Source of the DNA: Candidatus Krumholzibacteriota bacterium | GTDB taxonomy: Bacteria; Krumholzibacteriota; Krumholzibacteriia; Krumholzibacteriales; Krumholzibacteriaceae | DNA length: 64,000 nt | Assembly: GCA_030609325.1 (NCBI GenBank) | Contig: JAUWCL010000001.1 | Location: 2,208 to 66,207 of the forward strand | Direction: 5' to 3' | In this document: one piece after another, positions 1-64,000 of the stretch | Layout of the letters: the number at the start of each line of letters is the position of its first letter | Numbering within the stretch: the stretch's first letter is position 1 | Program-made: the position numbers and the translations under genes | The notes under the pieces: model-generated | The model's input: the letters and a program-made list of their open reading frames with translations, nothing else | What the model was told of the DNA's origin: nothing | Databases searched by the model: none

Positions 1-413
1 TTCATCACCGCGCTCGCGGAGTTGTAGACCGCGCCGTACAGAAGCCCGAAAGGAGCGGAGGCGACGAGGATGAATCCAGCGGCGGGAACGATATCGGGTA
101 TGGAGCCAGGCGGGTCGACGAGCACGCTCCTCCCCAGCCGTATCAGCAGGACGACGAGGGGAACGGAAAATGCGAGTGAGAGCGAGAGTCCGGCGAATGC
201 TTTTTCGATGATCGCGGAACCGGACCGTAGAATCCGTCCGCCGAGAAGGCCGCCGGCCCCGATCCAGAAAAGCCACGAGGAGAGCGCCAGTCCCAGTACC
301 AGCTCGGTGCCCGTCATGCCCCCGAGTATCTCTCTTATAAAGAGTGTCTGCGCACAGACGGCGCACGCCCCGAGGACAATGACTCTTGCTCTTCTGTGAT
401 TTCTGTCTCTCAT
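1..413 (-). CDS. Integral membrane protein, 5' part only (gene continues beyond window start). Its ATG at 411-413 overlaps the stop of the upstream gene (ATGA).
   Basis: Minus-strand translation from the ATG gives MRDRNHRRARVIVLGACAVCAQTLFIREILGGMTGTELVLGLALSSWLFWIGAGG..., with successive hydrophobic helices. It is open-ended, so it is absent from the ORF track. The family is not recognised with confidence. Confidence 0.4.
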   Translation of the reverse strand, partial: MRDRNHRRARVIVLGACAVCAQTLFIREILGGMTGTELVLGLALSSWLFWIGAGGLLGGRILRSGSAIIEKAFAGLSLSLAFSVPLVVLLIRLGRSVLVDPPGSIPDIVPAAGFILVASAPFGLLYGAVYNSASAVM

Positions 414-898
414 GTCAGGGAGTGCTGATCGTCGAAATAATCTTCCTCGAACACCTTCTTAAAATCGAAGACATCGTCGAAATCCTCTATCAAATCCTCT
501 TTGCTGCTTTCAAGCAGCTTTGCGGCGATCAGGCCGAAGACGATGTTCCCGATGTCCCTCGTCGTATAGATTCCCCAGTGGTTGAGTACTTCCTTCGCCA
601 TCGGTCCGAACTGCCTCGAGGCGATCACCTTCATTCCCTCGAGAAGCTCTTCGCCGGAAATATGCCTGTCGACGTGAAGCATGTCCATCGTAGATTCGAC
701 ACCGGACAGCACGAAACGCCAGGCGTATTTCTCGTACCTGCCGTCGGCGCTCGCAGCCTCGTCGACCTCCCGCCACCTGTCGGCATCGTGTCTCAATCCG
801 CTGTTCCTTCCCTGTGCCCGTACGTAGTCGCCGGCCCCCTGCCGGCCCCCCTTCTCAAAATTGTGCCGTGTTCCCGGGAAGTATCCCTGTCGGGCCAA
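410..898 (-). CDS. Hypothetical protein with an acidic C-terminus. The true start is probably internal (around 601-688), because the ORF-track start overlaps nadB by 105 nt.
   Basis: The 162-aa ORF ends ...LIEDFDDVFDFKKVFEEDYFDD. The C-terminal two-thirds is protein-like, while the N-terminal third is Arg-rich, typical of out-of-frame overlap with nadB. The stop overlaps the start of the next minus-strand gene. Confidence 0.35.
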   Translation of the reverse strand: MARQGYFPGTRHNFEKGGRQGAGDYVRAQGRNSGLRHDADRWREVDEAASADGRYEKYAWRFVLSGVESTMDMLHVDRHISGEELLEGMKVIASRQFGPMAKEVLNHWGIYTTRDIGNIVFGLIAAKLLESSKEDLIEDFDDVFDFKKVFEEDYFDDQHSLT

Positions 899-2415
899 TC
901 CATATTGTAATGGAGGCCGCGCGATTCCTTTCTCCTCGAGGCCGATTCGATCACGAGCGAACTGACCAACACGATATTCCGCAGCTCTACCATATCGCTC
1001 GAGATCCCGTACTCATCGAAGAGCATCCTGACGGTCTGGCTGATCTGGCCTATCCTCTGCCTGGCGATGTGGAGGCGTTCGTCCGACCGGACAATGCCGA
1101 CGTAATCCCACATCACCCTTCTGGCCAGGTCCCAGTCATGATCGAGTATCACGGTCTCGAGCACGTTAGGATCAGCGGCTACCGGGATGTCCTCCCCGGA
1201 GGGTTCGTAGCGCTCCTTCTCCACCTCCCCGGCCAGCCTTGCAGCGCAGCGGGCGGCGCTCACGAGCGACTCGAGCAGCGAATTGCTCGCGAGCCTGTTG
1301 GCGCCGTGGCAGCCGGAGCAGGCGACCTCACCTATGGCGTAGAGCCCCTTAAGATCAGTCGTTCCGTCGATTCGGGCCTTCACCCCCCCTACCATGTAAT
1401 GAGCGGCCGGGACGACCGGTATAGGCTCGACGCCTATATCTATGCCGAAGTCGAGGCATGTCTCGTGGACGAACGGGAAACGCTGCCTGAGCCAGTCACC
1501 CGGTCTGTGAGATATGTCGAGCAGGACGTACTTCTCTCCGCTGCTCTTCATCTCGCTGTCGATTGCCCTGGCAACAATATCACGCGGGGCAAGCTCACCG
1601 CGCTGATCGTAGTCTTTCATGAATTCCCTGCCGTCGAGGCTCCGCAGCACTGCCCCTTCTCCCCTCAGCGCCTCGGAAATCAGTCGGGATTTCGCGTCGG
1701 GGTGATAGAGGCACGTCGGATGGAACTGAACGAACTCGAGGTTTTCGATCTCCGCGCCGGCGGCGTAGGCCATTGCTATGCCGTCGCCCGTGGCGACATC
1801 GGGATTCGAGGTGTAGAGATATATTTTTCCCGCTCCACCCGTGGCCAGGATGGTGTTCGACGCTAGATATGTACGGATCTCCCCGTCGCCCGGTATCGCG
1901 TGACAGCCGCGCACCCTGCCGTTCCCGTCGACGACGAGGTCGACGGCCAGCCTGTTCTCCTCGAGCTCTATCCGGGGATTCGACGCGCAGGCTTCAAGCA
2001 GCGTCTCCGCAAGCTCCCTGCCGGTCAGATCGCCGTAGTGTACGATCCGCGGCCTCGTGTGCCCGCCCTCCCGTCCGAGCCGGAGGTCTCCGCTGCTGTC
2101 GTCTCTCGAGAACCTCACTCCGAGATCGATCAGCTCCTCGATCCTGTCCGGCCCCTCGCGGACCATTGTCTCGACGGCTTCCCTGTCGCAGAGGCCGCCG
2201 CCCGCCTCGATCGTGTCCTTTATATGCAACTCGAAGGAATCCCTGACCCTGTCCATGACCGAAGCGATCCCGCCCTGGGCGTACTTCGTATTGGACTGAT
2301 CGGCCGCATTCTTCGTCAGTACCCGCACATCCGCGTAAGCGGAGGCCTTCAGGGCGAAGAACAGCCCAGCGGCGCCGCTTCCAATCACCAATATGTCGCT
2401 TCTCACCGGTTCCAT
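793..2415 (-). CDS. nadB: L-aspartate oxidase
   Basis: 540 aa. N-terminal FAD-binding DILVIGSGAAG, and the succinate dehydrogenase / fumarate reductase flavoprotein-like core (HYxMGG, RLASNSLLE). Confidence 0.9.
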   Translation of the reverse strand: MEPVRSDILVIGSGAAGLFFALKASAYADVRVLTKNAADQSNTKYAQGGIASVMDRVRDSFELHIKDTIEAGGGLCDREAVETMVREGPDRIEELIDLGVRFSRDDSSGDLRLGREGGHTRPRIVHYGDLTGRELAETLLEACASNPRIELEENRLAVDLVVDGNGRVRGCHAIPGDGEIRTYLASNTILATGGAGKIYLYTSNPDVATGDGIAMAYAAGAEIENLEFVQFHPTCLYHPDAKSRLISEALRGEGAVLRSLDGREFMKDYDQRGELAPRDIVARAIDSEMKSSGEKYVLLDISHRPGDWLRQRFPFVHETCLDFGIDIGVEPIPVVPAAHYMVGGVKARIDGTTDLKGLYAIGEVACSGCHGANRLASNSLLESLVSAARCAARLAGEVEKERYEPSGEDIPVAADPNVLETVILDHDWDLARRVMWDYVGIVRSDERLHIARQRIGQISQTVRMLFDEYGISSDMVELRNIVLVSSLVIESASRRKESRGLHYNMDWPDRDTSREHGTILRRGAGRGPATTYGHREGTAD

Positions 2416-2649
2416 GGCGTCCCGCTTTCCTGATACTCATAATAGAGAATAGGTCTTTCTCGCCGCAACGTAAAGAAGTGCATTATGCATATATCCGGTC
2501 CCCACCCTGCCGCACCCAGGCCACTGGCACTGTAACACAATGATAATCATACATATACATATGCGAATGGCCGCAGGAATCTGGCACAAACATTGCGTAG
2601 TGAGCGTTGAAACACCATGTAGCCAGTTAACACATCAGGAGGTTACCCG

Positions 2650-3270
2650 ATGTCAGTGAGGAAGATGAGCCTTGTCGCAGCCGTTATGCTTATAGTGGGC
2701 GCCGCCGTAATGGTCGGCTGTGACAGCAAGCCGGACAATTACACTACACGGACCATCGTTTACGTCAGTTATATAAACGACGGGTTGCCCTACATGTGCG
2801 ACGTGCTCTTCCAGGGAGATTCCCTCTTCTACGAGGATACTGTCATTTACAAGCTCGAGGACGACTTCATAACCGAGGACCGCGTAAAGGTGTTAATCCA
2901 CAACAGGCCGTACAACGGCCTGATCGATCCCGGGCTGTCACTGTGTGATTTCCTCGTTACGGGATATACCGTAGAGTTCGTGCCGACCGACGGCGGCTCC
3001 GTTCCTGCACGAAGCTTCACGGGCAACACGAGCGTCCTCATCCCCGCCAACGAGATGGTCGAGTTTTGGATCGTGCTCGTGCCCTTCGACGCGAAGACGA
3101 TCGATCCCCTGCTGTCGATGCAGTACACGAACCAGGAGATCTACACCAACGCGAGGATCAGGTTCACGGGCCACGAGGTCCAGACGACCAGGGAGATCAG
3201 CTTCGAGGCCGGACTCCATGTCAACTTCGGCGATCCTCTCATAACGAAAAGCAACAAGGATGATTTCTAG
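2650..3270 (+). CDS. Lipoprotein of unknown function
   Basis: Signal peptide with lipobox (LIVGAAVMVGC DSK). RBS AGGAGG 7 nt upstream of the ATG. An AT-richer 234-bp divergent intergenic region lies upstream. Confidence 0.6.
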   Translation: MSVRKMSLVAAVMLIVGAAVMVGCDSKPDNYTTRTIVYVSYINDGLPYMCDVLFQGDSLFYEDTVIYKLEDDFITEDRVKVLIHNRPYNGLIDPGLSLCDFLVTGYTVEFVPTDGGSVPARSFTGNTSVLIPANEMVEFWIVLVPFDAKTIDPLLSMQYTNQEIYTNARIRFTGHEVQTTREISFEAGLHVNFGDPLITKSNKDDF

Positions 3271-3309
3271 GTCGCGCGGCCAACAGGGTAACCGGTGTTT
3301 TATAGAGAG

Positions 3310-3343
3310 ACGGCCGTTCCCATTCCTGGGAGCGGCCGTTTTC
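3310..3343 (+). terminator. Rho-independent terminator after the lipoprotein gene
   Basis: Inverted repeat ACGGCCGTTCCC-attcct-GGGAGCGGCCGT followed by TTTT, 40 nt after the stop at 3270. Confidence 0.45.
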
Positions 3344-3368
3344 CATATCCCCCGGAGCACTCTTTACA

Positions 3369-4478
3369 TCACAGCACAGGCTTCAGCAGTTCCTCTATCC
3401 CCTCTACTTCCATCTTCATATCCAGCCTCAGCAGCTTTTCCCCCTCCGGAAAGAGTGCCGCTACCTTGCTCCAGTCCTTTTCCGTCGTGACAAACACACT
3501 TCCGGTTTCGCTTTCTTCAATCATCTCCCCTATATCGTCGGCGGAATACTGGTAATGATCGTCATATCTGTAAGATACTTCGGGATCGAGTCCGAACTCC
3601 GCTGCAGTTTTCTCGAACGACTCCGGCCTTGCGATCCCGCTGAAAAGAACGACCTTCGCTCCTTCGAGATCGGAAGCCTCAAACCGGTCTCCCCCGCGTC
3701 CGGCGAGCGAGGCTGGCAGATGCCTCGCAAAGAAGACAGGCGTATCCTTCACGTACCGGGCGACTTCCTCCGGGACAGAGCGGTCGTTCGCCCTTGTAAA
3801 GATCACAGCGCCGGCCCTCGATACGGCCGATTCCGGCTCCCGGAGCGTCCCGTACGGCAGCAGCCTTCCGTCAGCGAAGGGCCTCCCGGCGTCGAGGAGA
3901 AGGATGTCGAGATCCTTCGGCAGCGTGGTCCTGTGATATGCGTCGTCGAGGATCACATGTGTCGGGCCGGCGACCTCCGAGACGGTCCCGATCCCTCTCT
4001 TCCTGTCCCTGTCCACCGCCAGCGGCAGTCCGGCCCTGATGTAGAGTACGGCCTCGTCGCCCAGTTCCCGCGCGGCCGCCGTTTCTTCGCCGCCCGTCCA
4101 CATGACATATCCAGCGGGAAGTCCGGGGCCTCCATCCGCTGCCCCGGGCAGTGAAAGAGCGCCTCCTTCGCGAGTCGACCGTCCGCCGTACCCACCAGTG
4201 ACGACTGCGGGCCTCAGTCCTCTTTCCATGAGCGCGGATGCGATCGCCAGGACGCACGGCGTCTTGCCGCCGCCGCCGACCTCGATGTTTCCCACCGATA
4301 TTATCTTCGGTCCTGCTGTGGTTGCGTGTGAAGCCGGCGCCGGAGTCATACGGGCATGCAGTCCATAGAAGACGGAAAGGGCGAAGCGGAGCGGACCGAG
4401 CAGGGACCATCCATCCCTTCCCATGAACATCCGCATACGTCTCGTATAGCGTTCAACTATCCTCATGCGGCCAGACAT
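3369..4478 (-). CDS. lpxK: Tetraacyldisaccharide 4'-kinase
   Basis: P-loop VGNIEVGGGGKTP characteristic of LpxK. Sits in the lpx cluster. The N-terminus may be somewhat shorter than the ORF. Confidence 0.85.
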   Translation of the reverse strand: MSGRMRIVERYTRRMRMFMGRDGWSLLGPLRFALSVFYGLHARMTPAPASHATTAGPKIISVGNIEVGGGGKTPCVLAIASALMERGLRPAVVTGGYGGRSTREGGALSLPGAADGGPGLPAGYVMWTGGEETAAARELGDEAVLYIRAGLPLAVDRDRKRGIGTVSEVAGPTHVILDDAYHRTTLPKDLDILLLDAGRPFADGRLLPYGTLREPESAVSRAGAVIFTRANDRSVPEEVARYVKDTPVFFARHLPASLAGRGGDRFEASDLEGAKVVLFSGIARPESFEKTAAEFGLDPEVSYRYDDHYQYSADDIGEMIEESETGSVFVTTEKDWSKVAALFPEGEKLLRLDMKMEVEGIEELLKPVL

Positions 4479-5157
4479 CCTCGCCGGTATAACCCATGTC
4501 CCTGTCGAGACGGGATGTCAACTCGCCCAGTCTCGTTTCGAGCTCGACCCTGAAGCGCTCCCTCTCCTCCTCCCCGGTCCCTGCCGGTACGATGAGGGGC
4601 TCGCCGTACTCGACTATCACCTTCGCGAACGGAGCGGGAAACTGGAACCTGTCCCATGAACGGAGGATCTTTCTCCCACTCGCCGTATCCGAGATGGGCA
4701 CAACGGCGGACGCTGCGAGACGGCTGAGCTCCGTCGCCCCCTGCTGCACCCTGCCTCGCGGTCCCTTCGGGCCGTCGACCGCCAATCCGATATCATAGCC
4801 TTCGGCCAGGACTCCCCTGAGCTCCCGCAGCGCCCTCGCTCCACCTCGCGTCGTCGAGCCTTTGAGATGCCCGAACCCGAGCCACTCGATCGTCCTCCCC
4901 ATCAGGTCACCGTCGTAGTGCTCGGATGCGAGCACGTGAATCTTCCCTCCCCGGTTCGACCAGCTGAGCACAAGCAGCCTCCCGTGCCAGAATGCGAATA
5001 TCACCCTCTCTGTCATCTTTCGTGCCCTGTCGAGATGCTCGCCGCCCCTTATCTCAATTCGCCAGGTGACGCCGAGGATCCTGATCAGCACGGAGGCGAA
5101 AAAGCTCGTTACTTTTGCGTTCAGTCTGATCTTCATCTGTGGTCGGACCTTCCTCAT
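4453..5157 (-). CDS. DUF374-like / lysophospholipid-acyltransferase-superfamily protein. The start is likely MRKVRPQMK at about 5157.
   Basis: The ORF-track N-terminus overlaps lpxB and is Arg/Gly-rich. The downstream part (FAFWHGRLL..., ~230 aa) resembles DUF374 proteins that accompany lpxK/waaA. The start is uncertain. Confidence 0.5.
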   Translation of the reverse strand: MRKVRPQMKIRLNAKVTSFFASVLIRILGVTWRIEIRGGEHLDRARKMTERVIFAFWHGRLLVLSWSNRGGKIHVLASEHYDGDLMGRTIEWLGFGHLKGSTTRGGARALRELRGVLAEGYDIGLAVDGPKGPRGRVQQGATELSRLAASAVVPISDTASGRKILRSWDRFQFPAPFAKVIVEYGEPLIVPAGTGEEERERFRVELETRLGELTSRLDRDMGYTGEDVWPHEDS

Positions 5158-6269
5158 TCTCCGGCCATCGCCAGAGCTCTCTCCGCTAGATGGTCCATCC
5201 CGCCTTCCCGGCGGAGCGAATCTCTCAGATAGAGTAGCCGTCCCGAGATCTCCCCGTACCGCTTCCCGTCTCCCAGTATCGAATCGGCCTCGGCCGCTAT
5301 CCTGCCGGGAACGGCATCCTCCTGGATCAACTCGGGGACGACCATATCTGCAGCAAGCACGTTGGGCATTGCTATCCACGGGATAGTCACCATCATTCTC
5401 GCCAGGAGATAGGTCAGTCTCGAGGTCCTGTATACGACGACCATCGGTGTGCCCGACATCGCCGTCTGAAGGGTCACGGTACCGGACGACGCGATAACCA
5501 GGCCCGCCCCGGTCAGCTCTTCCGTACCGTTCCTCGTGACGGTCGTGTACTCTTTCATATCTTCCGGAATCGCGAGAATCCCGTCGTCTATCAGTGGAGC
5601 GGCCCCCAGCCGGAACCTGGCCTGCGGCCAGCTGTCCCGGAGCTTACGCGCCGCCTCGAGCATCGGACCGAGATGGTTCGCCACTTCCTGCTTCCTGCTG
5701 CCCGGAAAAAGCAGGATATCGAACGGCACGTCTCTGCCGGGCGCCTGCTTCGGGCCGTGCGGAACATCTATCTCCTCGAGCATCGGATGGCCGGTGAAAA
5801 AGACGGGGATCCCTCTCTTCCTGTAGTAATCGACCTCGAACGGAAGGATGACGGCCATCAGGTCGACGACCTTCTTCATCTTTCTCGTCCTCCATCCCGC
5901 CCACGCCCAGACCTGTGGACTTATGAAATAGAGAACGGGAACTCCCCTCTCTTTCGCCTTCGCTGCGATCCTCAGGTTCATTCCGGGATAATCGACGGGG
6001 ATGTAGAGACCGATTTCACCGCCGGCGAGCAGTTCGCCGAGTTTCCGTTCGAGCCGCCTTATCCTCGGCAGGCCGGAGACGATCTCCGAGAATCCCATGA
6101 AGGCGTAATCCTCGATCGAGAATCTCACGTCGGCGCCTGCCGCGGCCATCGCCTCTCCTCCCATGGCGATGAAACTCGTTCCGGGCGCCCTGGCCCTTAT
6201 CGCAGTAATCAGCGTGGCGGCGTGTTGATCGCCGCTCGTCTCGCCGCAGGTTATCAGGATCGTCTTCAT
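5154..6269 (-). CDS. lpxB: Lipid-A-disaccharide synthase
   Basis: 371 aa with N-terminal ILITCGETSGDQHAA, a glycosyltransferase family 19 signature. Confidence 0.9.
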   Translation of the reverse strand: MKTILITCGETSGDQHAATLITAIRARAPGTSFIAMGGEAMAAAGADVRFSIEDYAFMGFSEIVSGLPRIRRLERKLGELLAGGEIGLYIPVDYPGMNLRIAAKAKERGVPVLYFISPQVWAWAGWRTRKMKKVVDLMAVILPFEVDYYRKRGIPVFFTGHPMLEEIDVPHGPKQAPGRDVPFDILLFPGSRKQEVANHLGPMLEAARKLRDSWPQARFRLGAAPLIDDGILAIPEDMKEYTTVTRNGTEELTGAGLVIASSGTVTLQTAMSGTPMVVVYRTSRLTYLLARMMVTIPWIAMPNVLAADMVVPELIQEDAVPGRIAAEADSILGDGKRYGEISGRLLYLRDSLRREGGMDHLAERALAMAGE

Positions 6270-7243
6270 CCGCCGGGGCGGTCCTTCCTGAGCTGCTCGA
6301 GGATCATCTCGGCAATTTCGAGGGCATTCAGTGCCTGCTCCCCGGTCACAACCGGCTCGTGCATCCCCTGCGCCGCCTCGATGAACGAATAGATCTCCTT
6401 CATGAGAGGCTCGCCGTCATCGACCACCGCGCCGATCGGTCTGATGAAAGCCATCGGATCGGAGGCCAGCTCCTCCACGGACACGTCCGTCGCCTTACCG
6501 AACGCTTCGACCGACCGTGCCCTCAGATCGGCCGTCACGTAGAGGTTCTCCTCGAAGAAACGCATCTTCCTCAGCGGATCACGCGACACCCTGCTGGCCG
6601 TCAGGTTGGCTACGCACCCTCCCTCGAACTCGAGACGCGCGTTGACGATGTCGGGAGAGCCGGTAAGCACTCCGGCCCCCGACGCGCGGAGCTCGACAAT
6701 ACGGTCGCCCTTGAGCAGTGACAGGACTATATCGATATCATGGATCATCAGATCGACGACCACCGAGACATCCGTCCCTCTCGGTGTAAAGGTGCCGAGC
6801 CTGTGGCACTCTATGAACATCGGATTCCGAACGAGGCCGGCCGCTGCCTCGAAAGCGCCGTTGAACCTCTCTATATGGCCGACCTGCAGCACGAGCCCCG
6901 CCTTCGCCGCCGCATCCACCATCTCCCTGCCCTCCGCCGAGCTCGCAGCAAGCGGCTTCTCGACCAGGACGTGGACTCCCTCGGCGAAGGCCTCCAGCGC
7001 GATCGGATGATGAACAGTGGCCGGCGTGCAGATGCTCACCACATCGCATTTTCCAAGCAGCTCGGAGGTACTGCCGCATACCAGCGCGCCCCACTGCTTC
7101 GCAGTCTCTTCCGCCTTCGCGCCGTCGGAATCCTGAAGAAAAACCTCGTCGACATCCTGCGACGATGCATAGATCCTCGCATGGTGATTACCGAGACTTC
7201 CGGTACCGATAACTCCGGCTTTTAATCCCCGGGACTCGCCCAT
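6266..7243 (-). CDS. Gfo/Idh/MocA-family NAD(P)-dependent oxidoreductase embedded in the lpx cluster (GnnA-like candidate)
   Basis: Rossmann motif GVIGTGSLGNHHARIY and an EKP motif (VLVEKPLA). Lies between lpxA and lpxB, with 4-nt overlaps on both sides. Confidence 0.8.
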   Translation of the reverse strand: MGESRGLKAGVIGTGSLGNHHARIYASSQDVDEVFLQDSDGAKAEETAKQWGALVCGSTSELLGKCDVVSICTPATVHHPIALEAFAEGVHVLVEKPLAASSAEGREMVDAAAKAGLVLQVGHIERFNGAFEAAAGLVRNPMFIECHRLGTFTPRGTDVSVVVDLMIHDIDIVLSLLKGDRIVELRASGAGVLTGSPDIVNARLEFEGGCVANLTASRVSRDPLRKMRFFEENLYVTADLRARSVEAFGKATDVSVEELASDPMAFIRPIGAVVDDGEPLMKEIYSFIEAAQGMHEPVVTGEQALNALEIAEMILEQLRKDRPGG

Positions 7244-7274
7244 AATGCACCCCGCTTTTCGATGTATGTGATGA

Positions 7275-8051
7275 TCAGAGAGTTATTCCACGCTGCGACC
7301 CACGTATGAAATCAAGGAGCGTGTCGATCTCCGGGCTCGACTCGATCTCGATCTCCATCCGCTCGAGCGCCTGGGATACGTTCAACCCGCTCCTGTAGAT
7401 CAGCCTGTACGCGGCCCTGATCCGATCGAGCTGGGAATCATCGAATCCCCTCCGCTTCAGGCCGACCGTGTTCAGGCCCGAGACCTTCGGGGGAGTTCCG
7501 GCGACCTTGACGAACGGCAGCACGTCCTTCGCTACACGGCTCCCTCCCCCTACGAAGGAGTGGGCGCCGATCCTTACGAACTGGTGAACCGGTACGATAC
7601 CGCCTATTATCGCGTAATCGTACACCGAAACGTGCCCGGCAAGATTGACCGCGTTGGCAAGTATGACGTTGTCGCCGATGGCACAGTCGTGAGCGACATG
7701 GGAATAGGCCATCAGCAGGCAGCCGCTTCCGACTACGGTCGAGTCTCCCTCGTTGGTAGCCGCGTTTACCGTCACGTATTCCCTGATCGTATTGTTGTCG
7801 CCGATCCTGGTGAAGGTCCTTGCCCCGCGGTACTTCAGGTCCTGCGGCGGGGTACCCAACGCGGCCCCGTGAAAGATCGTGTTCCCGGCGCCGAGGGTCG
7901 TATATCCGTCGATCAGGACGTTGCTCCCAACGACCGTCCCGTTTTCTATCTTCACATTCGGTCCAATGATCGAATACGGCCCCACACGGACATCCTCGCC
8001 CAGCTCCGCCCCCTCATGCACTATCGCTGCTCCGTGTACCTCGGTCGACAT
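7275..8051 (-). CDS. lpxA: Acyl-ACP--UDP-N-acetylglucosamine O-acyltransferase
   Basis: 258 aa with left-handed beta-helix hexapeptide repeats and the typical LpxA C-terminal helical domain. Confidence 0.9.
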   Translation of the reverse strand: MSTEVHGAAIVHEGAELGEDVRVGPYSIIGPNVKIENGTVVGSNVLIDGYTTLGAGNTIFHGAALGTPPQDLKYRGARTFTRIGDNNTIREYVTVNAATNEGDSTVVGSGCLLMAYSHVAHDCAIGDNVILANAVNLAGHVSVYDYAIIGGIVPVHQFVRIGAHSFVGGGSRVAKDVLPFVKVAGTPPKVSGLNTVGLKRRGFDDSQLDRIRAAYRLIYRSGLNVSQALERMEIEIESSPEIDTLLDFIRGSQRGITL

Positions 8052-8061
8052 CGTTCCTCCG

Positions 8062-9396
8062 TTATCTCTTCACTATGGTGGACGAAAGATCCGCCTCGGC
8101 CACGACGCTGCCGTCGACAAAGGCTTTGCCCCTCATCTTGCAGAACTTCCTCTTCAGCGAGAGCATCTCGAGCTCGAATCTCAGCTGGTCTCCGGGAAGG
8201 ACCGGCTTGCGGAACTTCGCCCTGTCGATCTTTACGAAGTATACCAGATAATTCTCCGGATTGTTCACGCTGGAGAGAAGCAGTATCCCCCCGACCTGAG
8301 CCATCGCCTCGATGATGAGGACCGCAGGCATAATCGGGTGTCCGGGGAAGTGCCCGATGAAGAAGGGCTCGTTTATCGTCACGTTCTTGATCCCGACCAC
8401 CCTCTTACGGTCCTCGAGCTCGATTATCCTGTCGACGAGGAGGAAGGGATACCTGTGGGGCATTATGTCCATGATCGTGCTGATATCCCATTGCCCGGCG
8501 CCGGGCCCAAAGGCGAATCGCTGCTTGTTCTTGAGGTCCTGCGCGAGGAGCTTCGCAAAGGGCAGGTTATAATTATGTCCCGACCTGACCGCGATGATAT
8601 GCCCCTCGATCGGAGCCCCCGCAAGGGTAAGATCGCCCATGATGTCGAGTATCTTATGCCTTACGAATTCGTCGGGGAACCGGAGCGGGGCCTCGTTCAT
8701 GATCCCGTTCTTGTCGACAACAACGGCGTTGTCCAGGCTGCCACCCTTTATGAGCCCCTCCTTGCGGAGCATCTCGACATCCGACATCAGGGCGAAGGTC
8801 CTCGAAGGGGCGATCTCCGAGACGAATGTCCCGGGATCGATATCGAGGGAGAAGTACTGTGTACCGATGAACTCGCTTTCGTATTCGATCGTGTAGCTCA
8901 CCCTGAATCCCTCGTAGGGCAGGGCCATCAATTCGACTTTGTCCTTGTAATACGAGACCGGCGTGGTGATCTTGAGGTATTGTATCGGAACGCCCTGGTT
9001 CTCGGTGCCGGCGGCCTTTATCGATTCGACGAGTTCCATCACGCTGCCGTCGGCGGGCTCGGGCGGCTCGTCGGCGTCGATGTCGATTACGAGATTGTCC
9101 ACCTGCATGCCCGATGCGGCGGCGAGGATGTGCTCAACTGTATGGATCTGGGCGCCGTCCCTCATCAGCGTGGTATTTCTCTTCACCTCTCCCGGATCGA
9201 TATACTCCGCCCTCGCGGGAATTTCAACGACCGGGTCGAGATCGATACGCCGGAATACGATCCCTGTCCCGACGGGTGCCGGCTTGAACACGGTACGGAC
9301 CTTCGCCCCCGTATGTATGCCGATACCCTCGAATGTAAACTGATTCTTAATCGTCCTCTGCTGACGGACCACTTCCCTTTCCTTTCTCCAGAGCAT
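8062..9396 (-). CDS. lpxC-fabZ: Bifunctional UDP-3-O-acyl-GlcNAc deacetylase / 3-hydroxyacyl-ACP dehydratase (LpxC-FabZ fusion)
   Basis: The N-terminal ~290 aa is LpxC-like ([14 protein letters not shown]..., HKxLD). The C-terminal ~150 aa is a FabZ hotdog domain ([14 protein letters not shown]..., [13 protein letters not shown]). The probable ATG is at 9396 (MLWRKE...); the ORF-track extension upstream is artefactual. It overlaps the lpxD 3' end by about 46 nt. Confidence 0.85.
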
Positions 9397-10420
9397 CCAA
9401 CCTGTTCTGCAGGTTGCGGAATTCCTTGAGGAGATCGGGCAGGCGTGCGGTAGCCGCACAGATCTTGCGGGCAAACGAATGTTCACGGGCGGGATATCCC
9501 GAAACGCTGGTTCCGGCCGGGATGCTCTTGGTGACGCCTCCCTGGGCGCCCACCCTCGCTCCGTCGCCGATCTTGATATGGCCGACAAGCCCTGCCTGTC
9601 CCGCCAGAACCACGTTCTTTCCCAGCTCGGTGCTGCCGGAGACCCCAACCTGGGCCGCGACCACCGAGTTTTCACCGATTACGACGTTATGAGCTATCTG
9701 CACGAGGTTATCCAGCTTCGAACCGCGCCCGATCAGTGTTACTCCCATCGTGGCCCTGTCGATCGTAGTATTGGCGCCGATCTCCACGTTTTCCTCGATC
9801 TTTACGATCCCGATCTGCGGTATCTTGTGATGTTCTTCCCCGTCCCTCGCGTATCCGAATCCATCACTCCCTATCACCGCACCCGAATGGATTATCACCA
9901 TGTTCCCGACCTCGCACTTCTCCCTGATCGTCACGTGGGGATAGATAAGGCAGTCGCTCCCGATCTTCACTCCCTCGTTAACGCACGCGAGAGGGAGGAT
10001 CGTTGTCCGGTCGCCGATGCTGACGTTCTCCTCGAGGACGACGTATGCCCCGATCGATATCTCCTTGCCGAGCTTCACGCTGTCAGCGATTATCGCGGTG
10101 GGGTGCACCTCGCGGCTGTACTTCTCGATCGGGCTCTCGGCGAAGAGCCTCACGACCTTGAGAAAGGCCAGATAAGGATTGTCGATACTGATGATGACCC
10201 CGCTGAAGCTGCCGTTTCCGCCCGCGGTGATCACGGCCGATGCGTTTGTCGACACGAGGTACGACTCGTACTTCGGATTCGCGAGAAACGTGATCTCGCC
10301 GGTGACGGCCTCCTTGATGCCGGCGACTCCCCGGATCTCTATAGATCCATCGCCGACGACCTCACCGCCGACTATCCCGGCGATCTCTGCTATACTGTAG
10401 GAAGGCATCTGCTGTACCAC
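9347..10420 (-). CDS. lpxD: UDP-3-O-acylglucosamine N-acyltransferase
   Basis: 357 aa with hexapeptide repeats and the N-terminal LpxD domain. The C-terminal coiled tail is present. Confidence 0.9.
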
Positions 10421-10522
10421 TCTGTTATTACCATTATTCCCGAATTATCGAAAAATACTATACCCCGGCATCGGGAAAAGCAAACAATATTATGCCGTCC
10501 GGGCGACACAAATCAGCGTAAC

Positions 10523-11059
10523 CTACTGTGTAGTCTCCATTTGCGCTTCAAGACGCGCTATGATCATGTCGGTGACATCTATCTCTTTGTCCGCATAGAC
10601 GATCACACCCTGGGAAGAGTCGAGAACGAGCGTAAACCCCTCTTCTTCGGCTACCTTCTCGATGATGCCGTTGATCTTCTCGACGATGGGCTCGGTGAGT
10701 TCCTTGTTCCGCCTGGCAGCCTCGCCTGTCTCCCCGAAGATATCATGCATGTACTTCTGGTAATCCTTTATCTTCTGGTCGTAGACGAGCTTCTTTTCCT
10801 CGAGCTTCTCAGCACTGAGCATAAGGCTCTGGCTCTGGATCTCTTCACTCATCCGGGCCAGCTCGGCCTCCATCTCCTCGGCCTGCTTTTTCCAGGCCTC
10901 GACCTCTTTCTTGTAGACCTCCTCGGCCTCGATCGTCTCCTTGAAATTTGCGAATATCTTGACCGTATCGATATAACCGATCTTTACCTCCGCCGCCGCC
11001 GGAACGGCCGCAGCAGTCACCATGCAGAGTGCCAGGACGATCATTGTGAGCTTTCTCAT
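10523..11059 (-). CDS. skp: Periplasmic chaperone Skp/OmpH
   Basis: The true start MRKLTMIVLAL... (ATG at 11059) has GGAGG 7 nt upstream and a signal peptide. The rest is a coiled-coil-rich, 178-aa Skp-like sequence. The ORF-track N-terminal 197 aa is a stop-free artefact. Confidence 0.8.
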   Translation of the reverse strand: MRKLTMIVLALCMVTAAAVPAAAEVKIGYIDTVKIFANFKETIEAEEVYKKEVEAWKKQAEEMEAELARMSEEIQSQSLMLSAEKLEEKKLVYDQKIKDYQKYMHDIFGETGEAARRNKELTEPIVEKINGIIEKVAEEEGFTLVLDSSQGVIVYADKEIDVTDMIIARLEAQMETTQ

Positions 11060-11130
11060 ATCATACCTCCTTCTATCCCGTTTCGAATTTCCTGGAAAAT
11101 AAAAGACCTCTCTCATGACGTAAACCTTTT

Positions 11131-13377
11131 TTAAAAGAAAGTGCCGAAGGTGAAATGGGGCTCCCATGCCGGGCCGCCGATCTTGTCGAATCCGTATCCG
11201 TAGTCGAATCCGAGGTTGCCCATGCCGGGCATCTCGATCCTGATACCTATGCCCAGCCCCCGTCTCATATTGTAGATGTTCGCCTCGGTCATCGAGTTCC
11301 ACGCGTTTCCTACGTCGTAGAAGACGAGGCCCCAGACCATCTGCGAGAAGGGGAAAACGAGCTCCTGCGAAATCCTGGTCATAAACGTTCCGCCTACGAA
11401 CGGATTGTTCCCCTCGGGCACGACCTCGTAGAAATCGTATCCCCTCAGAGGGAACCGCCTGTTTCCGCCGAGACGGTACTTCTCGTAATCCTCCACCTGC
11501 ACGCCGCCGTAGCCGTGGATGCCGGCGCCGTCGAGAGCCAGGTGGAAAGTCAGCTTCCAGAAGAGGAGCTTGAACCAGGAAATCGACGCGCTGTTCCTTA
11601 TGAACTGGACGTTGCCCCCGAAGATCCCGCCGGCCAGCTCGGTATTCCACGTGATGATCGAGCCTCTTGTCGGATGGAAGGGACTATCGGTCGAGTTCCT
11701 CACGATGCTCAGCGTCACGGTGCTTTTATTCAGCGGCCAGTCTACCCTCCTCAGCGATCCACTCTTCGGGTAGGACTGGTCGAAATCCGAGAGGTTCACC
11801 CTCTCGAACCTGTACCCGAGGAAGAACCTCGTGTAGTCGAGCATCGGCAGCTGACGCCCGCTGCGTATCGAGAATCCGGTCCTCGTATCCTTGTAGTACT
11901 GCTGGCTGACCCTGTTCTGCACCCAGTCGAACACATTGAGCGTCAAGGACCATTTCGTGTCGAAGAAATACGGTTCGGTGTACCTGAGGTTGAGGTTCTT
12001 GCGGTACCTGCCGAACTCCCAGTCAAACCCGACCGTTTTTCCGCGGCCGAGGAAGTTGTTCTCCTGCATGCCTAGAAAACCGGTCAGCCTGTTGAGCTGC
12101 GAGAATCCGAAACCGGCCCTGAAGCTCCCCGTCTGCTTCTCCTCGACTTCGATCAGCAGGTTGATGTCGCCCTCGTCACCGACCGGTTCGGTGTCTATCT
12201 TCGGCGGTCCGTTGAAATACCCCAGCTGGAATATCTCGCGGATGCTGCGCTGGATATCCTGCAGTATGAACCTGTCGCCCGGATAGACATCGAGCTCGCG
12301 GCGTATGATGTTCTCGAATGTCTTCGTGTTGCCCGTGATCTTGATCTCGTGTATCGAGGCGGGCTGGTTCTCGACGATCTCGAGGTCGAGATCTATCATC
12401 CTCCGCCGTTTCGTCCGGGTAGGGATGACGCGGCTCCAGATGTAGCCGTTCTCCCAGTAGACTGAGTTGATGCCCATGTTGGTCATCTCCATGGCGTGCA
12501 TGGAGAAGGGATCGCCCTCGACGAGCATGATCAGATCCTCTATCTCCTCGTCTTCGATCTCCTCGTTCCCGTCCCAGGTGATGTCGCCGACGTAGTATCG
12601 GTTCCCCTCTTGGATCCTTATGTAGATGTCCACCCGACGGCCCTCCTGGACCGTCTCGATATGATCGACAGTCACCCTGGCGTCGAGATACCCGTCGTCG
12701 CGGTAGAGGACAAGGATCTTTTCGAGGTCCTCCTCGAGCACCTTGGGCTTGTAGTCCCCTCCCCTGAACCACGAGTCGGGCTTGCTCTCCATCAGGCCGA
12801 AGAGGTCCTTCGAACTGAACACCCCGTTGCCGAGAATGTCGATGTGGCGGATCTTGACCTTCTCGCCCTCGTCGATCCTGTATGTCACGTAGATCTTGTG
12901 TTCTTCCCTCGAAGGGACCCTGTCGACCTCTATCCTCGCCCCGTTGTATCCTTTCTCGGCATAGAGGTCCCTTATGGCGGTGATGTCCCTCGTTATCATC
13001 GCCGGGCGGGCGAAATACCCCTCTCGGATGGAGATCTTGGCCCTTATGTCGTTTTCCTTTATCTTGCGGTTCCCCTTCACGCCCACCGACTTGACCCTCG
13101 GGTACTCCTCGACTACGATCGTCAGAACGGCTTTCCCGCCCTCCTCGTAGTAATACGCCTGTACGTCGGAGAAGTCCTTCGTCCTCACCAGCCGCTTGAT
13201 CCCCTGGGAGATCTTCTCCGCTACGAATGTGTCTCCGGCCTTCACGCCGAGGATCGATTGGATCTTCGTATCGGTCACAAACACGTTGCCCTCGACATCG
13301 ACCCTGTCGACCTCGATCGAGAGGGCCTGCGAGGAGGCCGCAAGTATGATAAACAGTGCAGTAAAAAGCGTTTTCAT
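11131..13377 (-). CDS. bamA: Outer membrane protein assembly factor BamA
   Basis: 748 aa with a signal peptide, repeated POTRA modules and a C-terminal Omp85 beta-barrel ending in an aromatic residue (F). Confidence 0.9.
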   Translation of the reverse strand: MKTLFTALFIILAASSQALSIEVDRVDVEGNVFVTDTKIQSILGVKAGDTFVAEKISQGIKRLVRTKDFSDVQAYYYEEGGKAVLTIVVEEYPRVKSVGVKGNRKIKENDIRAKISIREGYFARPAMITRDITAIRDLYAEKGYNGARIEVDRVPSREEHKIYVTYRIDEGEKVKIRHIDILGNGVFSSKDLFGLMESKPDSWFRGGDYKPKVLEEDLEKILVLYRDDGYLDARVTVDHIETVQEGRRVDIYIRIQEGNRYYVGDITWDGNEEIEDEEIEDLIMLVEGDPFSMHAMEMTNMGINSVYWENGYIWSRVIPTRTKRRRMIDLDLEIVENQPASIHEIKITGNTKTFENIIRRELDVYPGDRFILQDIQRSIREIFQLGYFNGPPKIDTEPVGDEGDINLLIEVEEKQTGSFRAGFGFSQLNRLTGFLGMQENNFLGRGKTVGFDWEFGRYRKNLNLRYTEPYFFDTKWSLTLNVFDWVQNRVSQQYYKDTRTGFSIRSGRQLPMLDYTRFFLGYRFERVNLSDFDQSYPKSGSLRRVDWPLNKSTVTLSIVRNSTDSPFHPTRGSIITWNTELAGGIFGGNVQFIRNSASISWFKLLFWKLTFHLALDGAGIHGYGGVQVEDYEKYRLGGNRRFPLRGYDFYEVVPEGNNPFVGGTFMTRISQELVFPFSQMVWGLVFYDVGNAWNSMTEANIYNMRRGLGIGIRIEMPGMGNLGFDYGYGFDKIGGPAWEPHFTFGTFF

Positions 13378-13557
13378 CGTTCCTTATCCATTGATCCCGG
13401 TTCGAATCCGGTGAATGCTAGCACAGCCCCTCACGGCCTGCAAAGACAAAAGAACAGCCGGTCTGAATGCGGGCCGCGCTCCCGCCTCGCTCAGGAGTCA
13501 GTATAAGATATGACACCCGGGCCACAGGGGAAAGCCCGTTTCTCCGGCTTTTCGAAA

Positions 13558-13582
13558 GGCCCCGGGATTCCTTCCCGGGGCC
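13558..13582 (-). terminator. Candidate terminator hairpin downstream of clpC
   Basis: Perfect 9-bp inverted repeat GGCCCCGGG-attcctt-CCCGGGGCC, about 60 nt after the clpC stop. It is followed on the minus strand by TTTCGAAAAG, which is only moderately U-rich. Confidence 0.4.
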
Positions 13583-13639
13583 CATATTCTTCTACGTTTC
13601 AGGGTATATGCGGTTCCAGCTATTCTCGCGCGGGGCGGC

Positions 13640-16108
13640 CTATTCCGCCTTGCACGAATCGACCTTCTTCTTATCAACTATGAAAAGAAGACCGTCCGAA
13701 GAGGGATTCGCGGTGATCTTCAGGGTATCGTTCCTGTTTATCTCCCCACCCAGCATTTTCTCGCTCAGCGGGTCCTCGAGCAGCTTCTGGATAGCCCTCT
13801 TGAGCGGCCTCGCGCCGAAGGCCGGATCGTAACCCTTGTCGATTATGAATCCCCTGGCTTCCACGGTGATCTCGAAATCGAGGTTCATCGCCCCGAGTCT
13901 GCTGTAGAGGTCCTTCAGAAGGATCTCGATGACCTCCATCAAATCGCTGCGGTCGAGCTGCCTGAAGACGATCAGCTCATCGATCCTGTTGGTGAATTCC
14001 GGGTTGAATATCTGCCTTGTGGCCTCCATGATCTTGCTCTTCATGTGATCGTAACCGGCGTCGGTGCCTCCGTCCTCGGAGACGAACCCCATACCCTTCT
14101 TTCCCTTCACTTCTTTGGCGCCGGCGTTCGAGGTCATGATGAGGACCGTGTTCCTGAAATCGACCCTGCGGCCGAACGAATCGGTCAGGCTGCCCTCCTC
14201 GAGGATCTGCAGAAGAAGGTTGAAGACATCGGGATGCGCCTTCTCTATCTCGTCGAGAAGCACCACGGAGTACGGCTTGCGCCTTACCTTCTCGGTAAGC
14301 TGCCCGCCCTCCTCGTAGCCGACGTATCCCGGAGGAGCGCCGATAAGCCTGGAGATAGCGAACTTCTCCATGTACTCCGACATGTCTATCTGGATGAGGG
14401 CGTCCTCGCTCTCGAACAGAGTGGCCGACAGCGTCCTGGCCAACTCAGTCTTGCCGACGCCCGTCGGGCCGAGGAACACGAACGAGCCTATAGGCCTTCG
14501 CGGATCGCGCAGGCCCGCCCTGTTGCGCCTTACGGCCCTGGCAACCGCCTGGAGGGCCGGCTCCTGGCCAACGACCCTCTTGCGCAGCTCGTCCTCGAGA
14601 TTGAGGAGTTTGACCGTCTCCTCCTGCTCGACGTCGGCTACGGGAATGCCGGTCATATCGGAGATCACGGTTGCAACGTCCTTCGCCGTGACAATCGATT
14701 CGCTCTCCTGCCTCGACTCGGTCCATTCCCTGTGCCTCTCCTTCAGAGCGGCGCGCAGCTCCTTCTCCTGGTCCCTGAACGAGGCGGCCTTCTCGAACTC
14801 CTGCGCCTGGATCGAGGACTCCTTCTCCTTGGATATCTCCTCGATCTGCCTCTCCATCTCCCTCAGCTCCTCAGGGATCGTGGTCACCGAGAGTCTCGCC
14901 CTCGCACCGGCCTCGTCTATCACGTCGATCGCCTTGTCGGGCAGGAAGCGCCCCTGTACGTACCTCTGCGAGAGATGCACGGCCTGGCTGATCGCGTCGT
15001 CGGTGAATTTCGTCCTGTGATGGGCCTCGTACTTGTCGCGCAGCCCGAGGATGATCAGGATCGTCTCGTCCTCGGTGGGCGGATTGATCATGATCGACTG
15101 GAACCTTCGTTCGAGTGCGCCGTCCTTCTCTATGTGCTTGCGGTACTCATCGAGCGTGGTCGCCCCGACGCACTGTATCTCGCCCCTCGAGAGAGCCGGT
15201 TTGAGCATATTCGAGGCGTCTATCGCCCCCTCCGCTCCTCCGGCACCAACGATCGTGTGTATCTCGTCGATGAAGATTATTATCTGTTCGTTTTCGTGGA
15301 TCTCGGCGATGATATTCTTAAGACGTTCCTCGAACTGTCCTCTGTACTTGGTTCCTGCTACAACTGATGCGAGATCGAGTGTTGTTATCCTTTTGTCCTT
15401 GAGAAGCTCGGGCACCTTGTTGGCGATGATCTTCTGGGCGAGGCCCTCTATGATAGCGGTCTTGCCCACGCCAGGCTCTCCTATGAGCACGGGGTTGTTC
15501 TTTTTTCTCCTGCAGAGTATCTGGATTATCCTGCCCATCTCCTTGTCCCTGCCTATGATCGGATCGAGCTTGTTGTCCCTGGCCAGCTGCGTGAGGTCCC
15601 GTCCGAACTGGTCCAGGGTCGGCGTTTCGCTCTTCGCCTGCTTTGCCCGGTCGGAGCCGCGTCCTGCGCCGCTCTGGTGGATCATCTTCATGATCTCCTC
15701 GCGGACCCTCTTGCGTTCGACGCCCAGCTCGAGCAGCACGCGTGCGGCGACTCCCTCGCCTTCCCGGATCAGCCCGAGAAGAAGGTGTTCGGTGCCGACG
15801 TAGTTGTGCCCGAGGAGCCTTGCTTCCTCGATCGAGAGCTCGAGCACCCGCTTGCCCCTGGGCGTCAGCGGCACCTCGCCCAGCGTCAGCGTATCGCCGC
15901 TGGGCCGGACGATGTTCTCTATCGCCTGCTGGATCTGGTCGAGGTCGAGATCGAGTTTCTGCAACACCCGCGCGGCAATCCCCTCGCCCTCGCGCACTAT
16001 GCCGAGCAGAAGGTGCTCCGTGCCTATATAATCGTGCTGCAGCCTGTTCGCCTCGTCCCGCGCGAGGTATATGACCTTTCTGACCCGCTCTGTGAACTTG
16101 TCGTTCAT
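13640..16108 (-). CDS. clpC: ATP-dependent Clp protease ATP-binding subunit ClpC
   Basis: 822 aa with a duplicated Clp N-domain, two AAA+ modules (GEPGVGKT, GPTGVGKT), a UVR-like linker and a ClpP-binding loop region. Confidence 0.9.
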   Translation of the reverse strand: MNDKFTERVRKVIYLARDEANRLQHDYIGTEHLLLGIVREGEGIAARVLQKLDLDLDQIQQAIENIVRPSGDTLTLGEVPLTPRGKRVLELSIEEARLLGHNYVGTEHLLLGLIREGEGVAARVLLELGVERKRVREEIMKMIHQSGAGRGSDRAKQAKSETPTLDQFGRDLTQLARDNKLDPIIGRDKEMGRIIQILCRRKKNNPVLIGEPGVGKTAIIEGLAQKIIANKVPELLKDKRITTLDLASVVAGTKYRGQFEERLKNIIAEIHENEQIIIFIDEIHTIVGAGGAEGAIDASNMLKPALSRGEIQCVGATTLDEYRKHIEKDGALERRFQSIMINPPTEDETILIILGLRDKYEAHHRTKFTDDAISQAVHLSQRYVQGRFLPDKAIDVIDEAGARARLSVTTIPEELREMERQIEEISKEKESSIQAQEFEKAASFRDQEKELRAALKERHREWTESRQESESIVTAKDVATVISDMTGIPVADVEQEETVKLLNLEDELRKRVVGQEPALQAVARAVRRNRAGLRDPRRPIGSFVFLGPTGVGKTELARTLSATLFESEDALIQIDMSEYMEKFAISRLIGAPPGYVGYEEGGQLTEKVRRKPYSVVLLDEIEKAHPDVFNLLLQILEEGSLTDSFGRRVDFRNTVLIMTSNAGAKEVKGKKGMGFVSEDGGTDAGYDHMKSKIMEATRQIFNPEFTNRIDELIVFRQLDRSDLMEVIEILLKDLYSRLGAMNLDFEITVEARGFIIDKGYDPAFGARPLKRAIQKLLEDPLSEKMLGGEINRNDTLKITANPSSDGLLFIVDKKKVDSCKAE

Positions 16109-16147
16109 GTGCCCCGGTCTTCCTTTCCCCAGGCGGACCCGGCGCCT

Positions 16148-17209
16148 TCAGGACGCCTTCAGCCTCGACCTGATGTAATCAGCTCTGCTCCTGTCCCTCT
16201 CGTCCGGTCCCATGACCTTTTCGTAGAGCATCTGGAGATGCATCGGCTGGATCATTATCAGTATCTCGTTGAGATCGGACAGCCCCGTGTCGGTGACGAT
16301 CCCGAGACCGACGCCGAGACGGACTGCCGAGATGAGCCCCATGGCTTCCCTGGAATCGAGCATCCTCGCGTTCTTCAGAATGCCGTAGGCCCTCCAGATC
16401 TTATCTTCGAGCAAACTCCGTGCCTCTTTGAGAAGGGTTTCACGTGCTTTCTTCTCGAATTCGAGCACTTTTCGTATATGCGAATCCATGTTTTTCACTG
16501 TATCCGACTCGGACAGTCCGAGGGTAATCAAGTTCGATATCTGGAAGAAATTACCCACCACCTCACTTCCTTCCCCATAACTACCCCTCACACTTAATCT
16601 TACGTGCCTGAGGCCGTCCGAGACCTGCCTGATGTCGCCGTTGTGGACCAGTCCCGGGAGGTGGACCATCGCCGAGACCCGCAGCCCGGTGCCGACATTG
16701 GTGGCGCAGGCAGTCAGATATCCGAACCGGTCGGAAAAGGCGAATTCGAGGCTTCCGTCGAGATCGTCGTCGAGACGGCTCACCCTGTCGAACGCCTCGC
16801 ACACCGCCAGTCCAGACTCGAAAGACTGGAGCCTGATGTGATCCTCCTCGTTTACCATAACGCTGAGTTTCTCGCCCCTTGCAACCGCCAGGCCGCGGTT
16901 GGTGAATCTCCTGACCATATCATGCGATATGAGCCTTCTCTCCGCGAGGATCATGCGCTCCGGCTCGGTCGTATCGTTCATGTCGAGGAATATCGAGCCC
17001 TTCATCGAGGGGGCAAGTGCAAGCGCGTCCCTTACCTCGTCGCGGACCAAGGTAAGTTCGGATGCCTCCGCGCAGTAAGTAAACTTCCTTCCATCGATGT
17101 TGCGGGCAAGCCTCACGCGTGTGGCGAAGACAAGCTCGCTCTCCTCACCTCCCTCGGCCAGCCAGGACGCGGGGTTCTTGAGAAGCCTCTGCAGCTGCTT
17201 CTGTTTCAA
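16148..17209 (-). CDS. mcsB: Protein-arginine kinase McsB
   Basis: Aligns along its length to B. subtilis McsB (ASWLAEGGEESELVFATRVRLARN vs SSWMKQKGPESDIVLSSRIRLARN; NEEDHIRLQ; CATNVGTGLR phosphagen-kinase motif). The TTG start overlaps the mcsA stop (TTGA at 17206-17209). Confidence 0.85.
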   Translation of the reverse strand: MKQKQLQRLLKNPASWLAEGGEESELVFATRVRLARNIDGRKFTYCAEASELTLVRDEVRDALALAPSMKGSIFLDMNDTTEPERMILAERRLISHDMVRRFTNRGLAVARGEKLSVMVNEEDHIRLQSFESGLAVCEAFDRVSRLDDDLDGSLEFAFSDRFGYLTACATNVGTGLRVSAMVHLPGLVHNGDIRQVSDGLRHVRLSVRGSYGEGSEVVGNFFQISNLITLGLSESDTVKNMDSHIRKVLEFEKKARETLLKEARSLLEDKIWRAYGILKNARMLDSREAMGLISAVRLGVGLGIVTDTGLSDLNEILIMIQPMHLQMLYEKVMGPDERDRSRADYIRSRLKAS

Positions 17210-17709
17210 CGCTTTTCCATCCCCTTCTTCAGATCGGCGATCTCGTCCCTGAGCCGGGCGGCCCTCTCGTAGTTCTCCAGCTCCACGGAGATTCTCAGCT
17301 CGTCCTCGAGGGCGCGTATCCTGCGTCTCGCGTGGACCTTCTCGGTGCAGTACCTGCGCGGAGACTTTCCGAGGTGCCTGGCGTTCCCGTGTATCCTCTT
17401 CAGGACCTTCGCGATTTCCTCCCCGAACGAATCGTAGCATTTCGAGCATCCCAGGCCGGCGGACTTGCTGAATGCCGCGTACGTCCTCCCGCAGTGCTCG
17501 CACCTCCTTCTCGCCCCCCCCTTCTCCGGCAGGGCACTGCTGACCAGCCCGGCGAGGAGGTCGGTCTTCTCGAAATTGCTCCTCTTCAGGTAATCGAAGC
17601 CCTTTGCCTCGGCGCAGGACCGGCATATGTGGATCTTCACGACCTTGTTTCCATCGACGTTGGTGAAATGTATAGTCGCGTTATTCTTCTTGCAGAACTG
17701 GCAGATCAT
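17206..17709 (-). CDS. mcsA: McsA, activator of protein-arginine kinase (zinc-finger / UVR domain protein)
   Basis: Paired CxxC zinc ribbons (CQFCKK...CRSC; CEHCGR...CSKC) followed by a UVR-like helix (RIRALEDELRISVELENYERAARLRDEIADLK). Confidence 0.75.
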   Translation of the reverse strand: MICQFCKKNNATIHFTNVDGNKVVKIHICRSCAEAKGFDYLKRSNFEKTDLLAGLVSSALPEKGGARRRCEHCGRTYAAFSKSAGLGCSKCYDSFGEEIAKVLKRIHGNARHLGKSPRRYCTEKVHARRRIRALEDELRISVELENYERAARLRDEIADLKKGMEKR

Positions 17710-18395
17710 ATCTTCATCACCGCCACCGACTTGAGTTTGCCTCCCTCCAGCACGAAGCAGCGATCGGCCTTATCGAGGAGCTCCCTCTTGTGCGTCACCA
17801 CGACGAACATCTGGTCCTTCGACCGGCTCAGCTCGAGCATCAGGTCATGAAGAATTTCGCTGTTGGCCTCGTCGAGATTCCCGGACGGTTCGTCGGCAAG
17901 TACGATTGCCGGATCGTTCATCAGGGCCCTGGCTACCGCGACCCTCTGCTGCTCTCCGCCCGACAGCTCGGCGGGCCTGTGCGTGAGCCTCTCGGCGAGG
18001 CCGACCTCCGCTAGGAGCCCGGCTGCCCTCTCCTCCGCACCGTGCTCGGTGCCGCTCCTGAGGAGGGCGGGCATCATGACGTTTTCCAGGGCGTCAAACT
18101 CGGGGAGAAGATAGTGAAACTGGAATACGAACCCGAGGTCCCTGTTCCTTATCGCGTTGAGTTCCCTGTCGGGCACGACGAACGGGTTTTTCCCGCGGAT
18201 CAGCACTCGGCCGCTGTCAGGGGTATCGAGTGTGCCGAGCACGTGCAGGAGGGTCGATTTGCCCGCGCCGGAGGCACCGAGTATCGCTACTACCTCTCCC
18301 CCTTTGGCCTCGAAATCGATCCCCCTGAGAACCTCGATATTTCCCTTGCGGCTCGTGAAGCTCTTCGTCACATTTTCGGCGCTGAGAATACTCAT
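17706..18395 (-). CDS. lolD: Lipoprotein-releasing ABC transporter ATP-binding protein LolD
   Basis: Walker A GASGAGKST, ABC signature LSGGEQQRVAVARAL, and Walker B LADEPSGNLD. Confidence 0.8.
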   Translation of the reverse strand: MSILSAENVTKSFTSRKGNIEVLRGIDFEAKGGEVVAILGASGAGKSTLLHVLGTLDTPDSGRVLIRGKNPFVVPDRELNAIRNRDLGFVFQFHYLLPEFDALENVMMPALLRSGTEHGAEERAAGLLAEVGLAERLTHRPAELSGGEQQRVAVARALMNDPAIVLADEPSGNLDEANSEILHDLMLELSRSKDQMFVVVTHKRELLDKADRCFVLEGGKLKSVAVMKI

Positions 18396-18454
18396 GATCT
18401 CTCACCCGTTTGAAATATACAGCCTGGCGCCTCGATGGGCAACCGTGCTATCAG

Positions 18455-19714
18455 TCAGTCGTAACGTATCGCGTCGAGGGGCGACATGTTGCACGCTTCC
18501 CAACTCGGATAGAGGGTCGCCGCGAACGATATGAACAACGCGGCTGCAGATACCATGACGACGTCGAAAGTCCTTACTGCCACCGGGAGCGTGTTGATGA
18601 AATAGACGTCGGCGGGCAGATCGAGCTCGACCGCCGAGAGCATGGCGCAGATACCCAACCCGGCGGCCACACCGAGAACAGTCCCCAGCGCCCCTATGAT
18701 CGTCCCCTCCATCATGAATATCGACATAATCCCTCTCGAAGACGCCCCCATCGACCTCAGAATCCCTATCTCGCTGCGCTTCTCCATGATTACCATCGTC
18801 AGCATCCCGACGAGGTTGAAGGCTGCGATGAGTATGATCAGCGTTAGCAGCAGGAACATCAGTACCTTCTCCACCTTGATGTAGCTGAAGAGATTCCTGT
18901 TCATCCTGATCCAGTTGTTCATGCCGTAGGCGCCGCTCCTCTCGAGCCTGCTGTCGATCCGGTCCTCCGTCTCCGCCACCTCCCAGATATTGGACGTACG
19001 GACACCGATCCCCCTGGTCGACGCCTCGAAGTCGAAGAAATCCTCCGCCTCCCCGATATCGATATAGGCGAACCGCGAATCGAACTCGAACACGCCGGTC
19101 TTGAAGAAACCAAGGACGCGGAACTCTCTCGTCCGCGGCTGTATCGCTCCCATCCTCATCTCGGCCGGCGCGCTGACGAGAGTGATGATCTCGCCGAGGT
19201 AGACCTTGAGGTCATCGCCGAGGTCCTCACCGAGCACGACCCCGGGCAGATCCCTGCCGTCCTCGAAGCCTGTCGATTCGAAAGACCTTATCGGCGGTAC
19301 GAACGAGTCGACTACCGCCGAGACGTTCCGCTCGGCGTCGAGGTCGACACCCTTTACGATGACACCCTTTGTCTTGACCCTCATCCCTGGGATCAACTCG
19401 TAAAAGAGCAGGGCCTCGCCCCTTATGAACGGCGAGGCGGCGACCACCCCGTCCACCTCCTCCACGATGGCCGTGACGCTGTCTATCCCCGACCACGAGC
19501 CGGGCAGGCTGGCAAAGACGATCACGTGCGTGTTGAACTCGATTATCCGGCTGCGAAGCTCACTCTCGAAACCGTTCATCAGCGAGAGGACGATTATCAG
19601 CACAGCCACTCCGACGAGCGTTCCCCCGACGGCGATCATCGTCACGCGAGATACGAATCCGCTGCGGCGGCGGGCACTGAGATACCTGAGCGCTATTGCC
19701 AGGGAGTAGTGCAT
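18455..19714 (-). CDS. lolE: Lipoprotein-releasing system permease LolC/LolE (FtsX family)
   Basis: 419 aa with an N-terminal TM helix, a large periplasmic loop and C-terminal FtsX-like TM helices. Sits adjacent to lolD. Confidence 0.8.
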   Translation of the reverse strand: MHYSLAIALRYLSARRRSGFVSRVTMIAVGGTLVGVAVLIIVLSLMNGFESELRSRIIEFNTHVIVFASLPGSWSGIDSVTAIVEEVDGVVAASPFIRGEALLFYELIPGMRVKTKGVIVKGVDLDAERNVSAVVDSFVPPIRSFESTGFEDGRDLPGVVLGEDLGDDLKVYLGEIITLVSAPAEMRMGAIQPRTREFRVLGFFKTGVFEFDSRFAYIDIGEAEDFFDFEASTRGIGVRTSNIWEVAETEDRIDSRLERSGAYGMNNWIRMNRNLFSYIKVEKVLMFLLLTLIILIAAFNLVGMLTMVIMEKRSEIGILRSMGASSRGIMSIFMMEGTIIGALGTVLGVAAGLGICAMLSAVELDLPADVYFINTLPVAVRTFDVVMVSAAALFISFAATLYPSWEACNMSPLDAIRYD

Positions 19715-19721
19715 GCCTGCG

Positions 19722-21236
19722 TCAGCCGTCCCTTCCCGTTTCGGGCCGCATCGCGGGGAAGAGGATGACGTCCCTGATGGAATGCGAATCGGTGAGGAGC
19801 ATCACGAGACGATCGATCCCGATGCCCAGCCCCCCCGTCGGAGGCATCCCGTGCTCGAGAGCCCTGAGGTAGTTCTCGTCGACAGGGTGCGTCTCGTCGG
19901 CGCCCTCCTGCCTCATCCTCGTCTGCTGTTCGAAGCGCTCGCGCTGGTCGAGCGGGTCGTTGAGTTCGCTGAACGCGTTGCCCATCTCGAACCCGGCTAT
20001 GTACGGCTCGAACCTCTCGACGAGGCCCTTCTCGCTCCTGTGCATCTTGGCGAGCGGCGACAGCTCGACCGGGTAGTCGGTTATGAAGACCGGCTGTATC
20101 AGATGTGGCTCGACCAGCTCTGAGAAGATCTCGTCGATCAGGCCCACCCATCCCGAGACTCCCTCGAGATTGATGCCGCATCTTTCCGCTGTCTTTCGGA
20201 GCTCCTCTTCGGAGGCCTCGCGAAGGTCCTTGCCCGTCTTCTCCTTTATCGATTCGAAGAAGGGCAGCCTCCTCCACGGAGTGGCCAGATCGATCTCCTG
20301 CTCTCCGTACTTTATCTTCGTCGTCCCCAGCACCTCGTCGGCGAGCTTCTGGTACAGGGTCTCGACGAACTCCATCATGTCGTTGTAGTCCCAGTAGGCG
20401 GCATAGCATTCGAGCATCGTGAACTCCGGGTTGTGCGACCTGTCCATACCCTCGTTCCTGAAATCCTTGCAGAACTCGTATACACGCTCCATCCCGCCGA
20501 CGATCAGCCTCTTGAGATAGAGCTCGTCGGCAATCCTGAGATAGAGCTTCATGTCGAGGGCGTTGTGATGGGTGACGAACGGCCTCGCCATCGCGCCGCC
20601 GTATATCGGCTGCAGGACAGGTGTCTCGACCTCGAGAAAATCCCGCTCGTTGAGAAATGACCTGATCGTGTCGATTATCCTCGCCCTCGTCCTGAAGACC
20701 TCCATTACCTCGTCGTTCACTATCAGGTCGACGTAACGCTGCCTGTACCTGAGCTCCTTGTCCTGCAGACCGTGATACTTCTCGGGGAGCGGAAGAAGCG
20801 ACTTGGACAGGAGCTCGAGCCCCTTCACCTTTATCGTCAGCTCGCCGGTCTTCGTTCGGAAGAGAGAACCTGAGAGTCCGACGACGTCGCCGACATCGAG
20901 GAGCCTGAAGGTCTTCCACGTCTTCTCATCGACCCCGGCGTCCTTGATGTAAAACTGCAGGCTGCCCGTGCCGTCCTTGAGGTTCCCGAACGACGTGTGG
21001 CCGTGCCCCCTTATCGCCATTATCCGCCCCGCTACCGACACCGACGCGCCATCGGTGGAAAGAGATCCCTCGTTCTCCATCGTCTCGATCAGCGAATGCG
21101 TGCGCTCGAACCTGTAGGGATAGGGGTTTACTCCCAGCCTGCGCAGCTCCTCCAGCTTGCGGATGCGCTCGTCCCTCTCCCGTCCCCCTTCCTTTTTTTC
21201 CTTGTCGCTCACCTTCAGCTCTTCCTTTCCTTCCAT
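19722..21236 (-). CDS. lysS: Lysine--tRNA ligase
   Basis: 504 aa class II aaRS with an N-terminal OB anticodon-binding domain and motifs 1-3 (FRNEG..., [10 protein letters not shown]). Confidence 0.9.
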
Positions 21237-22316
21237 TTCAGATAACCTTCCATGAACTGCTCAATATTGCCGTCCATCACGGACTGTATATTCCCCGTCT
21301 GGACCCCGGTCCTGTGGTCCTTCACCATCGTGTAGGGATGGAATACATAACTCCTGATCTGGTTGCCCCAGGAGATGTCCTTCTTTTCGCCGGCGACCGC
21401 GGCCTGCTTCTCGGTCTCCTCCTCCATCAGCTTCGTATAGATACGCGATCGCAGGACCTTCATCGCCATCTCCCTGTTCCTGTGCTGCGAGCGCTCGTTC
21501 TGGCACTGCACCACTATCCCTGTGGGGAAATGGGTGATCCTCACCGCCGAGGAGGTCTTGTTGACGTGCTGTCCGCCCGCCCCACTCGCCCTGTACGTAT
21601 CGAGCCGGATGTCGTCGGGATTGATATCGACCTCGATCTTGTCGTCGATCTCGGGGTAGATGTGCACGGCCGCGAAGGATGTGTGGCGCCTGTGATTGGC
21701 ATCGAACGGCGAGATCCTCACGAGCCGGTGGATCCCGCTCTCCGACTTGAGCCTGCCGAACGCCAGCTCTCCGCGCACCTCGATCGTCGCGTTCTTTATC
21801 CCGGCCTCGTCACCTGGCTGCAGGTCGAGCATCCTGAACGCGTATCCCTTCGTCTCGAGGAACCTCGTATACATGCGCAGCAGCATCTCCGCCCAGTCCT
21901 GGGACTCGGTCCCGCCCGCTCCCGGATGGATGTTCATTATCGCGTTGCCTCGATCGTTCTCCCCGGAGAGCAGGACGGCCATCTCGAATTCGGCCAGCCT
22001 TCTGCCGATCCGCTCCAGTTCGTCCCCGATATCGGCCAGGATCGATTCATCCTCCTCACCGAGAGCGATCAGCTCCTTGAGGGAGTCGATATCAGATTTC
22101 ATCTTTTTGTAGGGATCGAGCCTGCTCTTGAACTCCTTGAGCCTTGATACGAGTTTCTCGGCGCTTTCCCGGTCGTTCCAGAAATCGGGCGCGGCCATCT
22201 TCTTCTCGATCTCCGCCACCCCGGCCGTCATCGTCTCCAGGTCAAAGATACTCCTTGAGGCTGAGCAGCTGCTGTTCTGTCCTTGCGGCGGCTTCCGCCG
22301 CTTCCTTCGACGACAA
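21215..22316 (-). CDS. prfB: Peptide chain release factor 2, expressed via a programmed +1 frameshift. Frame 0 runs from TTG 22316 to CUU 22247-22245, followed by UGA 22244-22242; the +1 frame then continues from GAC 22243 to 21215.
   Basis: The downstream ORF carries the GGQ motif ([11 protein letters not shown]) and SPF-type RF2 features. Upstream frame 0 encodes [24 protein letters not shown], ending at CUU UGA C, preceded by an SD-like AAGGAG 3 nt upstream. See the finding for detail. Confidence 0.85.
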
Positions 22317-22327
22317 CCTCTCCTGCA

Positions 22328-22948
22328 TCACCATTTCCTCCGCGACCGGCCGTATTCCTCGAGAAACTCATCTCTTATGCGCGCCGCCTCTTTCCTGACC
22401 TCGGCGATAGGGATGTCGGTGTCCAGCCTGACACCGGCCTTCTCCCAGTCCTCGAACAGGTCCCTCTGGCGCTCGATGCGCAGTTCGGCCTCCTTCCTGT
22501 CGAAACCGTTCCTGCGCATCATCCTGCGGATGCGGACCTCTTCCGGCGCGTCCGTCAGCACCACGAGGTCCGCCTTGAGTCTGAATTTATACTGTAAAAA
22601 CAGCACGGCATCAAGGACTATGTATTTCGAGGTCTCCGCGAGCTCCATGAGTCTTTCCCTCGCCAGCTTCTTTACATACGGACGGATCAGCCTGTTCAGC
22701 CTGTCGAGTTTTTTCTGGTCGGAGAAGACCATTCCGGCGAGCCTCAGGCGCGTCACCCTCCCGTCGCCGTCCATGACCTCCGGGCCAAACTCTTCTCCGA
22801 GCTTCTCTGTGAAGCCGGGATCCTCAAGCGCCGCGTGGGCGAGCGCATCGCCATCGACGTAGACGCCCCCCCCTTCGGCCATCACCCTCGCGACTGTAGA
22901 CTTACCCGAGGCGATCGGCCCCGTCACCACTATGAGAGGTACTTTCAT
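22328..22948 (-). CDS. coaE: Dephospho-CoA kinase
   Basis: 206 aa with P-loop GPIASGKST. Its start overlaps the polA stop (ATGA). Confidence 0.85.
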   Translation of the reverse strand: MKVPLIVVTGPIASGKSTVARVMAEGGGVYVDGDALAHAALEDPGFTEKLGEEFGPEVMDGDGRVTRLRLAGMVFSDQKKLDRLNRLIRPYVKKLARERLMELAETSKYIVLDAVLFLQYKFRLKADLVVLTDAPEEVRIRRMMRRNGFDRKEAELRIERQRDLFEDWEKAGVRLDTDIPIAEVRKEAARIRDEFLEEYGRSRRKW

Positions 22949-25659
22949 CCGTGTGCCTCCAGCCAGTCGACGCCCGTGCCTACCTCTACCTTCAGTGGAA
23001 CATCGAGCTCCACGGCGGCCTCCATCTTCTCCCTGACGAACTCGATCACCCGCCCCTTCTCGCCGAGCGGTACGTCGAATACAAGCTCGTCGTGGACCTG
23101 AAGCACCATCCTGGCCCCCAGGCCTTCCTCCGTTATCGCGGCATCGATACCTATCATCGCTATCTTGATCATATCGGCGGCCGTACCCTGTATCGGCATA
23201 TTCACCGCGATCCGCTCGGCGAAGCTCCTCAGCCTGCCGTCGCCCGAATCTATCTCCGGGAGCGGCCGGCGCCTGCCGAGCAGCGTCTCCGCATAGCCCT
23301 TCTCCCGGGCGCTCTCCTTGGAGCTTTCTATGAAATCCCTGATCCCCGGGTATTTTTCGAAGTACTCGTCGATGAATCCCTTCGCCTCGTCGAAGGGGAT
23401 CCTAAGCTGCTGGGAGAGCGCCCTCGGACCCTGCCCGTACATCACCCCGAAATTGATCGTCTTCGCGCCCGAGCGCATCTCGTGCGTCACATCTTCCTCT
23501 ACTACCCCGAATATCCTCGCCGCCGTGCGTGTGTGTATGTCGGCTTCTTCCCTGAAGGCAGCCACCAGCTCCGGATCGCCTGAGAGATGGGCCATTATCC
23601 TCAACTCTATCTGCGAGTAGTCGGCATCGATCAGTATATTCCCCTTCCGGGGCACGAAAGCCTCCCTGATCCGCTTTCCCATCTCGGTACGAATCGGGAT
23701 ATTTTGCAGATTTGGATCGCTCGACGACAGGCGTCCGGTGGCCGTCACAGTCTGGTTGAACGAGGTGTGGATCCTTCCCGTCTTTCCGCTGACCAGTTTC
23801 GGCAGCGAATCGATATAGGTGCCGGCGAGCTTGGTGAGCTGCCTGTACTCGAGTATCAGGCCCGCTATCGGGTTCTCCACCGCCAGTTCGGTAAGTACCC
23901 TGACGTCGGTCGACCAGCCTGTCTTCGTCTTCCTCGCCGAGGGCAGGCCCAGTTTCTCGAAGAGGATATGCTGGAGCTGCTTCCCCGAGTTGATATTGAA
24001 CGTCTCGCCGGCGAGACCGTAGATCTCCCCGGTAAGTCTGTCGAGCTCGGTGGCAACATTCCCGGAGAGCGCCTTCAGCCTGTTCGTGTCGACTCCCATC
24101 CCCTCGCGCTCCATCCTCTTGAGGACGAAGCTCAGGGGCATCTCGATATCGGTGAAGAGCTTCCCCGCGTCGGTTTCTTCCAGGTCGGGTTCGAAGAGCT
24201 CCCGCAGCCGGAACGTATAGTCGGCGTCCTCGCAGGCATATTCTGCGAGCCTCCCGGGGGGAACTGTCCTGATGTCCTTCCTCCGGTCGCCCTTTTCGAA
24301 GAGTTCCTGGTAGGAGATCATCCTGTGGCGGAAATAGTCCATCGCGAGGTTGTCGAGCGAATGCGAGCGCCTCGACGGATCGATGCAGTACGACGCTATC
24401 ATCGTGTCCCACGTCACGTTTCCCGCGGGCAGCCCATGCGCCTCGAGCACCATCAGGTCGTACTTTATATTGTGCCCGGTCTTCTCCGTCACATCGCTTT
24501 TCAGGACCGAACCGAGCACCTCTCTCACCTTCTCCAGCGGAATACCCGAGGAGTCTCCGTCCAAGTCGAAGAGACCCGTATCTTCCCTCGCCTCGCGTGA
24601 CTCCACGGGAACGAAGAATGCCCGGCCCGCCTCGCAGCAGAACGAGATCCCTACGAGCTCGGCTTCGAGAGGATCGAGAGACGTCGTCTCCGTGTCCAGC
24701 GCGAAACCGCCCGCCTCGGTGAGGACGGAAGCAAGGTTCTTGAGACCCGCCTCTTCGACCATGCTGTAATGCGTCGATGAGGCCGAAACGCTCCGCCCGA
24801 GATCGAGTTCCTTTATCACCTGGTTGAATTCAAGGTCGAGGAGCATGTCGAGAAGTGCGGCCTCGTCCCTCTCCCCCTTACCGAGCTGGTCGAAGGTGAT
24901 GTCGAGGGGTACGTCGATCAGTGTCACGAGATTCCTCGACATCAGCGCATCCTCTCTGCCCTCCTCTATCTTCCCGCGCACGTGGGCCGGTTCGATCTCC
25001 CGGCTTCTCTCGAGTATCGCGTCGAGGGAACCGAAATCCCGCAGAAGCTTAAGCGCCGTCTTCTCGCCTATCCCCTTCACGCCGGGTATGTTGTCCACGC
25101 TGTCCCCCATCAGGGCGAGCAGATCGACGACCTGGTCCGGACGGAGACCGTATTTCTCCGCGACCATGTCGGGGCCCGCCACGTCGGCAAGATTGGTCCC
25201 CTTGCCGGGACGGATGATCCTGACCCGGTCGGAGAGGAGTTGGAAGAGGTCCTTGTCACCCGACACTATCCTCACGTCCATACCGCTCGCCTCGGCCTCA
25301 CCGGCCAGAGTGGCGATAATGTCGTCCGCCTCGTAACCCGGCTTGACGATCACCGGTATCCCCATCGCCTCGAGCATCTCGACGATGACGGGGAACTGGG
25401 GGGATAGATCGTCGGGCATCTCCTCTCTGTTCGCCTTGTAGTCGGAGTATTCCCTGTGGCGCCCTGTCTCCTCCTCGCTGTCGAAGACGCAGGCAAGCAT
25501 CTCCGGATCGTAGCGTTCGACGAGCTGCAGAACCGTTCGCAGGAATCCGTATACGGCGCTGGTGTTTTCCCCGCGCGAGTTCGTCAGCGGATCTCTAATG
25601 AAAGCGTAATACGACCTGTAGGCGATGGCGTGCCCATCGATCAGGAATAGTGCCATCAC
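22945..25659 (-). CDS. polA: DNA polymerase I
   Basis: 904 aa with a 5'-3' exonuclease domain (MMALFLIDGHAIAYRSYYA), a 3'-5' exonuclease domain and a family A polymerase domain (RRxAKxINFGxxYG, QVHDELV). Confidence 0.95.
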   Translation of the reverse strand: MMALFLIDGHAIAYRSYYAFIRDPLTNSRGENTSAVYGFLRTVLQLVERYDPEMLACVFDSEEETGRHREYSDYKANREEMPDDLSPQFPVIVEMLEAMGIPVIVKPGYEADDIIATLAGEAEASGMDVRIVSGDKDLFQLLSDRVRIIRPGKGTNLADVAGPDMVAEKYGLRPDQVVDLLALMGDSVDNIPGVKGIGEKTALKLLRDFGSLDAILERSREIEPAHVRGKIEEGREDALMSRNLVTLIDVPLDITFDQLGKGERDEAALLDMLLDLEFNQVIKELDLGRSVSASSTHYSMVEEAGLKNLASVLTEAGGFALDTETTSLDPLEAELVGISFCCEAGRAFFVPVESREAREDTGLFDLDGDSSGIPLEKVREVLGSVLKSDVTEKTGHNIKYDLMVLEAHGLPAGNVTWDTMIASYCIDPSRRSHSLDNLAMDYFRHRMISYQELFEKGDRRKDIRTVPPGRLAEYACEDADYTFRLRELFEPDLEETDAGKLFTDIEMPLSFVLKRMEREGMGVDTNRLKALSGNVATELDRLTGEIYGLAGETFNINSGKQLQHILFEKLGLPSARKTKTGWSTDVRVLTELAVENPIAGLILEYRQLTKLAGTYIDSLPKLVSGKTGRIHTSFNQTVTATGRLSSSDPNLQNIPIRTEMGKRIREAFVPRKGNILIDADYSQIELRIMAHLSGDPELVAAFREEADIHTRTAARIFGVVEEDVTHEMRSGAKTINFGVMYGQGPRALSQQLRIPFDEAKGFIDEYFEKYPGIRDFIESSKESAREKGYAETLLGRRRPLPEIDSGDGRLRSFAERIAVNMPIQGTAADMIKIAMIGIDAAITEEGLGARMVLQVHDELVFDVPLGEKGRVIEFVREKMEAAVELDVPLKVEVGTGVDWLEAHG

Positions 25660-25671
25660 GGCCCTCCGTCG

Positions 25672-26265
25672 TCAGATGTCAGAATACAGTCCCCTGGCGC
25701 CTATATACCGCTCGACCGGTCCCGGGACGAGGTACCTGATCGTCCGTCCCTCCCGGACCCTGCTCCTTATCTCACTCGACGAGATCGTGTTGGCGCCCGT
25801 CTCGAGAATCATCACCACTGCTCCGGCGGGAGGCGCGGGAAGATCGCCGCTGCCGGGACGTGTCATCGAGATGATCGTCGCGTTGTCGAATATCGCGTCG
25901 GGATTCCGCCACTTCCCCATCTCCGAGAGGGAGTCGCCGCCTACGATCAGGTGAAGCCTCTCCCTGCCGTACCCGGTGTTCGAGTAATGAAGCACCGATT
26001 CCCACGTGTAGGACGGTCCTTCGGATCTTTCTATGAGGGAGAGCTCGAACAGGTCGTTTCCCTCGATTGCGAGGCGGACCATCGCGATGCGGTCCTCAAA
26101 AGGTGAGAGCGTCCTGCCTGTCTTGTGCGGGGGTGCGGATGTCGGCACGAAAAGCACCCTGTCCAGGCCGGCGAAATCCGCCGCCATCTGCGCGAGGATC
26201 AGGTGCCCGGTATGCACGGGATCGAACGACCCCCCGAACAGCCCTATCCTTTCTCCGTCAGCCAC
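25672..26265 (-). CDS. nadD: Nicotinate-nucleotide adenylyltransferase
   Basis: GLFGGSFDPVHTGH (H/TxGH) nucleotidyltransferase motif, 197 aa. Confidence 0.85.
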   Translation of the reverse strand: MADGERIGLFGGSFDPVHTGHLILAQMAADFAGLDRVLFVPTSAPPHKTGRTLSPFEDRIAMVRLAIEGNDLFELSLIERSEGPSYTWESVLHYSNTGYGRERLHLIVGGDSLSEMGKWRNPDAIFDNATIISMTRPGSGDLPAPPAGAVVMILETGANTISSSEIRSRVREGRTIRYLVPGPVERYIGARGLYSDI

Positions 26266-27073
26266 CTGGATTCTCTTTCGAAAGTTTTTTCAGCTGCGCC
26301 GAGGCCGATTTCTTCTCCTGAAAATCATACTTCGACTGCACGGCTCTGCTGTAGGATTCCGTCGCGACGCCGTTCTCGCCAATCGACTGCCTTATGTACC
26401 CGATGTAGTACCAGCTCCTGCCGGCCCACTGCGTGTCGGGGTGCTCATCGACTACTTTTCTGAAGTATATCTCCGCCGCACCGTAATGCTTCCTCTTGAA
26501 ATAGAGCTTCGCGCTCTGATATGCCTTCTTCCCGAGCACATCATGGATATCTTCGCGGACCTTCAGGGCCTCCTCCCTGCGCGGGCTGTCGGGGAATATC
26601 TCGAGGAAACGCTCGATCCGTGCAAATGCCTCGTACGAATGGGTCTGGTCCCTTTCTGCCCTCTGCGTCATTTCGAAGGCGCACAGGCCCTCGAGGAAGA
26701 AGGCGTCGTCGATATACTCGCTGTATCCATAATCCGCAATCAGTATCCTGTATTCGACGGAGGCGAGGGCATACTCCCTGGCGCCCCTGTACGACTCGGC
26801 CAGCATGAACTGGGCGTAGTCACCCCTCTCATCCCCGGCGAAGACGGCGAGGAAGTCCTTGTACTCCATGCCTGCCTGCGCATACTTCTTCCTTGCGTAG
26901 AGGTCGTCCGCGATCCTCAGCTTCTCGTCGGGAACGTTTACGCTACGGGCGGAGTACGGCCCGCCGCACGAGACAAGCGCTGCCGCACAGACAACCAGAA
27001 CGGCCAGGGCCCTAACGGAGATTTTTCTTCCTATCCGCCTCAATCCTCTCGATCCTTTCCTTGGCCTTTTCAA
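26258..27073 (-). CDS. bamD: BamD-like outer membrane lipoprotein with TPR-like repeats. The start is probably internal, because the ORF-track start overlaps the upstream gene by 61 nt.
   Basis: Lipobox LVSCGG, then TPR-like helices with a BamD-type pattern (YxxAxxxYxxG repeats, FPDSPRREEAL). Confidence 0.6.
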   Translation of the reverse strand: MKRPRKGSRGLRRIGRKISVRALAVLVVCAAALVSCGGPYSARSVNVPDEKLRIADDLYARKKYAQAGMEYKDFLAVFAGDERGDYAQFMLAESYRGAREYALASVEYRILIADYGYSEYIDDAFFLEGLCAFEMTQRAERDQTHSYEAFARIERFLEIFPDSPRREEALKVREDIHDVLGKKAYQSAKLYFKRKHYGAAEIYFRKVVDEHPDTQWAGRSWYYIGYIRQSIGENGVATESYSRAVQSKYDFQEKKSASAQLKKLSKENPGG

Positions 27074-27950
27074 CGAGCCTTCCGCTCGATCCGAGGTTAA
27101 GGTTTACGACTTCGGTGTAATAGCGCACGGCGGTCGGGTAGTCCGCTCTCGATTCGTATATCTCCGCGAGCAGGAAGTTCGCCTTCTCTCTGACGAGCAG
27201 ATTCCCCGCCGTCTCCACCAGCTCGCCGAGTATCCGTTCGGCCTCTTCGGGCTCACCGCCCGACAGCATCTCCTTGCCCGAATCGAGAAGTAGGTTCTCG
27301 AGCTTCCACCGGGCCGTGCTTATCATCCTGCTCCTGGGGTACCGGTCCTGAAAAACCCTGTAGAGATGGATCGCCTCGAGAATGTCGCCGTGTCCCTCGT
27401 ACGCCGCTCCCAGATCCATCATCACCGCCGCGGCGCCGGCCGTGTCGGGAAATTCTTCGAGGAAGGCGGTATAATAATGTATCGCCCCCCGGTAATCCTT
27501 CCTGTCGAGCATAAGGTCTCCGGCAAGCCCGTCGAACCGGCCGAAATCGAGATCCTGCTCGTAATTCACCGCCTGGATGATGAACCGGCTTCCCTTCGCC
27601 GTCAGTCCCTTCTCGAGGCTTTCGAGAGCCTCGTGCCTCAGCACGCCGGCTATCATCTCAGCCCATGTCGAGTCGCTGCTGAACACCTCGGCAAAGCTGT
27701 CCGAGGCCTCGGCCTCTATACCAAGCCTCATGTACGATTTGCCGGCGAGGAAGAGGAGCTCCGGCGTACGCTCGCCGCCCCTGCGGAAGTGATGCCTCAC
27801 GATGTAGAGACCCTCGCGGTAGTGACCCTTCGCGTACTTCTCCTCGACCTGCTCGAGCACTGTCTTACTTCCGCACGAGGCCGAGACAGCAGTCATTACG
27901 GCAAGCCCGAGGCATGCGAGCCTTCTGAAGTGAAGTCGGAAGACTATCAT
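27012..27950 (-). CDS. TPR-repeat lipoprotein
   Basis: Signal peptide plus lipobox (VSASCGS), followed by multiple TPR-like repeats. Confidence 0.55.
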   Translation of the reverse strand: MIVFRLHFRRLACLGLAVMTAVSASCGSKTVLEQVEEKYAKGHYREGLYIVRHHFRRGGERTPELLFLAGKSYMRLGIEAEASDSFAEVFSSDSTWAEMIAGVLRHEALESLEKGLTAKGSRFIIQAVNYEQDLDFGRFDGLAGDLMLDRKDYRGAIHYYTAFLEEFPDTAGAAAVMMDLGAAYEGHGDILEAIHLYRVFQDRYPRSRMISTARWKLENLLLDSGKEMLSGGEPEEAERILGELVETAGNLLVREKANFLLAEIYESRADYPTAVRYYTEVVNLNLGSSGRLVEKAKERIERIEADRKKNLR

Positions 27951-27962
27951 CCGCCTCCCGGT

Positions 27963-28652
27963 TCAGTTGGAATCCTGATTTGAGAAGAACAGGTATACCA
28001 GGCCCACGACGATTCCGGTGACGATAACGGGTTCGACGAACCTGCTCCATCGGATCTCGTCCCTGACCGGGATGGTGAAATCGTGCGTGGGATCCTCTAC
28101 GCGTTCGAGCAGCGAATACGCAATCCTGTCCTCGTACTTCTTTTGTGCCTCCCCGACCCATACGATCTCGCCGGTTGCGGAATCGAGCAGTTTGACGAAT
28201 ATGCCCACTTCGGCGAACCTTTCGACCTCTTTCGCCCCGACCCAGTAACTCCGGCCGATCTCCGGATACTTTATAGAATAACTGAGAATCTGGTAGGAGA
28301 ACACGTATTCGGCGATCTCCGCCTGGTCCATGTCCTTGGTCTTGGAGGCGATGCGAAGGCCCGCCCTGGTCATCTTCCTGACCAGCTCGTTCTCGAAGAC
28401 CTTGTCGATGCCCGAGTCGATGCCCCTCTCCTTCCTGACGAGGACGATGGTCTCCCTGGCGATCGAGGGCATATTCCCGGCCAGCTCGTCGAGAGCCCCG
28501 CCGGCTATCTTCTCGAGGATCTCGTAGTTCGTTATCGTTTTCTCGCCTGTCCCCTGGGGAGAGCTTACGGCCGGAAATGTCGTTATCAAAATAGCCAGGC
28601 AGAGCATCGCTGTCATCCTGGCTAGAAGTCTTTCGTCTCTGAAGCGATTCAC
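27963..28652 (-). CDS. Hypothetical secreted / membrane-anchored protein (GTG start)
   Basis: GTG start with GGAGG 7 nt upstream, an N-terminal signal peptide and a C-terminal hydrophobic helix (VIVTGIVVGLVYLFF). Confidence 0.5.
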   Translation of the reverse strand: MNRFRDERLLARMTAMLCLAILITTFPAVSSPQGTGEKTITNYEILEKIAGGALDELAGNMPSIARETIVLVRKERGIDSGIDKVFENELVRKMTRAGLRIASKTKDMDQAEIAEYVFSYQILSYSIKYPEIGRSYWVGAKEVERFAEVGIFVKLLDSATGEIVWVGEAQKKYEDRIAYSLLERVEDPTHDFTIPVRDEIRWSRFVEPVIVTGIVVGLVYLFFSNQDSN

Positions 28653-28752
28653 GAAATACCTCCAATAGGAGCGTCACAATCTATTTATAGACGGTACAGG
28701 TCGAAAGATTCCACCTTAACGCAGAATATAATCAGCATTTACGGAGTCAATG

Positions 28753-30066
28753 TCAAATGAAATCTCCAGCAGGCCGGGCGAAAAGATCATACACCTCGGA
28801 TCGTTCCACGACGGCCCTTCCCATCGTCCCCGGGAGCACCCCCGAATCCTCGAGCCAGGTTGTCCCATCGATCTCGGGAGCCTGTCCGTACCACCGTCCC
28901 GACAATGCCGCTTCCGTCCGGGTATCGACGAGCACGTCGATCTCCTTCCCCACCATTTCGTCCAGGATATCGGCGGAAATGTCGAATTGAAGCGATGAAA
29001 GCTCCTCCAGCCTCTCGCTTACGACCTCGTCCGCCACCCGGTCATCGAGACTCGAGGCGGGCGTCCCGCGCTCCGGCGACCACCTGAATATACCCGCGTG
29101 GTCGAACATGTACTCCTCGAGAAAGCCGGCGAGACGAGCGAAATCCTCCGCGGACTCGCCGGGGAATCCGGTCATCAGGGTCGTGCGTATCACAAGGCCC
29201 TCTACCGAGGATCTGAGGGTGTCGAACATCCTTCGCAGGTCCCTCTCCGTATAACCCCTCCCCATCCGAGAGAGGACCGGGTCCGAGACATGCTGGATGG
29301 GGATGTCGAGGTACGGTATCACCTTCGTCGACCTGATGATCCCGGAGAGTCTTTCCGCATCTACGCGCGCCGGATGGAGATACATGAGCCTTATCCAGTC
29401 GAGGCCGCCGATATCCGATATCCCCTCCAGAAGTGCATGGAGGTCCTCCCCGCTTCCCGTGTCGCTGCCCCAGGCGGTCGTATCCTGCGCGATGACGATC
29501 AGTTCCCTGACACCCGACCGTGCGAGCCGGGAAGCCTCTTCCAGAATCTCTTCCCGCTGGCGGCTCGCCAGGTCTCCCCTTATTGACGGGATCGTGCAGT
29601 AGCTGCACCTGTTCGAGCACCCCTCGGATATCTTCAGGTAGGCGGAGTGCGGCGGAGTGAACAGCCTCCTTCCCGCCTCCCCCGGGACCGGCCCGGCTAC
29701 GGCGTCAGCCAGGCCGTCCATCGACTCCACGTCGAGAAAGATATCGACCTCGGGCATGAGATCCTCGAGTCTTGCTCCTTCCCTGGTGACGAGACATCCC
29801 AGCACCGCGAGAAGCTGCCAGTCCTCCCTCGCAGCGGCAATCTCGAGGATCTGCTCCACCGATTCCTCTTCTGCCGCCTCGATGAACGCGCAGGTGGTCA
29901 CGACGAGCAACCCTGCCCCGGCGGGATCAGCCGCCTCAGACCACCCCGCCGCCTCGAGGCGGGCCGCGGCCCTTTCCGCGTCCACGAGGTTCTTGGGACA
30001 ACCGAGATTGTAGAAATGATAGGTCGCCGGGCGGGCGATGTTATCTGCTTCTCTCGTATTCTTCAC
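28753..30066 (-). CDS. rimO: Ribosomal protein S12 methylthiotransferase
   Basis: N-terminal MTTase domain (YNLGCPKNLVDAE, RimO-like), radical-SAM CSNRCSYC, and a C-terminal TRAM domain. 437 aa. Confidence 0.85.
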   Translation of the reverse strand: MKNTREADNIARPATYHFYNLGCPKNLVDAERAAARLEAAGWSEAADPAGAGLLVVTTCAFIEAAEEESVEQILEIAAAREDWQLLAVLGCLVTREGARLEDLMPEVDIFLDVESMDGLADAVAGPVPGEAGRRLFTPPHSAYLKISEGCSNRCSYCTIPSIRGDLASRQREEILEEASRLARSGVRELIVIAQDTTAWGSDTGSGEDLHALLEGISDIGGLDWIRLMYLHPARVDAERLSGIIRSTKVIPYLDIPIQHVSDPVLSRMGRGYTERDLRRMFDTLRSSVEGLVIRTTLMTGFPGESAEDFARLAGFLEEYMFDHAGIFRWSPERGTPASSLDDRVADEVVSERLEELSSLQFDISADILDEMVGKEIDVLVDTRTEAALSGRWYGQAPEIDGTTWLEDSGVLPGTMGRAVVERSEVYDLFARPAGDFI

Positions 30067-32263
30067 GGCTGATGAGGACTTCCCGGGCCTTGCTGCCTTC
30101 GAAGGGGCCGACTACACCCGTCTGTTCGAGCATATCGATCAGCCTCGCCGCACGGGCGTACCCGACGCGGAGACGGCGCTGGATCAGCGAGATCGAGCCC
30201 TGTTGATGAAGTATGACGAGCTCCCGCGCCTTTTCGAAGAGATCGTCGTCCACGTCGGTGTCCTCCGGGCCTCCGGTCGCAGCCTTCTCGGAGAGATCGA
30301 TCTTCGTTCCCTGCCTGCCGAAATCCTTCCAGTAGTCGGCAACGTTCTCCGCCTCCCTCTCCGAAATATAGGCGCCCTGGAGCCGAACCGGCGAGGGGAG
30401 GTTCTTGGGCAGGTAGAGCATGTCGCCGTTGCCGAGAAGAGTCTCGGCACCGTTCACGTCGAGGATCGTGCGCGAGTCGGTCTTCGACGTGACCTGGAAG
30501 GCTATTCTCGTCGGGAAGTTTGCCTTGATAAGACCTGTCACGACGTCTACCGAAGGCCTCTGCGTGGCGAATACGAGATGGATGCCTACGGCCCTAGCCA
30601 TCTGGGAGAGCCTCGTGATAGGCGGGTATATCTCGTTGCCGAGCGAGACCATGAGGTCGGCGAGCTCGTCAATGATCGTCACGTAGTAGGGCAGCCGGGT
30701 GAGCTCCTCGTCCGTTTCCGGATTGCGGAGCTCCTCGGACTCGACCTTTCTGTTGAAGCTCTTGATGTTCTTCACCCCGAACCGGGCAAGGATCTTGTAC
30801 CGCCTGTCCATCTCTATAGTGAGCCAGTTGAGTACCTTCAGCGTCGGCCTCGCCTCGGTTATCACCGGATGGAGGAGGTGCGGGATGTCGTTGTACGTGA
30901 TCAGCTCGAGCCGCTTGGGATCCACGAGTATGAATCTGCAGGTCGCCGGCGTGTGCGTGAAGAGAAGCGAGCAGATGATCGAATTGATGCAGACGCTCTT
31001 ACCGCTCCCCGTCGCGCCGGCGATGAGGAGGTGAGGCATTTCGGCAATGTCGGCGTAGTACGGCTCGCCGGTAACGGTCTTCCCGAGAACGACGGTCAGC
31101 CCCTCTCCCCCCTCGGGGAAGTGCTCCATCATCTCCTTGAGAAGGACGAGCTTCGGCTCGGGGTTGGGGACCTCTATGCCGACGGCGCTCTTTCCCGGTA
31201 TAGGCGCCTGTATCCTCAGCGACCTCGCAGCAAGAGCCAGCGAGAGGTCGTCAGCCCTGTTGGCGATCTGGCTCACCCTGACTCCGGCCGCGGGTACGTA
31301 CTCGAAGGTCGTCACGACAGGACCGGGAAGGACCTTCTGGACCTTGCCCTTGAGACCGTAGTCGAGAAGTTTCTCCTCGATCATCTCCGACCTCGCAATG
31401 AGGTCCTCCCTGCTGAACGTCACGGAGGATTCGTCGTAGTCATCGAGCAGCGACAGGCCGGGCAGCGGCGCATTGTCGGCCGGGGTGACCGCGGCGCCGG
31501 AAGGTCTCGGGGGGACTTCGGTTTTCTCCGCCGTTTTCCTGGCTTTCGGAGCTGGAGGCCGCCTCTCCGGGATGTCGATGTACACCGGCTCTTGTTCGAC
31601 ATGCGGCTCGGGCTCCTCGATCTCCGGTATCCCGGGGCCGGCTGCCGCCTTTTTCCTCTTCCTGCTATTCGAACACGGCTTTGCCGTCCTCCCGCCGCGG
31701 CTCAGCGGGGGGAACGACGGCTTCGGGACCCTCAGGCCTCCGGAGTTCTCGACGGCCGTCCTGATGCGTCCGAAAAAGAGCGTGACGAGTGTGACGAGAA
31801 GCGCCGCGGAGAGGATCAGTATCGAGCCGGTCCTGCCGAGCAACAGCTCGAGAAAGCCGAGCATCCCCGTCCCTGCAGTTCCCGCCGCTCCCCGCGCCCC
31901 GAAACAGGCAGTCATCGCCGACAGGATCAGCGTCAGCAGCACTCCGGATATGACGGTGCGCTTCCTTTCCGATACGGCGCTTCCCGATACGGTCAGCAGT
32001 CCCGTATACAGGAGAACAAGCGGGACGATCCATGCGAATACCGACCCGAGGCCCCATCTGAGCCAGATCACGAGCGTGGCCCCCACCGGTCCGCACCGGT
32101 TCCGTACATTCATGTCGAACGCGTTGTCCTCGCTGTCATGCGACTGCAGCGCGGCCCCGATATAGATCGCAGAAACGATGAGAATGAGGCCGACCGCTAT
32201 CTTTTTCTTCACTGGCACCCTGGCTCCATCTATGTAAAAGACACAATCACTGTAAGCTGGCAC
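30041..32263 (-). CDS. ftsK: DNA translocase FtsK/SpoIIIE
   Basis: N-terminal TM helices, a Pro-rich linker, an FtsK motor with Walker A GATGSGKSV, and a C-terminal gamma winged-helix domain. Confidence 0.9.
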   Translation of the reverse strand: MPAYSDCVFYIDGARVPVKKKIAVGLILIVSAIYIGAALQSHDSEDNAFDMNVRNRCGPVGATLVIWLRWGLGSVFAWIVPLVLLYTGLLTVSGSAVSERKRTVISGVLLTLILSAMTACFGARGAAGTAGTGMLGFLELLLGRTGSILILSAALLVTLVTLFFGRIRTAVENSGGLRVPKPSFPPLSRGGRTAKPCSNSRKRKKAAAGPGIPEIEEPEPHVEQEPVYIDIPERRPPAPKARKTAEKTEVPPRPSGAAVTPADNAPLPGLSLLDDYDESSVTFSREDLIARSEMIEEKLLDYGLKGKVQKVLPGPVVTTFEYVPAAGVRVSQIANRADDLSLALAARSLRIQAPIPGKSAVGIEVPNPEPKLVLLKEMMEHFPEGGEGLTVVLGKTVTGEPYYADIAEMPHLLIAGATGSGKSVCINSIICSLLFTHTPATCRFILVDPKRLELITYNDIPHLLHPVITEARPTLKVLNWLTIEMDRRYKILARFGVKNIKSFNRKVESEELRNPETDEELTRLPYYVTIIDELADLMVSLGNEIYPPITRLSQMARAVGIHLVFATQRPSVDVVTGLIKANFPTRIAFQVTSKTDSRTILDVNGAETLLGNGDMLYLPKNLPSPVRLQGAYISEREAENVADYWKDFGRQGTKIDLSEKAATGGPEDTDVDDDLFEKARELVILHQQGSISLIQRRLRVGYARAARLIDMLEQTGVVGPFEGSKAREVLISREEYERSR

Positions 32264-32283
32264 CGCTCACATAAACCGTTTTC

Positions 32284-33393
32284 TCAAGCGCCGGCCATTT
32301 CTTCCCTTTTTCTATCAATGATCTCCCGGAAGGTAAAGCAGTTTTTGACCGGATCGCCGGTCAGGACAGCCGAGATGACGGCGAGCCCGTCCGCCCCCTC
32401 GTCGAGGACGCTTCGAGCGTTCTCCGGCCCTATCCCGCCGATCGCGACTATCGGGAGGACAGTCGATCGCCTCACCGATGCGAGTGCATCGAGCCCCGCG
32501 ACTACGGCATCCTCCTTCGTCGATGTCGGAAAGACCGACCCCACGGCAAAATAATCGAGAACGTCGAGAGGAGCCGCGGCGATATCTCCGGGCGAGCTCA
32601 CGCTCAGCCCGATGATGCGCGCCGGCCCAAGCATCGCCCTGGCTTCGGAAGGATCGGCGTCCGACGAACCCAGGTGGACCCCGCCCGCTCCCGTTTCGGC
32701 TGCCAGTTCGGGGAGGTCGTTGACTATCAGGGGGATACCTGCCTTCTCCGCAATTGGTATGGCTGCAGCGAGATCGCGCCGCATGTCGGAGACGGGAATA
32801 TCCTTCGCCCGGTACTGGATGATGCCGCTCCCGCCCTCGACGAGGGCGGCGGCCACGCCGGCCACCTCGCTTTGCGCCACGATCGACCTGTCGATGAATG
32901 TGTAGAGGAAAGGGAGTTCCGGAAACGGCCGATCCGCCGGACCGGTCGCCACGAGAGCCTTCTCCAGCTCGTAGACCCTGAATCGCAGGCCCTTCGCCCT
33001 CCGCGCCCCGTCGGGGCTGACAAGCTTGCCGAATTCCTCGATTACCCTCAGTCCCTCTTCCACCCTGAAGAAATTGGCACGCGCCGTTCCGGCCAGCGAT
33101 TCCCTCTTCTCTTCGGACGGCGTGGAGAACCTGCCCCCCACATCCCCGACGCTGTCGCGAAACCGGGTCGTGTCGGTCGAGAACAGGCCGGAAAGCGCTC
33201 TTATCTCGTGCCTGAGTTCCTTGGCGGCCCTGGTCAGTCCCTCACTCCCGATGGCGAACCTGGCAATTTCCTCGACGACCCTTATGCCCTCGGCGCACCT
33301 GTTTATGTTGGCATCGATTATCCTCAGAACGACGGTATCGTTTTTGTGGTAATTCTCGAGCATGCCGATTCTTCCTGGAAACGTCCCCGGCAT
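32284..33393 (-). CDS. thiE: Thiamine-phosphate synthase-like protein with an ~150-aa N-terminal extension of unknown function. The start is at 33393 or 33363.
   Basis: The C-terminal ~210 aa is ThiE/TenI-like TIM barrel (IIQYRAKD..., PLIVND..., HLGSSD..., AVGSVFPTSTK). The N-terminal domain is not recognised. The ORF-track N-terminal 95 aa is an artefact. Confidence 0.55.
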   Translation of the reverse strand: MPGTFPGRIGMLENYHKNDTVVLRIIDANINRCAEGIRVVEEIARFAIGSEGLTRAAKELRHEIRALSGLFSTDTTRFRDSVGDVGGRFSTPSEEKRESLAGTARANFFRVEEGLRVIEEFGKLVSPDGARRAKGLRFRVYELEKALVATGPADRPFPELPFLYTFIDRSIVAQSEVAGVAAALVEGGSGIIQYRAKDIPVSDMRRDLAAAIPIAEKAGIPLIVNDLPELAAETGAGGVHLGSSDADPSEARAMLGPARIIGLSVSSPGDIAAAPLDVLDYFAVGSVFPTSTKEDAVVAGLDALASVRRSTVLPIVAIGGIGPENARSVLDEGADGLAVISAVLTGDPVKNCFTFREIIDRKREEMAGA

Positions 33394-34127
33394 CAGGGCT
33401 CGATGAAACCCTGTACGAGCTCGGGGACCTTCCGAATGCTGTCCCTGCAGGAGCAGTATGCAATATCTTTTCCGTATCCTAGTCCGATGAGCTGCCGGCC
33501 CCTGTCGGTCGACCGCAGATACTCCTCGATATCGTCGCCGTACCTGTCGGCCAGAATCATGGCAATCGACGCGGAATCGTCGAGTGACCCGGCGTCGACC
33601 GGCGGTGAAAGATCGCCGAGAAGCAGCCCCGCGCACAGAAGGTCCTCCCCCGCTATCCTGCCGTTGTTCCCGCTGCATATGATGACAAGATCGCTCTGAC
33701 CGGAGACTGCTTCCGCGACGATATCCACGTTCGGAATCGAGCAGACGATCAGCTTGCCCGCCTTGGAGGCAGCCGCCGCTATAGCGGGAGTACCGTTCGA
33801 TGTGGCGAGGATTATCGTCCTGCCGCCTATAGTCTCCTCATCGAGCTCGGAAGGCGAGTTGAAGAGATCGAAACCCTCTATAGGCAGACCCTTCTGCTCG
33901 CCGACAAGGAGCTTGTCCCCCCTGTCGGAGAGGCTCACCAGTCTCGTGGCCGTCTCGATGCTCTCGACCGGCAGGACTCTGGCGGCGCCGTTATCCAGGG
34001 CGGCCAGTATCGTACTGGTAGCCCTGAGAACGTCGATAACTACAACGACGGCCCCGTGGTAACTTTCACCGGCCGCTTCTCCGGCCGTCGCAAAGAATCG
34101 GATCCCGCCCGTTCTCGAACTCATCTT
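33393..34127 (-). CDS. 2-phosphosulfolactate phosphatase (ComB) family protein
   Basis: ComB-family fold features (VVVIDVLRATSTI..., ILATSNGT..., CSGNNG). The start is likely MSSRTGG..., just after the accC stop. Confidence 0.55.
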   Translation of the reverse strand, partial: KMSSRTGGIRFFATAGEAAGESYHGAVVVVIDVLRATSTILAALDNGAARVLPVESIETATRLVSLSDRGDKLLVGEQKGLPIEGFDLFNSPSELDEETIGGRTIILATSNGTPAIAAAASKAGKLIVCSIPNVDIVAEAVSGQSDLVIICSGNNGRIAGEDLLCAGLLLGDLSPPVDAGSLDDSASIAMILADRYGDDIEEYLRSTDRGRQLIGLGYGKDIAYCSCRDSIRKVPELVQGFIEP

Positions 34128-35461
34128 TCCATCCTGTCTATAAACGAAGTGTCGAACCGGCCGCTTATGAACTGTTCGTGCCTGAGTATCCAGAGGTGAA
34201 ACAGGATCGTCGTCGGCACGCCCTCGATCACGCACTCCTCGAGCGACCTGATCATGCGGGTCCGCGCCTCGTCTCTCGTCTCACCCCATGTGATGATCTT
34301 TGCGAGGAGCGAATCGTAGTACGGGGGCACTGTGTATCCGGCGTAGATGTGGGAATCGACTCTGACACCCGGCCCTCCCGGAGGATGATAGAACGTCACG
34401 AGTCCGGGGGCGGGCTTGAAACCATTCTCCGGATCCTCCGCGTTGATCCGGCACTCGATCGCGTGACCGCTTATGCCGGGATTCCCGTCGAGCAGCGGGC
34501 TCTCCCCTGTCGAGGCAAGCCTTATCTGCTCCTTGATCAGGTCGACTCCGGTGACCATCTCCGTCACCGGGTGTTCCACCTGGACCCTCGTGTTCATCTC
34601 GAGGAAGTATACGTTTTCTTCGGCGTCGACGAGAAACTCCACCGTTCCGAGCGACCCGTACCTGACATACTCCGCACCCCTGACCGCGTAGTCGAGTATC
34701 CTCTCTCGCGTTTCTTCGGCGATGCCCGGCGCAGGCGATTCCTCGATAAGCTTCTGGTGCCTTCTCTGGATGCTGCATTCCCGCTCGCGGAGATGAACGA
34801 CCCTTCCCTTCCCGTCACCGAATATCTGGACCTCGATGTGCCTCGGGCTCTCGAGATATTTCTCCAGATAGAGGCCGCCGTCACCGAAAGAGGCCTCCGC
34901 CTCCGCACTGGCAGCATGGAAGAGCGAGGACAGGTCGTCAGGTCCGCGGACGATCCTTATCCCCCTGCCCCCTCCGCCCGCGACTGCCTTGATCATGACG
35001 GGGTATCCGATCCGGCCGGCGAGCTTCAAGGCCTCTTCCTCGCCCTCGACAATGCCCTCGCTGCCGGGTATGATCGGGATCTCCGCCTCGTTCATAAGCC
35101 TCCTGGCCTCCGACTTATGGCCCATTTTCTCCATCAGCGCCGGAGCGGGCCCGATCCAGTCTATTTTGCAGGACATGCAGACCTCGGCGAAATACGGGCT
35201 CTCTGCGAGAAACCCGTATCCGGGATGGACGGCGTCGGCTCCGGTGATCTCGGCCGCGGCGATCAGCCTTGGAATGTTGAGATAACTCTCAGCGGGCTGG
35301 GACCTGCCGATGCACACATCCTCATCGGCCAGCTTGACATGGAGAGATTCCGAGTCGGCCTCCGAATGCACGGCGACAGCCTTGATACCCAGCTCCCTGC
35401 AGGCACGTATTATCCGCAGGGCGATCTCGCCCCTTGCGGCTATCAGTATTTTTTTATACAT
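34121..35461 (-). CDS. accC: Biotin carboxylase (acetyl-CoA carboxylase subunit)
   Basis: 446 aa with an ATP-grasp domain. Closely AccC-like throughout (MYKKILIAARGEIALRIIRA...). Confidence 0.95.
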   Translation of the reverse strand: MYKKILIAARGEIALRIIRACRELGIKAVAVHSEADSESLHVKLADEDVCIGRSQPAESYLNIPRLIAAAEITGADAVHPGYGFLAESPYFAEVCMSCKIDWIGPAPALMEKMGHKSEARRLMNEAEIPIIPGSEGIVEGEEEALKLAGRIGYPVMIKAVAGGGGRGIRIVRGPDDLSSLFHAASAEAEASFGDGGLYLEKYLESPRHIEVQIFGDGKGRVVHLRERECSIQRRHQKLIEESPAPGIAEETRERILDYAVRGAEYVRYGSLGTVEFLVDAEENVYFLEMNTRVQVEHPVTEMVTGVDLIKEQIRLASTGESPLLDGNPGISGHAIECRINAEDPENGFKPAPGLVTFYHPPGGPGVRVDSHIYAGYTVPPYYDSLLAKIITWGETRDEARTRMIRSLEECVIEGVPTTILFHLWILRHEQFISGRFDTSFIDRMER

Positions 35462-35470
35462 AGACCCGTT

Positions 35471-36619
35471 CTAGAGTTCGCCGGCGGAACTGCCACCGGC
35501 TGCCTCGGCGCCCTCGAAGGTATCCCAGGTCTTGTCGCTCGTGGCCTGGATTCCCTTGAGACGCAGGGCGAACTCGTGAGGGTTGGAACTGCTCTTCAGG
35601 GCTTCTTCCATGCTGATTCTTCCGTCGGACAGAAGCTGCATCAGCGACTGGTCGAAGCTCTGCATCCCGTGGGACGAGACACCCTCCCTGATCGCCTTCT
35701 GAATCATGGGCGCTTTTTCAGGGTCAATAATATACTCCCGAATGGTGGATGTTACAACCATAACTTCCACCGCGGGGACCCTGCCCTTGCCCTCTTTCAT
35801 GGGTATGAGGCGCTGGGAGATCACCGCCTGGAGTGTCGAAGAGAGGAGATACCTGATCTCCTGGTGCTGATGGGGCGGGAAGAACGAGATGACGCGGTTG
35901 ATCGTCTGGGTCGCGTCGATCGTATGCAGCGTCGACAGGACCAGATGACCCGTATCGGCCGCCATTAGCGCGATCTCCATCGTCAGCGCGTCACGGATCT
36001 CTCCGACGAGGATGATGTCGGGATCCTGCCTGAGGATGTGCCTGAGCGCCTCGTGAAACGACGATGTATCGCTGCCTATCTCGCGCTGGTTGATGATGCT
36101 CTTCTTGTCCTGGTGCAGGAACTCGATCGGATCTTCGATCGTGATGATGTTCTTGTTGGCGTTTTCGTTGATCTCCCTGACCATCGCGGCGAGAGTCGTC
36201 GACTTTCCGCTGCCGACCGTTCCGGTGACGAACATCAGCCCTCTCTGCTTCATCGACAGATCCTTGAGAATCGGGGGAAGATCGAGCTCGTCGATAGATT
36301 TGATCTCGACGGGGACGTGCCTGAAAACCATGGCGATCGATCCGCGCTGAACGTAGAAGTTTGCCCTGAACCTGGCGAGGCCGGAGACGCCGAACGCGAA
36401 ATCGACTTCCCGGGTGTTCTTGAAGCGATCCTTCTGGGGAGGGGTGAGGATCTGATCGGCCACCGCTTCCATATCCTTCGGAGAGGGCCTGTCGAAATCG
36501 AGATGAATCAGTTTACCGTCGACCCTTGTCACCGGCGGAAGGCCCGCCTTCAGATGGAGATCGGAGCCGCCTTTTGCAATCATTGCCTCGAGGATGCTCT
36601 TGATGTTCATCCCGTACAC
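35471..36619 (-). CDS. pilT: Type IV pilus retraction ATPase PilT
   Basis: 382 aa with Walker A GTVGSGKST, Asp and His boxes, and a PilT-type AIRNLIRE-like motif (QKAIREG). Confidence 0.85.
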   Translation of the reverse strand: MYGMNIKSILEAMIAKGGSDLHLKAGLPPVTRVDGKLIHLDFDRPSPKDMEAVADQILTPPQKDRFKNTREVDFAFGVSGLARFRANFYVQRGSIAMVFRHVPVEIKSIDELDLPPILKDLSMKQRGLMFVTGTVGSGKSTTLAAMVREINENANKNIITIEDPIEFLHQDKKSIINQREIGSDTSSFHEALRHILRQDPDIILVGEIRDALTMEIALMAADTGHLVLSTLHTIDATQTINRVISFFPPHQHQEIRYLLSSTLQAVISQRLIPMKEGKGRVPAVEVMVVTSTIREYIIDPEKAPMIQKAIREGVSSHGMQSFDQSLMQLLSDGRISMEEALKSSSNPHEFALRLKGIQATSDKTWDTFEGAEAAGGSSAGEL

Positions 36620-36746
36620 CTTCCCTTGAGCGACGAACCGAAATGGCGGTATTTCGCTACGGCTAACGCGTTATTAATCCACCGGTTATGCTTTGAAGCC
36701 GGAATCCGGAGCGATTCCGGTCTGCCGGAAGGTCATTTTGCAAATA

Positions 36747-37219
<473 letters not shown>

Positions 37220-37220
<1 letters not shown>

Positions 37221-37777
37221 TATACCCGTTCCATGTATTTACCCGTCCGCGTGTCTATCTTGAGGACGTCGCCCTGCTCGATGAACAGAGGGACGATCAC
37301 GGTCGCCCCCGTCTCGAGCTTTGCCGGCTTGGAGCCTCCCTGAGCGGTATCGCCGCGCAGTCCGGGCTCCGTCTCGGTCACCCCGAGCTCGACGAATGTC
37401 GGAAGCTCCGCCGCGATGGGAGTCTCGCCGTCGAGCAGTACCGAGATCTCCATGCTCTCCTTGAGGTACGGGAGCAGGTCCTCGAGCAGTCCGTGGGCAA
37501 GCGGGAACTGCTCGTAAGTCTCGAGGTCCATCACGTAGTAAAGGTCATCGCTCCTGTAGAGATACTGGTAACTATGCCTCTCCACGCGAACCTGGTCTAT
37601 TTTCTCTCCCGCCCTGAAGGTCTTGTCTATGACCGCCCCTTCCGGGATCTTCTTCAGTTTCGTCCTGACGAACGCCGCGCCCTTGCCGGGCTTTACATGC
37701 TGGAACTCCACTATGGCATAGAGCTTCCCTTCCATCCTCAGTATCAGTCCGTTCCTGAAATCGCTGGTATCTGCCAA
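37220..37777 (-). CDS. efp: Elongation factor P
   Basis: The region [39 protein letters not shown] is EF-P domain I, carrying the conserved Lys loop (KPGKG). The likely start is a TTG/CTG at about 37777; the ORF-track N-terminal 20 aa is an extension. Confidence 0.8.
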
Positions 37778-37791
37778 GGTCTTCCTTCCCT

Positions 37792-38778
37792 TTACTGCTC
37801 GCCGTCCTTTGGATCGTCCTTTATCCCCTGGAGCCATTTCCTGAAGTTGCCCATGCCTTCCCGTGCGACTCCCTCACGGGGCGCCCCCTCGGAAGGCTTT
37901 TCCTCCGTCGAATCCCTGCGGTCGGTTTCCTCGAGCTCCCTCGCAACCGCCTCGAGCTCGTCTTCGTCACCCAGTACCGAACCCTCGCGCACGATCCCGT
38001 CATCGTCCCCCTCTTCCCCCAGGGGTGCTTCTTCTTCCTCGCCGCCCGGAGAACCCGTGCCCGGTCCGGCCGTGTTCTCTATCATGTCGTCGCTGACGTC
38101 TTCGATCGAGATCGACATCACTTCTTCGTCGAACGTCTCTTCCAGCTCCCTGTTCGACGACTCGATCATAGCCTCTATCTTTCCAACCATCTTGGAGGCT
38201 TCCGTGTTTTCCGGTTCCTCCTCGAGTATCTCTTTATAGATCTTGAGGGCCTTGTTGTAATAACCCTGCGCGGCGTAGATGCCGGCGAGCGTCATCGTGG
38301 CCAGTTCGCCCTGATGCCCGGCCTTCCTGATACTCTCATGGTCACTGAGATCGATCTCTCTCTCGCGGAATTCATTCTCGAGCCCCTCGAGTTTTCCGGA
38401 TACCTCCTCGTTCGTCGGATCGATAGCAAGGATCCTGCGATAGTACGATATCGACCCATCCCTGTCGCCCTCGGACATCAGGATATCGCCCATGAATTTC
38501 AGAGCTACCATGTTCTCCGGATCGATCTCGATCACGCGCTCGAATTCGGCGCGTGACCGTTCGGTCGCGCCCTTGTCGTAGAAGCATTTTCCAAGGATGA
38601 CGTGCGCGCTCGCGTAGTCGGTATACCCCTCGAGGCCTTTCTCGCAGAGCTCGATAGCCTTTTCCACGTCTCCGTTCTTGCGATAGGCATCGGCCAACGG
38701 CGCGAAGATCCTCGACTCCGGGGCCCGATCGCATCTTTCCTGCAGATGTTTTATCTCGGCACTGAGATCGTCGTTCAT
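37792..38778 (-). CDS. TPR-repeat protein with an acidic C-terminal tail
   Basis: Multiple TPR repeats, followed by a Glu/Asp/Gly-rich low-complexity tail. Confidence 0.5.
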   Translation of the reverse strand: MNDDLSAEIKHLQERCDRAPESRIFAPLADAYRKNGDVEKAIELCEKGLEGYTDYASAHVILGKCFYDKGATERSRAEFERVIEIDPENMVALKFMGDILMSEGDRDGSISYYRRILAIDPTNEEVSGKLEGLENEFREREIDLSDHESIRKAGHQGELATMTLAGIYAAQGYYNKALKIYKEILEEEPENTEASKMVGKIEAMIESSNRELEETFDEEVMSISIEDVSDDMIENTAGPGTGSPGGEEEEAPLGEEGDDDGIVREGSVLGDEDELEAVARELEETDRRDSTEEKPSEGAPREGVAREGMGNFRKWLQGIKDDPKDGEQ

Positions 38779-38869
38779 ATACAGCCCTTCCACTCCGGTC
38801 CCTGTTCGAATATCAGGCTATCAGAGGGCGTATTCCCCTGTCAAGTGCCGTAAGGCCGGTGTGCGTCCG

Positions 38870-39895
38870 TCAGTTCACTCTGAAAGACTCGGCCACTGCG
38901 ATGGTCTCCCTCAGGAGGATATGCTTGTCGAATCCGGGTGCGTAGACGAGACAGTCGACGAGCCAGATCTTGCCCCTGACCCTGTCGTGGACAAAGAAAC
39001 AGATGAAAGGCCCGCCGTACATTTCCACGCTGCTCTCCCAGTAGCCGTCCATTCTGACGGCGCTGTACGGGCCGAACTTGTCGAGGCTCCATGACACGAG
39101 CTCGGGGCGCATCACTTCCTTGTCGTGTATATTGTATACGATCTTTGACCGGAAATCGTAGAGCGCCGTGGAATCGGCCGGCGTGAGCGACTTATTGCCC
39201 CAGGAACGCCATGATATCGTGATCCCCCTGTGCGGGTAATCCCTCATGATCTCCACCCCTGGAAGATCACCCCAGTCCCTGTTCAGCTTGTACTCGTCCG
39301 GTATCCTTATGGCGAACCCGTATTTCGTCTTCAGGTCCTCCGCTGTCTCGTACTTCTCCCTGATGAGGAGATTTTCCCTCAGCCTTTCCCTGTTCGCCTT
39401 CTCTATTATGTCGCGGATAAGCTTTCCGTTCTCCTCGGTCACCTTCCGCAGACTCTCAGGCGACGATGCCGTGACGATCACGGTAAGCTGCCCCTTTACC
39501 GGATAGTCCATCCTCTTGAATATGTGGTTCTTCCCCTCGAGGACCTTTCTGACACTGTTTGTCCCGATAAAGCTCTCTATCAGCTGTCCCGTGCGCCCCT
39601 GCCTGGCGACGCCGTATATGACCATGTTCTTGGTGGGAGGTTCCCTGTCGAAATCGTACGCGGAGACCATGCGGAGCTTGAACTGGATCTCCAGCTTCGA
39701 ATAGTAGTCGACCGGATGCTGCAGTGTCCTGATAATATCGTCGTTCATGCCCCCGGGCTCACCGGATTCGGTGACCAGGACGATACTGCTGTAGGAACCG
39801 GGCGGGATGAAAATGGATCTGCTTCCACAGGATGGAACCAGCACTAAGACGCATGCCAGAAGGGCTGCCGTAAAGGGTTTGGGGCTCATATCCAC
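38870..39895 (-). CDS. Lipoprotein of unknown function (DUF4837-like)
   Basis: Lipobox LVPSCGS. About 340 aa. Resembles FCB-group DUF4837 lipoproteins; this assignment is from memory and tentative. Confidence 0.45.
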   Translation of the reverse strand: MDMSPKPFTAALLACVLVLVPSCGSRSIFIPPGSYSSIVLVTESGEPGGMNDDIIRTLQHPVDYYSKLEIQFKLRMVSAYDFDREPPTKNMVIYGVARQGRTGQLIESFIGTNSVRKVLEGKNHIFKRMDYPVKGQLTVIVTASSPESLRKVTEENGKLIRDIIEKANRERLRENLLIREKYETAEDLKTKYGFAIRIPDEYKLNRDWGDLPGVEIMRDYPHRGITISWRSWGNKSLTPADSTALYDFRSKIVYNIHDKEVMRPELVSWSLDKFGPYSAVRMDGYWESSVEMYGGPFICFFVHDRVRGKIWLVDCLVYAPGFDKHILLRETIAVAESFRVN

Positions 39896-39994
39896 CTCCT
39901 GTCTGGAAACATACGGGCAACCGCCGGAACGGACAAGAAAAAAGGCGCTTCTGCCGTGGAGCGCCTAATGAAGCTCTGGGGAATATGTTCCCGT

Positions 39995-40669
39995 TTACCT
40001 TTTTCCGCTTCTGCCGGCACCCCTCTGCTTCATGAACAGCCTCTGCATGTAGGCGTTCTGCAACCTCAGGCGCTCGACCTGCCGCCTGAGGAGCTCGTTC
40101 TCCTGGAGCAGGTAATCCATCCTCGGATCGGAGGCCATGCTGAACGGGAGCTGTCTCGAGGTCTCCTCCAGCGGGACGTCTCCGAGGTAATCGTCCGAAA
40201 CATACTGGATCCCTGCGGGGTACCCGGTCTGCGTGAAACGTACCTCGCCCTGCTGCCTGGAAGCGCTCGTTCTGATCGTCTCCTGCGCGAACCTCTCTCC
40301 GGCTGCAGGGTCCCCGGAATCCCTTCCTGCCAGCATCCACACCCCGGCCAGCACTATGACGAGGGTCGCGGCAGTCGCAGCGATGAACTTCGATCCCCAG
40401 ACCAATCCGCCGTCCTCGGCGGTGGCCCGACCCCGCATTGCCCTCGACTTTTCCATTGCGATCCTGCGCTTGAGGTTCCACTCGAAGTTCTCCGACGCCT
40501 CGATCTCGCTCAGGTTGCCGAGCAGCTCCAGGCACCCGTCCATCTCGCCGCAGAATTCAGCGCATTCCGGGCACCGGCTCAGGTGCTCCTGGAGACGCAT
40601 CCTCGCGGCCTCGCCGAGCGCTCCGTCACGGTTCCGGCAGAAGTAATCCCTTGCTGTCCTGCATCTCAT
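39995..40669 (-). CDS. Zinc-finger (ZAS-type) anti-sigma factor, single-pass membrane
   Basis: N-terminal HLSRCPECAEF (HxxxCxxC) motif, a central TM helix and a periplasmic C-terminal domain. Lies 2 nt downstream of the ECF sigma gene. Confidence 0.6.
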   Translation of the reverse strand: MRCRTARDYFCRNRDGALGEAARMRLQEHLSRCPECAEFCGEMDGCLELLGNLSEIEASENFEWNLKRRIAMEKSRAMRGRATAEDGGLVWGSKFIAATAATLVIVLAGVWMLAGRDSGDPAAGERFAQETIRTSASRQQGEVRFTQTGYPAGIQYVSDDYLGDVPLEETSRQLPFSMASDPRMDYLLQENELLRRQVERLRLQNAYMQRLFMKQRGAGRSGKR

Positions 40670-40670
40670 G

Positions 40671-41342
40671 TCAATTCCCCTTGAATCTCAGATCGTTACC
40701 CAGAAGCGGCGAAACCGCCTTCTTGAAATGCATCCTTCCGCGGTTGATCCGCGACCTGACCGTGCCGAGCTTCAGTCCGGTCGTGGCCGCGATCTCCTCG
40801 TAACTCAGCCCGTTGATCTCCCTGAGGACGAATGACGGACGGTACCTGGAAGGTATCTTCTCTATGGCCTGCTGAATCAGCTCCTGGAGTTTTTTTCGGT
40901 CCATCGTATCCTCCGGCGTGGGCGACTCGTCCTTGATGTCGACCCACCTTCCGTTCTCCCCCCCGTTGTCCTCAGTCCACATGCTGATCGTCTTCGGCCT
41001 TCTCTTGATATTCCTTATCCTGTTCCTGACAAGGTTTGTCGCGATCGTGTAGAGCCATGTCGAGAACCTCGCGATCGTCCTGTACTTGTCGGCGTGCATA
41101 TAGGCTCTGACGAAAGCCTCCTGGGCAAATTCCTCCGCCTCGCTCTCGTTCCCCAGCAGCCTGTACAGATATGAGTGCAGACGGTTCTTGTACCTTCCGA
41201 CGAGTATGTCGAACGCCTGGTTCTGGCCCTCCTGGACCAGCAGGATCAACTCCTCATCACTTCTTTCTGCGAACCTCTTCCGGTTTCCCTTGAGCGGCTC
41301 GTGCAGGTTCAAACCCTCGTCTCCCTTATCCTTGTCCTTCAT
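40671..41342 (-). CDS. RNA polymerase sigma-70 factor, ECF subfamily
   Basis: Sigma-70 region 2 (FDILVGRYKNRLHSYLYRLLG) and region 4 helix-turn-helix (LSYEEIAATTGLKLGTVRSRINRGR). Confidence 0.85.
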   Translation of the reverse strand: MKDKDKGDEGLNLHEPLKGNRKRFAERSDEELILLVQEGQNQAFDILVGRYKNRLHSYLYRLLGNESEAEEFAQEAFVRAYMHADKYRTIARFSTWLYTIATNLVRNRIRNIKRRPKTISMWTEDNGGENGRWVDIKDESPTPEDTMDRKKLQELIQQAIEKIPSRYRPSFVLREINGLSYEEIAATTGLKLGTVRSRINRGRMHFKKAVSPLLGNDLRFKGN

Positions 41343-41392
41343 CAGGTTATTACCCCGCTGCGTTCGACTTGTTCCAATTCAGTTCCTTTTTT

Positions 41393-42172
41393 TCACCGGC
41401 CGGCCGACGCGGTACCCCCCGATCTCCCGACCGACTCTACGGTCATCGACAGCCTCTCGCTGCCTCCCATCCTCTCGCAGATAATCCTCTCCGGATAGCC
41501 TCCGAGCCTGCCGGTGGATCCATACCCGTATCTTGCCTCGTAACAGCCTTTTCCGTCGACCGAGCAGATCCTCAGCCGTAACGGGCCGCGGCCGTTCTCG
41601 CCCTCGATCTCGAGCCGACGCCCTCTCCATTCACCCACGAGCGTCCATCTGCCGCCCGAGACCGACAACCGGGCGTTTACCAGATCTTCCCGGTGCGGCA
41701 TCCCGAGGAGCATGAATACGACCACGTCGTCCGGGATTATCTCGAACTCGAAATGTGCCGACAGATGCGCAAGGGTCTCGCCGCTTCCCCTGAATATCCC
41801 TCTTTCGTGGTCCTGGATCGCGATCGAATCGCCGGCGACGTAGATTGTCGCATCCTCCCTGTACGAGCCAAAGAGGCTCGTGTGCACGAAATCAATCTGT
41901 ACCGAACCGTCTGGCGAGCGAAAGATCGCGCATGTTCCCTTGATCCGGTATCTCGGCAGATCCAGTCTCACGCGGGCGATGATCTCGAGATGATCGTCCG
42001 ACAGCGAGGCCTGAGGCGGGAAGAGCGCGGCGAGAGCACCATCGTCTGCGGGCAGGGGCTGACCCGCCGGCGGCGAGTTGGCGCACGAGCCCGCGATCAT
42101 GAGGATGAGAACAATACCGGAAAGCCTACTCAACTTTCTTCTCCGCCCTTGAGGCGGCGCCGCGGGCCTCAC
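41393..42172 (-). CDS. Lipoprotein, possibly LolB-like
   Basis: Lipobox MIAGSCANS. Predominantly beta-rich sequence. Overlaps the start of the upstream TPR gene by 47 nt. Confidence 0.4.
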   Translation of the reverse strand: MRPAAPPQGRRRKLSRLSGIVLILMIAGSCANSPPAGQPLPADDGALAALFPPQASLSDDHLEIIARVRLDLPRYRIKGTCAIFRSPDGSVQIDFVHTSLFGSYREDATIYVAGDSIAIQDHERGIFRGSGETLAHLSAHFEFEIIPDDVVVFMLLGMPHREDLVNARLSVSGGRWTLVGEWRGRRLEIEGENGRGPLRLRICSVDGKGCYEARYGYGSTGRLGGYPERIICERMGGSERLSMTVESVGRSGGTASAGR

Positions 42173-43868
42173 GCACCTTCTCCTCGATCTCGGTGCGATC
42201 CGGGTCCACCTCTGCCGACCGGTTGTACGACTCGAGGGCCGGCTCGGGCTGCCCCAGCTTCATGTACGTATCACCGATATGCTCCCAGATCACGGGGTCG
42301 TCCTCCACGATCTCCGAAGCGCCCAGAAGTATCTCCAGCGCGTCGGAGAACTCTCCCTTCCTGAACTTCACCCAGCCGAGCGAGTCGAGATAGTACCCGT
42401 TCCCCGGATCCTCGTCGAGAGCCTTTGTGATCAGCTCTTCGGCGAGATCGAGGCTGTCGCCCTTGACGGCGAGAAGATATCCGTAGAAGTTGTTGACGCT
42501 CGCATCCTCCGGTTCGTTGTCGTACACGACCCTGATGCGCCGTATCGCATCGTCATACCTGCCTATATCCTCATAGAGCGCGGCCAGTTCGAGCAGGATG
42601 TCCCTGTCTTCCGGAGAGAGCTTCTCCGCGGCGGTGAGAAACTGCTCCGCCCTCTCGCGGTCGTCGATCTTCCTGTACACGGTGCCTATTATGAAATTGT
42701 CGGAATACTGTGTGCGGTCCATCCGCCTGACCGCTTCCCTGAGATACGTCGTGCCCTCCACGCTCGAGAATCTCTTGTCCTCTTCCGGGCTCGACGGTTC
42801 CCCGGCCAGCCCGTTGGCGAGCAGGACGAGACCGATGTAATTGCTGAAGACGTCGGGTTCGATCTCCACGAGCCGCTCGAGATACCCGAATGCCGTCCTG
42901 AAGTTGCCCCTGTCCATCTCGATCTCCGCGACCGCCCGCATTATCTGCGGCTTCTCTCCGAGAGTGGCCAGCAGGCCCCGAAAGACACTCAGGGCCTCTT
43001 CATACCTGCCGAGTCCATAGTAGAAACGCCCGAGTACAAGCCTGCCGTTCTCGCCCAGCCTGCGCTCCTCGTAAAGCGGTTCGAGAAGTTCCATCCCGTC
43101 TTCGAGCCGACCATCCTTGAGGTAGAGCCTCGACAGCTCCGTTACGGCGGTCCGGTTGCCGGGATCGAGCTCGAGCAAGTCTTGGAATGCTTTCAACGCG
43201 CCTTCGACATCTCCATAGTGAAGGAGTATCGAACCAAGCGCGAGGTGCGAGCCGGTGAATCCCGGATTCACCTCTATCGCTTCCCGGAGGGACTCGGCCG
43301 CCCTTTCGACCTCTCCAATGTCGGCGTATATGAGACCCAGTCTGTAATGGACGGAGAGATCGCCCGGGTCAAGATCGCGCGCCCGCTCGAGAGCGGCACG
43401 GGCTGCGTCGACGTCCTTGTTCTCAATATGTATCCTGGCGAGAAACTTGTATACGTCGAACTGCGGCACATCCTCGCTCTCCTTGATGCTCTCGAGAAGC
43501 TCGATCGCCTTGTCCACGTTCCGTTCCTCGTATTCTACCTCGGCGAGGATCAGCCGCGCGCCGGATTCGTATATCCCCTTTTCTATCAGCCTGCCGGCAT
43601 ACCTGCGGGCCTCGTCGAACTTGCCCATCTCCAGGGTCACCCTGGCAAGGGCGAAGTTTATCCTCGCGTTGTCCGGTTCGTACTTATCCGCCTCCGCGTA
43701 GAACGTGTAGGCGAGCACGAGGTCGTCGCTCGATTCCATGAACGATCCGCGCATGTAATAGGCCTGCGCGGTCCTGTCCACACGCTCCTGAGCCGATCCG
43801 CCGGCGGGCCAGAAGCCGACCGCGGCGGCGGCCAGTAGTACTCTTCCGTATCTCAGCAATGTAGTCAT
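42126..43868 (-). CDS. Large secreted TPR-repeat protein
   Basis: Signal peptide, then more than 10 TPR repeats over 580 aa. RBS AGAGGA upstream of the ATG. Confidence 0.6.
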   Translation of the reverse strand: MTTLLRYGRVLLAAAAVGFWPAGGSAQERVDRTAQAYYMRGSFMESSDDLVLAYTFYAEADKYEPDNARINFALARVTLEMGKFDEARRYAGRLIEKGIYESGARLILAEVEYEERNVDKAIELLESIKESEDVPQFDVYKFLARIHIENKDVDAARAALERARDLDPGDLSVHYRLGLIYADIGEVERAAESLREAIEVNPGFTGSHLALGSILLHYGDVEGALKAFQDLLELDPGNRTAVTELSRLYLKDGRLEDGMELLEPLYEERRLGENGRLVLGRFYYGLGRYEEALSVFRGLLATLGEKPQIMRAVAEIEMDRGNFRTAFGYLERLVEIEPDVFSNYIGLVLLANGLAGEPSSPEEDKRFSSVEGTTYLREAVRRMDRTQYSDNFIIGTVYRKIDDRERAEQFLTAAEKLSPEDRDILLELAALYEDIGRYDDAIRRIRVVYDNEPEDASVNNFYGYLLAVKGDSLDLAEELITKALDEDPGNGYYLDSLGWVKFRKGEFSDALEILLGASEIVEDDPVIWEHIGDTYMKLGQPEPALESYNRSAEVDPDRTEIEEKVREARGAASRAEKKVE

Positions 43869-43964
43869 CCTCTATATTATACCTGACACGGGCCCCGCGG
43901 GCAAAAACAAACGGCCTCCCTAAACGGCCTCCCGCACTGGGAAATGCTCACCTCCGTAGTTTCG

Positions 43965-43993
43965 TTGACATGCGCGCGGCCATCTTCTATACT
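43965..43993 (+). promoter_or_regulatory. Sigma-70-type promoter for the outer-membrane protein gene
   Basis: TTGACA (43965-43970), a 17-nt spacer, TATACT (43988-43993), then AAAGGA about 10 nt before the ATG at 44046. Confidence 0.5.
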
Positions 43994-44045
43994 TTTGATG
44001 CTGTTCGCGGCAACGATATGACAGCCCCTGAAAGGATGACCGGTC

Positions 44046-45377
44046 ATGATGCATACCAGGAAAATGTTGACCGCAGCGTCACTGTTTCTGCTTCTTCTCG
44101 CCCTCCCGGCTGCCTCTGGGGCCCAGACCATGGGAGTGCTCATGCTCGAAAGACTCTCCACCCTGGACACATGGGGAACGGGAGGCAGGCCTTACGCAAT
44201 GGGCGGCGCCTATACCTCGATTAGTGATGACGCGCTCGGACTGATCTACAACCCGGCCGGTATTGCGCGTTCGAGGGGCAGGGAGATCTCGTTCGGCATG
44301 CACCAGCTCTGGCAGGACATCGACGAGAACTACGACGGGAACCTGACTGGCACGCAGGGTTCATACACTGCCTTCGGCCATATCGCGGCCATCTTCCCCT
44401 ACGAGACCTACACCACCGACCTGAAGTTCGGGTTCGGCGTCTTCAGGGTCGGCTCATCGAACCTCGAGTACGTCAAGGATGCATCGAGGCCCGACCTCGG
44501 CGGCGCCGTGAGAAACGTCTTCCTCCAGACCGGAAACATATATCACTACAAGTTCGCCGTCGCGGGGAATATCTCGAAAAGCATCGCGGTAGGCGGGACC
44601 TTCGTCATCTGGGACGAATCGCCGAACTTCACCGAGGAGATCTCGTATTCCGGGCCGGGAGATTCCAGTTACGTGTTCATCGACAACGTCACTGCCGATC
44701 TCGACGGCGTCAGCTTCGAATTCGGCGTCATCGCCAGATTTAGCACATTATTCCATGCCGGGCTCGTGTTCTCTACGCCCGCCTGGATCACTTATCAGGG
44801 ATCGGGTTCCGAATATTACGACGGCACCTATCAGGACGGTTCGGGATGGACGACCGAGCCCTATCCGTTCCACGGCGAGGAGAAGTTCACCCTCCCGATG
44901 AATTTCCGTTTCGGAACGTCGCTGCAGGCCGAGAACCTCATCGTAGCGCTCGACGTCTCGTACGCCGATTACCGGCAGACCGAGTACGACGGAACGAGAA
45001 TATATTACGAGAACGATCCCACGATAGACATCCTCCGGCAGATCTGGTCGTACAGGGCCGGGGCGGAGCTGACGATCCCATGGACCGCCCTCTCGCTCAG
45101 GGCCGGATACATGTACCTGCCGCTGCCGTTCAAGGGAATGGACGAGCTCATATATATAGAGGAAGAGGGCAACGAATTCTGGCTCACCACCGAGTGGGAG
45201 TTCGCAACGGCACAGGAAGAGAGGCATTACTACACGGCAGGTATCGGATATGTGTTCGACGATATCCTCGCATTCGACATCGCCGTGTCGAGGGGCAGTT
45301 TCGAGAGGTCGACCTTCTGGCTGACCGAGAAGAAGGTCTGCACCGAGTTCATCGCGTCGGCGGCATACAGGTTCTGA
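44046..45377 (+). CDS. Outer membrane beta-barrel protein, FadL/OMPP1/TodX-like
   Basis: Signal peptide; NPAG motif (LIYNPAGIA); alternating amphipathic beta-strands; C-terminal aromatic residue (F). Confidence 0.5.
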   Translation: MMHTRKMLTAASLFLLLLALPAASGAQTMGVLMLERLSTLDTWGTGGRPYAMGGAYTSISDDALGLIYNPAGIARSRGREISFGMHQLWQDIDENYDGNLTGTQGSYTAFGHIAAIFPYETYTTDLKFGFGVFRVGSSNLEYVKDASRPDLGGAVRNVFLQTGNIYHYKFAVAGNISKSIAVGGTFVIWDESPNFTEEISYSGPGDSSYVFIDNVTADLDGVSFEFGVIARFSTLFHAGLVFSTPAWITYQGSGSEYYDGTYQDGSGWTTEPYPFHGEEKFTLPMNFRFGTSLQAENLIVALDVSYADYRQTEYDGTRIYYENDPTIDILRQIWSYRAGAELTIPWTALSLRAGYMYLPLPFKGMDELIYIEEEGNEFWLTTEWEFATAQEERHYYTAGIGYVFDDILAFDIAVSRGSFERSTFWLTEKKVCTEFIASAAYRF

Positions 45378-45412
45378 TCTGAAAAATAATTCGCTATTGC
45401 AGACAGGCTTCG

Positions 45413-46318
45413 CTAATGAAGGGACGGTTCCGGCCGTCCCTTTTTTTTTGCGCCCGAGTCGTGAAGGATCCCGCAGAGTTCCTCGAGCAGGAGGACGAAC
45501 CTCGGGCCTGGGATTGCCGCGTACCTTTCCGTGAGGATATACAGCCTTCCATCACCTACGGCCTCGAGCATATCGAAAGATTCCCAGTCGGAAGCTATCG
45601 CATCGGCGGACAGCCCCCTCTCCTCCGCCCCGGGAACGATCTCTATGATGATGTCGGGCTGCATGTGCACGAGGCTCTCCGGAGAGAGCATCGGATACGC
45701 CGGAGAAGCCGCGGCCAGAACGTTCCTGCCGCCCGCCGCATGGAGAAGCTCGTCGTACCAGGTGCCTTTCCCCGCCGCATACACCTCCACGGGAACGGCG
45801 CCGTACTGCCGGTCCACTACGATGAGCACCCCCGGCCTCTCGCCGTCTCCGCCTGCAGGGCATGCCGGATCGCTGGCCGATTCGAGCGAATCGGCCAGCT
45901 GCGCGGCTCTCTCCTCCACCCCGCACCTGTCGCCTATCACCCTTATCGTCTCTATGATCTCGGAGATCGTCTCGTTGGGAACGGTGAGGTGCTCGATGCC
46001 CAGCTCGTCGAGAAATGAACGCAGCTTCTCGTGCGCGGGCAGCATGATCACGAGGTCAGGCTCGAGGGAGACGATCGCCTCGAGGTTGGAATCGAAGTAG
46101 CCGCCGACTTCGGGTTTCTCCCGGGCTTCCGGCGGCCAGGTACAGAACCGCGTGACGCCGGCTACCTCATCGCCGAGTCCCAGCGCGTATAGTGTCTCGG
46201 TGATGTTGGGTGCGAGTGAGATGATCCTGCGGTACTCCGACGCAGGAAGATGCAGCGGTACGAGAAGAATCTCTGCGGAGATGATCGTGAGAATGAATGC
46301 AGCCGCCCCTGTTCTCAT
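45413..46318 (-). CDS. Periplasmic ABC-transporter substrate-binding protein, BtuF/FhuD-like (iron-siderophore / cobalamin class)
   Basis: Signal peptide and the RIISLAPNITETLYALGL motif typical of class III helical-backbone binding proteins. No permease or ATPase gene adjacent. Confidence 0.65.
   Translation of the reverse strand: MRTGAAAFILTIISAEILLVPLHLPASEYRRIISLAPNITETLYALGLGDEVAGVTRFCTWPPEAREKPEVGGYFDSNLEAIVSLEPDLVIMLPAHEKLRSFLDELGIEHLTVPNETISEIIETIRVIGDRCGVEERAAQLADSLESASDPACPAGGDGERPGVLIVVDRQYGAVPVEVYAAGKGTWYDELLHAAGGRNVLAAASPAYPMLSPESLVHMQPDIIIEIVPGAEERGLSADAIASDWESFDMLEAVGDGRLYILTERYAAIPGPRFVLLLEELCGILHDSGAKKKGRPEPSLH
45421..45449 (+). terminator. Rho-independent terminator for the outer-membrane protein gene
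   Basis: GGGACGGttCCGGCCGTCCC hairpin followed by T9. The same bases encode KKKGRPEPS at the C-terminus of the convergent substrate-binding protein gene. Confidence 0.7.
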
Positions 46319-46806
46319 CAGTCTATCTTGCGGCTGATTCCCCTGAGGATGGAGAGGTACGCGTCATCGAGCTTCGAAAGCATATCCTCGGAGAGCCCCC
46401 CTCCCGTCTCCAGGACCTGCGTGTAATGCTGTTCGATGTATCTGCAGAGAAAGACATTCTGCCTCTCTATCTGATCGTCGATCAGCTTGACGGCCTCGTC
46501 ACGGCTCGCGCGGAAGGCCTCGTCCTCTTCCCTGCGGGATGTGTTGTGGAAGTACTCGTTGAGGAGCTGCAGCCAGTACGTATCGTGCCTGCCGCCGTTG
46601 TCGAAGACACAGCCCGGTTCGTCTATGAGGAAACAGTAACCGTACACGAAATATGAGCAGTTGAGCATTCCCTGCAGAAAGAGGCGCCTGTGGCAATCGA
46701 TCGTCATCTCATCAAGATTGCAGGGGAGCCGGCACTCCTCGCAGAAGACCTCGGTGTCCCCGCCAAAGGTGAACGGAAGACTGGTCGCCTTGGATTTATC
46801 TCCCAT
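46318..46806 (-). CDS. Cys-rich hypothetical protein (8 Cys in the first ~90 aa)
   Basis: CEECRLPC...C...C...C spacing suggests metal binding. Its stop overlaps the start of the substrate-binding protein gene. Confidence 0.4.
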   Translation of the reverse strand: MGDKSKATSLPFTFGGDTEVFCEECRLPCNLDEMTIDCHRRLFLQGMLNCSYFVYGYCFLIDEPGCVFDNGGRHDTYWLQLLNEYFHNTSRREEDEAFRASRDEAVKLIDDQIERQNVFLCRYIEQHYTQVLETGGGLSEDMLSKLDDAYLSILRGISRKID

Positions 46807-46819
46807 CTGTCCCTCTTTC

Positions 46820-47575
46820 CTAGTGGATGCGCCTGAGCTTCCTGAGAGCTTCCTTGGCGGCCATCTGCTCGGCGTCCTTCTTGTTTTTTCCCCTGCCCCT
46901 TCCCGTGACGCCGTTCCCGGCCCTTACCTCGATGACGAATATCTTGTCATGTTCAGGGCCTGTTGTCGACCTTATCCTGTATCTGGGATATGTCTTGAAC
47001 CTGTTCTGGGTCCATTCCTGCAGGTGGCTCTTGTAGTTGACATGGTCTGTATGGTCGAGGATCACATCAACGTCGTCGAGGACGACCTTCTCCACCATCG
47101 TCCTGGCGCTCTCGAGACCGCCGTCGAGATAGATGCCTCCTATTATCGCCTCGAGGACAGCCGTCTGGATCGAATCCTGCCCGTGTACCCCTCCCCTGAA
47201 GGCGTTGTCGCTCAATATGACGTGATCTTTCAGATCGATCGCCTCGGCCTTCTTCGACAGCACGGCCTGGCTTACGAGCAGGGATTTCTTCTGGGTGAGC
47301 TGGCCTTCGTTTTCCTCGGGAAAGTTCCTGACGAGGAAATCGGTCGTGACCAGCGCAAGTACGGAATCGCCGAGGAATTCGAGCCTTTCGTAGGTTATCC
47401 CCTCTTCGCCCGGCTTCAGCTCGCCGAGCACGGAACGGTGGGTAAGCGCCTCTATGACGAGGTTTCTGTTCCGGAATCTGTAGCCGATCTTCTCTTCGAG
47501 CAGGGGGATGTGCTCAGGGCCACCGGATTCGACCGGCCTGAAGAATCTTCTGAATGTATCGAGGAATCTGGCCAT
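46820..47575 (-). CDS. rnc: Ribonuclease III
   Basis: RNase III signature ERLEFLGDSVL, plus a C-terminal dsRBD. Confidence 0.9.
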   Translation of the reverse strand: MARFLDTFRRFFRPVESGGPEHIPLLEEKIGYRFRNRNLVIEALTHRSVLGELKPGEEGITYERLEFLGDSVLALVTTDFLVRNFPEENEGQLTQKKSLLVSQAVLSKKAEAIDLKDHVILSDNAFRGGVHGQDSIQTAVLEAIIGGIYLDGGLESARTMVEKVVLDDVDVILDHTDHVNYKSHLQEWTQNRFKTYPRYRIRSTTGPEHDKIFVIEVRAGNGVTGRGRGKNKKDAEQMAAKEALRKLRRIH

Positions 47576-47591
47576 TTGTCCCGATTACTCT

Positions 47592-48833
47592 TTACTGCTC
47601 GAATCTCTTCAGTACAAGGCTTACGTTGTGCCCGCCGAAACCGAAGGAATTGCTCAGCACGTATTCGAGCTCCTTGCCGATCGCTTTCTTCGGCACGTGA
47701 TTGAGCCGGCACTCCGGATCGATGTTGTCCAGGTTCGCCGTCGGCGGTATCGTCTGCTCGAGCATGGCCTTGACGCACATGATGAACTCGAAGCCGGCGG
47801 CAGCGCCGAGCATGTGTCCCGAGCACGATTTGGTGGAGCTGACGTGGGAATTATTCATCCCGCCGAATACGGTTCTGACAGCCTCCGCTTCCGCTTTGTC
47901 ATTGTACTGCGTCGACGTTCCGTGGGCGTTGATGTATCCGACCGCATCCGGCTCGATACCCGCGTCGCGAAGGGCCATTCTCATCGACTCGATCGCGCCG
48001 GATCCGCCCGGGGCGGGTGATGTGATGTGATGTGCGTCGCCCGTCAGCCCGACTCCGGCCAGTTCAGCAAATATCTCCGCCCCGCGCGCCCTGGCGTGCT
48101 CGAGGTCTTCGAGAAGAACGAGCCCGGCCCCTTCGGCCATTACAAAACCGTCCCTGTCGATGTCGAACGGGCGGCTCGCCCCCTTCGGATCGTCGTTGCG
48201 CGTGGAAAGGGCCTTCATTGAGCAGAATCCTCCGAGAGCCATCGGCGAGATCGTCCCCTCGGTACCCCCGGTCAGGACCGCTTTCGCATAGCCCTGCTTT
48301 ATCATCATGAACGACGTCGCTATCCCGTGCCCCGCCGAGGCGCATGCCGATACGGTGGCGAAATTGGGGCCCTTCAGCCCGTATCTGATCGATACGAGCC
48401 CCGAGGACATATTGACTATCATCATTGGGATGAAGAAGGGACTGATCTTAGATGGCCCCTTGTTGACGTAGTTGGAGTGCTGCTTTTCGAAGGTCCGGAT
48501 GCCCCCGATTCCCGATGCGATGATGGTTCCGATGTTATTACCGTCGTAACCGGTCCCCTCGAGCGATCTCATCGCCTCGGCCGATGCGGCCATGGCGAGT
48601 TGCGAGGAACGGTCCATTCGCTTCGATTCCTTGCGGTCGATGTACTCGAGCGGATCAAAATCCCCGACCTCGCCTACGACCCGTGATGTATATTCGCTGG
48701 CATCGAACGCTGTGATCGTATCATACCCCGGTATGCCCGCCGAAACATTCTTCCAGTTCTCTTCGACGGTCTTGCCACAGCAACTGAGCACGCCCATACC
48801 TGTAACGACCACTCTTCTGCCGTCAGTGGACAC
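47592..48833 (-). CDS. fabF: 3-oxoacyl-ACP synthase II
   Basis: 413 aa KAS II with the catalytic Cys in ATVSACASAG and the His-His triad. Confidence 0.95.
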   Translation of the reverse strand: MSTDGRRVVVTGMGVLSCCGKTVEENWKNVSAGIPGYDTITAFDASEYTSRVVGEVGDFDPLEYIDRKESKRMDRSSQLAMAASAEAMRSLEGTGYDGNNIGTIIASGIGGIRTFEKQHSNYVNKGPSKISPFFIPMMIVNMSSGLVSIRYGLKGPNFATVSACASAGHGIATSFMMIKQGYAKAVLTGGTEGTISPMALGGFCSMKALSTRNDDPKGASRPFDIDRDGFVMAEGAGLVLLEDLEHARARGAEIFAELAGVGLTGDAHHITSPAPGGSGAIESMRMALRDAGIEPDAVGYINAHGTSTQYNDKAEAEAVRTVFGGMNNSHVSSTKSCSGHMLGAAAGFEFIMCVKAMLEQTIPPTANLDNIDPECRLNHVPKKAIGKELEYVLSNSFGFGGHNVSLVLKRFEQ

Positions 48834-48887
48834 TTTATCCCCCTGATCTCAGGATAGTTTCTATTCTGTCCGGTCAGCCGGCGCCGG

Positions 48888-49127
48888 CTACTCGGCCACG
48901 TGCGCCTTGATGTAATCTATGGCTTCGCCGACCTTGGTGATCTTCTCCGCCTCTTCGTCGGGGATTTCGACCCCGAACTCCTCCTCGAGAGCCATCACGA
49001 GTTCGACGGTATCGAGAGAGTCGGCCCCGAGATCGTCTATGAAAGACGCCTCCAGCGTAATCTGGTCCTGGTTTACGGAAAGCTGGTCCTCTACAACCTT
49101 CTTTACTCTTTCCTCTACTGTACTCAT
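48888..49127 (-). CDS. acpP: Acyl carrier protein
   Basis: [21 protein letters not shown] phosphopantetheine attachment site. The true start is [10 protein letters not shown]. Confidence 0.9.
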
Positions 49128-49159
49128 ATTCCCGATTACCTCCTTGTTTTGTTTCCCCG

Positions 49160-49909
49160 TCAACGTGCCATGACCATACCGCCGTCACAGTTTATTACCT
49201 GACCCGTGACGTACGCACCCAGCTCCGATACGAGAAACAGCACGACATTCGCGACGTCGCTTCCCGTGCCGAACCGGCCGAGCGGTATCATGTGGCGCAT
49301 CTTTTCCTGAACATTCTCCGGGAGGACCGCCGTCATCGGCGTGTCTATGAATCCCGGCGCGATGGAGTTAGCGGTCACTCCCCTGGGAGCAAGCTCCTTC
49401 GCCACCGATTTCGTGAATCCTATGATGCCGGCCTTGCTCGCAGCATAGTTGCTCTGTCCCGCGTTACCCATCTGGCCGATTACCGAGGCTATGTTCACGA
49501 CGCGTCCGAAACGCTTCTTGAACATGTGCTTCGTGACGACCTTCGTCATGTTGAATGTGCCGGTCAGGTTGATCCTGATCACGGCGTCCCACTCGTCCTC
49601 CCCCATGCGGAGAAGAAGATTGTCGCGTGTGATCCCGGCGTTGTTTACCAGTATGTGGATCTGGTCTCGCCAGCCGAGGACTTCCTTGACACGTTCCCGG
49701 ACCTCGGCGTAGTCGGCGACATTGCACCTGACGGCGATGGAGCCCCGTCCAGACTCCTCGATTAGCCCGGCGGTCTCCTTCGCCCCCTCGATGTCGATGT
49801 CGAGAACGGCCACGTCGGCGCCATGCCCGGCGAGCGCCAGGGCGATATCCCTGCCGATACCTCGTCCCGCTCCGGTGACTACTGCCGTATTTCCATTCAG
49901 TCCGGTCAT
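49160..49909 (-). CDS. fabG: 3-oxoacyl-ACP reductase
   Basis: SDR motifs [12 protein letters not shown], and YAASKAG. The true start is [14 protein letters not shown]. Confidence 0.9.
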
Positions 49910-49956
49910 TTGAAAAACCTGTATATCAGATACGCTCCCGTGCGTAAAGAAAATCT

Positions 49957-50898
49957 TTACGCCACGGTTTCGCGCTCTATGACCTGCGCCAGCTGGTCGG
50001 CCGTGCCGACCGTCTCGACGCTCCTGGCCCTGTCTATCCTCTTCATCAGGCCGCTGAGTACCTTGCCCGGCCCTACCTCTACGATCTTTCCGCCCCACTC
50101 GGAGGCGAGAAGCCTCATCGAGTCGGACCAGAGCACCGGGCTGGTGAGCTGCCTCGACAGCGCGTTGATTATCTGCTCTCGACGCGTCACGATCTTCGCG
50201 TCGGCGTTGCAGACGACATCTGCCACTGTATCCCTTATTTCAAAGCTCTTAATATAATCAACAAGCTCGTCCTGCGCCGGCGCTACGAGCTGCGAATGGA
50301 AGGCACCGCTCACGTTGAGCCTGACGACATTGCGCACGCCCTTCTCCTCGGCAAGCTTCATCGCCCTCTCAACGGCCTCTATATGTCCCGAGACCACGAT
50401 CTGTCCCGGCGAGTTGATGTTCGCCAGCACGACGACCGTATCGCCCGTGCTTGCCTCGTCACAGACAGCCTGCACGTCCGCAGTCTCCATACCGATGATC
50501 GCCGCCATCGTGCCTGGCTGCCTGAGCCCCGCGTCGAACATCAGCTCTCCGCGCCTGCGCACTATCCGCAGGGCGTTCATGTCATCGAGCGCACCGGCGG
50601 CGGCCAGGGCGGAATATTCGCCGAGGCTGTGGCCTGCCGCTATCGACGGCTCGAGGCCGGCCTCGTCCTTCATGACCCGCGCCACAGCCAGACTGTGAAG
50701 AAGGATCGCCGGCTGGGCGTTCCTCGTCTCCGTCAGCACTTCGGGGTCGCCCTCGAACGAGAGCTTCGAAATGCTGAATCCGAGTATATCGTCTGCCTCT
50801 TCGTAGATCCTCGCCACCGCGGGGAACTGATCGGCCAGATCCTTTCCCATTCCGGTATACTGTGATCCCTGACCCGGGAACAACATCGCTGTCTTCAT
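49957..50898 (-). CDS. fabD: Malonyl-CoA:ACP transacylase
   Basis: GHSLGEYSAL active-site motif, 313 aa. Confidence 0.9.
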   Translation of the reverse strand: MKTAMLFPGQGSQYTGMGKDLADQFPAVARIYEEADDILGFSISKLSFEGDPEVLTETRNAQPAILLHSLAVARVMKDEAGLEPSIAAGHSLGEYSALAAAGALDDMNALRIVRRRGELMFDAGLRQPGTMAAIIGMETADVQAVCDEASTGDTVVVLANINSPGQIVVSGHIEAVERAMKLAEEKGVRNVVRLNVSGAFHSQLVAPAQDELVDYIKSFEIRDTVADVVCNADAKIVTRREQIINALSRQLTSPVLWSDSMRLLASEWGGKIVEVGPGKVLSGLMKRIDRARSVETVGTADQLAQVIERETVA

Positions 50899-50926
50899 CG
50901 CCGTATCTCCTGTGTATTTTCCGTGG

Positions 50927-51925
50927 TCAGTACTTCATCAGGGCGGCGCCCCATGTGAGGCCACCGCCGAAGGCGACCATTATAACGAGGTCGTCCTTCT
51001 TGAGGTTCCCGGCCTCTTTGAGCTCGGAGAGCGCGATCGGTATGCTCGCCGAGGATGTATTGCCTACACGGTCGATATTTACTACGACCTGTTCCTTCTC
51101 AAGTTTCAGGCGTTTCCTGACGCCTTCGATGATCCTGATGTTCGCCTGGTGGGGGATCAGGTAATCGATGTCCGAGGTGCTGAGATCGGCCTCCTTGAGC
51201 GTGCGCTTCGCAGCATCGACCATCGACCTGACGGCGCACTTGAAGAGACCGTCGCCCTTCATCTTGACGTACTGCTGCCCCTCCCGAAGCTTCTCCTCTG
51301 TAAGAGGCATCCTCGATCCACCTCCGGGAAGGTAGAGAAGCTCCCCTAACCCGCCGTCGCTCTGCATGTATGTGCTGAGAATCCCCTCGCCCGTCTCCCC
51401 CTCTTCGAGCACTACCGCGCCGCATCCGTCGCCGAAGAGCACGCAGGTGGCACGGTCCTTGTAATCCGCGATCCGCGTGAGGATCTCGACGCCGGCCAGA
51501 AGGATCTTCTTCGCCTTCCCCGTCGCGATCATCGCTGTCGCCACCGAAAGCCCGTATATGAACCCCGAACAGGCTGCCGAGATATCGAAAGCGGCCGCTT
51601 TCTTCGCGCCGAGCCTGTCCTGTACGATACAGCCCGTCGAAGGAAACTGCATATCGGGAGTGATTGTCGCCACAAGGATCATGTCGAGATCCTTCGGATC
51701 GACTCCGGCATCGCCGAGCGCTGTCTTTGACGCCTCGAACACAAGATCGCTCGAGGCCTGGTTCTGCGCGGCGACCCGCCTCTCCCTGATACCGGAACGC
51801 GTGACGATCCATTCGTCGCTCGTATCGACTATCTTCTCGAGATCGGAATTGGTCAGAACGCGTTCGGGCACGTAATGCCCGATCCCCGTTATCCTCGCGC
51901 CTTTCGGTTCACACGGCTTTATCAC
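50927..51925 (-). CDS. fabH: 3-oxoacyl-ACP synthase III
   Basis: Active-site Cys in AACSGFIY, plus the His/Asn catalytic residues. 332 aa. Confidence 0.9.
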   Translation of the reverse strand: MIKPCEPKGARITGIGHYVPERVLTNSDLEKIVDTSDEWIVTRSGIRERRVAAQNQASSDLVFEASKTALGDAGVDPKDLDMILVATITPDMQFPSTGCIVQDRLGAKKAAAFDISAACSGFIYGLSVATAMIATGKAKKILLAGVEILTRIADYKDRATCVLFGDGCGAVVLEEGETGEGILSTYMQSDGGLGELLYLPGGGSRMPLTEEKLREGQQYVKMKGDGLFKCAVRSMVDAAKRTLKEADLSTSDIDYLIPHQANIRIIEGVRKRLKLEKEQVVVNIDRVGNTSSASIPIALSELKEAGNLKKDDLVIMVAFGGGLTWGAALMKY

Positions 51926-52926
51926 TTTTTACCCTTTATTCTATCCTCAATGTTCTTGTTCACGCCGAGTTCTACGAATCTCTCGGCGGCCAGAACGGCG
52001 TTCTTGATGGCCTTGGCTGAGGATCCGCCGTGGCCTATGATCATTACGCCATCGATGCCGAGAAGCGGCATGCCGCCGTACTCCGCGTAATCGAGCGTTT
52101 TGCCCATCATCCTGAGTACCGGCTTCATTAATCCCGCGCCGATCTTCGCCCTCATGCTTCCCTCGATACCTTCCTTCATCAGGCTGCCGAAATAGTGAAT
52201 GATGCTTTCGGCAAACTTCAGAAGGACATTTCCGGTGAAGCCATCCGTCACGACGACGTCCACCGTGCCCGCAATGACGTCCCTGCCCTCGACGTTTCCG
52301 GCGAAGTTCAGGCCGCTCGCGGCGAGAAGCTTGTGGGCTTCCCTGGTCAGCTCGCTGCCCTTCGAGGATTCCTCGCCGATATTGAGCAGACCGATCTTCG
52401 GATCCTTCCTCCCGAGAAACACCTCTGCATAGGCAGCGCCCATATGGGCGAACTGCTCGAGGTGCCTCGGCACATTGTCCGAATTGGCCCCGCCGTCGAG
52501 CACTATCGTCCCGCCGTTGCGCGATGGATAGAATATGGCGATCGCCGGCCGGTCGATGCCCGGTATCCTGCCGAGCGACAGGAGCGAACTCGCGACTGCA
52601 GCCCCGGTATTCCCGGCGCTTACCACCGCATCCGCCGCTCCTTCCCTGTGCAGCCTCGTAGCGACGGCAATCGAGGATTCGCGTTTGCGCCTTATCGCCG
52701 TAGCGGGACTCTCCGACATGCCAATAACATCGGGGGCATGGACGATCTCGATATTTCCGGTGGAAAGACCGCTTTCGGACATATACCTTTCGAGCTCATC
52801 CTGCCGCCCGACGAGTATCAGCTCGAAGCGTCCAGCGGCTTCCGCCGCCGCCTCTACAGCTCCATCTACGATTGCCACGGGCGCCTTGTCGCCGCCCATG
52901 GCATCCAATGCAATCTTCATCGCCAT
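51922..52926 (-). CDS. plsX: Phosphate acyltransferase PlsX
   Basis: 334 aa, PlsX-like throughout (IALDAMGGD...). Confidence 0.9.
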   Translation of the reverse strand: MAMKIALDAMGGDKAPVAIVDGAVEAAAEAAGRFELILVGRQDELERYMSESGLSTGNIEIVHAPDVIGMSESPATAIRRKRESSIAVATRLHREGAADAVVSAGNTGAAVASSLLSLGRIPGIDRPAIAIFYPSRNGGTIVLDGGANSDNVPRHLEQFAHMGAAYAEVFLGRKDPKIGLLNIGEESSKGSELTREAHKLLAASGLNFAGNVEGRDVIAGTVDVVVTDGFTGNVLLKFAESIIHYFGSLMKEGIEGSMRAKIGAGLMKPVLRMMGKTLDYAEYGGMPLLGIDGVMIIGHGGSSAKAIKNAVLAAERFVELGVNKNIEDRIKGKK

Positions 52927-52987
52927 ACCCGCTCCGGACGATCAGTCCGGTCACCGCCTCGAAAAAAAGAGAGCGGCCGTGTGAGCC

Positions 52988-53176
52988 CTAACTCTCTTCT
53001 TCTTCGGGCTTGATAACCTCACGGCCCCCGTAATAGCCGCAGTTGGGGCATACCATGTGAGGCTGTTTGGGCTGATGGCAGTGTGAACACTTGGTCGCAG
53101 CCGGGGGCTGGGCTTTCCAGTGCGCCCGCCGCATGTTCTTCTTCGATTTCGATGTCCTTCTTTTCGGGACTGCCAT
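52988..53176 (-). CDS. rpmF: 50S ribosomal protein L32
   Basis: MAVPKRRTSKSKKNMRRAH plus a CxxC...CxxC zinc ribbon. Confidence 0.85.
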   Translation of the reverse strand: MAVPKRRTSKSKKNMRRAHWKAQPPAATKCSHCHQPKQPHMVCPNCGYYGGREVIKPEEEES

Positions 53177-53204
53177 ATCTACTCCTCCCGGTTCCCGGGA
53201 ATAT

Positions 53205-53738
53205 TCACTTCTCGTCTTCCTCTTTCAACAGTTTTTTGAGGGGGCCCCACCTCGGGTCTCCGGTCTCCTCACCACACCCACACACACCCTCGTTCAGATC
53301 CGCACCGCACCCCGGGCATATACCCGCACAACTCTCCGCACATAAACACTTTATAGGCATTTCGAGGAGTATCGCCTCGCGGACCATGGGGAATATATCG
53401 AAATCGTACTCCTGCGCCTCGCTCAGAAGTATGAAATCTTCTTCCTCGATCCTATCGGGTATCCCTCTACCCCGCTGCAGCACAAGGCTGAACTCCGTAT
53501 ATATTTTGAAATCAAAGGCTTTCAGACATCTGCTGCATTCGCCCCTGACGACCGCCTCTATCTCCCCCTCGAGCAGGTACCTGCTGCCTGTGCGGGTCGA
53601 TCCGGCCGTTACTGAGGCCCTGCATGGGATATCCTCCCCTTCGGGGCCGCGGACCGGAAACTCCTCTTTGAATGAAAATGTCTCTCTGTTGCCGCTGTGG
53701 CCGAGATCCAGTTCCATTCTTGGAAAATCCTTTTCCAT
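53205..53738 (-). CDS. yceD: YceD/DUF177 family protein (large-subunit rRNA accumulation protein)
   Basis: Located upstream of rpmF as in many bacteria. Carries a C-terminal Cys cluster CxxC...C.C. Confidence 0.7.
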   Translation of the reverse strand: MEKDFPRMELDLGHSGNRETFSFKEEFPVRGPEGEDIPCRASVTAGSTRTGSRYLLEGEIEAVVRGECSRCLKAFDFKIYTEFSLVLQRGRGIPDRIEEEDFILLSEAQEYDFDIFPMVREAILLEMPIKCLCAESCAGICPGCGADLNEGVCGCGEETGDPRWGPLKKLLKEEDEK

Positions 53739-53750
53739 GAAGCATTTATA

Positions 53751-54158
53751 CTAATCTTCAGTGAAAACAATGGCAAGTTCTTTTTCAACCGACTCGGGCG
53801 AATCGGAGGCATGAACGGCGTTCGCCTGGAGCGATCTACCATACATGTACCTTATCGTCCCGGGGCGGGCGTCGGCGGGATCGGTGGCCCCGACCAGTTC
53901 GCGAAGCAGGGTCACGACATCCCCGTCCTTCTCCAGCTCCATGCCGATCACGTCACCGGAGGTGATATACTCCATCAGGTCGGCGAAAAAAGGCTTATCT
54001 CTGTGAATACCATAGAATTCGCCGGCTTTTTCACTGTCGAACCTGAACATCTTCATCTTTCTCACCGCAAACCGGTTCTTCAGAAGAATATCTATTATCT
54101 GGCCCTGCAGGCCGGCCTTGACCGCCTCGGGCTTTATCATCAGAAATGTACTCGGCAC
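53751..54158 (-). CDS. ndk: Nucleoside diphosphate kinase
   Basis: TFLMIKPEAV, with the active-site His in NAVHASDS. Confidence 0.9.
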   Translation of the reverse strand: MPSTFLMIKPEAVKAGLQGQIIDILLKNRFAVRKMKMFRFDSEKAGEFYGIHRDKPFFADLMEYITSGDVIGMELEKDGDVVTLLRELVGATDPADARPGTIRYMYGRSLQANAVHASDSPESVEKELAIVFTED

Positions 54159-54166
54159 TTTTCCTC

Positions 54167-55039
54167 CTAGGCCATCAGTCTCTTCATTATATCGGCTATC
54201 TGCGCCGGCGTGTCTGCCACCTCGACTCCGACCTTCGCGAAGGCCGCTGCCTTCTCGGCCGCCGTGCCCGTTCCGCCGGATACGATGGCGCCGGCATGAC
54301 CCATCCTCTTTCCCGGAGGGGCTGTGCGTCCGGCGAGGAAAGCCGCAACCTTCTTCGGATAGCCGTTCTTTATCAGCTCTGCGGCAAGCTCTTCGTCGTT
54401 TCCCCCGATCTCCCCAATGAGGACCACCGCGTCGGTCTCGTCGTCTTCGGCAAAAAACTTCATGGTATCGAGCAGGTTGGTACCCACTATCGGATCGCCG
54501 CCGATACCGATACAGGTCGACTGCCCGAAACCGCTGCGCGTGAGATGGTATACGATCTCGTAGGTGAGCGTTCCGCTTCTCGAAACAACGCCTACGCTGC
54601 CCTCCGAATGGATGTTGCCCGGCATGATACCGACCTTCGACCGCCCGGGAGAGATGATCCCGGGGCTGTTCGGTCCGATCAGCCTGGTCCCGCGTTCGGT
54701 GATGAACGGAAGGACCTTGACCATGTCCCTTACCGGAAGTCCCTCTGAGATGCAGACTACCAGCTTTACGCCAGCGTCCGAGGCCTCGCAGATCGCGTCG
54801 GCGGCGAAGGCCGCCGGGACGTATATCACGCTCGTGTTCGCACCCGTCTCGGTCACCGCCTCGGCCATCGAGTCGAATACGGGGATTCCGTCTCCGGTCT
54901 TCTGCCCTCCCTTGCCGGGGGTGACGCCCCCGACCACCTTCGTCCCGTAGGCGACCATCTGGCTGGCGTGGAAACCTCCATCCCTGCCGGTGATCCCCTG
55001 AACGATCAACTTCGTTTCCCTGTCTACAAGAATACTCAA
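54167..55039 (-). CDS. sucD: Succinate--CoA ligase subunit alpha
   Basis: CoA-binding GITGRDG, plus the phospho-His region. 290 aa. Confidence 0.9.
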
Positions 55040-55058
55040 GTCCAGATTCCTTTCGATT

Positions 55059-56189
55059 CTAACCGGCCGCTTCTATCGCCTTCTTTACAGCGTCCTCCAT
55101 GTCGTCGGCGCCGATTATCCCGGTGCTCGCGAGGATCTCCCTGGCCTTCTCTTCGTTCGTTCCGGTCAGCCTGACGACGAGCGGGATATCGAGTCCGAGT
55201 TTCTCCTTTGCTTCGATCAGACCGTTCGCGACGTCATCGCAGCGCGTGATCCCGCCGAAGATGTTTATCAGGATCGACCTGACGTTCTCGTCCCGCAGGA
55301 TGATCCTCATCGCCGAGAGGACCTTCTCCGGGCTGGAGCTTCCGCCTATATCGAGGAAGTTCGCCGGCTCTCCGCCGAAATGCTTTACCATGTCCATCGT
55401 GGCCATCGCCAGCCCGGCGCCGTTGACTATGCAGCCTATCTTCCCGTCGAGCTTGACAAACGACAGGTCGGCCTCCCTCGCATCTGCCTCACCCCGGTCT
55501 TCGGCCGAATCGTCCCTCATCGCGGCGATGTCGGAATGCCTGAACAGCGCGTTGTCGTCAAGATTTATCTTCGCGTCGATCGCCCAGACAACTCCATCAG
55601 GGCTTTCGACTAATGGATTGATCTCGGCCAGTGAGGCGTCAGAGCCCATGAAGGCCTCATACAATCCCTTCAGCGCCTTCCCGATCTGCTTCGCTACTTC
55701 CCCGTCCTTACTGAGAAACGACGCCATCCTGCGCACCTGGAACGGCATCAGTCCGCCGTCGGGATTGACAGGCATCTTGAGTATCTTTTCCGGGGTCGTT
55801 CTCGCGACTTCCTCGATATCGACCCCGCCGGCCGGAGAGACCATCATCATCGGCCTCCTCGTGCCTCGATCGAATATCATACCCACGTAGAACTCCCGCT
55901 CTATGTCGACAGCCTTGGCCACGAGCACCTTCTCGACGATAAGCCCCTTGATATCGATTCCGAGAATCGCCTCGGCCTTCTCGACCGCCTCTTCGCTGGT
56001 GGAGGCCAGCTTGACGCCTCCGGCCTTTCCCCTCCCTCCGACGAGGACCTGGGCCTTGACCACGACGGGGCAACCGAGCTCTTCGGCCGCCGCACGTGCG
56101 TCATCCGCCTTCGTGATCATGCGGCTCGGCGGAATAGGGAGCCCGTATCGGCTGAATATCCCCCTCGCGTCCGCTTCGTGTATCTTCAA
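55059..56189 (-). CDS. sucC: Succinate--CoA ligase subunit beta
   Basis: ATP-grasp N-domain ([12 protein letters not shown]...), plus the ligase-CoA C-domain. Confidence 0.9.
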
Positions 56190-56225
56190 TACAAACCTCC
56201 GCCTATTATTGCCACTGTCGAGGGA

Positions 56226-57581
56226 CTACTTCAGATAATCAGCCAGCGCGTCCTTCAGGTCGGGCTTGCCGATCTCGGCCAGGTCGTAAGTGACCCTTAC
56301 CGAAGGCTGCGGGATATCGATGATCCGTCCGAGATCGATCGGCGTGCCGATGACCACGGCGTCGCACTCGACCTTGGCCACGGTGGCCTCGAGGTCGCGG
56401 ATCTGCTCATCCCCGTATCCCATCGCCGGCAGGAGATCTCCGACGTCGGGATACCTGTCGAACGTTCTCGCGATCTTGCCGGTCGCCCACGGGCGCGGGT
56501 CGACGAGTTCGGCCGCTCCGAACTTCAACGCGGCCATGACGCCGGCGCCGTACTTCATCCCGCCGTGCGTGAGCGTAGGACCATCCTCGATGCAGAGGAC
56601 CTTCCTGCCCCTGATGATCGAAGGATCGGAAACGGTCAGCGGCGATGCTGCGTCGATGACCATCGCGCCTGGATTGAACTCGGCGATGTTTTCCCTGACT
56701 TCTTCAATCCCGCAGAGATCGGCCGTGTCTATCTTGTTGATGACGATCACGTCGGCCATGAGCAGGTTGGTAAACCCGGGATAGTACTCGAGCTCGTGCC
56801 CGGCCCTGTGAGGATCGACGACTGTGATCGCCAGGTCGGGCTTGTAGAACGGCAGGTCGTTGTTGCCGCCGTCCCAGAGGATGATGTCGGCTTCCTTCTC
56901 CGCCTCGCGCAGGATCGCTTCGTAGTCGACTCCGGCATATATGATCACGCCGCTGACGATGTGAGGCTCGTATTCCTCCATCTCCTCGATCGTGCACTCG
57001 TGCTTCTTCAAATCGTCGACCGAGGCAAATCTCTGGACTGCCTGCTTAGCGAGATCACCGTAAGGCATCGGGTGACGGATCGCAACGACCTTCTTGCCAG
57101 CATCGTTGAGGAGCTTCGCGACGCGACGCGTCGTCTGGCTCTTGCCGCATCCCGTCCTCGTGGCGCAAATCGAGATGACCGGCCTGGTCGACTTGACCAT
57201 CGTCGGCTCGGCCCCGACCATCGTGAAATGGGCCCCGAGCGCGTTGACCATCTGCGCCTTCTGCATTACATACAGGTTCGGGACGTCGCTGTACGAGAAG
57301 ACTACCTCTTCGATATTTTCCTTCTTGATCAGGTCGACGAAATCCTCTTCCGGATGTATGGGAATGCCGTCGGGATAGAGGCTGCCCGCCAGGACTGACG
57401 GATATTTCCGGTCGGCGATGTCGGGGATCTGGGTCGCGGTGAACGCGACGATCTCCACCGAATCGTTATCGCGGTATAATGTATTGAAGTTGTGGAAATC
57501 CCTTCCGGCTGCGCCCATGATGAGGATTCTTCTCTTGCTCATTACTTCTTCGACCTCCGCTTCCTTGTCGTTTGAAGTCAC
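56226..57581 (-). CDS. P-loop protein of the cyclic 2,3-diphosphoglycerate synthetase-like family (assignment tentative)
   Basis: 451 aa with an N-terminal ILIMGAAGRDFHNFN motif and an internal Walker A TGCGKSQT. The resemblance to archaeal cPGS / MobB-like proteins is from memory. Confidence 0.4.
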   Translation of the reverse strand: MTSNDKEAEVEEVMSKRRILIMGAAGRDFHNFNTLYRDNDSVEIVAFTATQIPDIADRKYPSVLAGSLYPDGIPIHPEEDFVDLIKKENIEEVVFSYSDVPNLYVMQKAQMVNALGAHFTMVGAEPTMVKSTRPVISICATRTGCGKSQTTRRVAKLLNDAGKKVVAIRHPMPYGDLAKQAVQRFASVDDLKKHECTIEEMEEYEPHIVSGVIIYAGVDYEAILREAEKEADIILWDGGNNDLPFYKPDLAITVVDPHRAGHELEYYPGFTNLLMADVIVINKIDTADLCGIEEVRENIAEFNPGAMVIDAASPLTVSDPSIIRGRKVLCIEDGPTLTHGGMKYGAGVMAALKFGAAELVDPRPWATGKIARTFDRYPDVGDLLPAMGYGDEQIRDLEATVAKVECDAVVIGTPIDLGRIIDIPQPSVRVTYDLAEIGKPDLKDALADYLK

Positions 57582-57598
57582 GTTCTGTTTTAAATGCT

Positions 57599-58083
57599 TT
57601 ATCGATCCTTCGGCGGCATCCTCGCGATGATGCCGCTTGACGAATATCCTCCTACCATCTCGATCCTCTCCACCCTGCCACCCCTCGAGAGCACGAAGTT
57701 CTCTCCGACTATCTCACCGCTTCCGTACTCGGCTCCCTTGACGAGTACGTCGGGCTCGAGGGCCTCGATCGTCTCGATCGGCGTGTCTTCCTCGAAAACG
57801 GTGACGTAGTCGACGCTCCTCAGACCGAGAAGGACGAATGCCCTGTCGTCCTGTCCGCTCACCGGCCTCCCCTCACCCTTCAGGCGCACAACGGAGTCGT
57901 CGCTGTTGATTCCTACGACGAGGCAGTCGCCGAGAGCCCTCGCGGCCTCGAGCAGCGTGACATGGCCCCTGTGGAGTAGATCGAAGCATCCATTAGTGAA
58001 AACGATCGTGCGGCCGGCGTTTTCCCTGCGGAAATCTCCCAGCTCTTCTCTCGCGATCGTCCTTCCTGCAGAGTATTTCATCA
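57599..58083 (-). CDS. hldC: D-glycero-beta-D-manno-heptose 1-phosphate adenylyltransferase (HldE domain II-like)
   Basis: Cytidylyltransferase-fold motif [12 protein letters not shown]. Its ATG lies 2 nt after the TGA of the upstream kinase gene (cTGAtATGATG). Confidence 0.75.
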
Positions 58084-58085
58084 TA

Positions 58086-59060
58086 TCAGGCCGGGAACGC
58101 CCCGGCAAGTTCTTCGGGAGTGACGGCGGCGGTCCCGATCTCCCTTACCACGATGCCGGCCGCCGCGTTTGCCAGCTCGATCGAATCGTACAGCGAGGCT
58201 CCCGCGGCGAGACCGGCGGACAACACGCTTATGACGGTATCGCCGGCGCCGGTGACGTCGTAGACCTCGCTCGCTCTCGTCGGAAAATGTCTCGGGGACC
58301 TGTCCCTCTCGAAGAGGGTCATACCCTCCTCCCCTCGTGTTATAAGAACGGCCTTCGCCTCGAGATCGGAGAGGAGCGAACCGCCCACCTTCTCGAGCTG
58401 ACTGTCGCCGGATATCCTGACGTTGTAGAAACCGCCCGCTTCCTTGAGGTTGGGCGTTACGGCCCAGGCTCCGCGGTAGAGCGAGAAATGTCCCTCCTTT
58501 GGATCTATGATGACCGGAATGCGGTCACCGCAGATCCCGCGGAGAGCGTCCATTACCGCCATCGAGACGACACCCTTTCCGTAATCGGAGACAATCACCG
58601 CCCCGGCGCCGGCGACGGCCTTCCTGACGGCGGACCTGAGCCTGCCGAGCGTCCTGCCCGACACTTCGGCACCGGTCTCGAAATCGGCCCTCACGACCTG
58701 CTGGCTGTGAGCCAGTATCCTGATCTTCTCCGTTGTGACGCGGCTGCCGTCGGCCACGAGGAATCCGGTCCGGATCTTCATCGCTCGAAGGAGCTTCCTT
58801 GTCTCCGCTCCCTGCGGGTCCCTGCCGAGCACAGAGGCGAGCCTCGCGTCGCATCCGAGCGAGACGAGGTTCCACGCCACATTGGCAGCGCCCCCGGGCC
58901 TCGAACCGGTCTTCTCGACGTTTACCACCGGGACCGGCGCCTCGGGGCTTATCCGATCGACCCTGCCCCAGAAGTATCTGTCGAGCATCAGGTCGCCCAC
59001 TACCGCTACCGAGGATTTTCCGATGGCCCGGCATATCTCCCGTGCCCTGCGCCTCTTCAT
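58086..59060 (-). CDS. hldA: D-glycero-beta-D-manno-heptose-7-phosphate kinase (HldE domain I-like, PfkB family)
   Basis: PfkB ribokinase-like motifs GGAANVA, DVTGAGD. The true start is probably MKRRRAREI. Confidence 0.75.
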
Positions 59061-59269
59061 CTTCAGCTCCTGGGCTGGATTACGGCGGCAGAGCCGCCTG
59101 TCGAAGCCGCGGCGCGCCGTCGGTGGGGAATATACCTGTTCCCGGTCCGGGCAATCAAGGTTTAATCCCCCTTTCCGACTGCTTGTGAGAGGAAGACGAA
59201 AACTGATGAGGAGAGAAAACACAAGCTGAAGCTCGAGACGATCTGCGACGACACGTTCATGAAGAAAGA

Positions 59270-59581
59270 CTAGGTCCCGTCCTCGAAAAGCTCTCCCTCG
59301 ACCTGCCTGAACTGCTCCCAGATCCTGCGGAACCTGCCCCGGTACAGAGCATCGAAAAGCTCCTCCCTGCCGGGGAACTCCTCCAGCACCCTCGATCGGA
59401 AAGACCGAATCGCGATCTCTATATCAATGCGCGGCATGCCTGCATCTAGGATCATCGAAACGATCCTGTCCGCTTCCGTCCTTATACCTCGTGCGCGCCT
59501 CCGGTCGATCTCGATTCCGGCCGACTCGAACAGTTCCCGTTCAAGTGCTTCCCAGTCGATGTCTCCGTTCTTTCCGCTCAT
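59270..59581 (-). CDS. Hypothetical protein (103 aa)
   Basis: ORF only. Family not recognised. Divergent from the DUF3467 gene. Confidence 0.35.
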   Translation of the reverse strand: MSGKNGDIDWEALERELFESAGIEIDRRRARGIRTEADRIVSMILDAGMPRIDIEIAIRSFRSRVLEEFPGREELFDALYRGRFRRIWEQFRQVEGELFEDGT

Positions 59582-59806
59582 GGCGCCTCAGCGAGTCTTA
59601 TCTTCATCCAGGCCTCGATCAGTATTATGGTCCCTCAACGCATGAAGACTTCCTTCTTATGTAATGCAGGTACAGACGGGGTTCACGATAATATGTCGGG
59701 GATGAATCCGCAACGGTTACACAAATCCTCAGTCGATCGCGAGGATATCAGGCCGCTGCGCCACTGGGCATTATCCGCCGGATGATTCGAGCATCACGAA
59801 GCTCCC

Positions 59807-59838
59807 GCTTGCCGTGAGGGCGGTCGAGGCTGTATAAT
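59807..59838 (+). promoter_or_regulatory. Extended -10 promoter (TGTATAAT) for the DUF3467 gene
   Basis: TGTATAAT at 59831-59838, with a weak -35 (CTTGCC, 59807-59812). The ORF-track ATG at 59837 lies inside the -10 box, so the real start is ATG 59873, preceded by AAAGGA. Confidence 0.45.
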
Positions 59839-59872
59839 GCTCAGACGTAACCGCATAAATGAAAGGAATACG

Positions 59873-60199
59873 ATGCAGAAGCAGCCCCAGCCCCAGCAGC
59901 AGATCCAGGTAGAGCTCGACGAGAGCGCGGCGGAAGGAATCTATTCGAACTTCGTCCTGACCGGAAACACGGCAGCCGAGTTCATACTCGATTTCGCGAG
60001 GATGCTTCCCGGCCTGAAGAAGGCGAAGGTCTTCTCGAGGATCATAATGACGCCTCAGTCGGCCAAATCGCTTCAGGCCGTGCTTTCGAGAACGATTGAG
60101 CAGTACGAGAACAGCTTCGGCGAGATCAAGGTCCATGGCGGCAAGGACGCTTCACAGATAGGTTTTCAGGCCAAGTCTGCCGACGACGAGACCAAGTAA
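59873..60199 (+). CDS. DUF3467 domain protein
   Basis: MQKQPQ...ELDESAAEGIYSNFVLTGNTAAEFILDFARMLPGLKKAKVFSRIIMTPQSAKSL matches the DUF3467 consensus as remembered. Confidence 0.6.
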   Translation: MQKQPQPQQQIQVELDESAAEGIYSNFVLTGNTAAEFILDFARMLPGLKKAKVFSRIIMTPQSAKSLQAVLSRTIEQYENSFGEIKVHGGKDASQIGFQAKSADDETK

Positions 60200-60204
60200 C
60201 GGGA

Positions 60205-61110
60205 TCATCCGGGTGGTTTCGTCTTCCATCGCCGGTGAGCCCAGAAATAATGATCGGGGTTGTCCCTGATCACATTCTCCAGTTCCTTCATCAGCGCGGC
60301 AGTCAGACGGAATATCTCTCCCTTACTCTCCGCGCCGGTATCAGCCCGCATGGCCGGTTTAAACCACGCATCATGGGTCTCGTCCTCCCGCCTCACGATG
60401 CTGGCGAATATCATCGGGCATCCGATCTTCCAGACGAACTGCGCCGCCCCGGGATGACTCGAAGAGGGAATGCCGAAGAAATCGACGAATATCCCCGACT
60501 TCCTCGCGTCCTGATCGGACAGGATCGCCACCGCCCTGCTCTTCTTCAGCGAACGGAACACCCCCCTGACGGCGATCCCCTTCGCGATGAGCCCGATGCC
60601 CACAGACCTCCTCAGGTCGTTCATGTAATCGTCCACGAGACTGTTTGTCTGCTCGCCAACGATGAAATCGACAGGAATACCATGTGCGGCACCGGACGCG
60701 CCGAGCAGCTCCCAGCTCCCGAAGTGGCCCGTTACCAAGATCAATCCCTTTCCTTCGGCCAGGGCCGCATCGACGTGCTCCATGCCGTGGATTCTCACCA
60801 GCTCCCGCAGCCTGTCGGTGCTCAGGCGCCGCATGGAAGCGAACTCGACCATCGACTTGGCGAAATTAACGTAGGAACGTCTTCCGATCCGAACCCTGTC
60901 CGCCTTCCCGATAGTATCGCCGAACGCTCTCTCGAGATTGTCGAGGGTCACGCGGCGCCTGACCCTGACGGCGTCGAAGGCGAACGCCCCGACGAGTCCG
61001 CCTGCCTTGATCGACCATCTGTATGGAAGAACCATCGGCAGCCAGCTGAGCAGCTTTACCCCGAAGAGCTCAAGCCTGTGTCTGAATCTTTTCCATCCCG
61101 TTGCGGGCAT
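60205..61110 (-). CDS. lpxL: Lipid A biosynthesis (Kdo2-lipid IVA) acyltransferase, LpxL/HtrB family
   Basis: 301 aa with an N-terminal TM helix and the LPLAT HX4D-type motif region (LVTGHFGSWE). Confidence 0.7.
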   Translation of the reverse strand: MPATGWKRFRHRLELFGVKLLSWLPMVLPYRWSIKAGGLVGAFAFDAVRVRRRVTLDNLERAFGDTIGKADRVRIGRRSYVNFAKSMVEFASMRRLSTDRLRELVRIHGMEHVDAALAEGKGLILVTGHFGSWELLGASGAAHGIPVDFIVGEQTNSLVDDYMNDLRRSVGIGLIAKGIAVRGVFRSLKKSRAVAILSDQDARKSGIFVDFFGIPSSSHPGAAQFVWKIGCPMIFASIVRREDETHDAWFKPAMRADTGAESKGEIFRLTAALMKELENVIRDNPDHYFWAHRRWKTKPPG

Positions 61111-61132
61111 AATTCCTCCCTCGATCGGGCGT

Positions 61133-62263
61133 CTAGGCCCACTTCCTCGCCAGCCAGCTCAGCTTTATCTCTATTGCGTTCTCCGGACACAACTCGTGGC
61201 AGCACATGCACTGGACGCATCCGGCGTGCACCACCCGGAACCTGTCCCCCGCCGGTACGATCGTCTTGACCGGACAGCTACTGTAACACATCTCGCAGCC
61301 GGTACATTTATCCTCGTCGATGACCAGTCTCAGCCAGACTAACGGGGCGACCATTTTCGCTAGAGGTCCGGGTATGAGCCGCATACCGAAATTGGAGGGC
61401 AGATCGAAATCCTCGATGACGGTGCCGGCCGCATCGCCATCAACGTCTATCATCTCCAGGGCGCTGACGCCGAGCCCCCGTTCGCCGGCAAGCCTCGTCG
61501 TATCGATCCTGCCCGGCCGGAATCCGATCACTTCAGAGATGACGGCATCCAGGGCCACGGCATCGTCCGAGACCACAATCAGCCCCGTCTCCTTCGGTTT
61601 ACCCGAGCTGGGCCCGTTCCCTTCCATCGAGAGAATCGCGTCCATTATATTCAATGCCGGGCGGACGTGACTGTAGAGCTCAACAAGCATCGAGGCGAAT
61701 TCGGAAGGCTTCGGGAATATCTTGTGCATCTCGGCCTTCCTGAATCCAGGCACCACGCCAAACATGTTCTTGACCGCGCCGGTGAAAAGCGTCAGCGAGT
61801 GGGTCTTCAGTTTCGGAAGGTTGATCACCACGTCCGCCTCGCGTACGGGCTTCGCGACATACAGCCTGAACCTGCCCGCGTCGATCTCTTCCGAGCCGGA
61901 AGCCTCGAAGTTGACCAGCTTCAGACCGGCCCTTTCGGCCATCTCGCTCATCAGGGTGTTTTTCCATACGCGCTGGATCCCGCGTATCGCTCCGCCGGGG
62001 CTGTCCCCGACGAACGGGTCGCCTCCGGCCTCGCGTACCAGTGCCGCTACCGTCTCCACGACGTGAGGATGCGTCGTTATCGCCCGGGAAGGGTCTTTCG
62101 CGGATAGGAGATTCGGCTTGAGAAGTACCCGGTCGCCGGCAGAGACGAATGCGGCCATGCCTCCGAACGGAGCAAGAGCTTCCGAGATGACACGGCTAAG
62201 CTCTTCGGTGTCGTACGTTGCGCACCTGTTGAGGGAGACGATAGATCTTCCCGCGCGTTCCAT
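61133..62263 (-). CDS. DUF362 domain protein with a C-terminal 2x[4Fe-4S] ferredoxin domain
   Basis: CTGCEMCYSSCP and CVQCMCCHELCP cluster motifs. The start is probably MERAGRSIV. Confidence 0.65.
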   Translation of the reverse strand: MERAGRSIVSLNRCATYDTEELSRVISEALAPFGGMAAFVSAGDRVLLKPNLLSAKDPSRAITTHPHVVETVAALVREAGGDPFVGDSPGGAIRGIQRVWKNTLMSEMAERAGLKLVNFEASGSEEIDAGRFRLYVAKPVREADVVINLPKLKTHSLTLFTGAVKNMFGVVPGFRKAEMHKIFPKPSEFASMLVELYSHVRPALNIMDAILSMEGNGPSSGKPKETGLIVVSDDAVALDAVISEVIGFRPGRIDTTRLAGERGLGVSALEMIDVDGDAAGTVIEDFDLPSNFGMRLIPGPLAKMVAPLVWLRLVIDEDKCTGCEMCYSSCPVKTIVPAGDRFRVVHAGCVQCMCCHELCPENAIEIKLSWLARKWA

Positions 62264-62286
62264 CCGATCAGAATTCCTGGAAATGC

Positions 62287-63444
62287 TCAGAAATTGCCTG
62301 CCTCGTGATTTCTCCAAGAGCCGGCGAGCGCATAAGTGCCCCCACCGCATGATTCGATTATTCCCCGCATCTCCAGGTCGAGGAGAAGCGGCAGGATCAC
62401 GGTCGAAGAAATATGGCAGATTTGCGCAAGCTCATCAATATGTTTCGGGTCGAGATCCAGTGCCATGACGACCTTCTTCTCGTCACCATCGAGAGATCCC
62501 TTGCCCGGATCGAGCCCGGCGAAGTGATGGAATTCCCGGGCGTCTTCCACTACGCGCCCGCACGGCGGCAGGGCGGCAAGGATATCATCGACGTCCTCGA
62601 CGAGGCACGCCCCCTCCTTGATGAGGCGATGCGGCCCGCGGCAGGTCTCCTGCTCGACCGGGCCCGGAACGGCAAAGACCTCCCTCCCCTGGTCGGCGGC
62701 CCACCTGGCGGTGATCATCGCCCCGCCGGCGAGCTTAGCCTCGACCACAACGACTCCCAGTGACAGTCCGCTGAGGATCCTGTTGCGCATCGGAAAGTGA
62801 TGCTTCATCGGCGGCGTCCCCGGCGGAAACTCGGAAAGAACGCAGCCGTGCCTGGCGATCTCCATCGCGAGCGGCGCGTTCTCCGGAGGATACGCTATAT
62901 CGATCCCGCATCCGAGGACTGCGCACGTGTATCCTCCCCCTGCCAGCGCACCGTCGTGGGATACCGTATCGATACCCCTTGCCATCCCGCTGACCACGAG
63001 GATTCCGCGCCTGGAGAGTTCCCATGCCAGCTCTCTCGCGACAACCAGTCCGCGCCTGCTGGAACGTCGCGAGCCGACGATGCATATCGCCGGCCCGGAA
63101 GCAGCTTCGATATTGCCCCTGTAAAAGAGAACCGGCGGGGCATCCGGCGTCTCGGCGAGCATATCGGGATAACCCGGATCGGAGATGCAGAGCACCCCGT
63201 GATCCGGATCCGACAGGAAGGTGTCGATCTGTCTCATCAGGGCGTAATCAGGTTCACCGACGTCCTTGCGGATGAGGCGGGACAGCTCCCTGCGGCCCGA
63301 CCTGCTCGAGATCATCGAGGCAACGCGGACGGTCCCCAGCCTTGCGCACAGCGACAGCCATGTCGTGATCCTTGTTCCCCTGACAGACAGGATTTCGAGC
63401 CAGTGGCGGGCTTCGTCAGAACACTTCATCATCCACCTCCACAT
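62287..63444 (-). CDS. dprA: DNA-processing protein DprA (Smf)
   Basis: Rossmann-like GMARGIDTVSH motif, plus a C-terminal winged-helix region. Confidence 0.8.
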   Translation of the reverse strand: MWRWMMKCSDEARHWLEILSVRGTRITTWLSLCARLGTVRVASMISSRSGRRELSRLIRKDVGEPDYALMRQIDTFLSDPDHGVLCISDPGYPDMLAETPDAPPVLFYRGNIEAASGPAICIVGSRRSSRRGLVVARELAWELSRRGILVVSGMARGIDTVSHDGALAGGGYTCAVLGCGIDIAYPPENAPLAMEIARHGCVLSEFPPGTPPMKHHFPMRNRILSGLSLGVVVVEAKLAGGAMITARWAADQGREVFAVPGPVEQETCRGPHRLIKEGACLVEDVDDILAALPPCGRVVEDAREFHHFAGLDPGKGSLDGDEKKVVMALDLDPKHIDELAQICHISSTVILPLLLDLEMRGIIESCGGGTYALAGSWRNHEAGNF

Positions 63445-63593
63445 CAGACACCTTATGTCCTGATCGCATCTATATCTTGCTATACGGATCTGCTCCCGAA
63501 TTGTGCAGCGATTTTTCTGCCTGCGGCTTCCTGATTCTCGCAGGAATAGACGTCGGAGTACCGGAGATCAGGTCTATGAACATGTTTCCCATG

Positions 63594-63989
63594 TCACCGT
63601 CCCTTCTTCCTCGACTTCTCGATCAGCTCGATAATCGACGCGGCTTCCTCCCCGGAGAGCTTCCCATCCGATTCCTTCAGGATCGACATGACCGCACTCG
63701 CCTCGGCCCCCTTGTAGAAGGTGTCGAGAACGTTGTACAGCGCAGTCTTTCTCGCTTTTGTCGGCGATATGGTCGGATAGTAGATGTACCGTCCCTTTTC
63801 CCTCTCGTGTCGCAGGAAACCCTTTTCCTCCAGGACGCCGAGCATCGTACGCACCGTGGCGTTGACCGGCTCGTCCGGAAGGGCCTCCATGACTTCCACC
63901 GCACTGACCTTCCCGAGACGGTAGACGATCTGCATGATCTGCCTTTCCCGCCTCGTAAGATCTCCCAGTTGTGGTGATTTGCTCAACAT
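63594..63989 (-). CDS. BlaI/MecI/CopY-family transcriptional repressor
   Basis: Winged-helix N-domain (LTRRERQIMQIVYRLGKVSAVEVMEAL...TVRTMLGVLEEKGFL), plus a C-terminal dimerisation helix. Confidence 0.75.
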   Translation of the reverse strand: MLSKSPQLGDLTRRERQIMQIVYRLGKVSAVEVMEALPDEPVNATVRTMLGVLEEKGFLRHEREKGRYIYYPTISPTKARKTALYNVLDTFYKGAEASAVMSILKESDGKLSGEEAASIIELIEKSRKKGR

Positions 63990-64000
63990 GCTAAATCTCT

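What the first reader, a model, noticed from the sequence alone, without database searches (positions are those of the whole stretch)
6266..7243. GnnA-like Gfo/Idh/MocA oxidoreductase embedded between lpxA and lpxB; no lpxH/lpxI in the cluster
The lipid A cluster is lpxD / lpxC-fabZ / lpxA / Gfo-Idh-MocA / lpxB / DUF374-like / lpxK, with 4-nt overlaps around the oxidoreductase, which implies translational coupling. In Acidithiobacillus and Leptospira a Gfo/Idh/MocA enzyme (GnnA), together with a DegT-type aminotransferase (GnnB), converts UDP-GlcNAc to UDP-GlcNAc3N, giving amide-linked GlcN3N lipid A. A GnnA-like gene in this position suggests a non-canonical lipid A backbone. No gnnB and no UDP-2,3-diacylglucosamine hydrolase (lpxH, lpxI or lpxG) is present in the cluster. 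Either could be encoded elsewhere, or the neighbouring DUF374-like protein could supply a missing function.
Basis: inference. Interest (0 to 1): 0.5.

Follow-up and report, generated by a model that had tools for sequence, protein, structure and literature searches.

The report
GnnA-type dehydrogenase in lipid A operon
The gene between lpxA and lpxB is a clear relative of GnnA, the enzyme that starts conversion of the lipid A sugar precursor to its 3-amino form, so this uncultured bacterium probably makes amide-linked lipid A; that is a known pathway in a new host.

Summary
On the minus strand the order is bamA, ompH, lpxD, lpxC-fabZ, lpxA, a 325-aa Gfo/Idh/MocA gene (6266-7243), lpxB, DUF374, lpxK. 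One detail needs correcting. Only the oxidoreductase/lpxB and lpxB/DUF374 junctions are 4-nt ATGA overlaps; lpxA and the oxidoreductase are separated by 31 nt.

The protein's best solved relative, by sequence and by fold, is the characterised UDP-GlcNAc 3-dehydrogenase GnnA of Acidithiobacillus ferrooxidans. It is well separated from WlbA/WbpB. At least 598 relatives were found among species-representative genomes, and the 80 loci examined span more than 15 phyla. About half of those loci have lpxB directly downstream. A few have a 3-aminotransferase-type DegT (gnnB-like) next door.

No DegT, LpxH or LpxI is encoded anywhere in the 64 kb. The rest of the genome could not be searched, so a GlcN3N backbone is a well-founded prediction, not a demonstrated fact. 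DUF374 is the LpxJ late-acyltransferase family and is not a candidate for the missing hydrolase. Absence of lpxH from the cluster is ordinary.

Verdict: a new member of a known kind, in a Krumholzibacteriota genome. Interest is low to moderate.

The parts
6266..7243 (-). gnnA-like gene: a 325-aa Gfo/Idh/MocA NAD-dependent oxidoreductase, predicted UDP-GlcNAc 3-dehydrogenase
7275..8051 (-). lpxA, the acyl-ACP:UDP-GlcNAc (or UDP-GlcNAc3N) acyltransferase that would use the product of the GnnA/GnnB steps
   Evidence: NF003657 365 bits and TIGR01852 340 bits. It is the only lpxA in the window.
7244..7274 (-). 31-nt lpxA-gnnA spacer with an SD-like GGGG about 8 nt before the ATG
   Evidence: The spacer is 30-32 nt in five Krumholzibacteriota loci. 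No terminator was found beyond chance.
5154..6269 (-). lpxB, lipid-A-disaccharide synthase; its ATG overlaps the gnnA-like stop codon (ATGA)
   Evidence: TIGR00215 256 bits; junction read.
4453..5157 (-). DUF374 / LpxJ-family late acyltransferase; its ATG overlaps the lpxB stop codon (ATGA)
   Evidence: PF04028 E 8e-23; junction; gene call of 234 aa in L001; family function from PMC6148475.
3369..4430 (-). lpxK, tetraacyldisaccharide 4'-kinase
   Evidence: PF02606 and TIGR00682; 353-aa gene call in L001.
8062..9396 (-). lpxC-fabZ fusion
   Evidence: NF009667 522 bits; 444-aa gene call in L001.
9347..10420 (-). lpxD
   Evidence: NF002060 400 bits.
10523..13377 (-). ompH/skp (10523-11059) and bamA (11131-13377) at the head of the cluster
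   Evidence: PF03938, POTRA and Omp85.
60205..61110 (-). unlinked LpxL/LpxM-family late acyltransferase, part of the same pathway
   Evidence: PF03279 E 2.6e-48.

Best explanation
The gene at 6266-7243 is an orthologue of GnnA. The enzyme would bind NAD+ and oxidise the 3-hydroxyl of UDP-GlcNAc to UDP-3-keto-GlcNAc. A DegT-type aminotransferase (GnnB) encoded elsewhere in the genome would convert this to UDP-GlcNAc3N. The neighbouring LpxA would then N-acylate that sugar, and LpxC, LpxD, LpxB, LpxK, LpxJ and LpxL would carry it through the usual pathway. The result would be lipid A in which some or all 3-position acyl chains are amide-linked (a GlcN3N backbone). The gene is co-transcribed with lpxA and translationally coupled to lpxB. 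What is shown: family membership, fold, motif conservation and conserved synteny. What is inferred: the substrate, the existence of the aminotransferase partner, and the final lipid A chemistry.
Against: No DegT aminotransferase is encoded in the 64-kb window, nor within 10 kb in three other Krumholzibacteriota. Only 4 of 80 relatives have one within 10 kb. The protein scores below the cut-off of the only NCBIfam model for this activity (169 against 450 bits). The family motif GHIERFN differs from AfGnnA's GHIKRVH at two invariant positions. There are no biochemical or lipid A data for this phylum. LpxA substrate selectivity was not assessed.
Confidence: 0.7

Rival explanations
1. It is a UDP-GlcNAc 3-dehydrogenase, but its product feeds a different glycan, for example UDP-GlcNAc3NAc(A) for an O-antigen, capsule or S-layer glycan as in the archaeal pathway. 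Its place in the lpx operon would then be incidental.
For: The best NCBIfam hit is the archaeal UDP-GlcNAc 3-dehydrogenase. No gnnB is adjacent. In Bacteroidota, Ignavibacteria and Blastocatellia the orthologue is not linked to lpx genes.
Against: Direct adjacency to lpxA, lpxI or lpxB occurs in 41 of 70 loci across many phyla. Here the gene overlaps lpxB by ATGA. There are no glycosyltransferase, N-acetyltransferase or polysaccharide-export genes around it.
Confidence: 0.12
2. It is a lipid-A-associated oxidoreductase with a role other than feeding a transaminase. It might act on a later intermediate, or make a keto or epimerised sugar. That would explain why gnnB is usually not adjacent.
For: gnnB is absent from 76 of 80 neighbourhoods. 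Two family-invariant residues differ from AfGnnA.
Against: The family forms one group that includes AfGnnA and the members linked to gnnB. gnnA and gnnB are known to be unlinked in proven GlcN3N producers (PMC5644692). No such alternative chemistry is known for lipid A (my knowledge).
Confidence: 0.1
3. It is a WbpB/WlbA-type UDP-GlcNAcA 3-dehydrogenase of an O-antigen pathway (ManNAc3NAcA synthesis).
For: Same superfamily and the same C3 oxidation chemistry (PMC10622841).
Confidence: 0.03

Closest known systems
GnnA, UDP-N-acetylglucosamine 3-dehydrogenase of Acidithiobacillus ferrooxidans (PDB 7bvj/7bvk; pathway of Sweet, Ribeiro and Raetz 2004, cited in PMC8036547)
   Same: Same two-domain Gfo/Idh/MocA fold, about the same length and the same catalytic motifs. 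It is the best match by sequence and by structure. Both are associated with lipid A genes. Orthologues elsewhere are paired with a gnnB-like DegT.
   Different: Only 36% identical over 246 aa (31-32% in the full-length structural alignments). The motif is GHIERFN instead of GHIKRVH. No gnnB is adjacent; the gene stands alone between lpxA and lpxB and is translationally coupled to lpxB. The host is an uncultured FCB-group phylum for which no lipid A chemistry is known.
WbpB / WlbA, UDP-GlcNAcA 3-dehydrogenases of ManNAc3NAcA O-antigen synthesis
   Same: Same superfamily; C3 oxidation of a UDP-amino-sugar, followed by a DegT transamination.
Archaeal UDP-GlcNAc 3-dehydrogenase (NCBIfam NF040723)
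   Same: Same reaction. It aligns end to end (residues 7-315 against model positions 1-298) at E 1.3e-49.
   Different: The score of 169 bits is far below the 450-bit cut-off. The archaeal enzyme serves N-glycan or UDP-ManNAc3NAcA synthesis, not lipid A.
LpxJ (DUF374) late acyltransferases of Helicobacter, Campylobacter, Wolinella and Rickettsia
   Same: The neighbouring gene at 4453-5157 carries the PF04028 domain and lies between lpxB and lpxK, which fits a secondary acylation role.
   Different: Activity and acyl-chain position are untested here. It is not a pyrophosphatase and cannot stand in for LpxH, LpxI or LpxG.

Membership tests
GnnA (UDP-GlcNAc 3-dehydrogenase) | Gfo/Idh/MocA two-domain fold with an N-terminal Rossmann NAD-binding domain | tested here: met
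GnnA (UDP-GlcNAc 3-dehydrogenase) | Closest characterised relative is GnnA, clearly ahead of other Gfo/Idh/MocA enzymes | tested here: met
GnnA (UDP-GlcNAc 3-dehydrogenase) | Cofactor and catalytic motifs: GxGxxG, an acidic residue after beta-2, the EKP lysine, D-x3-H | tested here: met
   G13/G15/G18, D38, E95-K96-P97 and D164...H168 are invariant in the family and present in AfGnnA.
GnnA (UDP-GlcNAc 3-dehydrogenase) | Genomic association with lipid A biosynthesis genes | tested here: met
   The gene lies between lpxA and lpxB here. Of relatives with enough flanking sequence, 37 of 75 have lpxB downstream and 29 of 74 have lpxA or lpxI upstream.
GnnA (UDP-GlcNAc 3-dehydrogenase) | A partner DegT-type 3-aminotransferase (GnnB) in the same genome | tested here: inconclusive
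   Absent from the 64-kb window and from 20-kb neighbourhoods in three Krumholzibacteriota. Present next to orthologues in L022, L028, L047 and L051. A GnnB profile search returned, among the hits that carry a source name, almost only Endomicrobia/Elusimicrobiota and Gammaproteobacteria, and none from Krumholzibacteriota.
GnnA (UDP-GlcNAc 3-dehydrogenase) | NAD+-dependent oxidation of the 3-OH of UDP-GlcNAc in vitro | not testable with these tools
   Needs an enzyme assay.
GnnA (UDP-GlcNAc 3-dehydrogenase) | GlcN3N present in the organism's lipid A | not testable with these tools
   Needs mass spectrometry or chemical analysis; the lineage is uncultured.
WbpB/WlbA (UDP-GlcNAcA 3-dehydrogenase) | Close sequence or structure similarity to WbpB/WlbA, and a wbpA/E/D/I-type gene context | tested here: not met
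NCBIfam NF040723 (archaeal UDP-GlcNAc 3-dehydrogenase equivalog) | Score above the curated 450-bit cut-off | tested here: not met
   169 bits.
LpxJ / DUF374 (neighbouring gene 4453-5157) | PF04028 domain | tested here: met
   E 8e-23, 80 bits against a 26.8-bit cut-off. The family was equated with LpxJ in PMC6148475.
LpxH / LpxI / LpxG (UDP-2,3-diacylglucosamine hydrolases) | A homologue encoded in the cluster or the window | tested here: not met
   No tblastn hit for LpxI from related loci. No metallophosphoesterase or DUF1009 among the scanned ORFs. LpxH and LpxG were not searched with their own profiles.

The most novel reading that the evidence does not exclude
gnnA is a vertically inherited core gene of the lipid A operon across many mostly uncultured phyla: Krumholzibacteriota, Eisenbacteria, Zixibacteria, Gemmatimonadota, Hydrogenedentota, Nitrospirota, Acidobacteriota, Omnitrophota and others. 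It is almost always annotated only as 'Gfo/Idh/MocA oxidoreductase'. On this reading, amide-linked GlcN3N lipid A would be the common, possibly ancestral, state in a large part of the diderm tree and not a scattered oddity. The aminotransferase partner would usually be unlinked and still unidentified.
Probability: 0.3. Interest if true: 0.5.

Novelty: new member of a known kind. Interest (0 to 1): 0.25.

Why it matters
If the prediction is right, Krumholzibacteriota and many other uncultured diderm phyla build lipid A on a 2,3-diamino-glucose backbone. Amide-linked acyl chains resist de-O-acylation, make the LpxA step thermodynamically favourable, and in known cases lower TLR4 activation and raise resistance to antimicrobial peptides (PMC8036547). 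In practice, the family could be annotated as GnnA-like instead of as a generic oxidoreductase. The wide distribution also points to a gap: the partner aminotransferase is rarely adjacent and has not been identified in these lineages. For this single locus the finding adds an expected member to a pathway described in 2004.

Tried and rejected
(1) I looked for gnnB in the window. Pfam scans of about 50 ORFs and tblastn with four gnnA-adjacent DegT proteins found nothing.

(2) I looked for a Krumholzibacteriota GnnB with a four-sequence DegT profile against the large protein collection. The top 120 hits that carry a source name are almost all Endomicrobia/Elusimicrobiota and Gammaproteobacteria, with none from Krumholzibacteriota. 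The question stays open.

(3) I tried to read Sweet et al. 2004, Robins et al. 2009 (LpxA selectivity) and Thoden and Holden 2011. None is held. LpxA selectivity for UDP-GlcNAc3N was therefore not assessed.

(4) My first synteny pass used greedy longest-ORF calling. It missed genes in high-GC loci because of antisense ORFs, so I replaced it with tblastn mapping.

(5) I first estimated about 45% identity to AfGnnA by eye. BLASTP gives 36%.

(6) I considered whether the oxidoreductase could replace LpxH or LpxI, for example by NAD-dependent elimination chemistry as in GH4/GH109. I rejected this because C3 of the substrate is acylated and because lpxI co-occurs directly beside the gene in 10 loci.

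(7) The promoter and terminator scan of the cluster found nothing above chance.

Full report
**What is in the sequence**

The window has about 59% G+C, and most of its genes are on the minus strand. Pfam and NCBIfam scans identify a contiguous minus-strand cluster:

- bamA, 11131-13377
- ompH/skp, 10523-11059
- lpxD, 9347-10420
- an lpxC-fabZ fusion, 8062-9396 (NF009667, 522 bits)
- lpxA, 7275-8051
- the 325-aa Gfo/Idh/MocA ORF, 6266-7243
- lpxB, 5154-6269
- a DUF374 protein, 4453-5157
- lpxK, 3369-4430

The junctions were read directly. The oxidoreductase stop and the lpxB start overlap as ATGA. The lpxB stop and the DUF374 start also overlap as ATGA. The phrase '4-nt overlaps around the oxidoreductase' holds only on the downstream side. 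No terminator-like site above chance lies inside the cluster.

**Origin**

The exact protein is encoded on a 58.9-kb Logan contig and in MAG GCA_030609705.1. The closest named homologues, at 57-89% identity, are from Candidatus Krumholzibacteria/Krumholzibacteriota MAGs. Three more distant Krumholzibacteriota genomes (57-62% identity) keep the same lpxA, oxidoreductase, lpxB, DUF374, lpxK order; two of them also keep the upstream mcsB-clpC-bamA-ompH-lpxD-lpxC/fabZ block. The spacer before the oxidoreductase is about 31 nt in all of them.

**What the protein is**

- **Sequence.** Against all PDB sequences the best hit is 7bvj (E 1.2e-44, 156 bits). The next hit scores 73 bits, and the WlbA entries 3q2i and 3q2k score only 38-40 bits.
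- **Identity of the top hit.** The structure libraries label 7bvj/7bvk as UDP-N-acetylglucosamine 3-dehydrogenase GnnA from Acidithiobacillus ferrooxidans.
- **Identity level.** BLASTP identity to residues 4-245 of AfGnnA is 36%.
- **NCBIfam.** The best match is the archaeal UDP-GlcNAc 3-dehydrogenase, which catalyses the same reaction. It aligns end to end, but at 169 bits it is below the 450-bit cut-off.
- **Motifs.** The Rossmann GxGxxG, D38, the E95-K96-P97 motif and D164-x3-H168 are invariant in the family and shared with AfGnnA. AfGnnA keeps 31 of the 39 family-invariant positions it covers. The main difference is GHIERFN against GHIKRVH.

**The family and its neighbours**

The 80 best loci come from more than 15 phyla, including Eisenbacteria, Zixibacteria, Gemmatimonadota, Hydrogenedentota, Nitrospirota, Acidobacteriota, Omnitrophota, Bacteroidota, Ignavibacteria, Atribacterota and Elusimicrobiota. 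I mapped neighbours by tblastn:

| Neighbour | Loci with it | Loci with enough flanking sequence |
|---|---|---|
| lpxB directly downstream | 37 | 75 |
| lpxA or lpxI directly upstream | 29 | 74 |
| Adjacent to at least one of these | 41 | 70 |

Ten loci, from Nitrospirota, Acidobacteriota, Verrucomicrobiota and others, have lpxI directly upstream of the gene, most of them in the full order lpxA-lpxI-gnnA(-lpxB). The oxidoreductase therefore coexists with a UDP-diacylglucosamine hydrolase and does not replace it.

Only four loci have a DegT aminotransferase within 10 kb: two Atribacterota, one Endomicrobium, and a gammaproteobacterial MAG with the order gnnA-gnnB-lpxB. The best solved relatives of that gammaproteobacterial DegT include the sugar 3-aminotransferase WbpE at 348 bits. 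This fits a GnnB role.

A rough neighbour-joining tree largely follows taxonomy. The DegT-linked members and AfGnnA are scattered within it, and the window protein sits in an FCB-group clade. This looks like one orthologous family.

**What is missing**

No DegT is encoded anywhere in the 64 kb; the best tblastn E-value is 0.096. There is no LpxI, no second lpxA and no waaA. None of the roughly 50 ORFs scanned is a metallophosphoesterase. I could not search the rest of the genome. A GnnB profile search of the large protein collection returned no hit named as Krumholzibacteriota.

[quoted passage not shown] It also shows that about 44% identity to AfGnnA is accepted as a putative gnnA in a proven GlcN3N producer (PMC8036547). 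The absence of gnnB from the cluster therefore weakens the inference but does not refute it. From my own knowledge, the E. coli lpxD-fabZ-lpxA-lpxB cluster also lacks lpxH, so the absence of lpxH here is ordinary.

**The DUF374 neighbour**

PF04028/DUF374 is the LpxJ family of late (secondary) lipid A acyltransferases. Members have been characterised in Helicobacter, Campylobacter, Wolinella and Rickettsia (PMC6148475). It is an acyltransferase, not a pyrophosphatase. A second late acyltransferase, of the LpxL/LpxM family, lies at 60205-61110.

**Most likely mechanism**

- **Shown:** the gene is a GnnA-family NAD-dependent dehydrogenase embedded in the lipid A operon and translationally coupled to lpxB.
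- **Inferred:** it oxidises UDP-GlcNAc at C3. An unlinked DegT aminates the 3-keto sugar to UDP-GlcNAc3N. LpxA N-acylates it, and the pathway proceeds to lipid A with amide-linked chains at the 3 and/or 3' positions. Whether the backbone is all GlcN3N, hybrid or mixed depends on LpxA selectivity, which I did not test.

I put this at about 0.7. The rivals are a UDP-GlcNAc 3-dehydrogenase serving another glycan (0.12), a lipid-A-linked redox role without amination (0.10), and a WbpB/WlbA-type enzyme (0.03).

**Verdict**

The GnnA reading is supported. The DUF374 speculation is not. This is a new member of a known kind of system, in an uncultured phylum.

The one wider point is that this GnnA-type gene is a very common, mostly vertically inherited component of lipid A operons in many little-studied phyla. 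It is generically annotated, and its aminotransferase partner is usually not adjacent. That suggests GlcN3N lipid A may be more widespread than the literature I could search reflects.

Noticed in passing
window 21215-22334 (-), frameshift site at about 22238-22252: prfB (release factor 2) carries the classic programmed +1 frameshift signal: an SD-like AGGAG, then TAT CTT TGA C. The ORF list shows only the 338-aa downstream frame (PCRF + RF-1 domains).
   Followed up: partly
window 13640-17626 (-); also L084 and L086: An McsA(UVR)/McsB (arginine kinase)/ClpC module, best known from Firmicutes, sits directly upstream of bamA in this diderm. It is conserved there in other Krumholzibacteriota.
   Followed up: partly
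window 60205-61110 (-): An LpxL/LpxM-family late acyltransferase (PF03279, E 2.6e-48) lies about 55 kb from the lpx cluster. The genome therefore has both LpxJ-type and LpxL-type secondary acyltransferases.
   Followed up: no
window 3369-5157 (-), compared with L006, L007, L013, L014, L020, L038, L083: waaA (Kdo transferase) lies between DUF374 and lpxK in Eisenbacteria, Zixibacteria and Nitrospirota relatives. It is absent from that position, and from the whole window, in Krumholzibacteriota.
   Followed up: partly
L065, L070, L074, L080 (about 190-aa ORF directly downstream of gnnA): In Calditrichota, Latescibacterota and Cytophagia loci a small multi-pass membrane protein of about 190 aa is inserted right after gnnA; in L070 and L080 lpxB follows it directly. 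By eye it resembles the ICMT/PEMT methyltransferase family. It was not annotated with any tool.
   Followed up: no
window 56226-57581 (-), 41393-42172 (-), 27963-28652 (-), 2650-3270 (+): Four sizeable ORFs have no Pfam match. The 206-aa one at 2650-3270 looks like a lipoprotein. A hypothetical gene of similar size (179-206 aa) on the opposite strand lies close to lpxK in four of the five related loci checked.
   Followed up: no
window 46820-53738 (-): A standard fatty-acid synthesis cluster: yceD, plsX, fabH, fabD, fabG, fabF, then rnc. bamD lies at 26258-27073 and lolD at 17706-18395; the adjacent 18455-19714 ORF is probably lolC/E (not scanned).
   Followed up: no
window 9347-9396 (-): The lpxD 3' end and the called lpxC-fabZ start overlap by about 50 nt. 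The true lpxC-fabZ start codon was not resolved.
   Followed up: no

What the first reader, a model, noticed from the sequence alone, without database searches (positions are those of the whole stretch)
13640..18395. McsA/McsB/ClpC arginine-phosphorylation module in an LPS-containing diderm, wired downstream of lolDE with no ctsR
mcsA (zinc-finger / UVR activator), mcsB (protein-arginine kinase, TTG start overlapping the mcsA stop as TTGA) and clpC are contiguous. McsB aligns along its length to B. subtilis McsB. In Firmicutes this trio follows ctsR and is heat-shock regulated. Here mcsA starts 3 nt after the lolD stop, in an unbroken co-directional run lysS-lolE-lolD-mcsA-mcsB-clpC. I found no CtsR heptad-repeat operator (GGTCAAAnAnGGTCAAA) anywhere in the window. 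The same window encodes a full lipid A / Bam / Lol machinery, so the host is a classical diderm. This implies pArg-tagged degradation that may be co-expressed with lipoprotein trafficking and is regulated differently from the Firmicutes paradigm.
Basis: partly seen in the sequence, partly recalled or inferred. Interest (0 to 1): 0.6.

Follow-up and report, generated by a model that had tools for sequence, protein, structure and literature searches.

The report
Arginine-kinase/ClpC module fused to lolD operon
A protein-tagging and degradation system thought of as Gram-positive (McsA/McsB arginine kinase plus ClpC unfoldase) sits in this outer-membrane-bearing bacterium without its usual repressor CtsR, joined to the lipoprotein-export gene lolD, and the same arrangement recurs in many other outer-membrane-bearing phyla.

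Summary
On the minus strand, lolD (18395-17706), mcsA (17709-17206), mcsB (17209-16148, TTG start) and clpC (16108-13640) are contiguous. lolD/mcsA overlap as ATGA (not "3 nt after") and mcsA/mcsB overlap as TTGA. McsB, McsA and ClpC align end to end with the solved Bacillus proteins and keep their catalytic, zinc-binding and phosphoarginine-binding residues.

The host is an LPS diderm, closest to Candidatus Krumholzibacteriota MAGs. bamA-skp-lpxD-lpxC/fabZ-lpxA-lpxB-lpxK follow clpC directly. I found no ctsR, CtsR box or CIRCE in the 64 kb window.

The arrangement is not a local oddity. Among 160 related loci, lolD lies directly upstream of mcsA in 83 of 135 evaluable cases (Gemmatimonadota, Eisenbacteria, Ignavibacteria, Fibrobacterota, Binatia). 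In 16 more, mostly PVC/Omnitrophota, one ilvE-like gene lies between them. ctsR appears in seven, including all four Bacillota genomes.

In Krumholzibacteriota, a conserved TTGCCC-N17-TATATT footprint precedes lolD and a stable hairpin follows clpC. This suggests a lolD-mcsA-mcsB-clpC transcript.

Verdict: a genuine pArg/ClpC module in a CtsR-less, lol-linked configuration, a new variant of a known kind. Co-transcription and any envelope link are inferred, not shown. Chlamydia is the studied diderm precedent.

The parts
18414..18442 (-). Promoter-like element in the 59-nt lolE-lolD spacer: TTGCCC (18442-18437), 17-nt spacer, TATATT (18419-18414)
   Evidence: Consensus scan. Both hexamers and their spacing are conserved in the window, L165, L166 and L083 (TTGCCA), while the spacer between them has diverged (alignment A2).
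17706..18395 (-). lolD, the ATPase of the lipoprotein-release ABC transporter (229 aa)
   Evidence: Best NCBIfam match is TIGR02211 LolD, 275.6 bits against a cutoff of 307.75. PF00005. Its TGA overlaps the mcsA ATG.
17206..17709 (-). mcsA, the arginine-kinase activator (167 aa): two CxxC...CxxC zinc modules plus a UVR coiled coil
   Evidence: NF053706 McsA at 6.5e-39 (133.6 bits, cutoff 210) and PF02151 UVR. Aligns over residues 1-164 to B. subtilis McsA 8wtb_B, with C3, C6, C29, C32, C70, C73, C88 and C91 all conserved.
16148..17209 (-). mcsB, the protein-arginine kinase (353 aa, TTG start in a TTGA overlap with the mcsA stop)
   Evidence: PF00217 at 3e-60 and PF27454 McsB_C. NF002194 at 374.2 bits against a cutoff of 385. 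267 bits to 6fh1/6tv6 over residues 14-351. NEEDH 120-124, R126, C168, R177, R208, E213 and R342 are present; all but N120 (N in 163 of 166) are invariant in 166 relatives.
13640..16108 (-). clpC, a class I AAA+ unfoldase (822 aa) with an NTD, a short M-domain and a ClpP-docking MGF loop
   Evidence: 1018 bits to B. subtilis ClpC. The NTD scores 156-166 bits to the ClpC/ClpC1 NTDs, including 5hbn. T6, E31, K86 and E107 correspond to B. subtilis/S. aureus T7, E32, K85 and E106. Both Walker A/B motifs, the pore loops and KKGMGF are readable in the translation.
13558..13582 (-). GC-rich 10-bp hairpin 58 nt after the clpC stop; a likely transcript end, with a weak U tract
   Evidence: MFE -27.5 kcal/mol over the 61-nt folded stretch containing it, z = -3.9. 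The stem is conserved in L165 and a similar hairpin is present in L083. The scan flagged the same stem.
18455..19714 (-). lolC/E-family permease (a single copy); an upstream co-directional neighbour
   Evidence: TIGR02212 lolCE at 328 bits against a cutoff of 362; MacB_PCD plus FtsX domains.
19722..21236 (-). lysS, upstream co-directional neighbour, 7 nt from lolE
   Evidence: NF001756 at 705 bits, above the cutoff.
11131..13377 (-). bamA, the first gene of the downstream outer-membrane/lipid A cluster. It has its own conserved promoter-like motif at about 13444-13415.
   Evidence: POTRA plus Omp85 domains. The motif TTTGCA...TGcTAGCAT has its -10 part invariant in all 6 Krumholzibacteriota-type loci, and the -35-like hexamer is largely conserved.

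Best explanation
This is a genuine McsA-McsB-ClpC phosphoarginine system.

Proposed mechanism:
1. McsA (zinc-finger activator) activates McsB.
2. McsB phosphorylates arginines on client proteins.
3. The ClpC N-domain recognises phosphoarginine and feeds the client to ClpP, which is encoded elsewhere in the genome.

What differs from the Firmicutes paradigm is the wiring. There is no CtsR repressor or operator. The three genes instead form the distal part of an operon that begins with lolD. A sigma-70-type promoter sits in the lolE-lolD spacer. lolD/mcsA and mcsA/mcsB are probably translationally coupled through ATGA and TTGA overlaps. A hairpin follows clpC.

Expression is therefore probably housekeeping-like and tied to an essential envelope gene. 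Any stress control would be exerted post-translationally on McsA/McsB/ClpC rather than through CtsR.

This lol-linked, ctsR-less configuration is inherited over long periods in many diderm phyla.

Shown here: gene identities, conserved residues, the overlaps, absence of ctsR and its box locally, and cross-phylum synteny. Inferred: kinase activity, ClpP partnership, the transcript boundaries, and constitutive expression.
For: Identity and residues:
- McsB aligns to solved McsB over its whole length. E121, E122, D123, H124, R126, C168, R177, R208, E213 and R342 are invariant in 166 relatives.
- E337-R338-D339 matches the B. subtilis pArg receptor R337/D338 (PMC8370763).
- McsA aligns to 8wtb_B with all eight cysteines conserved.
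- The ClpC NTD keeps both pArg-pocket glutamates plus T7 and K85, invariant in 123 mcsB-adjacent ClpCs.

Wiring:
- ATGA and TTGA overlaps.
- Conserved -35/-10 footprint upstream of lolD.
- Hairpin after clpC, and a separate conserved bamA promoter-like motif.

No CtsR-type regulation:
- No CtsR box, no CtsR ORF, no CIRCE.
- Apart from the two promoter-like hexamers, only the flanking lolE 3' end and the ribosome-binding-site/start-codon region are conserved in the lolD upstream spacer, so there is no operator-like block.

Synteny:
- Five close relatives have the identical gene order.
- lolD is directly upstream of mcsA in 30 of 73 evaluable species loci and 53 of 62 evaluable metagenome loci. 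The lolD-ilvE-mcsA form occurs in 15 and 1.
- Context classes track the McsB NJ tree, with the ctsR-linked Bacillota sequences forming a separate clade.
Against: - There are no expression data. The promoter and terminator are sequence inferences. The promoter scan as a whole is not above chance (5 found against 2.4 expected), and the hairpin lacks a good U tract.
- Read-through from prfB-lysS-lolE is not excluded.
- ctsR, ywlE and clpP could only be sought in 64 kb plus flanks. A distant regulator or a different operator could exist.
- McsA and McsB score below the NCBIfam equivalog cutoffs (133.6 against 210; 374.2 against 385).
- The Arg that staples the B. subtilis McsB octamer (R194) is Q195 here and K in 124 of 166 relatives, so the gating mechanism may differ.
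Frequencies are therefore not an unbiased census.
Confidence: 0.7

Rival explanations
1. The linkage is functional, not just co-expression. In these diderms the pArg/ClpC system would serve outer-membrane biogenesis. It might clear lipoprotein or OMP precursors that fail to be exported, or set the levels of Lol, Bam or Lpx enzymes. On this view, that is why it is kept between lolCDE and bamA-skp-lpxD.
For: - The module is sandwiched between two envelope clusters. lysS and lolE lie upstream in 22 of 24, 29 of 30 and 5 of 5 loci.
- bamA lies directly after clpC in 19 of 23, 25 of 25 and 5 of 5 lolD-linked loci.
- The lolD-mcsA junction stays tight (many spacings from -4 to +15 nt) across phyla.
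- Even where ilvE is inserted, the genes remain tightly packed.
Against: - Gene order alone cannot separate a functional link from an inherited housekeeping super-operon. prfB-lysS in the same run has no envelope role.
- In PVC lineages bamA does not follow clpC (11 of 12 loci).
- Many Planctomycetota carry mcsAB alone in varied contexts, as Chlamydia does (PMC10128030).
- bamA has its own conserved promoter-like motif.
Confidence: 0.17
2. The module is a recent horizontal acquisition from Firmicutes that happened to land downstream of lolD in this organism.
For: - The system is best known from Gram-positives.
- A horizontal origin has been suggested for the chlamydial mcsAB (PMC10128030).
Against: - GC content is uniform across the region.
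- The same insertion point is shared by at least five named phyla or classes plus the window's own lineage.
- The window McsB is no closer to Bacillota (41-44% identity) than to other diderm phyla (39-51%).
- The Bacillota sequences form their own clade, apart from a 110-tip lolD-linked clade.
Confidence: 0.03
3. McsB here is not a protein kinase. It would be a pseudo-kinase or adaptor only, or a small-molecule phosphagen kinase, and ClpC would work independently of pArg.
For: - No biochemistry exists for any non-Firmicutes McsB. The activity of Gram-negative homologues 'has never been identified' (PMC11046695).
- The R194 clamp is not conserved, and R338/D339 are kept in only about half of relatives.
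Against: - All catalytic and nucleotide-binding residues are invariant.
- The protein lacks the phosphagen-kinase N-domain and has McsB_C instead.
- McsA co-occurs with intact zinc sites.
- The adjacent ClpC keeps both pArg pockets in 123 of 123 cases.
Confidence: 0.05

Closest known systems
Bacillus subtilis / Geobacillus class III heat-shock operon ctsR-mcsA-mcsB-clpC (pArg-ClpCP degradation)
   Same: - The same three proteins in the same order, with mcsA/mcsB overlapping.
- McsB catalytic Cys and NEEDH motif, the McsA zinc modules and UVR domain, and the ClpC NTD pArg pockets, M-domain and ClpP loop are all conserved.
   Different: - No ctsR and no CtsR operator. Here lolD occupies the position upstream of mcsA, with a 4-nt overlap.
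- The host is an LPS diderm.
- The R194 octamer clamp is not conserved.
- No ywlE-type phosphatase motif is nearby.
Chlamydia trachomatis ClpC with McsA/McsB (CT676/CT675)
   Same: - A Gram-negative organism with ClpC plus McsAB and no CtsR paradigm.
- Its ClpCP2P1 degraded arginine-phosphorylated casein in vitro (PMC10128030; PMC11708050).
   Different: - In Chlamydia, mcsAB is a separate operon, unlinked to clpC and flanked by tRNAs.
- Here the three genes are contiguous and joined to lolD.
- The loci recovered here show mcsAB across Planctomycetota, Verrucomicrobiota, Kiritimatiellia and Omnitrophota. This makes a PVC-wide inheritance as plausible as the horizontal transfer suggested for Chlamydia.
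LolCDE lipoprotein-release operon of Gram-negative bacteria
   Same: A lolC/E-type permease followed by the lolD ATPase; these are the best NCBIfam matches.
   Different: - There is a single permease gene, and both proteins score below the equivalog cutoffs.
- The operon continues into mcsA-mcsB-clpC. I found no description of this in the searchable literature.

Membership tests
McsB protein-arginine kinase | Phosphagen-kinase catalytic domain without the N-terminal phosphagen domain, plus a C-terminal McsB dimerisation domain | tested here: met
   PF00217 covers residues 59-255. PF27454 McsB_C is precomputed for the identical protein. Full-length alignment to 6fh1/6tv6.
McsB protein-arginine kinase | NEEDH motif, catalytic Cys (B. 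subtilis C167) and nucleotide-binding Arg/Glu residues | tested here: met
   N120-H124, C168, R126, R177, R208 and E213 are present. E121-H124 and the listed Arg/Cys/Glu residues are invariant in 166 relatives; N120 is N in 163 of 166. Motif definitions are from PMC11046695.
McsB protein-arginine kinase | pArg receptor site (B. subtilis R337/D338) and the auto-phosphorylated R194 octamer clamp | tested here: inconclusive
   E337-R338-D339 is present in the window protein. The position aligned to R194 is Q195, with an Arg one residue earlier, and it is K in 124 of 166 relatives (PMC8370763).
McsB protein-arginine kinase | Score above the NCBIfam equivalog cutoff | tested here: not met
   NF002194 scores 374.2 against a cutoff of 385, and NF053707 scores 342.5 against 500. 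The shortfall is marginal. Sources name close relatives 'protein arginine kinase'.
McsB protein-arginine kinase | Protein-arginine kinase activity | not testable with these tools
   This needs a biochemical assay.
McsA activator | Two four-cysteine zinc modules, the McsB-binding Z2-L3 region, and a C-terminal coiled coil (UVR) | tested here: met
   Aligns over residues 1-164 to 8wtb_B with all 8 cysteines conserved. UVR domain at 129-162. NF053706 scores 133.6, below the cutoff of 210.
ClpC (pArg-reading Clp/Hsp100 unfoldase) | Double Clp_N NTD with pArg pockets (E32, E106), two AAA modules, a short M-domain and a ClpP-binding loop | tested here: met
   E31, E107, T6 and K86 are conserved. UVR-type M-domain at 419-453. 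KKGMGF loop. Residue roles are from PMC12583610.
CtsR-regulated class III heat-shock operon | ctsR gene immediately upstream of mcsA | tested here: not met
   A CtsR profile hits only the 4 Bacillota control loci. It finds nothing in the window or in 76 other species loci. lolD occupies that position.
CtsR-regulated class III heat-shock operon | CtsR heptad direct-repeat operator at the promoter | tested here: not met
   One 3-mismatch hit about 20 kb away, against 0.61 expected by chance. No conserved operator-like block in the lolD upstream spacer.
LolCDE lipoprotein-release transporter | LolD ATPase plus LolC/LolE permeases | tested here: inconclusive
   The best family matches are LolD (275.6 against 307.75) and lolCE (328.3 against 362.45), both below cutoff. 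Only one permease gene is present. I did not look for lolA or lolB.

The most novel reading that the evidence does not exclude
The phosphoarginine/ClpC system is an ancient component of outer-membrane-bearing bacteria that is functionally integrated with envelope biogenesis. It would be co-translated with LolD and kept between lolCDE and bamA-skp-lpx because it removes or regulates cytoplasmic precursors or enzymes of the lipoprotein/OMP/LPS pathways. On this reading, the Firmicutes CtsR heat-shock wiring would be only one of several lineage-specific forms of control, not the general model.
Probability: 0.15. Interest if true: 0.8.

Novelty: new variant of a known kind. Interest (0 to 1): 0.5.

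Why it matters
Arginine phosphorylation as a degradation tag is taught as a Gram-positive mechanism under CtsR control. Chlamydia is treated as a puzzling exception, possibly acquired horizontally.

The loci gathered here show intact McsA/McsB/ClpC sets in Krumholzibacteriota, Gemmatimonadota, Eisenbacteria, Ignavibacteria, Fibrobacterota, Binatia, Planctomycetota, Verrucomicrobiota, Kiritimatiellia and Omnitrophota. None has ctsR nearby. Most are joined to lolD, and many are followed by bamA.

This matters in three ways:
- It changes the question of where the system came from.
- It gives a concrete hypothesis about regulation without CtsR, and possibly about envelope quality control, that can be tested in cultured Gemmatimonadota or Planctomycetota if they share the arrangement.
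- It bears on whether ClpC- or McsB-directed antibacterials and pArg-based degraders could act outside Gram-positives.

Tried and rejected
- **Heat-shock operators.** The CtsR operator search with up to 3 mismatches gave only a chance-level hit. The CIRCE/HrcA operator search gave none.
- **CtsR protein.** A profile built from four Bacillota loci found no hit outside those loci.
- **YwlE-type phosphatase.** The LMW-PTP motif CxGNxCRS was absent from the window and all loci. This does not address the rest of the genome.
- **RNAs.** The Rfam and tRNA scans of the window found nothing.
- **Collection scans.** They returned relatives at 51% identity or less rather than the close Krumholzibacteriota ones. 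I obtained the close relatives through exact-protein look-ups instead.
- **Inserted gene in PVC loci.** I suspected the 0.9-1.2 kb between lolD and mcsA might encode a regulator. By sequence signature it looks like a class IV (IlvE-like) aminotransferase; this is my reading, with no family search run.
- **Stand-alone Planctomycetota mcsAB loci.** Their ORF layouts (sizes and strands) differ from locus to locus; I did not annotate the flanking ORFs, so I did not pursue them.
- **Papers not held.** Suskiewicz 2019 and Trentini 2016 were not in the library. I took residue roles from PMC8370763, PMC11046695 and PMC12583610.
- **Recent transfer from Firmicutes.** Rejected on composition, shared synteny and the McsB tree.


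Full report
**1. What is in the sequence**

All genes in and around the finding are on the minus strand.

| Gene | Coordinates | Product |
|---|---|---|
| lolD | 18395..17706 | 229 aa |
| mcsA | 17709..17206 | 167 aa |
| mcsB | 17209..16148 | 353 aa, TTG start |
| clpC | 16108..13640 | 822 aa |

- The mcsA ATG and the lolD TGA share the tetranucleotide ATGA.
- mcsA and mcsB overlap as TTGA, as described.
- The TTG start for mcsB matches the start an independent gene caller used for the identical database protein P0001.
- The mcsB-clpC spacer is 39 nt.

**2. Identity of the proteins**

McsB:
- It has the phosphagen-kinase catalytic domain (PF00217, 3e-60) and the McsB C-terminal domain.
- Its best NCBIfam model is a protein-arginine-kinase equivalog, just under the cutoff (374.2 against 385).
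- It aligns over residues 14-351 with the solved Geobacillus and B. subtilis McsB structures (267 bits).
- The NEEDH motif (120-124), the catalytic cysteine (C168) and the conserved Arg/Glu residues are present. E121, E122, D123, H124, R126, C168, R177, R208, E213 and R342 are invariant in 166 relatives; N120 is N in 163 of them. Motif roles come from PMC11046695.
- The pArg receptor residues of B. subtilis (R337/D338, PMC8370763) correspond to R338/D339.
- The Arg194 that staples the B. subtilis octamer does not align to an Arg. It is Q195 here and Lys in 124 of 166 relatives.

McsA:
- It aligns from residue 1 to 164 with B. subtilis McsA (8wtb_B).
- All eight zinc-binding cysteines and the UVR coiled coil are conserved.

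ClpC:
- It scores 1018 bits against B. subtilis ClpC.
- Its N-domain keeps T6, E31, K86 and E107, which are the equivalents of T7, E32, K85 and E106. E32 and E106 define the two phosphoarginine pockets.
- These residues are invariant or nearly so (120-123 of 123) in the ClpC N-domains encoded next to mcsB.
- Both Walker A/B motifs, the pore loops and a ClpP-docking MGF loop are visible in the translation.

A pseudo-kinase reading is therefore unlikely.

**3. The host and the window**

- The exact ClpC protein occurs on a 58.9-kb metagenomic contig. Its gene order is coaD-polA-coaE-prfB-lysS-lolE-lolD-mcsA-mcsB-clpC-bamA-skp-lpxD-lpxC/fabZ-lpxA-oxidoreductase-lpxB-DUF374-lpxK.
- A further lipid A acyltransferase lies at 60205-61110.
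- The closest named relatives of McsB (up to 85% identity) are Candidatus Krumholzibacteria/-ota MAGs.
- The rest of the window is housekeeping: fatty-acid synthesis, an ECF sigma factor, efp, accBC, ftsK and sucCD.
- Among the ORFs I annotated there is no clpP or hrcA (about 26-28 kb and parts of 57-64 kb returned no family or were not scanned). No CtsR ORF and no YwlE-type motif is found anywhere in the window.
- There is no CtsR operator, no CIRCE, and no Rfam or tRNA hit.

**4. Transcription unit (inferred)**

- The only real spacer upstream is the 59 nt between lolE and lolD. It contains TTGCCC-N17-TATATT.
- In five closer relatives with the identical gene order, this spacer has diverged. 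Even so, both hexamers at the same spacing are kept in four of the six sequences. Elsewhere in that alignment, only the flanking lolE 3' end and the ribosome-binding-site/start-codon region are conserved, so there is no operator-like block.
- Downstream of clpC there is a 10-bp GC hairpin. The 61-nt stretch containing it folds at -27.5 kcal/mol, z = -3.9. The hairpin is conserved in relatives.
- bamA is preceded by its own conserved promoter-like motif, whose -10 part is invariant in all six loci.
- The simplest reading is a lolD-mcsA-mcsB-clpC transcript with translational coupling at both overlaps. Read-through from prfB-lysS-lolE is possible. None of this has been shown experimentally.

**5. 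How general the arrangement is**

I ran a scan of one genome per GTDB species and a scan of metagenome contigs. Each returned 80 loci, at 39-51% McsB identity. I searched the window's proteins, an IlvE-like protein and a CtsR sequence against six-frame ORFs of all loci.

| Gene immediately upstream of mcsA | Species loci (73 evaluable) | Metagenome loci (62 evaluable) |
|---|---|---|
| lolD directly | 30 | 53 |
| lolD, then one IlvE-like aminotransferase gene | 15 | 1 |
| lolD, then another gene | 0 | 1 |
| ctsR | 4 | 3 |
| something else | 24 | 4 |

- The four ctsR loci in the species set are exactly the four Bacillota genomes.
- The lolD-to-mcsA spacing is typically -4 to +15 nt.

By taxon:
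- lolD-mcsA-mcsB-clpC occurs in Gemmatimonadota (14 loci), Eisenbacteria (4), Ignavibacteria (2) and Binatia (1), and lolD-mcsA-mcsB in one Fibrobacterota contig that ends before clpC could be seen.
- The Krumholzibacteriota-type relatives of the window show the same order. One further short Krumholzibacteriia contig carries a partial lolD next to mcsA.
- The ilvE-containing form occurs in Planctomycetota, Omnitrophota, Verrucomicrobiota and Kiritimatiellia.
- Stand-alone mcsAB without clpC occurs mainly in Planctomycetota, as it does in Chlamydia.

Flanking genes within the lolD-linked class:
- bamA follows clpC in 19 of 23, 25 of 25 and 5 of 5 loci.
- lysS and lolE precede in 22 of 24, 29 of 30 and 5 of 5 loci.

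A rough neighbour-joining tree of 166 McsB sequences, without support values, gives this picture:
- The seven ctsR-linked sequences form one clade.
- A second clade of 110 tips consists of 88 lolD-linked sequences, one with another gene between lolD and mcsA, and 21 too short to classify.
- The PVC forms fall elsewhere.

This argues against recent transfer from Firmicutes and for long-term inheritance of each configuration.

**6. Mechanism**

Best explanation, with confidence about 0.7:
- This is a working McsAB-ClpC(P) phosphoarginine tagging and degradation system.
- Its expression is not governed by CtsR. It is tied to lolD in a housekeeping-type operon.
- Stress responsiveness, if there is any, would lie in McsA/McsB/ClpC activity control.

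Main rival, about 0.17:
- The conserved position between lolCDE and bamA-skp-lpx reflects a functional role in envelope biogenesis or quality control.
- Gene order supports this but cannot prove it. The PVC and Planctomycetota variants, and the separate bamA promoter-like motif, weaken it.

Minor rivals:
- Recent horizontal transfer, about 0.03.
- A non-kinase McsB, about 0.05.

**7. Comparison with what is known**

- The proteins belong to the McsA, McsB and ClpC families.
- The operon is not a member of the CtsR-regulated class III type, because both defining features were tested and failed.
- Chlamydia trachomatis is the studied diderm precedent. It has ClpC plus an unlinked mcsAB, and its ClpCP degraded arginine-phosphorylated casein (PMC10128030, PMC11708050).
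- Database pipelines already name the Krumholzibacteria proteins 'protein arginine kinase'.
- In the searchable literature I found nothing linking McsB with lolD, Planctomycetes or Gemmatimonadota. That library lacks most subscription journals.

**8. Verdict**

- The components are known. What is new is the ctsR-less, lolD-fused configuration and its breadth across diderm phyla.
- Novelty: a new variant of a known kind.
- Interest: 0.5. A Clp or proteostasis specialist would find the breadth and the conserved lol/bamA embedding noteworthy and testable. No new biochemistry is implied unless the envelope link proves real.

Noticed in passing
window 22326-21215 (-), frameshift site about 22246-22240: prfB carries the canonical RF2 programmed +1 frameshift signal: AGGAG TAT CTT TGA C. 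The 338-aa ORF from 22231 is only the downstream frame.
   Followed up: partly
window about 13444-13415 (-), upstream of bamA: A promoter-like motif, TTTGCA...TGcTAGCAT, upstream of bamA. Its -10 part is invariant in all six Krumholzibacteriota-type loci, although the surrounding spacer is only 46% identical. It may be a useful promoter consensus for this little-known phylum.
   Followed up: partly
window 8062-9396 (-): lpxC and fabZ are fused into one 444-aa gene (LpxC plus FabA/FabZ domains). The same fusion occurs in relatives L083 and L084.
   Followed up: no
L007, L013, L016, L017, L020, L024, L027, L034, L035, L042, L047, L059, L063, L070, L074, L081 (between lolD and mcsA): In PVC, Omnitrophota and some unclassified genomes, a single ~290-330-aa ORF is inserted between lolD and mcsA. 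From its sequence signature it looks like a class IV aminotransferase (IlvE-like); no family search was run. It is tightly packed, with spacings of -11 to +20 nt, so the lolD-to-clpC run stays continuous. I have no explanation for why an amino-acid aminotransferase sits there.
   Followed up: partly
L028, L032, L071 (Isosphaeraceae / Singulisphaera): Two consecutive McsA-like ORFs precede mcsB in these Planctomycetota loci. They lack adjacent lolD and clpC.
   Followed up: no
166 McsB relatives, column aligned to window Q195 (B. subtilis R194): The auto-phosphorylated Arg that staples the B. subtilis McsB octamer is Lys in 124 of 166 sequences. This includes most lolD-linked ones and 3 of the 7 ctsR-linked ones. 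The gated-octamer mechanism may therefore be restricted to a subset of Bacillota.
   Followed up: partly
window 1-64000: GC skew is negative in 31 of the 32 2-kb windows, and nearly all real genes lie on the minus strand. The window appears to lie on one replichore with strong gene-strand bias.
   Followed up: no

Follow-up and report, generated by a model that had tools for sequence, protein, structure and literature searches.

Within the window (the whole 64-kb stretch of DNA analyzed), the minus strand carries a tight string of genes between positions 17706 and 25659, in the order polA, coaE, prfB, lysS, a gene for an FtsX/MacB-type permease and a gene for an ABC ATPase (LolCDE-like). Neighboring genes in the string overlap or have very little space between stop and start, with 4 nt shared by polA and coaE. 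The gene directly upstream of prfB is coaE (dephospho-CoA kinase; 22328..22948, minus strand), which was assigned by TIGR00152 with 109.6 bits (cutoff 65.55) and by PF01121. Directly downstream lies lysS (lysine--tRNA ligase; 19722..21236, minus strand), assigned by NF001756 with 704.8 bits (cutoff 468). Two start candidates are available for lysS: ATG at 21236, resulting in a 22-nt overlap with the end of prfB, and GTG at 21212, located 2 nt past the prfB stop. Either start is possible, because the lysS profile is matched from residue 20-21 onward in the long form. The same gene order, polA-coaE-prfB-lysS-permease-ABC ATPase, was found at the most closely related locus, referred to as L001.

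In the list of open reading frames (ORFs), release factor 2 (RF2) was represented by its body only, a 338-aa ORF from ATG 22231 (21215-22231). The minus strand was read from 21000 to 22500 and all three frames were translated, resulting in two prfB segments. The frame-0 segment comprises codons 1-28 (22245..22328, minus strand) and was identified as the N-terminal part of RF2 by profile and structure alignments. The +1-frame segment (21215..22243, minus strand) runs over 342 codons from GAC (Asp29) to the stop codon TGA at 21217-21215 and contains the PCRF and RF-1 domains. Frame 0 closes with LLSLKEYL and a stop, and the +1 frame opens with DLETMTAGV. A first-pass annotation, made from the sequence, had described the ORF from ATG 22231 as lacking its N-terminus, and this was borne out: the body measures 338 aa and the N-terminus lies in frame 0.

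The two frames meet at the composite cassette AAGGAG UAU CUU UGA C (22256-22241), read on the minus strand. Its 5′ part is an internal Shine-Dalgarno-like hexamer, AAGGAG (22251..22256, minus strand), separated from CUU by the 3 nt of UAU. The shift site proper, UAU CUU UGA C (22241..22250, minus strand), is identical to that of E. coli over 10 nt. It consists, all on the minus strand, of the E-site codon UAU (22250-22248), the shift codon CUU (22247-22245), which forms a slippery CUU-U with the U at 22244, the RF2-specific stop UGA (22244-22242) and, 3′ of this stop, a C at 22241 that provides a weak termination context. The UGA is codon 29 counted from ATG 22328 and codon 25 counted from TTG 22316. 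At RF2 shift sites, the stop is UGA, rarely UAA and never UAG, and is found near codon 26. The coordinates given in the first-pass annotation for the cassette and the TTG were checked against the minus-strand sequence and were all exact.

Chance occurrence was assessed over the 64-kb window. Taken by itself, the heptamer CTTTGAC shows no excess (3 occurrences, 4.6 expected). The composite RGGRG-N3-CTTTGAC occurred once in 64 kb, against 0.01 expected, and in a shuffle control a match was obtained in just 1 of 100 shuffles. This sole match coincides exactly with the frame change in the RF2 homology. An extra stimulatory RNA structure was not supported by folding of 22180-22345 (z = -1.39; 14 of 200 shuffles were at least as stable). 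When the whole window was compared with Rfam at gathering thresholds, 0 matches were obtained, with none at the shift site and no 16S rRNA. Similarly, a tRNA scan of the 64-kb window yielded no tRNA gene, and hence no CUU-decoding tRNA-Leu.

The spliced protein was aligned to the RF2 family, a check that had been proposed earlier, and the outcome was positive. It scored 520.5 bits against NCBIfam TIGR00020 (prfB; cutoff 370), the match extending over residues 17-364 and over positions 4-353 of the 353-position profile. RF1 models gave 283.7 and 279.4 bits, under their cutoffs of 400 and 423. Pfam domains PCRF (PF03462) and RF-1 (PF00472) were both detected, and the RF2-type motif SPF at residues 206-208 and GGQ at 251-253 (370-aa numbering) are aligned with their counterparts in solved RF2 chains. 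Solved RF2 chains align without gaps across the junction: LKEYL/DLET pairs with LRGYL/DYDA of E. coli, placing the junction at Leu25/Asp26, and the junction also pairs with GSL/DLES of B. subtilis. The frame-0 segment itself aligns with the N-terminal ends of RF2 from B. subtilis, E. coli and Thermus. Homology is thus ungapped across the Leu-Asp junction, and the frame-0 ORF therefore encodes the real RF2 N-terminus. The spliced product had been given as 362 aa; counted from TTG 22316 it comprises 366 aa (24 + 342), since DLET, the four codons from the shift site to ATG 22231, had been omitted.

An in-frame start giving an unshifted RF2 had been named in advance as evidence that would speak against a frameshift. 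From the coaE stop (22330-22328) down to ATG 22231, the body frame contains no ATG, GTG or TTG, and therefore no unshifted full-length RF2 is possible. The RF2 body lies in the same frame as coaE, and this frame stays open for 32 codons, with no stop, from the coaE UGA into the RF2 body (22231-22330, minus strand). Readthrough of the coaE stop would fuse CoaE to an RF2 with an altered N-terminus; this arrangement is probably a coincidence.

Conservation was examined by scanning species-representative genomes, resulting in 80 related loci. The closest relative, L001, is an uncultured-bacterium metagenome-assembled genome (MAG) with 73% RF2 identity, and all other loci show 57% or less, which indicates a poorly sampled lineage. 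The other loci are spread over Marinisomatota, Ignavibacteria, Gemmatimonadota, Acidobacteriota, Bacillota and further groups. CTTTGA was present at the homologous place in 74 of the 80 loci and TTTTGA at one more, giving 75 sites. A purine-rich tract lies at -8 to -4 in all 75, and TGAC was found at 60 of them (a tally that includes the one TTTTGA site). The L001 site reads CAG GGT TAC CTT TGA C, and in a DNA alignment UAUCUUUGAC (10 nt) is identical in the window, L001 and E. coli K-12. Absence of the N-terminal peptide from close relatives had also been put forward as counterevidence. L001 encodes a homologous frame-0 peptide: its frame-0 ORF comprises 28 codons, of which 11 of 28 are identical in an ungapped alignment (MQERLSSKE... 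in the window, MESRMTSKE... in L001).

Neither CTTTGA nor TTTTGA was found at the homologous place in 5 of the 80 loci (L014, L021, L049, L062 and L066). These belong to Lentisphaerae, Victivallaceae, a Peptococcaceae MAG, Cloacimonadales and Eubacteriales. RF2 appears to be encoded in a single, uninterrupted frame at these loci, which would fit a scattered loss of the frameshift. The site was also recovered in two Logan metagenome contigs from separate sequencing runs, SRR14876856 (58.9 kb) and SRR14876848, which are identical to the window over the shared stretches, the site included. Public gene calls on both contigs contain the 338-aa RF2 only.

Frame 0 offers several start codons. Upstream of TTG 22316, three more in-frame starts are present: ATG 22334, GTG 22331 and ATG 22328. 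The most likely prfB start is the ATG at 22326..22328 (minus strand), the A of which is common to the coaE stop (TGATG). Such a TGATG stop/start overlap is the usual arrangement for translational coupling. A putative initiation Shine-Dalgarno for frame 0, GGAGGA (22336..22341, minus strand), precedes ATG 22328 by 7 nt and is itself part of the coaE 3′ end. The homologous ATG of L001 is preceded by the same GGAGGA hexamer at 4 nt, and across the four codons between ATG 22328 and the TTG, Met1 and Arg4 are conserved in the window and L001. Because of the overlap with the coaE stop, the GGAGGA at 7 nt and the homologous ATG/GGAGGA in L001, ATG 22328 was preferred, and translation of prfB more likely starts there, yielding a predicted product of 370 aa. 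On the minus strand, this start gives join(22328..22245, 22243..21215) as the preferred gene model for the 370-aa protein. Scoring of start codons by duplex energy was confounded by pairing to 16S bases 5′ of CCUCC; the start argument therefore rests on the spacings as read and on the comparison with L001.

The same frameshift with initiation at the alternative in-frame TTG (22314..22316, minus strand), resulting in a 366-aa product with the TTG decoded as Met, is possible, though rather unlikely. In its favor, AGGAGAGG stands immediately upstream and frame 0 would have 24 codons, near the 25 of E. coli. The homologous codon 5 of L001 is moreover an ATG, one that has no Shine-Dalgarno in front. 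The GGAG core, however, is only 0-3 nt away from the TTG, whereas ATG 22328 combines GGAGGA at 7 nt with TGATG; L001, too, has an ATG with GGAGGA at the homologous upstream position, and conservation of Met1 and Arg4 extends upstream of the TTG. The first-pass annotation had taken the shift site to confirm the TTG start. This is unsupported, and ATG 22328, with its coaE overlap, its spaced GGAGGA and its ATG counterpart in L001, is the better candidate.

It is highly improbable that RF2 is made by initiation at ATG 22231 without any frameshift, as a 338-aa protein, with the upstream 28-codon ORF serving as an independent leader peptide. In favor of this reading, ATG 22231 is preceded by GGAG at 3 nt, the equivalent codon of L001 is likewise ATG, and automatic gene callers selected this start. 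A Shine-Dalgarno spacing of 3 nt is nevertheless too short for efficient initiation, and this applies to the GGAG here. Furthermore, the frame-0 peptide shares homology with the N-terminus of RF2, and the alignment is continuous across the junction; the Met is unconserved in other relatives (DVDAKQ, DLDERR, DIEARA etc.); and the 338-aa product would be without the first ~32 residues of full-length RF2.

Finally, the frame break could be a genuine frameshift mutation or an error of assembly or sequencing, which would make prfB a pseudogene or misassembled. This reading retains next to no probability, and sequencing error or pseudogene is effectively excluded. Indel errors do occur in metagenome assemblies, and the break lies at a T run (CTTT). 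It falls, however, exactly on the conserved cassette (Shine-Dalgarno at 3 nt, UGA, C), the same site is present in 74/80 relatives, the window sequence recurs unchanged in two contigs from separate sequencing runs, and the RF2 body is undamaged and scores far above the family cutoff.

A canonical programmed +1 ribosomal frameshift that autoregulates RF2 is thus, on sequence grounds, by far the most probable reading of this locus. All features open to in silico testing agree with the first-pass identification, in which the site was named as the autoregulatory +1 frameshift cassette of RF2. Following initiation at ATG 22328 (less likely TTG 22316), 28 (or 24) frame-0 codons would be translated, bringing tRNA-Leu on CUU into the P site and UGA-C into the A site. 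When RF2 is abundant, the UGA would be recognized and the short peptide released. When RF2 is scarce, the ribosome would pause at the poor UGA-C context. AAGGAG would then pair with the anti-Shine-Dalgarno tail of 16S rRNA, the short spacing would destabilize the E/P-site tRNAs, and the peptidyl-tRNA-Leu would re-pair from CUU to UUU, so that decoding resumes in the +1 frame with GAC (Asp). The outcome of the shift would be full-length RF2 of 370 aa. An RF2-level-dependent mechanism with Shine-Dalgarno-driven tRNA destabilization and a CUU to UUU slip has been described (PMC12421855). In vivo frameshifting at the present site, its efficiency and its dependence on the RF2 level are extrapolated by analogy with E. 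coli, B. subtilis and F. johnsoniae.

The internal Shine-Dalgarno of the window is the canonical AAGGAG, where the consensus at prfB shift sites is AGGGGG. Its pairing was modeled as a simple ungapped duplex with the conserved 16S tail. As the 16S rRNA 3′ end is absent from the window, anti-Shine-Dalgarno pairing was assumed from the general conservation of this sequence. The predicted duplex of AAGGAG with the consensus anti-Shine-Dalgarno amounts to -8.0 kcal/mol, versus -10.7 at the E. coli site. The model has 16S C1535 facing mRNA position -4 in E. coli and 41/74 relatives, and -3 in the window, a register found in only 4/74 relatives. The window duplex is therefore 1 nt nearer CUU than that of E. 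coli, and the number of unpaired bases from duplex to CUU is still three. In this model, the 1-nt register shift could make the frameshift efficiency differ from that in E. coli. Clear Shine-Dalgarno sequences were seen at several window genes, and overall 15/47 genes had one upstream against a 19% background, a modest enrichment in a crude count with the starts of the longest ORFs taken as gene starts.

If prfB initiation were coupled to coaE termination at the UGA of the TGATG overlap, it would itself depend on a stop read by RF2. It is very unlikely that the shifted register of the perfect AAGGAG and the coaE-prfB coupling make up a second, upstream layer of RF2-dependent control; the AAGGAG register and the TGATG overlap are also expected from chance and ordinary operon packing. 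In such a reading, the register shift might alter the frameshift efficiency or the RF2 set-point of this lineage, and the coupling could add to that effect.

The frameshift element is already known and has textbook status, and its identification here is correct but ordinary. Its practical value lies in annotation, where the truncated 338-aa public RF2 gene model is to be replaced by a two-segment coding sequence (CDS). In addition, the locus provides an extra data point, from a poorly sampled and fairly GC-rich uncultured lineage, for an ancestral and widely retained prfB frameshift. The prfB site here raises no new question.

The prfB motif was found in 64% of 12,753 genomes, and its elements are hyper-conserved and probably ancestral to bacteria (Prince, Lin and Feaga 2025, mBio, PMC12421855). 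The first-pass figure of about 70% of bacteria agrees with early surveys (Baranov et al. 2002 and Bekaert et al. 2006, as cited in PMC12421855) but lies above the 64% of this current large survey. Loss of the motif correlates with high GC content and high TGA usage, and motif-less genomes average 62% GC (PMC12421855). The window has a GC content of 59.1% and uses TGA for ~53% of stops (crude set of 49 ORFs). The motif is thus kept toward the GC-rich end, where loss is commoner, which is unremarkable.

Compared with E. coli K-12 prfB, annotated as a two-piece joined CDS, the present gene shares the identical UAU CUU UGA C, an SD-like hexamer ending 3 nt before CUU, a junction at the homologous Leu-Asp, and the RF2-specific UGA followed by C. 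The prfB-lysS arrangement, earlier likened to that of E. coli, indeed shows the same adjacency in K-12, where lysS lies directly downstream, 9 nt from prfB. The two systems differ in the hexamer, which is AGGGGG in E. coli and AAGGAG here (perfect Watson-Crick to 3′-UUCCUC-5′), in the length of frame 0 (25 codons there, 28 or 24 here), and in the upstream gene, which is recJ there and coaE, with its overlapping stop/start, here. The best RF2 matches include other lineages of the FCB group (Ignavibacteria, Marinisomatota, Gemmatimonadota). The same cassette is found in Bacteroidia, as represented by F. johnsoniae, where the anti-Shine-Dalgarno is sequestered, the Shine-Dalgarno adds little to prfB frameshifting and the efficiency in F. 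johnsoniae is about 7% (PMC10798248). The site likewise follows the bacterial motif logo (PMC12421855) in its purine-rich Shine-Dalgarno, 3-nt gap, CTTT, TGA and C, and nothing essential differs.
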